NCBI GenBank assembly: GCA_900128565.1 | Contig: LT635942.1 | Coordinates: 1 to 35,938 of the forward strand | Source: Stramenopiles sp. TOSAG23-6 | Lineage: Eukaryota | DNA length: 35,938 bases | Direction of reading: 5' to 3' | Part shown: in pieces, positions 1 to 35,938 of the stretch | Numbering within the stretch: the first letter of the stretch is position 1 | How the letters are laid out: each line of letters opens with the position of its first letter | Translations under genes and position numbers: made by a program | The notes under the pieces: generated by a model | Databases searched by the model: none | The model's input: the letters and a program-made list of their open reading frames with translations, nothing else | What the model was told of the DNA's origin: nothing

Positions 1-1
1 G

Positions 2-1132
2 AAAGAGTGTTCGAATCAGTCTATCTTGAAAGGAATTACGGGATACATAGAATATGCGGCAAACAATGTTGAAACCAACACTAGTATTAAATGTGGTGCC
101 AAGTGTATATCTACAACGACCTGTGTTGGGTTCGGCTTCGGTGTAGGGAGTTCCGAGGCTGGGAAATGTACTTTATATCCGGGTTATTGTCAGTTTGCGG
201 ACAATAACAATTGGGATCAATATCATGCCGTTTCGAAACTTCCAAGAACCAAAGCATTACTTACAAGTTTTTTATCGTGGAAGTTTTCGAATTGTCTTGC
301 TGCGCAGACCTGGTCAACATTATTTACAAAGCCTTATGCGGCAGAAGATGCCTTGATATCTGGAAAAGAATATCATTATGTCCCTTTATCAGAGTATGAT
401 GTCATAAGTGGCCCAGTGATAGGAGACACGATGACTAAGCATCCTGCCGAGGTTGTGATGAAAGCTCCACTCTGTCAAGGTGGAGTGTGGAGATTGGAAA
501 CTCCTAATCTTGTTGCTGTTCGGCAATATTTTATTAATGATCTTGAACTTATGGGTTCTGGACTAAGTGTTGGTGAGTATATACACGAGTATATACATAA
601 AAAGGATATAAACCCAAACACAAATCTTATGTGGAGCGGTAAACATGTTGACCATGACGGTAATATAGCAGGTGTACATCAAAAAAAATTTAAGATCTTA
701 GGATGGAGTTTAAATTCGTCAACTGGCGATGTCAACTCTTCGAGAAATCCAATTTATTTTTATCGCGATGGCACTAAATTTACATTTGAAAACAGTCTTG
801 GTTTTACCGACAATACACCTGAAATCCCTGTAGGTTACCAAGTGTATATGGCGTTTGCTGTTCCAAAGGAATTATCCGCCAAAATTCCGGATATGTTCAC
901 AACATGTTCAAAATCATCATTACTGCCGTTTACCTGGGGGGTAGGTCAAAATCTTGGACGCCGTGTTGGTAGTTTTGGGCCTTTATTTTTACCAGAAGGA
1001 TCTTCATTGATTACAGACACTCGAAACTGTGATAGTGATTGCCGAGAATTGACATTTACTAAATCAGTAAATGGAAAATTTTCTCTCGGTGACGAAATTT
1101 GTGAAAAGGCGTCATGCATGTACGAACCCTAA
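2..1132 (+). CDS. Giant gene segment 1 (PAN/apple domain and Cys-rich region); open at the window edge
   Basis: PAN pattern C-GAKC-xxxxx-C-VGFGF...C-TLY; no stop from position 2 to TAA 1130-1132. Confidence 0.75.
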   Translation, partial: KECSNQSILKGITGYIEYAANNVETNTSIKCGAKCISTTTCVGFGFGVGSSEAGKCTLYPGYCQFADNNNWDQYHAVSKLPRTKALLTSFLSWKFSNCLAAQTWSTLFTKPYAAEDALISGKEYHYVPLSEYDVISGPVIGDTMTKHPAEVVMKAPLCQGGVWRLETPNLVAVRQYFINDLELMGSGLSVGEYIHEYIHKKDINPNTNLMWSGKHVDHDGNIAGVHQKKFKILGWSLNSSTGDVNSSRNPIYFYRDGTKFTFENSLGFTDNTPEIPVGYQVYMAFAVPKELSAKIPDMFTTCSKSSLLPFTWGVGQNLGRRVGSFGPLFLPEGSSLITDTRNCDSDCRELTFTKSVNGKFSLGDEICEKASCMYEP

Positions 1133-4100
1133 AACCTATGTTAATATTGAAACAGGCGAATGTTCTGATAATGGTAATGTATGGAACAAAAAGAGGTGTT
1201 GTGATACAAAAACGTGTAGTGTTTCAATGCTAAATTCTGAAAATTTAGATGCGATTGCTTCAGTCCTCGTACGTTTTAATATTGATTCTATTGATGATGA
1301 TGATAAACCAACATTTGGGACAACTACTGGGACCAAAATCGAGAGAAGTTCTGGTGATTTAGAATCCAGTTGTAATGCTTCAAAGGAAAAATGTGCAGAT
1401 CCATTGTTTAGAACAAAATGTGCAGCATCATGTTGTGAAAACGAAGATGCTGGCGAATATGTTCAGGCTTCATTTGAATCGGAAAGACTAGTGGGATCAA
1501 TTAGTGTTGCAATACTGTCATCATCCTGGAAATGCGACGAAACAAATCAAATTGCTGTACAGTATTCCAACGAGGGGCTTCCTTCATCAACATGGATAAC
1601 AGTGGCAACATTAGCAAGTCGTCTATCAAAACTATCTAATTCTGGAGATTCGCGAAAAACAACCGTTGTTTTTAAAACTCCAGTTTCTTCAAAACATTTT
1701 CGTATATTTATGACAGCAACACCTATTGGTTGTCCGCCATCTCACCCATACGCTATTGCTTGGAAAAGCACAAGTAAAGCGCGGTGTTACGAAAAGAATG
1801 ACCAATATAGTGAAGTATGTCGATATACTGGAAGCTCGCCTGCTCCTAAGGGTACTACTTGGGCTGACAATCAAGTTACATGTCCACCTTCGCAACATAT
1901 CGATTCCATCAAATTAAAACTTGGTTCGATGGTTTTTCTTCCTCCAGGTGAGGCAAGCAGAAATGTTTTGTATAAACGTTTTGTTACAATAGAATTGAAA
2001 AACTCTATCAAACTGACAAGGAAAGATATTGTAGAACAAACTTTATCTGGTGCATCTGGTGTTGTTGTTCACTCACGAACAGGTACGATTCATTATTTGG
2101 AATTACTTGGTCGTGCAGAATTTATTCCAACACTTAATATTTCTGTAAGTGGTGTCGATAAGGGAGAAATTGTTTTTGTTGTAAATGATTGTGGTCATGA
2201 TCAGGTGCTCTTACCCAAAACGGCATCAATGAATGTGTCTTGTGACGCAATTTCTCAATGTATTGATCATTGTGATTCCAATCAAATGTGTGCTGGTGTT
2301 TCGTACAATTATGATGAGGGTAAATGTTATATCAGAACATCAGTAAATGATGGATCATCAATCATTCATCGTTCGCCAATTTTTAGTACAACGCCTTGTC
2401 CGGAGGGCACATTTTACGGTGAATATTACCAAAGTAACAACTTGTCAGGTAGTATTGACTGGGCAGGTTGTGAAGACAAACATAACGAAAAAACGAGGCA
2501 ATCAGTAAATTATATGAAGATATCATCTTCTGGTGTAACATGTGGCGGCACAGCCTTAAAAATGTAACTATTTTTCATACGATACCAACAAAAGTTGTGA
2601 CCTTTTCAAAGAGTGTAGATCTAGAGATTGGAAAAAATTTTCAGGGACATATCTCTATTTTTTAGGAGGTATATATTATAGAGATAATTACACTGAACGG
2701 TCTTTTTCCAATCATGTTCTAAGTGGCCACAAATATTTGAACAAGTTCTCTGTGTGTTACACTGGAGACATGATGATAGAAAGTGGTGTATACAAATTTA
2801 TAGTTCAAGCTGATGATGGCTCACGTTTATGGCTTGATGGCAAAATCATTCATGATCAATGGAATAGATGCTGCCGAACTTGGACAACATATGGTATTGA
2901 AATTGTTGGTGGAATGCATACTATCAAAGTTGAAATGCAAGAGTATGGTGGAAGAGCTTATATCAATTTTAAATGGGAGCCAGACACATCTCAAAAAAAT
3001 TCTTCAGTAAATGTACAAAGTGATCCTTTTCAGTGCTTTGCAAAGCGTTCGCATAATGTTAATATACACACATCTACTAGAGAATCATGGGAACCTGTAT
3101 TTGCTTCTATTCCTCAAGACTGTCAAAGTTCTGGGGGGTGTGCAAATGGACAGATTGCTGCAGTAAAATGGATTGAATCTGATACTGGCTACAAAGATCT
3201 TGCAATTTTAAATGAGCAACAACTCTCTCTCGAGAAGTGTAAAGAAGCATGCTACAAACGAGGAATAAAAAGTGGATGTAAAGGAATTTCATATCACAAA
3301 AAAGGCTGGGGATGTATCTTAGAGTCATTTACAGTTGATGATACGAATGAAAAACCAAGTACTAAAGCAACATGTAAACAAATTTCAGGTGTGTTGTGTA
3401 CGTCTGCTGGTGCTAACAAAACAACGTGTACTAGTTTAGGTAGTGGTTGTTCATACGATGATAAAAATAGTAGTTGCATAAATTCATGTACAGGACACAC
3501 AGACAAAACGTCTTGTGAAAATGCATCAAAAAACTGTTTTTTTTATGCTGCTGGAGATATAAAAACACTGGTGATATCTGTTGTTACTGGAAATACAATA
3601 AATAATACAGTAGTGTCTCTAATTGCATCGCAAAATGGGAGGTTAGATGAAGAGATTGTATCGGGGACGTTCGATAGTACTGGATATGCAGATCTCAATA
3701 AAAGTTCATACACAAATCTACAAAATGGTACGTCATCGTTAGTGGCTTTGGTAAACGATACAGATGTAATTGAAGTTGTTGGCGCAGGAAAACAAGAATT
3801 GAATGGAATATATATTCGTGATTCGTCTACTTCATATAAACTCGAGACTGATTTAGGGCTAAACTATTATATCCAAGAATCGAATAATCATTGGCAATTG
3901 GTTAAAAAAAATGCGGGAAAGGTAACGAATATATTTTATTTTGCAGAGCGAGCAAAGATTCCGCATGACGTAAGATTGCCTCCCGAGTCTGGCTGGTCAA
4001 AGAATGGAATTAACGGCATTGCAGATGGAGAAGGTGACTGGCCTGCACCGCGACTTATTCATGAGATCCTAACGTCAAAACAAAATGTGGACATTGATGT

Positions 4101-7100
4101 TATTAGTCATTGGGTTCATTGTGGCACTGAACATAGTGCAGAAACATGCAATTGTCCTGGGGGGTATGTTCGTTATGGAGCTTTTAATCGTTCACCTGTT
4201 TGTGCTAGCAAGACATCTATCGATTCTTCTGATTGTGTCTCAAAATTCGGTAAACAAGATTGTCCCTGTATTTATGTTGAAAAATCAGTACGGTGTAATA
4301 ATGGAACTTTTGGTGACCCTTGGGGTGGTATTGGAAAGACGTGCCAGTGTAATACATCACACTTACTTTCAGCAGACTTTTATTTTCTTGTATCTGACAA
4401 TGTTCCAGAGGCAGCGGGGAAATCATGTGCTGTTGGTTCAGTAATTAGTACGACTACTTCGTACAGTCTTGTAGGCCAGTGTGCTGTATTATGTAGAAAC
4501 ACTAAAGATTGTCGGTATTTTGTGTTTTCTGGTAATGTGGGTTCCAAGGCATGTTCATTATTTTCAAGTTGTCCTCAGAACGAGTGGTATACTCCAGGAT
4601 ATCCAAATACAAAAATGTATCGTCTAAAAAGTGAATTAGAAGTAAAATCTTTGACATGTGAATATCCTTTTGATGTTGCCACGAGTGCAGGTAGACGCCT
4701 TACTCGTATCAGTGATGGTGTGTGTAATGGTGTTCCAGTGAAAACTGTAAAAGATACAAGTATTACAGCCTGTGAAAGTGAATGTGTTAATACTAATAAT
4801 TGTGTAACAATTTCCTTCTGTCCAAAGGAATCTGTGCTCTGTACTGGTAATCATGCTGGATTGTGTAACCTATATTTAGCAAATCAATGTTCATTTGTAG
4901 ATTTCGTTACCGTCGGAAATTCAGGATATGTAACATTTTCGATGGACAAATCGAAGGAAGATGTCACCCCAACAAAGTTATATGATTTATATACAGGGAA
5001 TGGCGCAGTAGCTTTTTCTGGTGTTGATGACCAGAACTTGAACTTTGTTGTTTCTGTACCCTCTGAATTGTGTACAACGGGTACAACAGCAACAACTGTT
5101 GATTCGGGTACAGTGTGTTGCTCATCTACGTGTGGAAATAAAATATCTACTATTAGATGTAGTGGGTCAAATTATACACCTGGTACTTACTCGGGTATAA
5201 AAGCAAAAGATGTACAATCGAGTACTAATGGTACGAAGGCCTCATTTGATATTACAGTAGACAAAGATGGAAATATTTCAGTTTGTGAAATCAATAATGC
5301 GGGTATAGGTTATGAAAAGAATGATGTAATTCAATTTGAAACAAATAATATTGGTACATCTGGTGGTCGTGATGAAGTCACTGTCACATCTGTTGCTGGT
5401 ATATGTTCCCAAGATTCAACTTGTTCGACTCTTATTGGTGGGGCAAATTCGTGCTGTCCTACTACCATAAAGAATAATAACGTAGAGTGTACGACATCGA
5501 CTCAAAGCTCATGTGTCTTACCTCAAAGCTACAATAATTGTGGTGGTGAAGGTATAAAAAATATTACTTTTCGATCACTTGTGTCTACGAATGCCAAAAT
5601 TAGTCTTCAAGTTCAAGTCAATGGTGTAACATTACCAAAACCCATTACAGCTAAACCTGCACCCGTAGGTACACTTAATGAAGGTGATCTTTCGTGGGAG
5701 TCTTTGATGATCAAGGGAACACTTCGTGTAGGTACTAATACCATTAGTGTGAAAATTGATCCTTCTACTTTATTTTCTTCGGATGCAATTGCAGGAAAGT
5801 TAGATGGACAAGCATTTGAGACAAAAACAAATACAAGATTGCTTCATTGTATGAAAGCGTGTAGAGAAAAAGCTAATTGTATGAGTATTAACCATTCAGA
5901 TGACAATAAATGTGAACTCAATAATCAGGTGATTGGCAAATGTAATACCTGCAATAAATATTCAACAGAGGGTTGGTCGTATTACGCAAAGTATCCTACT
6001 GGTATTGCTATTGATAGTGTTGTCATTTCAGGATGGCCGTCAGATCTACCACGGCCAGATTTTCAAAATACATTTACAAAATTCTCGCAATCAAGGTGGA
6101 TTATCAAACGTCTATTGGCTCCCACTGGCGGTGATGCACTTCAAACAGGGACTCTTTCAGTACTGAAACAGAAATGTGTCTCCAATTATTTCAACAGTAA
6201 AGTATGTACATCTATTTCTTGTGATATGAAAACTAAAGATAGTGCTTTAGTGTTAGATATTGATGATTGTACAGCATGGTATGGTGTTAAAGAATGGGTG
6301 AAGTCTGATCTAGTAATATCCTTTGTATTGCGTTATTCTGAAGATTTTTTCGAACCATTTGAAGGCAATGGCAAATGTAGCGGTAGTAATGATGACCAAG
6401 TTCAGCTTACACCATACTATGTACTACCTGCCCCTGAGCGAAGTCTAGATGAATGCAAAGAAGTTTGCTTACAGTATGAATTATGCGTTGGGATATCATA
6501 TGCCGATTTTGCCGATGTTTCTGGAACACCTGCCATTTGTGAAATTGCCATTCTTGAACTTGATACTGGTAAGCCTCCGGATGAAATTGAAGGTCTTCCT
6601 TTATTTGGGGCACAATCTTTTATGACAGGCTCTTCTGGGTCTAATTCGTGTAGTAAGGGCACAAAAACAGACAAAAGTGGTGACTATTCTAAGTTCCAAG
6701 CATACAGATTATGCAGTGATAGAAATTTAAAACTTCAATCAGATTTAACTCCTGAAACAGAACATTTATGTTCTACGTCAGAAAAAGCACGGAAATCTTG
6801 CTTCCCATTGACTGGAGCATCATACAATGCCCCCAAAAAAAACAAAAGCCCCATACCCACTTTCTATATCAATTGATGATGAAGGTCTTCTTGCAACAAA
6901 ATTATCAGTCAACGATACGATCACGATTTCGGGATTGACGTCTACTACGCCAAAGATGAATGCGCCTGCAATATTTGTATTGATCTCTATCACGGTGACT
7001 GGTGAAGATCACGGCGCTACTTCAAATATTGTACTTATGGGTGTTTCAACTACTGGTGAGGGTTCTGGTACTGTATCGAATGGTGCTTTTATTTGTAGAC

Positions 7101-10100
7101 AATCGTATTCCAGTGTATTTTATGCAGGAGGTGTACCACAGCCAACAAGCTACCATAATGACGGTGATTTGCATATTCTAAGTTGTAGAACGGACTATAC
7201 ATTATGTTCAAATAGACCGCCACTTCCTCTGGGTGGTTTTGCTTCTTTCGGAGAAACAGAAGAATTGGAGTTTACATATTTATCTACGTCGAGTTCTGCG
7301 GGACCTTCTGGTATACCTCTTGGTGATTCTGGATATACAATGACAGCTATTGTCAAGTTTTCAATGACATCTGATGATAATTACCGTACAATAATGGCAT
7401 GGGGAAAGTCGGAGACGAATAATATGCTTAATTCTTTACACATGATGATTGGTACATCAGGAGAAACAGAGACAGAAGTATTAAATTCATGGTGGGGTAG
7501 TGACATTGCGATTCCATTCAGGAATCTTGAACCAAATATGTGGCATCACATAGGTGCTACATATGACGGTGTAAAACAAAAGTTATATGCCAATGGTGAA
7601 CTTATTGCAGAAAAGGTACAAAGTCAACCTCCAAACATAAGCAATGATTTTTTTATGTTGGGTATGATGCCTGGTGGATCGAAAAAGGGTTTTATTGGTG
7701 ATATGAAGCGAGTAGGAATATGGAGCACAGCTCTCACAAGCACTCAAATTAAATTAGATCAAAATCTTGGTAGTGATTTTTCACCACCAGGCATTGACAT
7801 GGTGTTGATGGATGTTACTAATTGTGGTCTCAAAACTACTTCTTCTACATGTGCAAATGAAAAGGGTTGTTCTTGGGTAAATTCGCCGAAAATAATTACG
7901 GGTTTCATTATTTCTATTTCGCCCTTGATTACATTCGATGCATCAAGCTCGTCAATTGTTCTGAAAAAAACGAATGAAATTGTTGTGTCTTCTTTTGAAT
8001 ATGTAGCATTATCTAGTGCAAAAAAAGCGGTTTACAGTAATGGTACAGGATTGGCTGTAGGAGGATTAAAGCCGGGTGACACATATTGGATTAAGAGTTC
8101 TGGAACCGAAAATAGAATTACTGTTCACACAGCACAGAATGCATCAAACTCCAATATTGTATCCTTGACGTCATATGGAACACACGAACATTCCTTTTCA
8201 ATGGGTGGAAATAATTATACAAATGCTTCTATTGTCTTTACAGGTGTCGAAAAATGTAATGTACTCCCAACAGCTGTATTTAATGTAAAGTCTTGCACGG
8301 CAGATGAAAAAAAGGAAGCTGGAAACGACTGTGGTGCTATTATTGATGTCACGGTCACAAATCCTGGTCAGTGTACTATCATGCCTGTCGCATCTATCGC
8401 GCCTTCAAACTCTGGCACATCTGCATTTCTCATTATAAAGTCAGGATATGCAGCTGGTGTAGCTGTATCTGCGTCATGTGTAGCTACTTATGATCGTGTT
8501 CTGATGAGTGATGGTGTTCTTGCTTGGAAAGATTTTATGAATGATTCACATGCGGATAAATATAAATACACAGAAGTTCCCGATTCCTTAATTGGTGGTA
8601 TCTTATTTCGTGGTTTATATGATGGTTATCCAGAGAATTCAGTTATAACTATATCATCGACTGATGCATTAGAATTGTTTATATTCTGCGAAGAACAAGG
8701 AGATAATCCTAAAGATGGTGGTTTCATCACAAGTTTACCTAGCGCGGGATTTACTAAAGTAATTGGTGGAGGACCTAGGTGGACAAATACTGCAGCAACA
8801 GTAGGAAATATATTGGGTATGTATAGTAAAGTATTTGAGCCTGGTATGCATGTACCGATTCCAAAATTAACTAAAAAAAGTAGTCGATTTGGAATTGTTG
8901 CTAAATATTATTCTGCGAAAGAAGCTGCAGCAAATGCGTCAAAAGTAACATACTGTAGGGCTACTGAATGTTCAACGTGTTCACAGACGCGTTGCGGAGG
9001 TGCATGCACTTGGGTTTTATGTCCAAAGGGTTATTCACCAGATCTTCGTGCCTCAAGTGGAAAAGGAGATCGATGTAAGCGAGCGGATGGTAATCATTTT
9101 GTATGTCCTGCAGGTTGTAAACCAGTGTGTGATCCAGTAAAAGACGATCCATTGGGAAAGTCTTGTGCGACATTAGATTGTAAAACAAATGATTCATCTG
9201 GGAGTAATTGTGATACTAGTAAGGATAATGGATGGTGTGAAAAATCATCGTATGCTATGTTCATGAAAGAAACCGATCAAAATAGTGTATTATTATCAAA
9301 GTACAGCGAACTCAAAGAAGTTGATTGTGTCGAGCGTGGTGGCACATACACAATAGTAGCGCGTACAAATGAAGATTATTTTCCAGATGGAGAACCATCT
9401 GTAGGCAATTTGTGTTCTTCAGCTTTGATTTCAATTTCTGGTGTTACATCAACACCCTCAAATTTGGGTGACGAGAAAGAAGCAGTTCACTATGAACCAA
9501 CTGGGCGTATTACATGTAAAATAACTTATGCAGAAGCTAAAGATTATGCTTATGCATGGTTCTATGTAGGCTTTGCACCTGAAGTGAATTATGATATCGA
9601 AATGAAATTGCGAGGAACATTTTTACCATTTTGTGATGCATTTAGTGATTTGTCACCAATCTATTTATGGGGAAATGGCGGTGTTGGTGCTCAACAAGGT
9701 ACTGTCGGTGCATATTGGCATGGTTCCACTAGTGACGGAGGAGGTTTTGTTTGGGGGGATTTTCAGACATCAAAAACGTGGGAAGTAGAATTCGATGACT
9801 CCTACAGTCTTAGTCAATATGGACCTCAAGTATGGGGACAAGCTTGGAACACACAATCTTTAGGATCTAAACCAACTTTGCACTTGAAGGCAATATATAC
9901 ATCTACTATTAATAGTGAAGTACATTATTTACTAGCTGGAGATGGGAAATCTGGATTCAAGTATTCATCGTATAAAAAAAAAGAAAGCGAATGGGTGATT
10001 GAGTATGAAAATTTATTACAACCTGAGTCTGTTGTATATTTTCGACGTAAGTATGCTGTAGATGGTGTTACACCCACAAAAGAAGGCGATGTAGGCTCTT

Positions 10101-13100
10101 ACCTCAGATCCGATACTTCCCCAGGGGGTATCATTCAATTCAGTGGTAAAATAGATGAAGCGAAATGGGTAATACAATATGGTAAAAAACAAATTTTGCC
10201 ATTCACTTCATGTACGGATAACGTGAAGAATGGTACAATTGGACAAATTCATACACCCGAGGAAGGAATTGATTGTGGTGGTTCTTGCCAACCATGTATG
10301 TATACTCCTATTTCTAAAACATGCCCTGATGTTGCTGATTCAAGGAAATATAATAAGGACAAGGCACCTACGGAAGTGGCGTGTCGTAATTTTTGTACAT
10401 TGGAAATAGCGTGTCATTATTATTCATATTTTTCAGTCCCTAAACAACCGGGTAATATCACATGTCGCACATGTAAGGAAAATGCCGTTCTAATTAGTGG
10501 TGGGGGTTCAAATCATAAGAAGAAGATTGGTCAGCCGACACAATTAGGTATTCAAATTGTTCCTTCTATTATTGCATCTGTCTTGGATGCGTCAAAGGCT
10601 GTCGTATCGACTATTACTGCCCAGCTAACAATTACTTGGCCTGATCCTAGGTATGGTTTAAGGCTACTTGCCATTGGTCCTGCTGTTTTTGGACAATTAA
10701 AAGTCCCAGATACTGCGGCACTACCAGAAACCTTTTCGTTTCCATTTGCAACAATTACAGCGAAATCTGAATTACAAACTATAGATATAAATGCTCAAGT
10801 GAAATTGCAAGCGGGGCATGAAAAGACTGCTAACATATTTGTGCCACGTAATAAAATTTGTTCATTTAATCAAAATGACGCAATTGCTAATGGTCAAGTA
10901 TATGAAGTCAATATTCCTGGTGGTAGTAGAAGTGGTGTATTTATTGTGCCTATCCCAGCAGATACAACTTTTGTACATTGTACTCGTGATGAATGTGTGG
11001 ATCATGGCTCAATTGCAAAGGCAAAATCAGCATGTTTAGCTATGGGAGATAGCCAATGCGGAGGTATTTCTATTATTTGGCAAGATGGGCTACGTAAGTA
11101 TCAAACAAGATGGTCTACACAAGTATCCTCTGTAACTAAAAGTAAGGACGGTGCAACATATGTTGTGCACTGGCGAACGTATGCTATTGATGGTCTAAGA
11201 ACGACATGCTCTGGATTTAAAAAAAATACATACATAACTACATTTGAAGATTGTCGAGATAAATGTACGATGGATTATCATACTACAGATACTCAAAAAG
11301 ATAAGTGTATATATTTTCAATGGGAAGATTTTACCTCAACTTGTAAATTAGCTACGGAATCACAATGTTCTTCGAAAAATTCAGATCCATATATACATGA
11401 CTGTGGGAAAGAGAGTTGCACAGGTAATAATTCAAAATGTGGACATCAAAGTTTTTCATGGAAGTGGATGTCGTATAGAGAAAGACAGCTTGCTTGTGTA
11501 CCGAGTTCATGCACTGGATCTTCATGTGATTGTAAATTTACCGCGAATGAATCTTGTATAGCAAAACAAAATACAGCAACTCTTTTTAAAAGTGGAAATT
11601 TTAAAGTAGGAGAAGCAGGAACTCCAACTGTGAGTAATCTCTACAAACCTTGTAGAGAATGTGACAAGTTAATATGGTCAAAATTTTGCACAGATTGCCG
11701 TGTTGCATATGATTCGAGATACTATGGCGCACAATTCAATGATCATAGCCCCCAAAATGTAGTCACAAAGAGAAAATGTATGGAGAGATGTGAGAATGAA
11801 GGAGACTGTGTTGCTATAGAATTTGTTACACCAAAAGATGTTCGTGGGACAATCTTTGATGTCCTTAAAAATTTTGATGATAAGGCAGATAACGTTCCGT
11901 GGACACTTTCTTTTAGCCAGTTAAATAATGAAAGTCTTTTTACTTTTGGATTTGCACAAGCAATTAATGTAGGTAAAGCTGATACTATCACACAGGGGAC
12001 TTCCACAGGGGCAATTTATAGCGATGTTGCTAATTCGCAATTTCATGTTGTACATGTAACTAGCGGGACTTTTAATCTATCTGACAGTGTAGTAGTAAAA
12101 AAGAGTGGCTCCCAAATAACAAGTTCTCTGATATCCGTGACAAAAATGTTAATGAATAATCAAGAATCTTTAGTAGACGATGACATGAGTAATACAAGTT
12201 CTCCTTTGTACATATCTCGGAAAATATCATCATCTGTTTCTGTTGTTTCAGTGCCCAATGATGGAACACTTGCATATATACAAGCAAATTTCCCTCATTT
12301 TGTATCCGTTACGAAAGTGAGTATAAGTGCGAGCCTAGATAATTTGTCTGAAACAAATGGTGCTACTGCTGGCGATGTTAGCCTTCAATATTACGATGAA
12401 TTTAGTGAAACACCTGCGTGGAAACAAATAATAAATATTACATCTGTCGTCAAAGACGCAGTCAAAGATTTCACATTTTCGGTGGTTCGAGCAAAACAGT
12501 TTAGAATACAGAATAAACAAATAAGGGATTCATCATCGCATCCTACCAAATTAAGTCTTGGTACTTTGATATTTTCTAGTACAAATGATGTTGGACCAAA
12601 AGCTGCATTTGTAGCATGGGATTCCAATGCGAGTGGAACTTTATCTCAAGATGAATTGTTGGCCGGTGTAAATGAAGTACGTACGTTATATACATGGTCA
12701 CCTGCCTTAACAACGCCAATTGTTGATGCAAATGTTGTGTCCGCGTGGATTTTGCATTCGAATAATTCAAATTTCAGCTCTATGGATGCGCTCAATAAGT
12801 ATGTGAATGACGCTTACCAGGAATTATATCCAATGTGTATGTTATACAAAAAACATACAGCAAATACAGTGGAGCTCTCTGTGAATTCCAGTAAGGGTGA
12901 ACTTACAGATAGCAGTTCATTTTCACCGAATGAAAAGGCATCTACATTTACTGCACATCATTTTGAACAATTTGGGGATTTCATCATTCCTTATGATACA
13001 AGTATATACACTCTTTCTCGCAATCGTAATGAACAATACGAATGTGTAGATATCTCATGGGTTTCATCTACGTCAAGCAAGACGTGTGCTAATGTAGTGA

Positions 13101-16100
13101 TTAATAAGGAGTGTATGAAACATTCTTCAGTGCAAGGTATTCCAGCTAGTAAAGCTTGCTGTGGATGTGGTGGTGGAGATTTCCCATACAAACCTGTTGA
13201 AACATCTCTTAAGAATAGTTTGAACTTTTCATGGCACTCGACATCAGTGTTACCTCTTACAGTGACCGTGTCAGGTGCTGGAACTTCAGCTGTCAATGGA
13301 GTGTATGATTTAGAAATTGCTGAAAAGTCTCAAACTGTGGGCGTCGTTTATATGAAACGTACAATCAATCAAAGCTTGAAGATAATGTATGAGAGTAAAA
13401 ATGGACCAATAATAGCTAATGTTTGGGTAATCACTGATGTTGGATCAAATAAAAAATATTATGCCAATGTGGCTCCCACGCCGTGGCATCTCTCGAATAC
13501 ACCTTGGGTCTTATACTCAAAGATTAAAGGTTTCGGAGAGGGCCTGTTACCAGCACCAAATTCATCGCCACAACCTTGGACTATTGAAATCACCAACCCG
13601 ACTACTGTGTCTGGTTCTAGTGTAAACAAGGTTGATTGTAATGTCTGTGATCATACAGGTGGTGATATGAGCTCTTGTGATGTAAATACATTTGCGAAAG
13701 TTCTACTCGTGGATTCATTGAATTCAACCTGTGTGTCTGGATCCGAATTTTTAGTGACATTTCCCGTCGTTACGAAAGTATGGTGGATTGTTATTGGATC
13801 AAAAGAACCAAATTCGTCTTCTGCGCGAAACTTATGGGAAAGTCAAGCACAAAATGGAGGATTTAGAATTCAATATTCTAATGTTTCATCAACAGGTCCC
13901 TGGAAAATAGCCTTTTCCCAACCAAGTTTATCTGAAAGTATTCTCAAAGGTGATGGTGTGCCTAAAACAATTGATTTGCGACAACCAGTGAAGGCTAAAT
14001 ACTGGCGTTTTATTATGAAATCAATCACGCTGGGTACTCTTCGGTTTGGTGCTCTTGATGAAGTTGAAAATAATGATACAAGTTGGGTCAAAGTATTCAC
14101 TATTGGTGGAAGCACTGCTGATTATTCCGAGAGAATGTATAATGGTAGCCCGTTCGTTGATAATCTAACAATTGACCGCCTTTTTGAAAATACAATGATA
14201 AGTCAAGGTATTATTCGTCGGGATTGTGACAGCTGTAAAGCGTTCGCCGGAGCACATAAGAGAGTGTACTACAAACGGCATACATCTATAGGCACGTTTT
14301 CAGCAAGCTTGTCGATGAAGACTTGGGCTGTAGGAAGTGGCAATTCTATCAATGAAGATTTTAGTTTGTACGGTAATCTTGGCGATGCAGCAGAAGACAC
14401 ATCAAGATGGCCGTCTTCGCATTGTCAAAGTGTACCAGCAAATACCGGTTTTCCTGGAGGGTGTGGTCCTACATCGAAAGATGATACTGCTGCTATTGTG
14501 GATCTATCGAGTCATGTGCAGAGTTTCTATATCCTAGCCAAAAGTGTACAAGGATATGTTATCATTCATAATGGGGATAATTTTACAGGCTACACATTAC
14601 GTTTTGATGGTGCCGGTGATTATGTTGCATGGGATTGGTTTGTGAATCATATAGATTCTCGTGCTTCATTTCCTAATGATTTTGTAACGTCTATTGAAGT
14701 ATATAATGCAGATGTTACATTATATCGCAATGCACCAAGTGATGTAGCCAAACTTGGAATGTCGTTTGCTCCGGGAATTACTCTTGATTATGTAAAAAGT
14801 AAAGTTGATAGAGGTATTACTTTACGCCCTGGTCGATATACTGCAGCTGATTTGATTGTTGCATTTACCCCAACAGAAGTGTTTTACAAAATTGGTAGTG
14901 GCTTTAGAGATCCATGTCAAACTTCAAGAACGAGTCCAAATAAAGTTGATGTTGGGGAAGAATGTGCAGAACAATTATGGATTGAAGCAGGTTGCACTGT
15001 TACCAGTGGTGGTTTACGGTTGAATACACAAAGTTCGTGGAGCAGAGTCTATGATAACTCGGCAACATATACAGCGCTCAAGTCGAAGGCAACTTCTGCA
15101 GCTTCTCTACAACAAGTTAATTTGACTTCACATCGTTCGTGCCAGACTGTTGAACAATGTAGTAAACTCGGCCTTTGTGCTTCACATACACCTACACAGT
15201 ATGCGCTTTTATTTTCTGTTTCATGGATTAGAATACACGAGACAACAGTTGTAAATAATCCAGAGATTGTATCTTATCAAGATTCAGCTAACTTTGCTGC
15301 ATTTTCATTCAGTCCAGATAATTCTCTGTCTGCAACGGAACGGTTTTCTGCACTACGATCTGTGTGCCAAAATCCAAGTGGGGATCCTCATTACACACTC
15401 CGCAAAGCAGGTATGTCCATGGACTTTGCATCAATTCACAGCGGACTTGAAGATATGGATGCGCTTAAAGCATGTAAAGACGCAATCTTAGCTTTAGGTA
15501 CTTCAAAAGCTCCGCCTTTTTGTTACATTGGTCTTGAAATGATCACACCTGAACTTGGGCAAGTTGGTTGGAAATGGGGAGACCAAAGCACAATGTCATA
15601 TATGTACTGGAAGAATGGTCATGGCCATGGAACAATTTCAAATCCTGTTCCACATTTGGCAATAATCAAGCCTCAAAATTATGTGGGTTGGGAGGAAGTC
15701 CCTGCATCTACGCAAATGCAGGGAACTGCTCTTGTTTTATGTCGATCGATGAAGCGAATCAATCCCAAAGGTGCAGATACATCCTGTGATAAAATTGGTG
15801 GCATTTGGAATCTTTCGACAAAAGGAGAAAATATATGTTGTTCGGCGAGTTGTGGAAAATGTAATAGTAATGATTGTGCTTCACTTCCAGGAGGTTCAGC
15901 ACATTGCTGTGCTACGGAAATTTCGGCAAGTGAAAAAATATGCGGTGTGCCTCCGTGTAAACTCCCTCAAGGTACAGGTAATGCCGAGACCATTGTTGAT
16001 GAAACAACGAAGCATTCACTAAAGTATGTTTGTGATAATGATTACATTTTAAGTGGTGCACATCTTGACGATACAGCAAGTCGCACTTGTGGTGTAGATG

Positions 16101-19100
16101 GTCAATGGGCTAGCTCTCCACCTTCATGTGTACTAAAGGGCACATTGCCAATAACCCCAGCTGACGATGAAGCACGAATACAATTATTTGGTCAATTTTC
16201 TAATAAATATTGGCGTAGTGACTCGTCCGCTGGAAAATTTGCATGGGGGGGGATGTTCTCTGATTTCGCATGGGAAATTAAGTTTGACTCTTTTACAGGT
16301 TTTCCTCGTAAATTCGGCGTAAATGCACAGGGATTCACTGAAACATTTATATTGCAAGGTCACTTATCAAGTCAAAGTTCTGGGAAAATGTGGCTCAATA
16401 AAGATCTCTTGTGGATTGACCCTGCTAAAATTGCTAAAATTGATCGCGCATCATACACATGGCGCTTTAAAACTCAAGGTGGTAAAGATCTTGTTAATGG
16501 GTCCATCGTTCATTTGTACAGTGAAAGTAATTTCTATCTTCTAAGTAATGCATCTGAAGGAGTTGGAATTACAATGTCTGGATCTGATACAAACACACAT
16601 ACTGTTGCTACGTCTGCTCCAGGAGACTTTTTAAAGAGTTGGAAAATACAAATAGGTGATGCAGTTGCGGGTGATCTTACATCTCAAATTACCCATTCAG
16701 AATTGAATTTTACATCACCAAAGAGAATATGCGACGCTAAATATTTTAGTAGTGAACCAAGCTATATTGATACATGTTGTGTTGGTTCTGGTAAAAATGA
16801 GAAAGTTTGTGGGATTGGGCAAGGATATTGTGTTCATCGTGAACAGAAAGATGATTCTGATTCAGCTGATTCAGTAAAACATACTGGTTGTCAGACTCTA
16901 ACTTCTGGTTCACGGAGAGAATTACAATGTTCAGATGTTGGTAATTGTCCATGGCAACAAAATAATTCATCACCAGGTAGTGCTTGGTATGGGTGTTGTC
17001 ATCGAGATTATGGAAAACTTCTCTGTCAGAATACAAAAAATGTTTGTAAAGCTCGTGAGGGAACAGATCCGGATCCAATAGCATCTGTAATTGATGGCTC
17101 TTTTAATACATCTTGGATCGCAAGTGTTTCTTCAGCCATGGGAAATACTCAGACAACTACTAGATGCTTACTGATTGACCTACCACTGGATAATTTGTAT
17201 GAAATATCAAGAATTCAAGTGTGGCCAGCGCGTAGTTCTGATGTTCACACATTTGGGATGGTTGATGGCTATCACAACATTGGTGTCGGAAAATGTCGAG
17301 ACAAGACTAATACAGTTCCTGTAGTCACTTGGTTCTTTGACTCAGCAGTGAAAAGTGATGGTTCTTCAGTTGCGTGTCGGATGCAATGTGACAAAATTCC
17401 AGAGTGTGCAGGTTATATGACACATTTATCCTCATCGTCTCCTGCTTTATCAAAATGTGCACTTGTAGGTATTAGAACAGATGAAGGATTTGAAGTTGAC
17501 CGTGCTGATTCTCTTAGTGAATATCGCTGTTTTAAAAAGGCAGGTCGTGATGCAGGTGCGTGGAGGTCAGCTACAGCATATAAAAGTGATGGCTTGGGGG
17601 GATGGAATGCATTGATACCATCGAAGAAACTACTTGATTGTACTGCGCCAGATGAATTATCTCATATATCATCCATGTATCCTATTGAACAGATAGAATG
17701 GCTTAATACGAGTACAGTAAAACTATTTTCATCGAATTTTCCTACAGATATGTCGGTAGGCGAATATATTCAGTGCAAGGGTACGAATTCAGGGCTAGAC
17801 TCTTTGGATAGAGTAAAGGTATCTAATATCAATCGGTCTGCGAATTATTTTGTGGTCACTGTTTCATTAAAAACATTCAACAAACGTGAAGTTGTTGGAC
17901 GTTTTCAATTGGTTTCATATTCTGTTCTCAGTGAGAACATGACTCTTTCTACAACAAAGGTGGTTACATCTACGAAAGAATTGAGAGTTGTTGCCGGTTC
18001 TTATATCAAAATTGATACAGAAATCATGAAAGTCACTGGTGTTGTTTCTGATACTGAATTGACTGTTGTCCGATCTCAAACGGGCACAGCTGCTACACAT
18101 CTAAAAGACAAACAGATATATTTGATACCCAAAAGCGCCAATAGACCCCATACAGTGTTTGAGCGATCTAACACTGCGTCTATTGCATCAGGAGTATCCC
18201 AATTAAAATTGTGCTTTAGTAATCCGTGTTTGAAGCAAAACCGAGTTCTGGATGTATTCAAAGTTGGCGAAGTAAAAATATTCGGATGGAATACAGAAAT
18301 AAACCCTACAGATCCTGGAGGTCAGGTTATTTGTGACGATAAAAAATGTAATGAGTGTTCACTTCCAATTGCTTGTTCTGCACTCACAGGTTGTCAATAT
18401 AACCCAACACAAAAATCTTGTATGGAAGTATGTTCAGAAAATACTTGTGGTTCTTGTACTGAAAAGGTAGAATGCGAAAGCCAAGGTTCAGAAGGGAAAT
18501 GTCAGTGGCATGCTCCTCGTGGTACACTTCCAATTTGTCGAAAATCTATTTGTTCAGTGAATAAATGTAATTTATGTGGTGGAAAGTCAGCATGTGAACA
18601 AAGTGGCGGGTGTATATGGGATAATACAAATTCAAAATGCAATGAGCCTGTAAAGGTTCTCACAATAGAAGGAAGTATTTCGTTGAATGGTATTGACCCC
18701 GCATTTTGGACGGAATTAAAATTAGACGAAATTCTCATAGAAACAATTGCAAATTATGCTACAATTCATCCGAAGTCTATAAAGTTAACTAAAACTGTTT
18801 TAGATGCGTTGCCAGACACCAATACGCCTAATTTACCTAGAATTCTCAGTATATTTGAAATTATCAAAACTGATGCGTCAAAAAATTTATATACTTNTGG
18901 TAATGCAGGTGTTGGGATTTCAGGTAAGGGTGGTGAATGTACTTGTCCAGACAATCAAAAATATATTGTAGGTGACATTTATGATAATTGTACTTTGTCG
19001 TGTATTAATAGGAAAGAAAACACTGTTGGTAATGAAGTTTGTGCAGCAAATGGTGGGCGAAAAGATGGAAAAACCGGTTGGTCGGTAGACTGTAATGCAG

Positions 19101-22100
19101 GTGCAGCAAATGTTGTAAAGTTATTGAATGCTATTTCAGTATCTGATAATCGGAAATTTATCAACACATTTAGTCGTTTAATTCTTGCTCGATCATCGTT
19201 ATCAAAAGTTTCTCCTTCGCCAAGTTATACAATCAAACAAGTCAGATTGTTGACTGATTTGCAAAATCAAACGGTTTATCCTCGTGTTGGTCTTACATTT
19301 GAAGATTCGCGTATACAAAATGAATTATGTGATGTGGATTCTTGTGGTAATTGTAATACTAAGGTGGCATGTGCTAGCAAGAATTGTGTATATGAAGAAA
19401 GTGCGGCTGTGTGGGCGAGCTCAGCATATTCTCCAGTGGGTCAAAAAGGTTCTCTTTCTAATGATGCTACATTAATGACTGTCGCGTGCAACTCTGTCAC
19501 TGAAATTGCTTTTAGTGAAAAAATTTGGACAGATCAGTGTAGCCCTTCAAGTTATAGTGCTTGTGTCGCGGCTTCTTCAACGAATGGTTGTGGGATTTCA
19601 TCTTTATTTGTCAATAGGTGTCATGCACGCACTAATGGTGTACAAGCTTCATTAATTGGTTCACCTGCCAATGCTGCAGCTGGTGGATCAACTATTTGTG
19701 CAGACGCTCGTCTTCAAAGTAGTTTCTGTGTTTCCAAATGTTCCGTATCTTCTTGTAGCTCTTGTGTAAATTCAACAGAATGCAGCAATGTCGGGTGTAG
19801 ATGGGTAACACATTTTACTAACAGCACTAGTGGTACTATTATTGAGAGTTGCGAAGCTCCAAATCCTCCATGTAGCGAGGAAAATTGTGATATGTGTAAA
19901 TCCGTTAATGATTGTTCGACTGTATCTGGTTGTGAATGGTTTGATGATGCACCTTATTCTCGCTGTCGTCCTGATCAATGCAAGGGTGATTGTAGTGCTT
20001 GTGTTAGTTTAGTAGCTGCAAGTATTTCAGCTGAAAGTAGATGTAAAGAACGAGAAGTAGGTACAATTGCGTCTTATGAAGAAGGAGTTCGTTGTCATTG
20101 GTATGCACAAGAGTCTACATGTTTAGATGTCTGTAATCCATGGAACTGTGCAGGGTGTACAACAAAAACCGACTGCAATGCAGACACTACGTATTGTACA
20201 TGGAATGATACGAGTAGTACTTGTTTGGCTAGAAGTACTGACTGTGGAATGACGTGTAATGAGGGAGGAAATGGTGTTCTTTGTGTGCCACAAAATTGGG
20301 TATGTGATGGTACATCTGATTGTCCAGTATCAGAATGTGACGAAAGGGCTTGTACTGATGAAGCTTTTGATATATCTAAAGCTAATAACTTGAGTAACGG
20401 TTGTTGTCGTTGGACAACATACCAGATGAAGTGTATGTCAACATGAATTTCATTTTTTTTTTTCGTACCAAATTTTGCAAGTAAAGATTTTTTATTGACC
20501 AATTTTGAATGTTAAATATTTTTCCACAATACATGTAGTGGCAACACATTTGCAAGAGCTCCTGCTGGATATCATATATCTGATGAAGTTTGTGCGGATT
20601 ATTGTTGTACTACTGCAAATTGCAAGGTGTGGCAATGGAAACCTATATTTGGTTGTTTTGTTGGAGATCCTGCAATTTGTGGTGTTGACGAAAAGGGGGA
20701 AACTTCAACGAGTGGTTGGGAAGGTGGATATAAATCAAGTTCATCGTATACTCTACCTGTACCCGCTAGCGCACAAGTTGCGTGTACGAGTTCGCAAGGT
20801 GAATGTGGAGATGGATCATGTTATGAGTTATATGCTCAATGTGATGGCGTTGACGATTGCGATACTGGTGCAGATGAGTCAGATTGTGGCATCAATGAAC
20901 TTGAATTGTCTGCCAGTTGCAGAGGCATAGTTAAAGTGTATCACGGTAATAAATGGGGAACAATTTGTAACGAAGGTTGGACAGCTCTTAGTGCTAAAGT
21001 TGTATGTGCCCAACTTGAGTGTGGTGGAGTGGTAAATCACCAAGATTTGACATTTGGTCTTGGAGAAGGCCAGATTCACTTGAAAAATGTACAATGTAAT
21101 GGACTTGAAAATAATCTATTTGAATGTTTGACTTCAGATATGAATGGTAATCCGTTTAGATGGGGCGCATCTGGGTGTACCCACGAACAAGACGTTGCCA
21201 TCGTTTGTCAAAATGGTGTACAAAAACCTCCAACGTGTGCGCAGTTGGGTGGTCATTCAGAGTGTGATCAAAATGAATATTGTGGTTTTGGTGGAGCATC
21301 TGATCCATCATGCCTTCCACACGAGGAATGTTGTATTTATCAAGATACATTTAACCAGGGAGCTTGCCCTCATGTTTGTGAAGATTTAGGTTGTACAGAA
21401 CATCGAGGTGCCAACGGTTGCAACACCGATCAGTTTTGTAGTACCACTGGGTCTTGTATGAATCTAGATCAATGTTGCTTCTTCAAGTCTGAGGCCGTTG
21501 GTGGTGCCTGTCCTACAGATTGTACAGGTAAAGAGCGTTGCGAAGGGAAATTACAAAGAGAATCCGTGGGTAGTAAATGCGGTGAATGTAGTCCTTCCTA
21601 TTCAGGGCTTCCTGGAATGGGTAACACTTTATGTACATCAGCGATGACCCCGAGTTCATTTTATCCAAATCCAGTATTTGCTCCATTTTCAGCACAATCC
21701 GCAGGGCCCAGATCACGTTTTGCTGTCGCTGATATTAATAATGATACTTTTGATGATATAGTTATTGGTGGTAAAGCTTCGAAAGGTGAACCCTTGGTGT
21801 ATATGGCTTCAACATCTTGTGGGAAATGGTCTGAGAAAACAGGCAACGAAAATCCATTTCAATACTCTTCAGATGGAAAATCAGGGTTAGTTTTAATTGG
21901 AAGTACGACACTTGGTGAAAATCTTTCTCCCTCATTTGTAGACTTTAATGGAGACGGGTTACAAGATTTATTTGTCGGGACTTCAACTACTATTAGATAC
22001 TTAGAAAATATCACTGCTAGTGGAGTGATAAAGTTTAAAGAAAATGTTGATCAAAACCCTTTTAAAAGCAACCTTCCTTCAAATGGGAAAGATTTCTATG

Positions 22101-25100
22101 TTGTATGGGCTGATCTAGATCAAGATGGTGATTATGATGCTACTATAGGGAACGCTGCAGGCGAAATTGTTGTGTACCGTCGTGATAGTGTTAGTACGTT
22201 AACGAAACTTGAGGAGAAAGATGTAATATGCACTGGAAGTAATGTCAAATGTAAAACGTATACTAAAACTGACTGTGAAAAAGATGCTGCTTGTAGTTTA
22301 GTTTCAAACCCAAACGAAAATCCCTTTTTTTCAGCCAGAAATACCCAAGATTTTGCATTTTCCAGTCTAAAGAGCACGACAATTGCATGGACAGATGTAG
22401 ACACAGATGGTGACTTGGATGCTGTTGTTGGAGATCAACTTGGTTCCTTATTCTATTTTGAAAATATTGGAATGAAAGGCTTAATAACTTTTAAAATTGG
22501 TGGTAATGGTACATTTTTTGAAAATGAAGTCATCGTAAGCAATAATGCAGTTGCGACTGTTGAAAAATGGGTTCCGAGTACCCGGAGTCTTCACGTAAAG
22601 TATGATGGTATGGGATTTCTCACATTCGCAAAGGATGTTGCTGTAGTTGGTCCCAGTGGGACATGGACGACTGAAACTTTTGTCAGTACAATACATTTAA
22701 TTGCTCAAATTGGTTCTGTCAATCCTTTCAATGGGATAATGACACTTGAAAATGTGGCTCCTACATGGATTGATATAGATTGTGATTGTGACATGGATTT
22801 GTTAGTCGGTGGTTCTGCATCTGTAGCTACTGGTGCATCATGTGCTAGTGAAGATCCATCAACAAATTATAAATTATTCAAAAACATCGGTGATACAAAA
22901 CCATCTGTAATGGCAAGGCGTGAAGGGAGTTCAAATCCATTCTTTAGTCTACTGAGTGCTCGTATATCATTCAGTGCACCCGCATTTGTTGATATCGATG
23001 ATGATGGCGACTTTGACTGCTTTGTTGGTACAAAAGAAGGATCAATTGAATACTTTGAAAATATAGGTAGTCCGACAAATCCAGTTTTTACTCATCAAAC
23101 AAGCTCGTCTAACAATCCACTGAGTATGATTAGCGATACAAATATTTATTATACATACCCCGCATTCTTTGATATTGATAAGGATGGTGATTTGGATTTA
23201 TTTATTGGAACGGAAAAAGCGGGTATTAAGTTTTATCTAAATGAAGGTACAAAGAAAGTACCGAAATTTCGGTTAGAAGTAAACGATAATCCTTTGAGAA
23301 GTGCAGAAGCAACTCTGACAACACCATTAAAATTTTCTCGAATTGTTTTTGCCGATCTTGACGGTGATGGAGAATCAAGTTTGTTTATCGGTGATTCAAC
23401 TGGAAGTATTCGAAGCTTGAATAAAGTGTATTGGAAATGGGATTATTGTACAATTGGCACTCAAATCCGCCATTCAACAAAAGCAAATGATCTCGGCCAG
23501 CGAGGCATAATTGTTGGTATTTTAGGCTCGAAATTTTCTATAATATTTGAAGGGTCATTAGACCGAATACTTGTATTACACAACACGAAAGCATCTTGTC
23601 AAAATGATGCCAATAGGTCCTGCGTAGTTGTTGCTAAGAATCGGCATCCATGCCTTCCAGATGTAGCCTGTTGGAAAAATGATTTTACAACGAATGCTTA
23701 TTTTGCTGAACATTGCAAAGATTCATGGACGACTGCATCGGCGACTGGAGTACCTTTAATTGATGTCAATGTTGGCTCACTTGCTCAGCCTTCTTTTGTA
23801 GATATTGATGGTGATGGCGACTTGGATGTTTTCCTTGGCATGACGTCATTCTTTGAAAATATTGGATCATCACTGAGTCCAGTGATGGAATATCGTGATG
23901 CTGTGATGCCATTTGGAGCTCTTGATTTTGGCGTTTTTACTAGTATATCCTGGGTTGATATTGATGGGGATAACGACCCTGATGCGTTTGTGGGAGATAG
24001 CGAAGGAAATATTCATTATTTTAAAAATGTCAGAATTACAGACGAAAATATTGAGATTATTAGTGTTGACTTTTTATCGTATTCTTCAACATATGGAGTT
24101 ACCGTATCTCTGAATTGGACTTCTAGCGAAATGGTTGAGAGTAGTACTTCAAAGGCATCTAATTCGCCTCAATATGTTGTCTACTATGCTGACTCTCAGG
24201 ATAAGGCGGGAAAATGTGGGGCTTCAAATAGAAATTGCGGTCGTGTGTTCCCAGGAATGCGGACATCTACGTCAATTTCTGGTTTAGATCCGAATGTGTC
24301 TTATTATTACTCAATTGGTGTATTACAAGCATCCCATGCTGAAAACGGAGCAGTGTATCTTCCTGTTAAACCACCCATTGACTGCAAAAAAAAAAAAAGT
24401 AGAAGATTATCAAATGGTAATCATGGGCGGAGATTATCTAGTGGTGGTGCATCAAAGGTTCTACCTCCTTTACCCCCAGATATAACCAAAGCATATTTTG
24501 TATACAGAGGTCCTGATCCAGACCCCAAAGCAAATGGTTCTTGTTCAGGTAAACTCTCAACATCTATCGTATGTACAACTTTAACCACGAAGGATACATG
24601 TATAGCAATTGATGGTTGTACATTTAGCGATTCTCATTTGGTCGGTGGTAATATTTTATCTATTGATAGTATTAGTGGCAAGGATCCTAATCGGAAACCA
24701 GGATTGTATGAAGTATCTGTGTTTAGTGGTGGAAGCACTAATAGCAAAGGGGCCGTTTTTACAATTAAAATTGACAATGAAAGTGGTAAGGGAGGCGCAG
24801 TAAGCGTTTTCATAAAAAATGCTGGTGTAAAGTATAAGACAAATGATACAATTACTGTTGCCGATTCTCAGTTAGGTGGTCTTGGTGGAGTAGCCTTAAC
24901 ATTTGATGTAGCAACTGTATCCATTGCGCTGGTGGCATCTGGTGTTGTCAGTGCCGGTGAACCTTCCTGTTGTGCGGCAACTACTTCATATTGTTTTTCG
25001 GGATCTTCATGTGTTCCACCAAATACAGGAATGCCTAATAATATCGTCCGCGGTACAACAAAAATAACAGATGTTTGTCCTGCTAAAAAAGTTAATGGAA

Positions 25101-28100
25101 ATGCAACTCTAATGTGTAATAATAAAAAACGAGAATTATTGTTAACGTCGTGTACAGGAACGCCAAAGCCATGTCAACATACAGATTTCCAAAATAATAA
25201 ATCTAGGTGTCCAACCTCAAACGGGTGTGTATACACTGTATCTGGATTTATTGCACAACTTGCGCTTGCTTGGCGAAATGCTAATGCAAAACTTAAATCT
25301 GGTGAAATTCGGTTAGATGTTAAGAACTATCGTGTAAGATGGTCAAAAGATGCTTTGATGAAGTCGAATTCAAAATGTATAGATTTATCAAGTTCTCCTA
25401 CGCCTCCACCATGTGATCAAATTTTTGTCAATTTGGGTAATGCATGTGACAATAGAGAAGGCTGTTCCTGGAATTCCGATGGGTCATGTAAAGGAACGGC
25501 AACCCCATGTTCCGATGCTTCAATGCAAGGTGATAAAAACAAGTGTACAACATTTAATGGCTGTAAGTATATAGAACAAGAGAAAATCACACAGGCGACA
25601 ATACTAACAACAACATCACGTAACCCAGTTACAGCAGATGGTGATTGGTACGTTGACGTTACTCCTTATAGTGTACTTGGGGCAGGAGTACCAACAACTA
25701 TACTAAAAGTACAATGTGGTCCAGGTCAATTTAGACCTTCATCCAATGAATGGCTGAATTTACCATTTAGTTTAATGAATCGAAGCAATGGTTGTGCTCA
25801 TTGTGTTCCTGGCAAGTATCAGAAGAATGCAGGGAAATCATCCTGTTCAATATGTCCGGCAGGGAAGTTTAATCCAGATATTGCATCGACCGACTCTAGT
25901 GCATGTGTTCCGTGCATTGCAAAAACATATTGTCCTGCTGGTTCATCGGAGCAGCTACCTTGCCCAGCAGGATTTTATTGTCCACAACCCAATATTAAAT
26001 CTCTGTGTGCTACAAAGGGTTCAAAGTGCCCGCAAGGTTCTACTCAAGAAGGCACTTGTCCTTCAGGTAGTTTTTGTTCTGATCCAACAAAGCAAAAGAA
26101 ATGTGTTTTAGGCGTTGATGATAAAACAACAAGTGGTGTAGATGAAAGCATAGGTATACATTGCCCTGCTGGTGTAACTGTCCCCATTCAATGTGAAGCT
26201 GGTTACATTTGTTCAAATCCATCAACGAAGGTTAAATGCAATGATGGGTTTTATTGTCCATTAGGATCTATTTCACAGACTAAATGTTTGAAGGGACACT
26301 TTTGTCCTACTCCTCTCGAGCAAAAGGCGTGTACGAGAAACTATTGTGTAAAGATTGATGACAAAGGTAATCAGACAAAAGAACCTCTTATTAAGGATAA
26401 AACTAAATGTATCAGTTCATGTAGTGAGAGTGCAATATCCGTTGAACTCTTATGTAAAAACGTATGTACGAAATCGTGTACTTCAAGTGATGGTACAGGT
26501 GTAACAGAATGTAGTAATGCTAATTTATATTTCACAGGATCTTGTGACAATCCAAAATCTGCAGATATCAAAGATTCATGTGGTCATTGTAGCGTTGCTG
26601 TTAAAAAGACGAATACAGAATGTTCAGATGTAAAAGGAATTTGGACTGCAGGTGTATGGACAGAATCTACAAAAGAAACCGTGGATGCTGAAGTTAATTG
26701 TAAAAATGCCCACTCATCTTGTATATATGTAGGTCCACCAGTTGGCTCGCAGGAGGTTTGCTCGAAAGGTGATCATACAAAGACAGGAATATGTTTACCA
26801 AATTCACCGACTAATTGCTACAAAACAAGCCAGAGTGCTTGTACAAATGTTGCAGGATGTGTATGGAAAACAAAAGTACAATGTGCGGCACAAGATTCTT
26901 CGTGTTGTTTACATAATTGTACTGACGTTGCACAGACATCAACTTCATGTGGGAAGATCTCAGGTTGTAGCTGGAAAAATTTGGCATGGACTCCACGTCA
27001 GTGGACGAATCATTTATGGATAGAGGCAACATTATGCGAAGCTGGTTATACACAGCAAATTATATGCCCAGCTGGCTATTCTTGTCCCACCGTATCATCA
27101 AAAACTGCATGTCCAGCGGGAACTTTTTGTGAAGCTGGCTCTAGTAATCCAGTAGAATGTCCCGCGGAGTTCTATTGTCCTCGAAGTGATACGCAACAGT
27201 TATGGGGTTTAACGAAACGCCCTTGTGTCGTAGAATTGCATCATTGTCCTCCTAAATCTGTGACAGCAAACATTTGTCTTGCATCTGCTTGGTGTCCAGT
27301 ACCTAGTAAACAAGAAACAATAACAGTAAAAGTTATAGGTACTGTACGTGGATATGATGTAACATCTGGCCTTCGATATCAAAATGCTATCATTGATCCC
27401 ACTGTAGCTCCCACAAATTACGGTAGTGATACAAACACAAGAAAACTTTCTACAAACACAAGAAAACTTTCTACTCGAGACTGTTTAAGCCCTGGCCAAT
27501 GTGAATTGTTTGACAATACGCCTTGGGATAGTGGTGGTGTAATTCCAATCTGGGTAGAACTTTCCCCAAATGAATTAAAAGGATTAGATAAAGGCACACG
27601 GTTTACAAATAGACATATAGTAACTTGTGAAATTCATACTACGAATACTGCTAATGTACAGCTCGAAGGTGCTCAAATTGAAATAAATCCGTCCAATGGA
27701 ATTGGAGTTTTTAGTAATTTCAAAATTATTATGCCTCCTGGAGGAACTGCAACTATGTATATCTCATGTACTTCAGTCCCTAATGTTCGCGTATCACCAC
27801 TCAATGAATATCCTATTGATGGATTTATGAAAGGTATAGTTGATAATCTAAAGGTAGGAGAAGGTCAATCTGAAACTAATTTCTACAAAACAATTGCACC
27901 AAAAAGATATTTTTCGGTAAAACTTCGCCCGTGTACGTTTTTCATCATTCATTTCAATTTTAGGTGTTTCATAGAAAATTCCATATTTAACAAAGTCTAA
28001 TTTCTAATTTCACATATTTTTTCACAATACATGTGTTCGAGGGGAAACCATTGTTGAAAATATTTGTACAAAATGTGTTTCTGGGAAATATTCCTGGGGA

Positions 28101-31100
28101 TTTCCTGTCATTGCGCCTCCAGCTTCAGATGCAACGATTTGTTTGGACTGTCCAAATCCTGGTGGTTATTGTCCTGGCGGTGATGTTATTGTTGCACAGA
28201 AAGACTATGTATTTTTTTATCATTCATTTCATTTGTTTTTTCATACGAAATTTTGTACCTAACAATTTAATTTTGCGACATATTTTTCAATATACATTGG
28301 AGATCGGGTAAGAATTCAACTTCTTTCTACTCGTGTTTTAATGATTTTGAATGTCAAGGACACACTAAAGATACTGATAATAGCATGTACACTAGTGCGA
28401 ACTTCACCATGCTAGAAGGATGCAGTGAAGGACATGGTGGTATTCTTTGCTCTGTTTGTATTGATGGTTATGTCATGGCACCTGATGAAACGTGTCACAC
28501 ATGTCCTCCGCGTGAATACACTGCAATATTATTTATTATTGTAATAGGGGCTATAATACTCTTTTTACTTAATTTGTGTTATTTTACTCGTAAACCAGAA
28601 AATGGACCTGACTATGAACATTTGCGCCAGCCTGTGGTGTCACCTGGCACTGCAAGGAGAATGACGGCTCATCATTTAAAAACGAAGTCAACCACTCGTA
28701 TTGCAGACTTAATGCTTAATGCAAAAGTTGATTACAATGCCTTTATTCAGAGAATAGAGGAGGACGATTGCATTACTTCGAGTTCCGATGAAAACGACGA
28801 TGAGCCAAAGTCTGCCGAACTGTTACGTAGAATTCGAATTCGCGACCAAATCGATTCACAAATTGTTGATGTTAATGATATATTCTTTGGTGGTTATATT
28901 GGTGCTTCTGTTGCTGGAAATACTGCACATCGAATGCAAGAATTACAAGTAATGAATAGTCGACAAAGACATCACGCTTCAAAGACTTCAAAAACTTCAA
29001 AGGAAAGAAAAAACTCACTTTCACCAAAAAGAGGTGATTTTGTAGCAAGTAACCACAACCACAACGGGTCAAATATTCAAAATGCATCCAATCTAGGTGC
29101 TGTGAGTTATGGTGTAGGTGAACTTGCCGATTCGAAATCTCGAGTTGCTCTGGAAGATGTTCGAAGATCTATGTTAGATACAGGTTTGGTTGACGCTCAA
29201 GATATTGCAGGAGCAGTTGTTGGCGATGAAGCAGTCCAAGACGTTGTTGGTGCAGATACAGAAGTTGATGCAAAAGAGATTGTCATGGAAAGATTAAGTA
29301 TGGCAATGAAAAGTGAAAAGGGAACTGAAATAAAATCTGCTGTGATAAATCGCGTCGGTGCTGGCTCGGGTGCTGGGGAGGAAAAATCAGCACTTAGTCA
29401 AGCATTTGAGGATGCTACGTCCGGTGCACTTGATACTGGCTTGGTTGACGTTGAAGATATGGCAGGAGTTGTTGTGGGTGAAGATACAGTGGAGGATATT
29501 GTTGGAGCGGATACAGAAGCGGATGCAAAGGAAATTGTTGCAGAAAGATTAAAAGCTGCAGTGGAAAGTGAAAAGGCAGATGAAATGAAAGAAGCAATTC
29601 GTGGGGCAGCTGAAACCAAGAGTGGCGGACCATCTGATGAGCCTATAAAACAAAACAATAATGATTCACTACCAGGTGATGATGATGGAAATTTTTCAGA
29701 TCTTGACATGGAAGCACTAAATGCTCAAATCAATGAACTTGCTGAGGAAGAATTTTTATACGGTGCAAATGAAGCAGGNGAGGCNGCAATGGTTGAAGCG
29801 AAATCGGAGTTAGCAAAAATGAAGGGTATATTAAGCGATGCTGATGAGTATTGGACTTCAATCATTGCAAAAACAAAGATTCTCATTGGTTATTTACAAA
29901 TTGTGTCACAATTCCGTTTTGTATTGGATGCACGTTTTCATTTTAATTTTTTATCTAAATTTTGTTTTCGTACGACATTTTGTACCTAACAAATTTTGAA
30001 ATTGTTTTTGAAATATTTTTTCACAATATATGTACCTTGGCCAAATTTATATACTGGTTGGATGAATTTACTTGACGCATTAAATCTGGATTTAATTGAC
30101 ATTTTCGGAAATATCAATGTTTGTCAATTGTCCGTACCATTTACCGAAAAATTTATATTTATAATTCTATTTTTTCCAATTACAATACTACTGCTCTTAC
30201 TTGCACGAGCGTCTGCATTTGGATGCCGTGCGACCAAAATATATTTTGGCAAACAAGCACAATTCTTCAAGTTTAGTGTTACAGATAAGTTTTTCAAAAT
30301 TACAAATTTGATATACTTTTTACTTTATCCTTCGGTAGCATCTAAAACATTTATGGTGTATAAATGTGAAGAAGTTGGTGGTGTCGAATATCTCCGACGT
30401 CAAATGAATGTAACATGTAGTTGGGACCCTAAAAAAAGTCATTGGGCATACTTAGGTATGGCAGCAATAATTTTTGGCATTGGCTATTTAATTGTAATTC
30501 CTATTTGTTACATTTTTCTATTATACCGAAATCGCCAAATTTTAGCACACCCTCATGATGCACCTCATAAAGTTCCAGGCCTCTTAGAAGACGAAGAAGT
30601 AATGCGACGATACAGAAAACGCCTCAGTCGTTTTGGAAATGTATTTAGTCCATATACATATGGTTACTGGTGGTTTGAATGGTTTACACTACTTCGAAAA
30701 CTTATGCTTACAGGTGGTCTTGTTTTGGTTTCCGAGGGAAGTGCCGCGCGGATTAGTTTAGGTCTGGTAATTAGTTTCTTCTATCTTGTTGTAAGTGCAA
30801 ATATTGCACCATTTTACGATCCTTATGATGATATGCTTAGTCAATTAGCATCGATATTGCTTTTTTTGACATTGTTATGTGGACTCGTCTTAAAGATGGA
30901 TTTTGCTGAGGAAGGTAGGTATGAAAATTCTGTAATTGATGCGGTATTGATGATAATGAATATCGGAATTGTACTTGTTGGCATTTTTATTCTTATCATG
31001 GCAATACCACCTTTACGGCGACGTATTGAAGATTTTATTCACCGCCGTAAAGTGGAAAGGAAAAGGAGAATAACATTTGCTGGTCGTAAATTTGTTCGGA

Positions 31101-31555
31101 AAGTCCCCTCAAAATGGGATTTAGCAAAAAAGGCTGAAGAGGAGAGAGAAATTGACGAAAAATTTGGATTGAAGCGAAGTTCTACTCGTGCTATTCCGAT
31201 ATCACCTCAAGTATTAGAATTAAAGCAATTAAATGATAGCAGTTTCNATTCGTCTGATTCAGATGGGAGTCAAAATCAGCTTCATTTACTTCGTCGGAGT
31301 CAGAGGCACAAGTCAATTATCCGCAGAAATAGATTAAATAGCCCCGTACAATCTAAGAAACACACACGTCGTGATTTAGGTTGGTCATCTGGAGTATTTA
31401 GATCAAAGAAAGAACGTTCTGAATTTGAAATGATCACATTGGATTCAGATGGAAATGATTTGAATTCTCCTGAGCCACTTTTAAGAACGAAACGATTAAT
31501 GAAAACTAAAAGTTTTATGCGACCAAATATTTTAAAGGATGACGATAAAATATGA
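2..31555 (+). CDS. Giant multidomain cysteine-rich cell-surface/receptor-like protein, 5'-partial, about 10,400 aa or more. Joined model: ~2-1116, ~1121-2562, ~2563-6841, ~6843-20432 (three +1 breaks), then exons 20535-27932, 28033-28208, 28298-29929, 30032-31555
   Basis: Consecutive same-strand ORFs with continuous domain content. The frame is open from position 2 (KECSNQSILKG). Domains recognisable by motif: many PAN/apple, F5/8C-like, PA14, LamG, EF-hand, C-type lectin, Sushi, PSI-like, LDLa, SRCR, FG-GAP, FN3, GCC2/GCC3 repeats and C-terminal TM helices. Only the last piece has a plausible end (TGA 31553-31555 followed by AT-rich UTR). Confidence 0.8.
1071..2567 (+). CDS. Giant gene segment 2 (F5/8C-like domain with ShK-like insert, PAN, start of PA14)
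   Basis: EYVQASF...IAVQYS...W...F..PVSSKHFRI discoidin-like pattern; CIDHCDSNQMCAGVSYNYDEGKCY PAN motif. Confidence 0.75.
   Translation: MENFLSVTKFVKRRHACTNPKTYVNIETGECSDNGNVWNKKRCCDTKTCSVSMLNSENLDAIASVLVRFNIDSIDDDDKPTFGTTTGTKIERSSGDLESSCNASKEKCADPLFRTKCAASCCENEDAGEYVQASFESERLVGSISVAILSSSWKCDETNQIAVQYSNEGLPSSTWITVATLASRLSKLSNSGDSRKTTVVFKTPVSSKHFRIFMTATPIGCPPSHPYAIAWKSTSKARCYEKNDQYSEVCRYTGSSPAPKGTTWADNQVTCPPSQHIDSIKLKLGSMVFLPPGEASRNVLYKRFVTIELKNSIKLTRKDIVEQTLSGASGVVVHSRTGTIHYLELLGRAEFIPTLNISVSGVDKGEIVFVVNDCGHDQVLLPKTASMNVSCDAISQCIDHCDSNQMCAGVSYNYDEGKCYIRTSVNDGSSIIHRSPIFSTTPCPEGTFYGEYYQSNNLSGSIDWAGCEDKHNEKTRQSVNYMKISSSGVTCGGTALKM
2560..6876 (+). CDS. Giant gene segment 3 (PA14, multiple PAN, CBM6/35-like, phage-like repeat); frame open from 2560, upstream of the listed 2737 start
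   Basis: 2560-2736 translates KCNYFSYDTNKSCDLFKEC... without a stop; PA14 motif YKFIVQADDGSRLWLDGKIIHDQW...HTIKVEMQEYGG. Confidence 0.8.
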   Translation, partial: KCNYFSYDTNKSCDLFKECRSRDWKKFSGTYLYFLGGIYYRDNYTERSFSNHVLSGHKYLNKFSVCYTGDMMIESGVYKFIVQADDGSRLWLDGKIIHDQWNRCCRTWTTYGIEIVGGMHTIKVEMQEYGGRAYINFKWEPDTSQKNSSVNVQSDPFQCFAKRSHNVNIHTSTRESWEPVFASIPQDCQSSGGCANGQIAAVKWIESDTGYKDLAILNEQQLSLEKCKEACYKRGIKSGCKGISYHKKGWGCILESFTVDDTNEKPSTKATCKQISGVLCTSAGANKTTCTSLGSGCSYDDKNSSCINSCTGHTDKTSCENASKNCFFYAAGDIKTLVISVVTGNTINNTVVSLIASQNGRLDEEIVSGTFDSTGYADLNKSSYTNLQNGTSSLVALVNDTDVIEVVGAGKQELNGIYIRDSSTSYKLETDLGLNYYIQESNNHWQLVKKNAGKVTNIFYFAERAKIPHDVRLPPESGWSKNGINGIADGEGDWPAPRLIHEILTSKQNVDIDVISHWVHCGTEHSAETCNCPGGYVRYGAFNRSPVCASKTSIDSSDCVSKFGKQDCPCIYVEKSVRCNNGTFGDPWGGIGKTCQCNTSHLLSADFYFLVSDNVPEAAGKSCAVGSVISTTTSYSLVGQCAVLCRNTKDCRYFVFSGNVGSKACSLFSSCPQNEWYTPGYPNTKMYRLKSELEVKSLTCEYPFDVATSAGRRLTRISDGVCNGVPVKTVKDTSITACESECVNTNNCVTISFCPKESVLCTGNHAGLCNLYLANQCSFVDFVTVGNSGYVTFSMDKSKEDVTPTKLYDLYTGNGAVAFSGVDDQNLNFVVSVPSELCTTGTTATTVDSGTVCCSSTCGNKISTIRCSGSNYTPGTYSGIKAKDVQSSTNGTKASFDITVDKDGNISVCEINNAGIGYEKNDVIQFETNNIGTSGGRDEVTVTSVAGICSQDSTCSTLIGGANSCCPTTIKNNNVECTTSTQSSCVLPQSYNNCGGEGIKNITFRSLVSTNAKISLQVQVNGVTLPKPITAKPAPVGTLNEGDLSWESLMIKGTLRVGTNTISVKIDPSTLFSSDAIAGKLDGQAFETKTNTRLLHCMKACREKANCMSINHSDDNKCELNNQVIGKCNTCNKYSTEGWSYYAKYPTGIAIDSVVISGWPSDLPRPDFQNTFTKFSQSRWIIKRLLAPTGGDALQTGTLSVLKQKCVSNYFNSKVCTSISCDMKTKDSALVLDIDDCTAWYGVKEWVKSDLVISFVLRYSEDFFEPFEGNGKCSGSNDDQVQLTPYYVLPAPERSLDECKEVCLQYELCVGISYADFADVSGTPAICEIAILELDTGKPPDEIEGLPLFGAQSFMTGSSGSNSCSKGTKTDKSGDYSKFQAYRLCSDRNLKLQSDLTPETEHLCSTSEKARKSCFPLTGASYNAPKKNKSPIPTFYIN
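6827..20432 (+). CDS. Giant gene segment 4 (LamG, PAN, F5/8C-like, EF-hand, crystallin-like, C-type lectin, Sushi, PSI-like, LDLa), ending at intron A
   Basis: 13.6 kb open frame; WHHIGATYDG..KLYANG (LamG); DSNASGTLSQDE (EF-hand); YIGL...WKWGD...Y.YW (CTLD); YVCDNDYILSG...TCGVDGQW...PSC (Sushi); CVPQNWVCDGTSDC (LDLa). Confidence 0.85.
20433..20534 (+). other. Non-canonical intron A (GTATGT...AATACAT, 102 nt)
   Basis: T-rich, contains an in-frame stop; removal gives ATG AAG TGT AGT GGC (MKCSGNTF...) and joins the 4539-aa and 2457-aa ORFs in frame; family motifs TTTCGTACC and AAATATTTTTCCACAATACAT. Confidence 0.85.
20535..27932 (+). CDS. Giant gene exon (PAN, LDLa, SRCR, FG-GAP/VCBS propeller repeats, FN3, GCC2/GCC3 Cys repeats)
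   Basis: CDGVDDCDTGADESDC (LDLa); GIVKVYHGNKWGTICNEGW...VVCAQLEC...CTHEQDVAIVC (SRCR); many P.F.DxDxDGDxD repeats; CPAG(F/Y)xC repeats. Confidence 0.85.
27430..27474 (+). repeat. Perfect 21-bp tandem duplication (TNTRKLS x2)
   Basis: tacaaacacaagaaaactttc twice, followed by tac. Confidence 0.95.
27933..28032 (+). other. Non-canonical intron B (GTACGT...AATACAT, 100 nt)
   Basis: Removal gives KLRP-CVRGETIVENICTKCVSGKYSW; ends ATATTTTTTCACAATACAT like the other copies. Confidence 0.85.
28033..28208 (+). CDS. Giant gene internal exon (Cys-rich juxtamembrane repeat), in a frame different from the listed 28033..28311 ORF
   Basis: Translates (C)VRGETIVENICTKCVSGKYSWGF...CLDCPNPGGYCPGGDVIVAQKDY. 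Confidence 0.85.
28209..28297 (+). other. Non-canonical intron C (GTATTT...TATACAT, 89 nt)
   Basis: Removal restores CPGGDVIVAQKDY-WRS, the C.GG......(G/D)YWR motif of this receptor-like family, and sets the frame of the 28385 ORF; contains TTTCATACGAAATTTTGTACCTAAC. Confidence 0.9.
28298..29929 (+). CDS. Giant gene exon (C.EGH.G.LC..C motif, first TM helix, long cytoplasmic loop, start of the next TM)
   Basis: CSEGHGGILCSVCIDGY; hydrophobic AILFIIVIGAIILFLLNLCYF; KTKILIGYLQIV. Confidence 0.85.
29174..29600 (+). repeat. Diverged internal duplication (two ~57-aa copies, period 255 nt) in the cytoplasmic loop
   Basis: LDTGLVDAQDIAGAVVGDEAVQDVVGADTEVDAKEIVMERL vs LDTGLVDVEDMAGVVVGEDTVEDIVGADTEADAKEIVAERL. 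Confidence 0.9.
29930..30031 (+). other. Non-canonical intron D (GCACGT...AATATAT, 102 nt; GC donor)
   Basis: Removal restores YLQIVSQFRFVLD-VPWP; contains TTTCGTACGACATTTTGTACCTAAC and TTTGAAATATTTTTTCACAATATAT; no AG inside the intron or for over 150 nt downstream. Confidence 0.85.
30032..31555 (+). CDS. Giant gene terminal exon: multi-pass membrane domain and cytoplasmic tail
   Basis: Several hydrophobic helices with FLLYPSV...F..Y.C, YL....V.C, FG.VFSPY...YWWFEW..LLRKL.LTG, PFY...DD.L motifs typical of protist Cys-rich GPCR/TRP-C-like receptors. Confidence 0.85.
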   Translation, partial: VPWPNLYTGWMNLLDALNLDLIDIFGNINVCQLSVPFTEKFIFIILFFPITILLLLLARASAFGCRATKIYFGKQAQFFKFSVTDKFFKITNLIYFLLYPSVASKTFMVYKCEEVGGVEYLRRQMNVTCSWDPKKSHWAYLGMAAIIFGIGYLIVIPICYIFLLYRNRQILAHPHDAPHKVPGLLEDEEVMRRYRKRLSRFGNVFSPYTYGYWWFEWFTLLRKLMLTGGLVLVSEGSAARISLGLVISFFYLVVSANIAPFYDPYDDMLSQLASILLFLTLLCGLVLKMDFAEEGRYENSVIDAVLMIMNIGIVLVGIFILIMAIPPLRRRIEDFIHRRKVERKRRITFAGRKFVRKVPSKWDLAKKAEEEREIDEKFGLKRSSTRAIPISPQVLELKQLNDSSFXSSDSDGSQNQLHLLRRSQRHKSIIRRNRLNSPVQSKKHTRRDLGWSSGVFRSKKERSEFEMITLDSDGNDLNSPEPLLRTKRLMKTKSFMRPNILKDDDKI

Positions 31556-31724
31556 AGTTGCTTAAAAGAAATAAATTAAACTTAAGTGAATCATGTATTT
31601 TTCTTTGTAACCATTTGAAAAATAAATATAGTGATAACTCATTTATTTTTTCAATTTTTTCAATTTGTTCATATTTTATTTAATTAACGGATCATTTTTC
31701 GTTGCTCCAGTCCCATTGATTGAT

Positions 31725-33596
31725 TTACAAATCTAAGTGATCTACATCCTGTACATGTATCATTACATTTGAAAACAGGGCATCCTGTAACCCTTCTGAT
31801 AAGTCGTTCTCAAAAATATAGAGATGTTCTACTTTCAAATCCCAATGATAATCTTTAAATTCACCATCAATTTGATTATGCCTTAAATTCAGATGCTCAA
31901 TTTCGTGAGCAAAAAATCCAGCGAAACTTTCCAATTTATTATGAGACAAATTCACGAGTTTGTAAGATTTTATTGGCAATCCATGCACCGTCAGCATATT
32001 AACTCTATAATAGTTATCTGAATCACTGCAAATAATGTTATCCAATTTAGGCAGTGTCGGAAATCCAACAAAATTCTTCATGTGCCCACGGGTTATTTTA
32101 AAAGTATCTAGTTTGTTAAGCAAATTAGGCAAACCAATGAAACTTGAAATTTGTGAATTTTGTATTTCAAGCGAAGTAAGATGTTCCATTTGTTCTGGAA
32201 ATCCGACTAAACTTTTAATCAAGGAACCATCAATTCTCAATGTTTGCAGATGTTGTAATCCTGAAAGTAGAGAAAGTTCACGAAGCCTTTTTCGGGGTAA
32301 GCACATATCGTCAAATTCATATAGACCACCATCAGCACCAAAATATTTACCACCAAAATCCTTAATTAGTTTCGCAACCTTTTTCGATTTCTTGCCAATT
32401 GCAAGACCCATATCTTTCAAGAAATCTTCCTCACTTGATTCAAGTAAGGGTTGAAGATGTCTGAAGAGAGGGCATATTCCACCTTCAAAATGTGGATCAT
32501 CTGCAGCTTTCTCTGAAAATCTCTTGAGCAATACTTTTTTAGACATCACCTCGAGAAGAACCGACGACGCCCTCGAACTTATAAGATAATCACACATATG
32601 AAATAATGTTTTAGAGTCAAATTCCCAAATGAAACTATTGAACAGATCCCCATGTATCTCTTCTTTCGTACTTAATAAATAAGCATGTTCAATCATGCTT
32701 GCTCCAAAACNATGAAAGGACAACGCTTGTTCCTTTAATTTTATCAGGATGTNACGTACATCATCGAATTCCGGATACCTTTCATGACATACATCACTTT
32801 CATATAAATAGTATTGCGCGANTTCCACNGAGATAAAAGGTTGTGCATTTTCTAGTAACCATTTTGCATTTTCCAGATAACGATCTGTATCATCCAGACC
32901 TGCATCNTGTAAAAACAATTTCGCCTTGTCATCATTACCTTTTTGATGTGATAATTTGACCAATTTTTCATTAACACAACGTGTTCCAATATTATTCTCG
33001 AGGTATTTTTCAGGAGGTAGCTGATGCGGATAAACTTTTCTCAAAATAGCCTCAGCGGCAGGCTTAAAAAGTGTCCCCCTTTTATCATCAAAAATATGGA
33101 ACAATCTACTGACACTTTCATCATTGAAGCAAGAAAGCAATATTCTTCTGATATTCACCATACCGAAGAAGTCAGAGGCATTTAGTAAGTTTAAACATGT
33201 CGAAAAATTGCCTTTTGAAGAAAGTAACTGTTTTACCGCTTCGACTGATTCCTTCTCCATCTTTTCTTTTATCTCAAATAAAAATTGAATTGTCTCAGAC
33301 GTTTGTGGTACTGGAATATCCTGTGAACAGTCAAATTCACCGAGTTCAGATAGTTCAGTTACATCCCATGATACCACTACTCGCTTTTCGTCAGAACATA
33401 GGAATGTAACTTTATCATTTTCTGACTCATGTTTTTGTCTTTTGCTGGCGCGAAAAGTACTCTCAGTCCCAGATACATTATCCGCCTCCCCTCGCCAAGA
33501 AGATTGATCAGCTCCTCGCGAGGAATGTATTTGGGAGTAAATGATGGTTGCTGTAAGTAATAGTAGCAACTTCATATTTCGTTTTTTTCCTTGCAT
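31725..33596 (-). CDS. Putative secreted SKP1/BTB-like and leucine-rich repeat protein (start may be Met at 33575); intronless
   Basis: 623-aa ORF; signal-like MKLLLLLTATIIYSQIHSS; KVTFLCSDEKRVVV...IPVP..SETIQFLFE...LLNASDFFGM resembles SKP1/POZ; C-terminal LxxLxLxxNxI repeats. Confidence 0.8.
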   Translation of the reverse strand: MQGKKRNMKLLLLLTATIIYSQIHSSRGADQSSWRGEADNVSGTESTFRASKRQKHESENDKVTFLCSDEKRVVVSWDVTELSELGEFDCSQDIPVPQTSETIQFLFEIKEKMEKESVEAVKQLLSSKGNFSTCLNLLNASDFFGMVNIRRILLSCFNDESVSRLFHIFDDKRGTLFKPAAEAILRKVYPHQLPPEKYLENNIGTRCVNEKLVKLSHQKGNDDKAKLFLXDAGLDDTDRYLENAKWLLENAQPFIXVEXAQYYLYESDVCHERYPEFDDVRXILIKLKEQALSFHXFGASMIEHAYLLSTKEEIHGDLFNSFIWEFDSKTLFHMCDYLISSRASSVLLEVMSKKVLLKRFSEKAADDPHFEGGICPLFRHLQPLLESSEEDFLKDMGLAIGKKSKKVAKLIKDFGGKYFGADGGLYEFDDMCLPRKRLRELSLLSGLQHLQTLRIDGSLIKSLVGFPEQMEHLTSLEIQNSQISSFIGLPNLLNKLDTFKITRGHMKNFVGFPTLPKLDNIICSDSDNYYRVNMLTVHGLPIKSYKLVNLSHNKLESFAGFFAHEIEHLNLRHNQIDGEFKDYHWDLKVEHLYIFENDLSEGLQDALFSNVMIHVQDVDHLDL

Positions 33597-33880
33597 AGAA
33601 CTACTAAGAGGGTAGGTAGACCGTCGGCGTTGCTAAATTTTTTTTAAAATGACGCTGACTCTCGCTCACTCGTAATTACGATTACCCGGTACCAACATTT
33701 TTTGGAGCGCATCAAGCGTTGAATCATGGTACATAGAAAATGCCACAATGTCATTATCTTTTTAATACTGTTTGTTTGGGTTGAACTACACATTGAATAT
33801 TTCTTTTTATATTTCATTTTATTTTCTATACAGTTTGATTCTCTAGCAAGCTACAAAAAAAAAAAACTAACTCCATCAGA

Positions 33881-34150
33881 TTAAAACCAACGCATCATCC
33901 TGCTTAATATACTATTCGACGTATTTACAGTTTCCCTTGTTGCATCACACTCGACTTTTGCACATTCTAAAGATTCTCTCTGCTCTTTAAGTTCCTGCAA
34001 AACATATTGAGCTGTATCAGTTGTACTTTTTACAGTATTCATCATTTCGTTCAAACGATTCTGTTGTTCTAATAGTTTCTCTTTATTCGCCGATAACCGC
34101 TTATCATTTCTACTTGTATTGCTGTTGCTTTCATGTTTTCTAGGTGTCAT
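33881..34150 (-). CDS. Small Qb-SNARE-motif (Vti1-like) coiled-coil protein without a TM anchor
   Basis: LLEQQNRLNEMMNTVKSTTDTAQYVLQELKEQRESL...TRETVNTSNSILSRMMR matches Vti1-type heptads with the zero-layer QRE. Confidence 0.65.
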   Translation of the reverse strand: MTPRKHESNSNTSRNDKRLSANKEKLLEQQNRLNEMMNTVKSTTDTAQYVLQELKEQRESLECAKVECDATRETVNTSNSILSRMMRWF

Positions 34151-34437
34151 TCTTTAGTTGGAAGACATAAAGCACCCTTTTTTTGATTCCAGATTCTTCA
34201 CTATTTTTGCCTTGTCTCATGAGTCATATTCCTCAGTAACTACTGGAAAAAACCTCAGGTAACCAGGTTCAACAACACGATTTTTTTTTGTTTTTTTGAT
34301 GTTTCTGGCCATCAATTTAAATTAAATTTTAATCAATCACACAATGTCATTCGTTCGTTTGTTGCACATGTGTGTCAATCCACTTTACAAGTACTAACTT
34401 TGAATTGTATTCTTTATAGACTTATTACTCCTTTAAA

Positions 34438-35871
34438 ATGCAACACTTTCTAACTTTCATTGTTTACGCCTCCATCATTCAAGGAACATTTTCATGCACT
34501 AATTATATGGTTACCAGAGGTGCATCAAATGATAATAGTACCATTGTGGCGTACAATTCTGATGGGTTTTCTCTATTTGGGTATCTTAAACACTTGCCAG
34601 CACAAGAATATGTCCCAGGAACTTTACGTGATGTGTATGACTTTACAAGTGGCAAATTTTTGGGTTCAATTCCAGAAGTATCGGCTACGTATAATGTGGT
34701 TGGTAACACAAATTCGGAAGGCCTTTCGATAGCAGAAACAACTTTTGATGGAATCGAAAAACTTGCAGAACCATTTCCTGGATCCATACTTGACTATTAT
34801 TCTTTAATGTGGATCACTCTTCAACGTACAAAAACTGCTCGTGAAGCAATCGCGACTATGGACATTTTAACTAGTAAATATGGATATGCGTCGACCGGAG
34901 AGTCATTTTCAATAGCAGATACGAAAGAAGTTTGGATCATGGAAATGATTGGTCGTGGGTTACATGAAAAAGGTACTGTTTGGGTGGCTAGAAAAATTCC
35001 TAATGGCGCCATCTCCGGCCATGCAAATCAGGCACGTATAGAATCCTTTCCTCTCAATTCCACAGATACTCTTTATTCTTCTGATATTTTTGAATTTTCT
35101 AAAAGGAACAATCTCACTGCACAAAATCTACCCAATTCAGAATTTAACTTTGCTCAAACATGTATGCTTTATTTTTTTTTGGTATGAATTTTTTTTTCAT
35201 ACGAAATTTTGTACCTAACATTTTTTTTTTGAAATATTTTTTCAGAATACATTTGACCCTATCACCTCAATTGGTGCACGCGCATGTGACCTTAGGGTAT
35301 GGAATTTTTTTCGTTTAGCTCTAGGCAAACAAAAAGGCAGAAAATTTGCAGATAAATATCTCGAATATGTGAAAGGTTACAATTTAAGTAGACGAATGCC
35401 TCTATGTATGTNGTATTTTTTTTTTAACAAAAAAATCGAATTTATTTTTCGTACGAAAATTTGTACCTAACAAATTTAAGTTTTTTTTTTTTGAAATATT
35501 TTTCAAAAATACATACGTACAAGTTGGTAATAATAAAGTGAGTGTCAATGATACGATGTGGGCGATGAGAGATCGATATCAAAACACGTGGTTTGATCAA
35601 AGTGGTCGTGATAAGCCCGACATTAGTGCAGGGCCATTCCATTCCCTAGTAAGAACAAGACCTTTAGCATTTGAATTGGGACAAAAAAAATATTCATTCG
35701 AAAGGAATGTATGTTTTATTTTTTTTTTTTTTGTATGAATTTATTTTTTATAGTAAATTTTGTACCTAACAAATTTTAGGGTTTTTTTTTTGAAATATTT
35801 TTCCAAAATACATGTTGGTTATCAAGGAACTTTTTTCAACTTTGTTGCCAATAGTCGTGGTCATTTTAAAT
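34438..35871 (+). CDS. Peptidase family C69 (dipeptidase/secernin-like Ntn hydrolase), 3'-partial; exons 34438-35161, 35253-35405, 35515-35708, 35814-35871
   Basis: Signal peptide then nucleophile Cys (TFS-CTNYMVTRGAS); GLSIAETTF, LQRTKTAREAI, YGYASTGESFSIAD..EVWIMEMIG, HANQARI. Spliced continuation FAQTFDPITSIGARACDLRVWNFF...RMPLYV...MRDRYQNTWFD...ERNVGYQGTFFNFVANSR. Confidence 0.92.
35162..35252 (+). other. Non-canonical intron E (GTATGC...AATACAT, 91 nt)
   Basis: Removal gives CAA ACA TTT GAC CCT (QTFDP); using the nearby CAG (35243-35245) gives an immediate TAA. Confidence 0.92.
35406..35514 (+). other. Non-canonical intron F (GTATGT...AATACAT, 109 nt)
   Basis: Removal gives RMPL-YVQVGNNKVSV; full family motifs present. 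Confidence 0.9.
35709..35813 (+). other. Non-canonical intron G (GTATGT...AATACAT, 105 nt)
   Basis: Removal gives FERN-VGYQGTFF; in-frame stop inside; full family motifs present. Confidence 0.9.
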
Positions 35872-35938
35872 GTATGTTTTATGTTTTTTCAAATTCGATT
35901 TTTTTTTCGTACGAAATTTCGTACCTAACGATTTTTTT
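35872..35938 (+). other. Intron H of the same family (5' part; runs off the window)
   Basis: AAAT|GTATGT followed by TTTCGTACGAAATTTCGTACCTAAC. Confidence 0.85.

Follow-up and report, generated by a model that had tools for sequence, protein, structure and literature searches.

The window, a 35,938-nucleotide stretch of DNA, carries two unrelated genes on the forward strand. The larger codes for a giant cysteine-rich membrane protein, with Pfam matches to PAN, PA14, F5/8C, Laminin_G_3, LDLa, SRCR, FG-GAP, Ephrin_rec_like, DUF7630 and TRP, and ends with a TGA stop (31553-31555). The other codes for a dipeptidase of the Peptidase C69 family (PF03577, E 1.1e-36), whose homologs reach 64% identity; the closest matches are marine sequences, followed by those of Triparma and Prymnesium. 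Both genes are interrupted by members of one AT-rich family, of which seven are complete (A-G, 89-109 nt) and one (H) is cut by the end of the window. The coordinates of A-G are quoted in the GT...AT register (shift 0).

1..31555, + strand: gene for the giant cysteine-rich membrane protein, in long ORFs, 5' end cut by the window, hosting introns A-D
20433..20534, + strand: intron A, 102 nt, GT...AT, equivalent registers -1 to +3
27933..28032, + strand: intron B, 100 nt, GT...AT, equivalent registers -1 to +2, a family member, in frame
28209..28297, + strand: intron C, 89 nt, GT...AT, equivalent registers -2 to 0
29930..30031, + strand: intron D, 102 nt, GC...AT, equivalent registers -2 to +1
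34438..35938, + strand: gene for the Peptidase C69 dipeptidase, 3' end cut by the window, hosting introns E-H
35162..35252, + strand: intron E, 91 nt, GT...AT, equivalent registers -4 to 0
35406..35514, + strand: intron F, 109 nt, GT...AT, equivalent registers -2 to 0
35709..35813, + strand: intron G, 105 nt, GT...AT, equivalent registers -2 to +2
35872..35938, + strand: intron H, 5' part only, the rest cut by the window end, opening with GTATGT after AAAT and containing the core ...CGTACGAAATTTCGTACCTAAC

Stop codons in the genes are TAA and TGA; the genes run for more than 4,500 codons without an in-frame stop and belong to a host that looks like a protist. A mirusvirus or giant-virus origin of the window was also considered, as AT-AC introns are described from one mirusvirus family (PMC12768974), but the window holds no viral hallmark gene. 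The assembly contains ten single Ns and three homopolymer-type frame breaks (near 1071-1132, 2560-2567 and 6812-6876), which we rejected as introns: the latter two adjoin homopolymer runs and a one-base change restores reading, and the first is probably likewise a one-base indel.

Few signals in eukaryotes are as constant as the AG at the end of introns, but the introns in the window are all copies of a single short repeat element with AT at its 3' end. All eight copies lie in the sense orientation and share the donor and a 27-nt core (18-26 of 27 consensus matches); a 19-nt 3' block is also a feature of the family. This block, ATATTTTT-Y-CA-n-AATAYAT, occurs seven times on the + strand and never on the - strand, against an average of 0.075 occurrences in 200 shuffles; the family is not a product of chance. 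The donor dinucleotide is GT in seven copies and GC in D, and the GTRNGT-like donor reads G[T/C]A[T/C]GT in six of the eight (the exceptions are GTATTT in C and GTATGC in E). A branch-like motif, GTACCTAAC, is present in C-H and is replaced by TTTAAC in B and TTGAC in A; in all seven complete introns its end lies 33-49 nt from the intron's 3' end and a T-run precedes that end, thereby providing the branch site and pyrimidine tract typical of U2-type introns. The most diverged copies, A and B (22 and 18 of 27 in the core), nonetheless show hardly any change in the donor and the final 12 nt, which argues for selection on the ends. Much of the conservation across this sample of eight introns, from two genes in a single 36-kb window, may be due to recent copying rather than function.

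Judged by gapless alignment to homologous proteins, five of the seven junctions (C, D, E, F and G) are exact at the codon level. At E, F and G the joined protein aligns without a gap to all ten C69 homologs. The C junction, between Y and WR, is gapless against the three homologs that span this point (P0122, P0141 and P0142), where the AG alternative loses five residues. For D, the eight-residue, gapless spacing from ILIG..QI.S to WP seen in 5/5 homologs is given by the 29930..30031 model only; donors at 29921 or 29934 yield 5 or 10 residues and were rejected. Intron A unites ORF 6812-20446 in frame with ORF 20516-28000 and was assigned to the family by alignment; its junction is placed by the in-frame join and the family alignment, and the B junction is left undecided by the homologs.

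Whichever register is taken among those that yield the mRNA confirmed by homology, none of the complete introns (0/7) ends in AG, and in this they depart from U2-type introns. The in-frame GT/GC...AG alternatives at C, E, F and G change the length of the protein by -9 to +18 codons or introduce a stop: all nine in-frame GY...AG alternatives at F cost 3-18 residues, and the sole in-frame GT...AG alternative at G leads to a stop. Within 30 nt, D offers no GY...AG pair that keeps the frame. Intron E even has an unused T-tract with a CAG 7 nt before its end, the use of which would shift the frame or lose a residue, and F and G each have an AG 34 nt ahead of the end. Only A offers a GT...AG alternative of the same length (shift +4), with one residue changed. 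Accordingly, it is very improbable that these are ordinary GT...AG introns that have been mis-delimited, or decaying pseudogenes or assembly artefacts. The option at A, the frame breaks and the Ns speak for such readings; against them stand the broken homolog alignments at C, E, F and G, the complete lack of an AG option at D, the same non-AG block at 7/7 ends and exons that are well conserved, with identities up to 64%.

Where exactly these introns are cut is a separate question. As the original prediction had it, short direct repeats flank all seven complete introns: from A to G these are TGTA, TGT, AT, ATG, ACAT, AT and ATGT. They sum to 22 nt, as against a mean of 5.1 for random pairs of positions in the window, and 22 was reached by none of 20,000 random sets of seven. 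As each intron is flanked by a direct repeat of 2-4 nt, the same mRNA results from more than one cut register. Shift 0 (GT/GC...AT) and shift -1 (TG...CA, with TG...TA in D) are the only ones to fit all seven. With shift 0, all eight copies open with G and all seven complete ones close with AT; the only variants are the GC donor and a T for C at -3, both in D, and position -2 of the exon, where A and B carry G at a synonymous third codon position. These places, namely the GC donor, the pyrimidine at -3 and exon position -2, are ones at which variation is tolerated in ordinary introns. Since variation would then be confined to tolerated positions, we judge the GT-AT register to be the most likely. 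To our knowledge, no pairing of a first G with a last U is established in model spliceosomes, and this counts against GT-AT. In the literature that we searched, neither an account of a uniform GT-AT class nor the phrase 'GT-AT introns' turned up. Beyond what had been noted originally are the GC start of D at shift 0, the equal uniformity of the TG...CA register and the transposon-like (introner) footprint of the family.

A cut 2 nt further upstream produces the termini that had been predicted, namely AT...AC in C, E, F and G, AT...AT in D and GT...AC in A and B; H would probably have AT...AC as well. Also upheld was the prediction that the mRNA stays unchanged for C-G, with synonymous changes at A (AAG to AAA) and B (CCG to CCA); the idea that a single base at these two junctions tells the registers apart is sound, its in-silico part having checked out. 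AT-AC is an established pair of termini, in which the first and last bases interact as A...C. Removal in this register by an AT-AC-accepting U2-type system, or by a strongly diverged minor (U12-like) one, appears unlikely to us, even though rare U2-dependent AT-AC introns have been reported (PMC1557818) and AT-AC introns are described as a minority in one marine mirusvirus family (PMC12768974). At shift -2 the first and last bases of the intron would vary (A in five and G in two of seven, and C in six and T in one, respectively), such that the pair of ends would be G with C in A and B, and A with T in D; a further family member, found as a loose end among the RNA contigs, would even have T as its first base. 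The donor would read RTG[T/C]AYGT, with GTAYGT displaced from +1 to +6 to +3 to +8.

U12-type (minor) AT-AC introns resemble the present family in that AT...AC termini are possible at four of the seven complete introns and that its branch motif closes with CTAAC, similar to CTTAAC. However, the typical donor RTATCCTT is absent, with ATCC in 0/8 copies, and A, B and D depart from the AT...AC pattern. The U12-type branch TCCTTAAC lies roughly 10-26 nt from the 3' end, whereas the branch-like motif here lies outside that range, at 33-49 nt in 7/7. On these sequence features, with the motif too far from the 3' end and no ATCC in the donor, a U12-type class does not fit. An Rfam search gave no match at all in the window, and so no U11, U12 or U6atac gene, but the window is small. 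Of the two options originally offered, a U2-type intron with a YAT acceptor and a diverged minor-like class, the donor and the branch distance thus favor the former. Both had been deemed unusual; a 3' AT acceptor does have a precedent, being the commonest one in two Fritillaria genomes as given in PMC13326754.

Transcripts were sought among RNA contigs from four seawater runs (X1, X2, X3 and X6, from three studies), compared with 19000-29778, which covers A, B and C. Exon contigs with 0-1 mismatches across 150-440 nt were present in all four runs; the organism is real and transcribed. In this interval no contig from the four runs bridges A, B or C, whether spliced or unspliced, and the only one over an exon-intron border (20267-20476) runs unspliced into intron A and stops inside it. 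The apparent joints 20475>28014 and 28034>28233 were rejected as splices, for they stem from further members of the family whose alignment is split in two. In X1, divergence sets in before the core edge (28231/28232) for 11 + 13 contigs and past it (28265/28268) for 5 + 14, and some of these bear other exon-donor borders. Contigs with the element joined to an exon occur in the RNA libraries, including poly(A) ones, where carry-over of DNA is possible. The protein searches gave identities of at most 64% and no transcript-derived protein across the junctions; with no protein above that value, none derives from this organism. Hence, we infer the removal of the introns from protein homology alone.

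It is also conceivable, if improbable, that the elements are not spliceosomal, and are excised either from DNA, as happens in ciliates to internal eliminated sequences, which have TG...CA ends and 'pointer' repeats, or from RNA by a spliceosome-independent route like that of euglenids. This would be in line with the TG...CA/TA register that fits all seven, the inverted ends flanked by short variable direct repeats, the absence of AG and the unspliced state of the sole border-crossing contig. Euglenid and hemistasiid diplonemid nonconventional introns, as described, share the non-GT-AG borders, the end pairing and the repeat-like border sequences (PMC11282704, PMC12621601). Those introns are reported to have variable, often GC-rich termini and extensive pairing without a polypyrimidine tract (PMC11282704, PMC12621601), whereas the family here has uniform termini, a T-tract and an end pairing of only ~6 AU-rich pairs without a conserved fold. 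Moreover, the donor and branch are textbook spliceosomal signals, correctly placed, and the donor is kept even in the diverged A and B. DNA excision would not require a sense orientation, which is nevertheless seen in 8/8 copies, and exon-joined element contigs are found in RNA libraries; the use of TAA and TGA as stops and the long run of codons without a stop speak against most ciliates. By inspection we also rejected translational bypassing, as only AT is common to the take-off and landing triplets and 4/7 elements are not codon-aligned, and group II or group III introns, as the elements are too short, lack the domain structure and sit in a nuclear-type gene context.

Against this background, we consider that the introns are probably a young transposon-type family (introner), spliced as GT...AT (GC...AT in D), most likely by the major (U2-type) spliceosome; what we infer are removal at the RNA level by a spliceosome, a cut in register 0 and descent from a transposon. 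The element would be GTAT...ATAC with short inverted ends and a duplicated AT on both flanks. The 5' cut would fall ahead of the G that opens a donor of the ordinary strong kind, G[T/C]A[T/C]GT; the TACTAAC-like TACCTAAC 33-49 nt upstream of the 3' end would serve as the branch site, with the 3' cut after the T of the conserved block of T-tract, CAn and AATAYAT. The 3' AT would then represent the target duplication's second copy, by the same logic as that by which a duplicated TAC gives a 3' AC in Fritillaria. A more radical variant, which we put forward only tentatively, is that in this marine eukaryote the 3' rule of the major spliceosome has switched from AG to AU genome-wide, with all introns GU/GC...AU and derived from one introner that took the place of the ancestral introns; an AG in a good position, such as the one in E, would be passed over, and it is a U, facing the first G, that would be read as the last base of the intron.

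The flanking repeats and inverted ends look like a transposon footprint, judging by their sequence: the inverted ends, (AT)GTAT...ATAC(AT), measure only 6-9 nt, and the flanking repeats of 2-4 nt have AT in common. Many near-identical introns in unrelated genes are the hallmark of introners, and here eight copies occur in two genes. Antisense or intergenic copies, expected of a DNA transposon, number zero in the window, which has only ~4 kb of non-coding DNA. Searched for in public DNA, a 17-nt word of the core matched 118 metagenome, 17 viral and 87 prokaryote-genome stretches, all single chance matches; other family motifs were found in 0 of the 118 + 17 inspected stretches, and the 87 prokaryote ones were judged by their listing. 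In four of the six introns folded, either the MFE or the centroid structure is closed by a helix of the inverted ends. There is no conserved RNA fold among these (0 consensus pairs; z-scores from +2.0 to -3.5, with one of six introns beating its shuffles), and an end-pairing mechanism thus finds no support in a stable conserved fold.

The closest parallel comes from the larvacean tunicate Fritillaria, where 3' AT is given as the commonest acceptor in F. pellucida (44%) and F. borealis (34%) and the non-canonical introns are described as processed by a U2-type spliceosome (PMC13326754; 10.1101/2025.08.15.670264). These introns are reported to be MITE-derived, with inverted ends and target duplications (Henriet et al. 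2019, via citing papers), and their acceptor to derive from a target duplication, TAC giving AC (PMC11282704). In both cases the 3' dinucleotide would come from the duplicated target (AC there, AT here) and a U-rich tract precedes the acceptor; by sequence comparison the same logic fits here, with AT followed by GTAT...ATAC-AT. The host there is an animal, unlike the apparent protist here, and its termini are described as highly diverse, with AG as the commonest donors (AG/AC 18%, AG/AT 16%) (PMC13326754; PMC11282704). In contrast, the window holds one family with a canonical G[T/C]AYGT donor (exact in 6/8) and a yeast-like branch motif. The marine protists Amoebophrya A25 and A120 also have repeated introns with 3-5 nt direct repeats over the borders, inverted end repeats and an ambiguous border; they differ, as reported, in lacking a dominant dinucleotide signature, in inverted repeats of 8-20 nt and in U1 being undetected (PMC7789003), as against the uniform termini and canonical donor here.

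The intron family suggests a splicing machinery with an unusual rule. Arguments on why introns need G...G (or A...C) at their ends still draw on a small number of mutant studies and structures, and this organism, with a textbook donor and branch but an AT end in every complete intron, would be a natural test case. The 3' rule would here be isolated from other changes, unlike in Fritillaria or Amoebophrya, where all varies together. Standard gene finders and splice-aware aligners would mis-annotate all its intron-bearing genes. The introners of Micromonas, Aureococcus, dinoflagellates and other hosts are likewise near-identical introns in unrelated genes of marine hosts, with a transposon-like footprint and a short uniform length, but those described end GT/GC...AG rather than AT (PMC9860276, PMC12130899, PMC3879977). 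One introner survey, as presented, took 3' sites as AG or AC, checked families whose sites were mainly noncanonical against transcripts and discarded the failures, so that an AT-ending family could have been filtered out (PMC12130899); surveys accepting only these two acceptors could miss the family described here.

The window, with a G+C content of about 38%, is compact eukaryotic DNA with three genes:

1 to the TGA stop at 31553-31555, + strand: giant cysteine-rich membrane protein gene (Pfam matches, ORFs)
31725-33632, - strand: leucine-rich-repeat (LRR) gene, without introns (Pfam)
From 34438, + strand: peptidase C69 gene (Pfam)

The giant gene has Pfam matches to PAN, PA14, F5/8C, Laminin_G_3, LDLa, SRCR, FG-GAP, Ephrin_rec_like and DUF7630, and its C-terminus is TRP-like. 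It converges on the LRR gene, with the stop codons (TGA, TAA) only ~170 nt apart (31556-31724), pointing to a very compact genome. The closest homologs of the C69 protein are marine sequences (≤64% identity), followed by those of Triparma and Prymnesium. Public data show the organism to be living and marine: four seawater RNA runs (X1, X2, X3 and X6), drawn from three studies, contain contigs matching the exons with 0-1 mismatches across 150-440 nt.

Seven complete interruptions and one partial one share a single design:

Introns of the family in register 0 (GT/GC...AT), with the shifts that leave the mRNA the same
Intron A: 20433-20534, + strand, shifts -1 to +3
Intron B: 27933-28032, + strand, shifts -1 to +2
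Intron C: 28209-28297, + strand, shifts -2 to 0
Intron D: 29930-30031, + strand, shifts -2 to +1
Intron E: 35162-35252, + strand, shifts -4 to 0
Intron F: 35406-35514, + strand, shifts -2 to 0
Intron G: 35709-35813, + strand, shifts -2 to +2
Intron H, 5' part only: starts 35872, + strand, cut by the window end

They combine a donor of the form G[T/C]A[T/C]GT, an AT-rich body (15-23% G+C vs 37.8% in the window), a 27-nt core with the consensus TTTTTCGTACGAAATTTTGTACCTAAC, which the copies match at 18-26 of 27 positions, and a 3' block, ATATTTTT-Y-CA-n-AATAYAT. A branch-like motif, TACCTAAC, with a putative branch adenosine, ends 33-49 nt from the intron 3' end. The window has seven copies of the 3' block on the + strand and none on the - strand (average across 200 shuffles, 0.075), and all copies of the family in the window lie in sense orientation within the two + strand genes. 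Introns A and B retain the donor and their final 12 nt despite the drift of their cores (22/27 and 18/27), which suggests that the intron ends, above all the 3' block, are what the machinery reads. The introns are unevenly spread between 1-20432 and 20433-35938: the giant gene has no intron over its first 20.4 kb and four over its last 11 kb, the peptidase gene four within 1.5 kb, and the LRR gene none.

We consider it reasonably probable that these are introner-type spliceosomal introns with GT/GC...AT termini. When joined in register 0, the C69 protein shows no gap at E, F and G against all ten homologs, and junction C (Y/WR) is gap-free against the three homologs covering the site. For intron D, the model 29930-30031 is the sole one to reproduce the 8-residue spacing between two conserved motifs seen in 5/5 homologs; two other models, with spacings of 5 or 10 residues, were dropped. 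As AG-ending alternatives we considered all GT/GC...AG combinations that keep the frame and lie no more than 30 nt away from the respective borders. Those at C, E, F and G all alter the protein length (-9 to +18 codons) or introduce a stop codon, and D has none within that distance. Given the homolog alignments and the failure of these alternatives, five of the seven junctions are fixed at the codon level, and none of these five can end in AG. Junctions A and B would follow from reading frame and family membership: B has two GT/GC...AG alternatives, deleting 3 or 5 residues, and homologs do not settle this junction; A has a single same-length one, 4 nt downstream, with one residue changed. A GT-AG intron was rejected, AG being absent, and the homolog alignments leave almost no room for pseudogenes or for GT-AG introns with misplaced borders. 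AGs do occur downstream of the branch motif in three introns, namely a T-tract with CAG (TTTTTTCAG) 7 nt before the junction in E, an AAG 34 nt before it in F and a TAG at the same distance in G, and have evidently been passed over as acceptors.

The original prediction held that short direct repeats flank every intron and leave the splice register ambiguous. Such repeats indeed border all seven complete introns (from A to G: TGTA, TGT, AT, ATG, ACAT, AT, ATGT), summing to 22 nt vs 5.1 expected, a sum reached by 0 of 20,000 random sets. The only shifts common to all seven introns are 0, with GT...AT termini (GC...AT in D), and -1, with TG...CA (TG...TA in D). Read at shift 0, 8/8 introns start with G and 7/7 end in AT, and GTAYGT occupies +1 to +6, its usual place in a strong U2-type donor. 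The departures from this pattern are the C at +2 (a GC donor) and the T for C at -3 in D, and a difference at exon -2, a synonymous third codon position in both cases, in A and B, the two most diverged copies. Since these variants sit where ordinary introns tolerate change, shift 0 is favoured over the other registers, as an argument from parsimony rather than a measurement.

The main competitor is the same set of introns spliced at shift -2, for which the predicted termini are borne out: C, E, F and G would run AT...AC, D AT...AT, and A and B GT...AC. The mRNA of C-G is unchanged, this shift lying within the equivalent range of all five, and the codon changes at A (AAA for AAG) and B (CCA for CCG) are silent, so protein evidence cannot choose between the two registers. 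Yet the first intron base would then be A or G, or T in a further member at a loose contig end, and the last C or T. Intron end bases pair as A...C or G...G, a pairing that this register breaks in A, B and D; we regard it as unlikely. Its U12-like version, the diverged minor-like class entertained in the original prediction, was rejected on the two defining features tested: the donor is without ATCC and the branch-like motif lies 33-49 nt from the 3' end. The earlier observation stands, and its interpretation is partly supported. Still less probable is a non-spliceosomal process, either DNA elimination, with the TG...CA ends of shift -1, or a euglenid-like RNA route, against which stand the textbook donor and branch motif, the strict sense orientation and the element-bearing contigs in RNA libraries.

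Under the GT/GC...AT reading, the origin of the family might be sought in mobile DNA. The intron ends are inverted, (AT)GTAT...ATAC(AT), over 6-9 nt, and close the MFE or centroid fold in four of the six introns folded; a search for a stable conserved structure found none (0 consensus pairs; z-scores +2.0 to -3.5). Together with the flanking AT, these ends may be the footprint of a small DNA transposon, AT/GTAT...ATAC/AT, in which case splicing from the first G of the element through the end of the second AT would restore the gene. In each intron, some 40-55 nt from its 5' end, the core has C[A/G]TAC, complementary to the donor GTAYG, and a perfect palindrome, TTTCGTACGAAA; the MFE fold of E contains a GTATGAA...TTCATAC hairpin. 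Such pairing might bring donor and branch site together, or it might be left over from an inner inverted repeat.

The family resembles both introners and the transposon-derived non-canonical introns of the Fritillaria type. For F. borealis, a review describes an exonic TAC upstream of the intron that recurs at the intron's end and provides the 3' AC (PMC11282704); by the same duplication logic, the second AT would supply the 3' AT here. In F. pellucida (44%) and F. borealis (34%), 3' AT is the most frequent acceptor; an ordinary U-rich tract lies before it, and a U2-type spliceosome with duplicated U2AF subunits processes it (PMC13326754; 10.1101/2025.08.15.670264). The Fritillaria work turned to introns lacking a flanking repeat, in which the borders are unambiguous (PMC13326754). 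All the cases compared, namely the introns of Fritillaria, Amoebophrya (PMC7789003), hemistasiid diplonemids (PMC12621601), euglenids (PMC11282704), mirusviruses (PMC12768974) and Amoebophrya ex Karlodinium (PMC12005148), differ from the present single family, in which the donor and branch site are fully canonical and the non-AG acceptor is uniform. The literature searched yielded no report of a uniform GT-AT-type intron class; the organism's genome paper may describe the feature. One introner survey worked with AG or AC 3' sites and dropped unfamiliar families that failed a comparison with transcript evidence (PMC12130899), a procedure that could have filtered out the present family.

Fourteen seawater runs each contain 5-18% of sampled words from the window. 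We aligned contigs of X1, X2, X3 and X6 to 19000-29778, which spans A, B and C; exon pieces were present, none of the contigs in these four runs bridged any of the three introns, and one from X1 (20267-20476) runs unspliced from exon into intron A. Because contig depth does not allow the parts of a gene to be ranked, we draw nothing from it. In all four runs many distinct contigs match only the conserved core (28231-28268 in intron C) and diverge on both sides; in X1, 11 + 13 do so before 28231/28232 and 5 + 14 after 28265/28268. As some of them also show other exon-donor borders (e.g. ...TT/GTACGT and ...AT/GTATGT), the family has many more members than the copies in the window, occurring in these libraries as unspliced RNA, (stable) excised introns or DNA carry-over.

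The giant ORF changes frame at 1071-1132, 2560-2567 and 6812-6876. The latter two breaks adjoin homopolymer runs (e.g. CCCCCAAAAAAAACAAAAG near 6835), where a one-base change restores a sensible reading, and the first is probably also a one-base indel; the three are likely assembly indel errors, or else the 5' part of the gene is decaying. At 27430-27471, a 21-nt unit is perfectly tandem-duplicated in frame, repeating seven residues, and in run X6 the RNA contigs are interrupted around this duplication. Finally, ten isolated single Ns (18897, 29779, 29785, 31247, 32711, 32753, 32822, 32829, 32907 and 35412), nine of them within the last 6.2 kb, might stand for ambiguity codes that were masked where the sequence is heterozygous or of low quality.

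What the first reader, a model, noticed from the sequence alone, without database searches (positions are those of the whole stretch)
28209..35938. The introns form one repeat family shared by unrelated genes (introner-like)
Seen: beyond the splice ends, copies share TTTC(G/A)TACGAAATTTTGTACCTAACAAATTT and TTTGAAATATTTTTTC(A/C)..ATACAT, have a narrow 89-109 nt length, and all 8 lie in sense orientation. A and B are clearly more decayed than C-H. Established: introners are intron-generating mobile elements that produce many similar introns. Inference: either an introner burst of graded age, or an unusually long set of obligatory cis-signals for a non-standard splicing machine.
Basis: partly seen in the sequence, partly recalled or inferred. 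Interest (0 to 1): 0.85.

Follow-up and report, generated by a model that had tools for sequence, protein, structure and literature searches.

The report
Repeat-family introns with non-AG ends
All eight introns in this stretch of a marine microbial eukaryote's DNA are copies of one short AT-rich repeat that lacks the usual AG end signal, and the repeat also occurs in thousands of assembled DNA pieces of a seawater sample, so it is a natural case for studying how introns multiply.

Summary
Eight sense-strand insertions of 89-109 nt interrupt two unrelated genes: a giant surface-protein gene and a C69 peptidase gene. All eight belong to one sequence family. A and B lie upstream of the stated range. 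Removing each complete copy restores the reading frame. At six of seven junctions (B-G) the joined protein aligns without gaps to homologues.

The boundaries are G(T/C)...AT, or equally TG...(C/T)A one base to the left. None of the seven complete copies ends in AG. A 19-nt 3' box ends exactly at the junction in six of seven.

In an independent seawater DNA run, unique flanks have a depth of about 6. The intron bins sum to 5,000-85,000, and 7,480 contig pieces match at 90% or more.

My best reading (0.6) is an introner-like, non-autonomous element family. Each copy carries its own splice signals, and older copies keep mainly the 5' end, a branch-like motif and the 3' box.

Mobility is not shown. 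I could see no RNA junction, presence/absence polymorphism or parent element, and no further DNA of this organism could be fetched. The rival reading, obligatory long cis-signals, stays open at 0.2.

I rate it a new variant of a known kind.

The parts
20433..20534 (+). Intron copy A. It is 102 nt, runs GTATGT...ATACAT and is phase 1. It is decayed: the palindrome segment is kept, the CTAAC box is lost, and a TTGAC motif lies 36 nt from the 3' end.
   Evidence: (E 2e-5). Removing it keeps the frame open.
27933..28032 (+). Intron copy B. It is 100 nt, runs GTACGT...ATACAT and is phase 1. It is decayed, with TTAAC in place of CTAAC.
   Evidence: (E 1.5e-5). The junction is collinear with relative P0134.
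28209..28297 (+). Intron copy C. It is 89 nt, runs GTATTT...ATACAT and is phase 0. Its 3' box has a 3-nt deletion.
   Evidence: The junction KDY|WRS is collinear with P0134.
29930..30031 (+). Intron copy D. It is 102 nt, runs GCACGT...ATATAT and is phase 0.
   Evidence: The start was fixed by homology: FRFVLD|VPWP in the window matches FRFVLEVPWP in P0134.
35162..35252 (+). Intron copy E. It is 91 nt, runs GTATGC...ATACAT and is phase 1. It is the only copy with an AG near its end (7 nt upstream), and that AG is out of frame.
   Evidence: DNA contig record 6 of run X3 runs from inside E into the next exon.
35406..35514 (+). Intron copy F. It is 109 nt, runs GTATGT...ATACAT and is phase 1. It holds one N.
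35709..35813 (+). Intron copy G. It is 105 nt, runs GTATGT...ATACAT and is phase 0. It sits inside the conserved motif ERN|VGYQGTFFNFV.
35872..35938 (+). Intron copy H. Only the 5' 67 nt are present, beginning GTATGT; the window end cuts it off. It is phase 1.
   Evidence: E 3e-7.
1..31555 (+). Host gene 1, a giant secreted or membrane protein gene that is open at the window start. It has Laminin_G_3, Sushi, LDLa, SRCR and FG-GAP domains, a weak DUF7630 match and a TRP-like multi-pass C-terminus. It carries introns A-D and three apparent 1-nt frameshifts.
34438..35938 (+). Host gene 2, a peptidase family C69 dipeptidase with a signal peptide. Its 3' end runs off the window. It carries introns E-H.
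   Evidence: (E 1e-36).

Best explanation
The eight interruptions are introns removed from the RNA. All of them descend from one short (about 90-110 nt), AT-rich, non-coding repeat family that has multiplied to thousands of copies in this organism, so the family is introner-like.

Each copy brings its own splicing signals:
- a 5' end G(T/C)ATGT-like sequence, preceded by an exonic T (AT in 6 of 8);
- a branch-type motif, GTACCTAAC in the six best-kept copies (C-H) and some other YTRAY motif in A and B, lying 34-44 nt (36 and 42 nt in A and B) from the 3' end;
- T-runs;
- a 19-nt 3' box, ATATTTTTYCAMAATACAT, whose last base is the last intron base.

Cutting at (A)T|G(T/C)...AT| restores the coding frame, so the acceptor is not AG.

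The family membership, the frame restoration and the copy abundance are shown. Three steps are inferred:
- the copies spread by insertion, possibly at AT with a 2-nt duplication;
- a U2-type spliceosome with relaxed or retuned 3'-site recognition removes them;
- older copies (A, B) have decayed everywhere except where splicing needs sequence.
For: 1. One family in unrelated genes. The similarity extends to both ends and stops at the exons (alignment). A profile built from C-G finds A, B and H at E 2e-5 or better, and nothing else below E 0.1.
2. 8 of 8 copies are in sense orientation. My arithmetic gives a two-sided binomial p of 0.008.
3. All 8 insertion-type ORF interruptions in the window are copies. 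The other 3 breaks are frameshifts.
4. Removing E, F and G gives a C69 protein that aligns to 9 homologues without a gap at any of the 3 junctions. Removing B, C and D gives collinearity with relative P0134.
5. In an independent DNA run (X3, a seawater metagenome), unique flanks have a depth of 5.7-7.7 (two flank bins reach 9 and 15) while the intron bins sum to 5,221-84,706. In that run 7,480 contig pieces were laid, split 1,791 / 3,017 / 2,672 at 99% or more / 95-99% / 90-95% likeness. The loose ends at the copy borders have low agreement (0.38-0.78), which points to many different flanks.
6. A keeps 17 of 18 bases of the palindrome segment but has lost CTAAC. B has TTAAC. This fits descent followed by decay.
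7. Intron GC is 15-23% against 39% in the exon.
8. Short direct repeats of 2-4 nt span the junction in 7 of 7 complete copies. The ends can pair over 5-6 bp in 6 of 7. Both features are described for transposon-derived introns (passages of PMC11282704 and PMC7789003).
Against: Mobility is not shown. I saw no presence/absence polymorphism, no intergenic or antisense copy and no longer parent element. Only about 2.9 kb of the window is not + strand gene, and no other DNA of the organism could be fetched.

The terminal inverted repeat is only 4-6 bp and the direct repeat only 2 nt, well short of classic MITE hallmarks.

Global pairwise identity inside the window is only 0.61-0.81. Conservation is concentrated in blocks, which constraint alone could also produce.

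8 of 8 introns being of this type fits an obligatory-signal reading as well.

Splicing is inferred from reading frame and homology only.

The summed depths mix strains and perhaps species. They are not a copy number per genome.
Confidence: 0.6

Rival explanations
1. Obligatory long cis-signals. In this reading the organism's splicing machinery needs the internal box and the 19-nt 3' box, so every intron must look like this. The likeness then reflects constraint and not recent multiplication.
For: All 8 insertion-type interruptions are of this type. Conservation is block-wise, with GTACCTAAC invariant in the 6 copies C-H. The 3' box is present without mismatch in 6 of 7 complete copies, including the decayed A and B. 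Variable T-rich spacers lie between the boxes.
Against: A lacks CTAAC and B has a variant, yet the 31-kb reading frame is intact around them. The 17-18 nt palindrome segment has no known role in splicing. 1,791 contig pieces of an independent run are at least 99% alike to these copies, which is more uniform than signals alone would require. From my own recall, no spliceosome is known to need about 60 nt of fixed sequence; I ran no check on this.
Confidence: 0.2
2. Excision independent of the spliceosome, as in the 'nonconventional' introns of euglenids and diplonemids. In this reading the paired intron ends and junction repeats define the cuts.
For: The 3' end is not AG in 7 of 7 copies. Direct repeats of 2-4 nt span the junction in 7 of 7. 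The ends pair over 5-6 bp in 6 of 7. The end helix appears in the centroid fold of A, C, E and G. Passages of PMC6221363 and PMC11282704 describe such features for nonconventional introns.
Against: The copies start with GT (7 of 8) or GC (1 of 8), with GTATGT in 4 of 8. They carry a YTRAY motif and long T-runs. Nonconventional introns are described as lacking conserved borders and a pyrimidine tract, and as having CAG/CTG at +4-6 and -8 to -6 (passages of PMC11282704); those motifs are absent here. D has only 3 contiguous end pairs. Folding is no better than shuffles for 4 of the 6 introns folded.
Confidence: 0.1
3. Minor-spliceosome (U12-type) introns, read two bases to the left as AT...AC.
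For: The AT...AC register is sequence-equivalent in C, E, F, G and H. The internal box CCTAAC loosely resembles the U12 branch consensus, which I recall and did not check.
Against: That register gives GT...AC for A and B and AT...AT for D, so it is not uniform. The 5' end lacks the recalled ATCCTT core. The box lies 34-44 nt from the 3' end, far beyond the short distance recalled for U12-type introns. The T-runs are prominent, whereas U12 introns lack a distinct pyrimidine tract (passage of PMC11282704).
Confidence: 0.04
4. Segments eliminated from the DNA, like the internal eliminated sequences of ciliates, and not from the RNA.
For: They are short and AT-rich, lie inside genes, and have inverted ends and short junction repeats.
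Against: In bulk seawater DNA (run X3) a contig at depth 5.2 runs from inside E into the next exon, at the same depth as the unique flanks (record 6). The strict sense orientation, 8 of 8, points to a constraint at the RNA level. The reading frames need no ciliate genetic code.
Confidence: 0.02

Closest known systems
Introner elements of Micromonas pusilla and Aureococcus anophagefferens (short non-autonomous DNA transposons that become introns)
   Same: Both are thousands of similar short introns in unrelated genes. In both, the element supplies splice signals, and short junction repeats and inverted ends are present (passages of PMC11282704; the original reports are recalled and were not read).
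   Different: Those elements use GT/GC-AG, with the AG co-opted from a 3-nt target duplication, and they have clear terminal inverted repeats. Here the 3' end is AT, the repeat is 2 nt and the inverted ends are 4-6 bp. The sequence is AT-rich.
Introner elements among the non-canonical introns of Amoebophrya (PMC7789003, passages read)
   Same: Both are repeated introns with non-canonical ends in a marine protist. Both have direct repeats overlapping the exon/intron borders and inverted repeats that pair the two ends.
   Different: In Amoebophrya the splice dinucleotides are highly diverse and no single pattern dominates. Its inverted repeats are 8-20 nt and its direct repeats 3-5 nt. Here there is one uniform pattern, G(T/C)...AT in 7 of 7 copies, with a yeast-like 5' end, a branch box and a fixed 19-nt 3' box.
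Non-canonical, transposon-derived introns of the tunicate Fritillaria borealis (preprint 10.1101/2025.08.15.670264 and PMC11282704, passages read)
   Same: Both have non-AG acceptors ending in A plus a pyrimidine (AC or AT). In both, the introns derive from the ends of non-autonomous transposons, and the U2-type machinery is thought to remove them.
   Different: In Fritillaria the donors are mostly AG (AG/AC and AG/AT) and there are many families. Here the donor is GT or GC and only one family is seen. Whether this organism has duplicated U2AF is unknown.
Nonconventional introns of euglenids and diplonemids (PMC6221363, PMC12621601 and PMC11282704, passages read)
   Same: Both have non-GT-AG borders, junction repeats and pairing of the ends. 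A transposon origin has been suspected for both.
   Different: Those introns lack conserved borders and a pyrimidine tract. Hemistasiid introns have G/C-rich inverted ends. Here the borders are conserved, the sequence is T-rich, and a branch-type box is present.
Extended splice signals of intron-poor eukaryotes such as budding yeast, Giardia and Trichomonas (recalled, not read here)
   Same: Both show a GTATGT donor, a near-invariant branch box resembling TACTAAC, and a long fixed motif at the 3' end.
   Different: Those introns still end in AG and are few. They are not alike outside the signals.

Membership tests
Introner (intron-generating repeat family) | Introns of unrelated genes are alike up to both intron borders but not into the exons, 5' region with 5' region and 3' with 3' (criterion quoted from a passage of PMC12130899). 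| tested here: met
   Alignment of the 8 copies with their flanks. Profile search. The hosts are a giant surface-protein gene and a C69 peptidase gene.
Introner (intron-generating repeat family) | Many copies across the genome. | tested here: inconclusive
   7,480 contig pieces at least 90% alike in run X3, with intron bins at 5,221-84,706 summed depth against about 6 for the unique flanks. The sum mixes strains and possibly species, and no genome was available for counting.
Introner (intron-generating repeat family) | Hallmarks of transposition: target-site duplication, terminal repeats, a related autonomous element. | tested here: inconclusive
   An AT direct repeat occurs in 6 of 8 copies (T in 8 of 8). 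The ends pair over 5-6 bp in 6 of 7. No parent element could be searched for.
Introner (intron-generating repeat family) | Recent gain: lineage-specific positions or insertion polymorphism. | not testable with these tools
   No gene structures of orthologues were available. Relatives' protein models P0002 and P0134 are collinear across the junctions, which does not tell whether they have introns there.
U2-type GT-AG spliceosomal intron | GT (or GC) donor, branch motif, pyrimidine tract. | tested here: met
   GT in 7 of 8 copies and GC in 1 of 8. A YTRAY motif lies 34-44 nt from the end in 7 of 7. Long T-runs are present.
U2-type GT-AG spliceosomal intron | AG at the 3' end. | tested here: not met
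   0 of 7 complete copies end in AG. Only E has an AG within 30 nt of its end, and it is out of frame. The junctions were fixed by homology.
U12-type intron | A (A/G)TATCCTT donor and a TCCTTAAC branch box close to the 3' end (consensus recalled, not checked). | tested here: not met
   The donor is GTATGT-like. The box lies 34-44 nt from the end.
Euglenid-type nonconventional intron | No conserved borders, no pyrimidine tract, and CAG/CTG pairing at +4-6 and -8 to -6 (passage of PMC11282704). | tested here: not met
   The borders are conserved and T-runs are present. Positions +4-6 are TGT-like.
MITE (miniature inverted-repeat transposable element) | Terminal inverted repeats of about 10 bp or more plus a family-specific target duplication. 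| tested here: not met
   Only 4-6 bp of the ends pair, counting 2 exonic bases. The repeat is 2 nt.
Ciliate internal eliminated sequence | Absent from somatic (bulk) DNA, with TA borders. | tested here: not met
   A bulk DNA contig keeps E joined to its exon at the depth of the flanks. The borders are not TA|...|TA, except by chance in F.

The most novel reading that the evidence does not exclude
One introner family has replaced, or now makes up, essentially the whole intron complement of this organism. Its spliceosome has been retuned to choose the 3' splice site by a 19-nt box ending in ACAT instead of by AG. That would give a uniform, genome-wide GT-AT splicing code.
Probability: 0.2. Interest if true: 0.85.

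Novelty: new variant of a known kind. Interest (0 to 1): 0.62.

Why it matters
Introners are the best-documented route to mass intron gain. Most known cases either keep GT-AG or show a chaos of end dinucleotides.

This family pairs a canonical-looking donor and branch box with one fixed non-AG acceptor, embedded in a 19-nt box. If the abundance reflects one genome, it would number in the thousands of copies. That would make two questions directly testable in one natural system: how the second step of splicing chooses its site without AG, and how far a spliceosome adapts to an invading element.

It also matters in practice. Gene finders that assume GT-AG will break nearly every intron-bearing gene of this organism.

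Tried and rejected
1. A ninth, decayed copy at 2564-2715. This rested on a weak profile hit (E 3.5) and my reading. I rejected it because the frame is open from 2560 onward and reads as a coding domain. The break is therefore a 1-nt frameshift in an A-run, like the overlapping-ORF breaks at 1071-1132 and 6827-6876.

2. Other starts for D. A start at 29934 (GTTTTC) breaks the frame. A start at 29921 (GTATTG) keeps the frame but leaves a 3-residue gap against P0134. I kept 29930.

3. AG acceptors. None fits the frame or the homologue alignments.

4. Direct RNA proof of splicing. Three RNA runs were laid (X7, X8, X11). No exon-exon joint of the C69 gene was among the 15 joints shown (219 were not shown), and the RNA contigs did not cover exons 2-4. 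Nothing follows from this.

5. Insertion polymorphism in DNA run X3. No precise intron-less joint was among the joints shown. This is a weak test.

6. More copies from public collections.
   - Viral contigs: 0 hits.
   - Metagenome contigs: 0 and 0 hits.
   - Genome contigs: 1 hit, a chance match inside a bacterial gene with no flanking boxes.

7. Near-identical proteins that would reveal spliced products. None was found.

8. Rfam: no family matched.

9. RNA structure. Only E (z -3.3) and D (z -2.5, folded with the earlier start) fold better than shuffles. A, B, C and G do not, and F was not folded.

10. The small AT-rich introns of the outlier chromosome of Mamiellales. They are 40-65 bp with no conserved motif (passage of PMC3491373), so they are not a match.

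11. The organism's taxon. It was not resolved. The best C69 relatives are unnamed (64% and 61% identity). The named ones are a bolidophyte and a haptophyte at 54-56%, with Bacteroidota at about the same level.

12. Earlier findings of this scan: none.

13. Literature searches for 'GT-AT' with introns or introner found 0 papers. Other searches found analogues but not this family. One paper on single-cell genomes of marine protists with non-canonical introns is not held. Supplementary tables of the introner surveys could not be seen. This family may be described in either place.
Full report
**What is in the window.** The window is eukaryote-like, with GC of 33-42%. No whole genome is held for it.

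One giant + strand gene fills 1-31555. It has Laminin_G_3, Sushi, LDLa, SRCR and FG-GAP domains, a weak DUF7630 match and a TRP-like C-terminus. Two intron-less genes lie on the - strand: a leucine-rich-repeat protein at 31725-33596 and an 89-residue SNARE-domain protein at 33881-34150. A C69 dipeptidase gene on the + strand runs from 34438 off the window end (E 1e-36).

**The observation.** Eight insertions interrupt the two + strand genes:

| Copy | Coordinates | Length (nt) |
|---|---|---|
| A | 20433-20534 | 102 |
| B | 27933-28032 | 100 |
| C | 28209-28297 | 89 |
| D | 29930-30031 | 102 |
| E | 35162-35252 | 91 |
| F | 35406-35514 | 109 |
| G | 35709-35813 | 105 |
| H | 35872 to window end | cut |

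- The copies align along their whole length, and the alignment stops at the exons.
- The 12-mer TTTGTACCTAAC occurs 5 times exactly, always on the + strand. The expectation is 0.01, and 0 of 100 shuffles reach 5. With 2 mismatches allowed, the count of 8 is not distinguishable from chance at 4.4 expected.
- The 3' box ATATTTTTYMANAATAYAT occurs 6 times (A, B, D, E, F, G), always on the + strand, and each time ends on the last intron base. The expectation is 0.01. C has a variant with a 3-nt deletion.
- An nhmmer profile built from C-G only finds H (E 3e-7), B (1.5e-5) and A (2e-5). The next hit has E 0.2, and no antisense or intergenic copy appears.
- Intron GC is 15-23% against 39% for a 7.4-kb exon.

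**They are introns, and their ends are not GT-AG.**
- Removing A, B and C as G..T keeps the giant frame open.
- Removing E, F and G gives a C69 protein that aligns to 9 homologues with no gap at any of the 3 junctions. G lies inside the conserved ERN|VGYQGTFFNFV motif.
- A relative's 1,968-residue protein model, P0134, is about 60% identical in the conserved parts. It is collinear across B (LRPC|VRGE) and C (KDY|WRS).
- P0134 also fixes D at 29930. The window then reads FRFVLD|VPWP against FRFVLEVPWP in the relative. My two earlier choices for D failed on frame or left a 3-residue gap.

With these junctions the introns begin GT in 7 of 8 copies and GC in 1 of 8 (D). They end AT in 7 of 7 complete copies.

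The last exon base and the last intron base are both T in every copy. The register one base to the left, TG...(C/T)A, is therefore equally allowed in all 7. The AT...AC register is allowed only in C, E, F, G and H.

No register gives AG. Only E has an AG within 30 nt of its end, and using it breaks the frame.

**Anatomy.** From 5' to 3', each copy has:
1. An exonic T (8 of 8 copies; AT in 6 of 8).
2. A GTATGT-like donor.
3. A variable T-rich spacer.
4. A palindrome-containing segment, TTTC(G/A)TACGAAATTTT.
5. A branch-type box. GTACCTAAC is invariant in C-H, B has TTAAC, and A has lost it but has a TTGAC farther on. A YTRAY motif lies 34-44 nt from the end in all 7 complete copies.
6. A T-run.
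7. The 3' box.

The downstream exon begins GT in 4 of 7. Direct repeats of 2-4 nt span the junctions in 7 of 7. The six bases around the donor can pair with the last six intron bases in 6 of 7, while D manages only 3 contiguous pairs.

Predicted RNA folds are weak. Only E and D beat their shuffles. No Rfam family matches.

**Abundance elsewhere.** The run search listed 20 runs from 8 studies. I laid window 32908-35938 on one DNA run and three RNA runs from four studies, leaving out the probable source runs.

In DNA run X3, labelled a seawater metagenome, the unique flanks have a depth of 5.7-7.7 (two flank bins reach 9 and 15). The bins that hold E, F, G and H sum to 5,221-84,706. In that run 7,480 contig pieces were laid, split 1,791 / 3,017 / 2,672 at 99% or more / 95-99% / 90-95% likeness. 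The loose ends at the copy borders have low agreement (0.38-0.78), meaning many different flanks.

The tool warns that these sums mix organisms and are not a copy number. I read them as 'thousands of copies in the population sampled'.

Contig record 6 of X3 runs from inside E through the next exon at depth 5.2. The intron is therefore present in bulk DNA of an independent sample.

The RNA runs also hold family-like contigs: 1,130 in X7, 55 in X8 and 2 in X11. This could be unspliced RNA or carried-over DNA.

At position 35220, about half of the summed depth reads G instead of A. This is the H-type variant and hints at subfamilies.

**Explanation.** The simplest account is an introner-like family. 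A short non-coding element multiplied and is tolerated inside coding sequence because each copy carries the signals for its own removal.

Descent, rather than mere constraint, is suggested by three things:
- the shared palindrome segment, for which splicing offers no role;
- copy A, which keeps that segment (17 of 18 bases) while its branch box has mutated away;
- the very large number of near-identical pieces.

Constraint is also visible. The 3' box is intact in the decayed copies A and B, and GTACCTAAC is invariant in C-H. These are probably the parts that splicing needs.

How an AT acceptor is recognised is open. The penultimate A is kept, and in canonical spliceosomes it contacts the branch adenosine. 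This point is recalled from structural work and was not checked here. The fixed box or the pairing of the ends may position the site.

Insertion at AT with a 2-nt duplication would explain the AT|...AT| repeat. Splicing out the element plus one repeat would then restore the original codons. This step is inference.

**What remains unshown.** Mobility, RNA junctions, the share of all introns that belong to the family, and any parent element. No further DNA of the organism could be fetched, and no near-identical proteins were found. The obligatory-signal reading therefore keeps 0.2. Spliceosome-independent excision of the euglenozoan kind gets 0.1, a U12-type reading 0.04 and DNA elimination 0.02.

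**Comparison with the known.** Transposon-derived introns are established in several lineages:
- Micromonas and Aureococcus use GT/GC-AG, with the AG taken from a 3-nt duplication (passages of PMC11282704).
- Dinoflagellates and many aquatic lineages carry them (passages of PMC12130899; search listing for PMC9860276).
- Amoebophrya has diverse non-canonical ends, inverted repeats of 8-20 nt and direct repeats of 3-5 nt (passages of PMC7789003).
- Fritillaria has AG/AC and AG/AT ends, and 95% of its introns are non-canonical (passages of preprint 10.1101/2025.08.15.670264).
- Euglenid and diplonemid nonconventional introns share the junction repeats and end pairing but lack conserved borders and a pyrimidine tract (passages of PMC6221363, PMC12621601 and PMC11282704).

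The present family differs in three ways. It has a uniform G(T/C)...AT pattern. Its donor and branch box look canonical. It has a fixed 19-nt acceptor box.

Two searches for 'GT-AT' together with introns or introner found no paper. That does not show it is undescribed.

**Verdict.** I rate it a new variant of a known kind, with interest 0.62.

Noticed in passing
window 1071-1132, about 2557-2567, and 6827-6876: The giant gene has three apparent 1-nt frameshifts, seen as overlapping or abutting open frames at A/C homopolymer runs. The window also has ten single Ns. These look like assembly errors rather than pseudogene decay, because frames up to 13.6 kb long stay open.
   Followed up: partly
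window 33881-34150 (-): An 89-residue ORF matches V-SNARE_C (E 8e-8) right up to its last residues, but no transmembrane segment follows in any frame before the next gene. RNA contigs of run X7 cover 33855-34278.
   Followed up: partly
window 35182-35187 and 35733-35738: E and G each carry a second donor-like GTATGA 20-25 nt inside the intron. In E it forms a 7-bp hairpin with TTCATAC of the palindrome segment. It could be an alternative donor or a remnant of element structure.
   Followed up: no
window 35220 and 35899: Across the thousands of family pieces in run X3, about half of the summed depth reads G instead of A just after CTAAC (as in copy H). About a quarter reads A instead of T at 35899. 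This suggests subfamilies.
   Followed up: no
P0134 residues about 1530-1575, against window 30100-30400: The relative's gene model has about 45 unrelated residues where the window encodes about 110 conserved transmembrane residues. This could be an intron in the relative, at a site where the window has none, that was modelled wrongly.
   Followed up: no
window exons 28033-28208, 35253-35405, 35515-35708 and 35814-35871: The copies cluster. The exons between neighbouring copies are 176, 153, 194 and 58 nt, while other exons run 7.4 and 13.6 kb without any copy. All four copies in the C69 gene lie in its second half.
   Followed up: no
window 34438-35160: The C69 peptidase is about as similar to Bacteroidota enzymes (about 54%) as to named eukaryotic ones (54-56%). 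The gene family may have entered eukaryotes by transfer, in which case its introns are later gains.
   Followed up: no
L001 6187-6206 (-): The only hit of the 20-nt box in prokaryote genomes is a chance match inside a bacterial gene, with no flanking family sequence.
   Followed up: yes

Follow-up and report, generated by a model that had tools for sequence, protein, structure and literature searches.

The window, that is, the whole stretch of 35,938 nt that was analysed, contains three genes. Most of its forward strand (positions 1-31555) is occupied by a giant surface-protein-like gene, with ORFs of up to 4544 amino acids, in which SRCR, LDLa and FG-GAP repeats and a TRP-like C-terminal membrane region are recognized by Pfam, and whose C-terminal ORF has a match to one EukProt protein. 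Three further frame breaks are found in this gene besides those accounted for by the introns described below, and GY..AT/AG candidates offer hundreds of frame-restoring options for them, so that the exercise is uninformative. The second forward-strand gene (exons 1-4, positions 34438-35871) encodes a peptidase of the C69 (dipeptidase) family (PF03577, E 1.4e-36). Its homologues share 59-64% identity with it, the closest ones 61-64%, and the best named ones, from Triparma and Prymnesium, 54-55%. The third gene is an ORF on the reverse strand (31725-33632), for which no homologue was matched, and neither RNA families nor tRNAs were found in the window. Clusters of Chlorophyta and Ciliophora were returned by the Atlas and are regarded as uninformative about lineage. 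The window is eukaryotic; its sequence is present in three small DNA runs from a single organism, as well as in several seawater metagenomes and metatranscriptomes, and it thus derives from a marine microbial eukaryote.

Both forward-strand genes are interrupted, always within coding sequence and always in the sense orientation, by introns that resemble each other, seven of them complete (89-109 nt) and an eighth cut by the end of the window. Their coordinates, recomputed by script from the 35,938-nt sequence, are given here in the register that makes each intron start with GY and end with AT, and the E values are those of an nhmmer profile built from the copies. The giant gene hosts intron A (20433-20534, 102 nt, GTATGT...ATACAT, E 1.1e-12), intron B (27933-28032, 100 nt, GTACGT...ATACAT, E 9e-15), intron C (28209-28297, 89 nt, GTATTT...ATACAT, E 6.9e-13) and intron D (29930-30031, 102 nt, E 3.1e-17), the last with a GC start and a TAT end (GCACGT...ATATAT). 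The C69 gene hosts intron E (35162-35252, 91 nt, GTATGC...ATACAT), which is documented by an RNA contig and four homologues, intron F (35406-35514, 109 nt including one N at 35412, GTATGT...ATACAT, E 3.1e-16), intron G (35709-35813, 105 nt, GTATGT...ATACAT, E 2.3e-14) and the 5' part of intron H (35872-35938, GTATGT..., E 1.5e-11). The eight copies belong to one family: they align along their whole length with pairwise identities of 73-91% of the aligned columns, and the profile matches the window at exactly eight places, with E values from 1.5e-11 to 3.1e-17, every one of them on the forward strand and inside an ORF, other weak matches on the reverse strand being due to an internal palindrome of the family itself. 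With copies that have diverged by 9-27%, the spread of the family is not recent. The sample base consists of eight copies, two genes and one RNA-proven junction.

Removal of these introns is exact, and it restores both the reading frame and a conserved protein. A contig of a polyA metatranscriptome (X11, record 1, 179 nt, without mismatch or gap) joins position 35157 to position 35249, removing 91 nt; since ACAT is repeated at the two ends of intron E, this join produces the same mRNA as removal of 35162-35252. The depth of the contig is 3, and the junction is the sole RNA-proven one among the seven, read and contig mapping having covered positions 32908-35938, with the introns of the C69 gene. 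Four homologous proteins (P0001-P0004) align through junctions E, F and G, where nothing but the intron interrupts the alignment; at G, they pass from ...ERN directly to VGYQG.... In the giant gene, the homologue P0144 crosses junctions B, C and D without insertions or deletions. The reading frame is open across the junction in all seven cases, and at A, a phase 1 junction that no homologue spans, the open frame is the sole basis for the assignment.

Owing to the repeats at the intron boundaries, the RNA and homology data fit GT..AT, AT..AC, TG..CA and other shifted registers equally. With respect to the GY..AT register, the cut may be displaced from -1 to +3 in A, from -1 to +2 in B, from -2 to 0 in C, from -2 to +1 in D, from -4 to 0 in E, from -2 to 0 in F and from -2 to +2 in G. 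If it is assumed that the cut position is identical in every copy, only offsets 0 (GY..AT) and -1 (TG..CA) are shared by the seven introns. Register 0 gives the terminal pair GT-AT in six of them and GC-AT in one, GC being the usual variant of GT at the 5' splice site. Intron E allows the pairs AC-AT, CA-TA, AT-AC, TG-CA and GT-AT at its ends, none of them GT-AG, and no register permitted by RNA or homology in any of the introns ends in AG, so that a GT-AG reading is impossible. Intron E also carries a T tract and, 7 nt ahead of the junction demonstrated by the RNA, a CAG; this CAG is unused, and thus AG does not mark the 3' site here, unless its use were to give a frameshifted, unstable product, as it may. 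The methods of an introner survey, in the portion available to us, list AG and AC, and not AT, as the known 3' splice sites (PMC12130899).

The signals internal to the introns look like those of ordinary ones. The donors at register 0 are GTATGT in three of the complete copies and GTACGT, GTATTT, GCACGT and GTATGC in the others. A branch-like box, CCTAAC, is present in five of the seven complete copies, 33-43 nt ahead of the 3' junction, and is followed by a run of T and then by a conserved block ending in YAT, in sequences with an overall T content of 45-58%. GY..AT is the sole shared register with a normal 5' signal, and on these grounds it is favoured over a shifted one.

The sequences at the exon-intron boundaries had been the subject of the original prediction, and every item of its description was recovered on recomputation. 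The direct repeats at the boundaries are indeed TGTA (A), TGT (B), AT (C), ATG (D), ACAT (E), AT (F) and ATGT (G). The upstream exon ends in RT in all eight cases, namely GT in A and B and AT in the other six, including H, and the downstream exon starts with GT in four of seven (A, B, D and G), again as claimed. By taking the 32,291 coding bases within the window as the chance background, in which the frequency of RT is 0.165, the probability of eight RT ends out of eight is 5.6e-7, that of four GT starts out of seven is 7e-4, and that of repeats of at least two letters at seven boundaries out of seven is 4.6e-6 (mean under the null model, 0.72 letters). The short direct repeats stem from a likeness between exon and intron ends: the preceding exon ends in RT, as the intron does, and the following exon often starts with GT, again as the intron does. 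The proposal that T takes the place of the usual G both at exon position -1 and at the last position of the intron is also supported. The G at exon position -2 in A and B is in a synonymous third codon position, and either it reflects a silent AT to GT mutation or any purine is sufficient there.

The inverted repeat, ATGTAT/ATACAT, was likewise confirmed from the window in the four copies named (C, E, F and G), when defined by comparing the last two bases of the exon and the first four of the intron with the last six bases of the intron. It is imperfect in A and B, where the upstream letters are GT and not AT, and in D (GCAC.../...ATAT) only two letters match. At one end it consists of AT followed by GTAT, and at the other of ATAC followed by AT. 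The repeat is, however, a property of the family consensus, and the four copies effectively amount to one observation rather than to four independent ones.

An origin from a miniature inverted-repeat transposable element (MITE), with terminal inverted repeats and a target-site duplication, had been suggested on the basis of these ends. The part of the suggestion that stands is that the introns form a repeated family for which a mobile origin is plausible; the target-site duplication is plausible but not demonstrated, and the inverted repeat is limited to 6 nt. Every matching letter of the boundary repeats equals a constant end of the family (ATACAT or GTATG), none of the seven complete copies shows duplicated locus-specific letters, and from one copy to another the repeat occupies different registers (-1..+3, -2..+2, -4..0). 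Beyond exon positions -2 and +2 the match rate, counted by eye, is 2/7 per position, as expected by chance. A duplication of 0, 2 (AT) or 4 bp (ATGT), or a mere preference for insertion or selection at RT|GT, would all fit. The same arrangement may be read as AT[GTAT...ATAC]AT with a 2-bp duplication, as A[TGTAT...ATACA]T without duplication, or as ATGT[...]ATGT with a 4-bp duplication that was later eroded in the exon. Terminal inverted repeats of MITEs are usually at least 10 bp long, and two of the six letters here are the self-complementary AT. Repeats like these are treated as an ambiguous case in the methods section of Gozashti et al. 2022, as far as the accessible text goes (PMC9860276), and the 6-nt inverted-repeat threshold given in the same part of that article is just reached by ATGTAT/ATACAT, in four of the seven copies. 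MITEs are also expected in both orientations and outside genes, and the copies found here, all in sense and in coding sequence, do not conform to this, although the comparison is a weak one in a window with little intergenic DNA.

Outside the window, the intron family is highly repeated in nature. Pieces of contigs with at least 90% likeness number 7,480 in one seawater DNA run and 1,145 in an RNA run. Nearly all of them fall on the stretch that bears the introns: of the six bins between 35152 and the end of the window in a 30-bin table, five reach a summed word depth of 5,000-85,000, whereas the value is 7 for 35254-35355, 6 for 35560-35661, a bin free of introns, and approximately 6 or nil over exon 1 and upstream, mapped depth being no copy number and possibly including other organisms. 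Among the matches listed, the left edge with the best support is at 35707 (the AT before GT) and the right edge with the best support is the final T of ATACAT (35813 and 35252), and the repeated unit thus corresponds to the intron plus one AT. A mobile-element origin of the family is therefore a reasonable, sequence-based proposal, although the copies in the window give no example on the reverse strand, in antisense or between genes, in a stretch where little DNA is intergenic. Searches with short patterns were less productive: a 14-letter core pattern was found at a minimum of 117 loci in metagenome contigs, with the family flanks in none of the 45 AT-richest matches listed; a 17-letter pattern gave no locus in viral contigs and five in GTDB, all in bacterial MAGs and read, from their titles, as chance matches.

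Different explanations for the way these sequences are removed need to be considered. That the introns are artefacts of assembly, or are excised at the DNA level like the internal eliminated sequences of ciliates instead of being spliced from RNA, is hardly credible: the assembly looks fragmentary, with 10 N in the window and the three unexplained frame breaks of the giant gene, but contigs of an independent DNA run (X4, seawater, 2024; records 11 and 13) continue from exon into intron, and the joined 35157/35249 form is absent from DNA contigs among the matches listed, being seen in polyA RNA only. A second possibility, which we regard as improbable, is a non-spliceosomal process similar to that of the nonconventional introns of euglenids and diplonemids, in which pairing of the intron ends would align the junctions and another enzyme would cut and join. 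Boundary repeats and terminal inverted repeats are typical of such introns too, according to the parts of the two reports at hand (PMC12621601, PMC6221363), and a 6-bp end stem can be drawn by eye in five of the seven copies if G-U pairs are allowed, and belongs to the predicted fold of B and E. In contrast, when each intron was folded with 10-nt flanks and a stem was counted at a pair probability above 0.5, the 6-bp end stem passed this value in B and E only and was near 0 in the other five, F pairing in a shifted form. RNAalifold returned no consensus pair from the six complete copies and only 8 nt of F. The covariation check that had been called for showed none of the six pairs changed on both sides; the six end pairs on the alignment are 90% standard, and shuffles are identical to the observed value (copy B is misaligned by two columns in this alignment). 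Variants in B and D break end pairs, and three variants turn a pair into G-U. The complementarity of the ends is thus real but fixed, and predicted to be too weak to fold alone, and the idea that end pairing defines the splice sites, with a stem predicted in two of seven copies and no covariation, is not supported. A conserved GT donor that could pair with U1, the branch-like box and the T tract also set these introns apart from the nonconventional ones.

A third alternative, which is unlikely to a lesser degree, leaves the introns as they are and displaces the cut by two bases to the left, making them AT...AC introns with a downstream exon that always starts with AT. In C, D, E, F and G this register yields an identical mRNA, compatible with the RNA contig of E, the resulting TAC end is a known YAC acceptor, and the combination of an initial A with a final C is known to function in both types of spliceosome. 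On the other hand, register -2 gives three terminal pairs among seven introns (AT-AC four times, GT-AC twice, in A and B, and AT-AT once, in D) as opposed to one rule, GY..AT, at register 0, and places the cleavage two bases upstream of a perfect GTATGT. Nor do the sequences offer a U12-type donor (ATATCC) or a branch box close to the 3' end, CCTAAC being 33-43 nt away. The consensus of U12-type introns comprises the donor RTATCCTT and the branch box TCCTTAAC at 10-26 nt from the 3' end, and assignment to this type was discarded for the family, whose donor is GTATGT (or ATGTATGT) and whose CCTAAC lies at the distance just given from the junction. Similarly low is the probability that we assign to the absence of any mobile family, i.e. 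to short introns with very strict signals, the likeness of which would be due to constraint, or to local duplication or gene conversion. All eight introns seen are members of the family and have the same ends, and therefore RT|GY..YAT fits a family trait or an organism-wide splice rule alike, the two being inseparable here; the copies most alike lie next to each other in a single gene (E, F and G, 84-91% identity), and a target duplication is not demonstrable. However, the likeness runs through spacers that are implausible as signals, in copies from two unrelated genes, and metagenome contigs in their thousands match stretches of 30-60 nt of the introns at 90% likeness or more.

On balance, we lean towards a family of the introner type, made of short, T-rich introns spliced at GY...AT, in a marine protist. 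Each copy would bring a donor of the major spliceosome (GTATGT or a close variant) and YAT where other eukaryotes have YAG, and its removal would fall to a spliceosome for which YAT is an acceptable 3' site; that the removal is spliceosomal is what the signals suggest. The family would have dispersed in the manner of a DNA element, inserting at AT or ATGT, with a 3' AT supplied by, or matched to, the target. It may further be proposed, more tentatively and as something we hold to be possible rather than probable, that the rule of the major spliceosome itself has shifted from YAG to YAU, and the last exon base from G to U, and that a transposon-like family, either supplying AT or targeting it, has spread under this rule to thousands of sites. 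In a bolder variant, the AUACAU 3' end, complementary to the 5' site of the same intron, may stand in for U1-type recognition.

The main explanation offered for bursts of intron gain is that of self-copying introns, and to our knowledge nearly all those described obey GT-AG. For an intron family of high copy number, a uniform 3' rule other than AG is unusual. If the shift of the rule were confirmed, GY...AU would be a lineage-wide splice code, with changes expected in U1 (opposite exon position -1), in U2AF35 and in the contacts of the active site for the second step. From a family removed exactly at GY...AT, with a good CAG left unused, it would follow that the last base of introns can evolve at the scale of a genome, and that a mobile element is able to fix, or to exploit, a new splice rule. 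At a practical level, AG at the 3' end is taken for granted by standard gene finders and in introner surveys, as stated in the part of one such survey available to us (PMC12130899), and these would fragment every gene of such an organism and miss the family; the C69 gene and the giant gene are read here as separate ORFs because AG is assumed.

Among known systems, introners, which occur in Micromonas, Aureococcus and many other organisms, are the closest term of comparison. Within what the available parts of two articles describe (PMC9860276, PMC11282704), they too are present as many look-alike short introns per genome, occupy coding sequence in the sense orientation and leave the mRNA unchanged on removal, and they likewise have short boundary repeats, one splice site possibly coming from the element and the other from the target. 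The family found here shares with them the whole-length likeness, the genic sense position and the unchanged length of the mRNA, and departs from them at the 3' end: the introners described in those texts use GY-AG, whereas AT ends all seven complete introns at register 0. No GT-AT introner family was found described in the literature searched, which included some supplements only in part, and the core motif of the family was not found in the portion of the PMC9860276 supplement that was searched.

By comparison with AT-AC introns, of both the U12 and the U2 type, five of the seven complete copies can be given as AT...AC at a two-base shift, one of these (D) with AT..AT ends. The nonconventional introns of euglenids and diplonemids likewise have inverted repeats, as well as short direct repeats where exon and intron meet, and a MITE origin has been proposed for them, but they are described, in the sections available (PMC6221363, PMC12621601), as having neither a conserved donor nor a pyrimidine tract and as relying on a stable end structure, while both signals are present here and the end stem is weak. 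In the tunicate Fritillaria borealis (Henriet et al. 2019, through the available part of PMC11282704) introns that are also transposon-like, with inverted repeats and, in some cases, a 3' AT, have non-GT-AG ends that are spliced by an adapted major spliceosome; they mostly start with AG (AG-AC, AG-AT), whereas the present family has a normal GT donor in a host that is protist-like by its gene content. The non-canonical introners of Amoebophrya (Farhat et al. 2021, PMC7789003, as far as its accessible text goes) similarly belong to a marine protist and have inverted repeats at their ends and non-GT-AG termini. In that organism, according to the same text, the inverted repeats are 8-20 nt long, direct repeats of 3-5 nt overlap the boundaries, the terminal dinucleotides are inconsistent, a component of U1 is missing and the mode of splicing is unknown. 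Thus, with respect to Amoebophrya, the introns described here have a shorter inverted repeat (6 nt) and direct repeats of 2-4 nt, and combine uniform GY..AT ends with an ordinary donor, a branch-like box and a T tract.

The phases of the introns of the family, most likely cut at GY..AT and lettered A to H in their order along the window (20433-35938), are 1, 1, 0, 0, 1, 1, 0 and 1, that of intron H, which is cut by the window end, having been counted by hand; phase 2 is absent among the eight. The copies most alike adjoin one another within one gene, namely introns E, F and G (84-91% identity) of the peptidase C69 gene, a likeness that could have arisen by local spread or by gene conversion. 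Near the 3' end of intron E, a T run is followed by CAG (window 35238-35245), placed 7 bases upstream of the junction seen in the polyA-RNA contig; CAC, CAA or CCA is found at this place in the other members of the family.

An internal palindrome lies just 5' of the branch-like CCTAAC box. It is perfect and 16 nt long in copy H (window 35910-35925), whereas its counterparts elsewhere in the family are interrupted by G-U pairs or mismatches. The palindrome accounts for the weak minus-strand self-matches of the family profile, and in the predicted folds of introns D and F it would form a 6-bp hairpin. Family sequence is also abundant in RNA-library contigs, with 1,145 pieces in the RNA run X5 (for window 35152-35938); this abundance suggests either that some transcripts are unspliced, that the introns are stable after excision, or that DNA was carried over into the library.

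The giant ORF that hosts introns A to D is broken at three further places (window 1071-1132, 2560-2567 and 6812-6876), each a +1 frame step and each devoid of a family copy. One of them lies within a C/A homopolymer run. These breaks may be assembly indels or may represent a different type of intron, very short in length, and the frame-restoring GY..AT/AG candidates listed for the three were uninformative.

On the minus strand, an ORF of 635 codons (window 31725-33632), including several N, gives a weak LRR match; it contains no family copy and no homologue of it was found in a large protein search. The C69 dipeptidase (window 34438-35871) has a hydrophobic stretch in its N-terminal part, followed by a Cys. 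Its nearest relatives include many bacterial dipeptidases of the Bacteroidota type (approx. 50-55%) beside protist ones, and this sequence likeness suggests a bacterial-type enzyme family common to marine protists.
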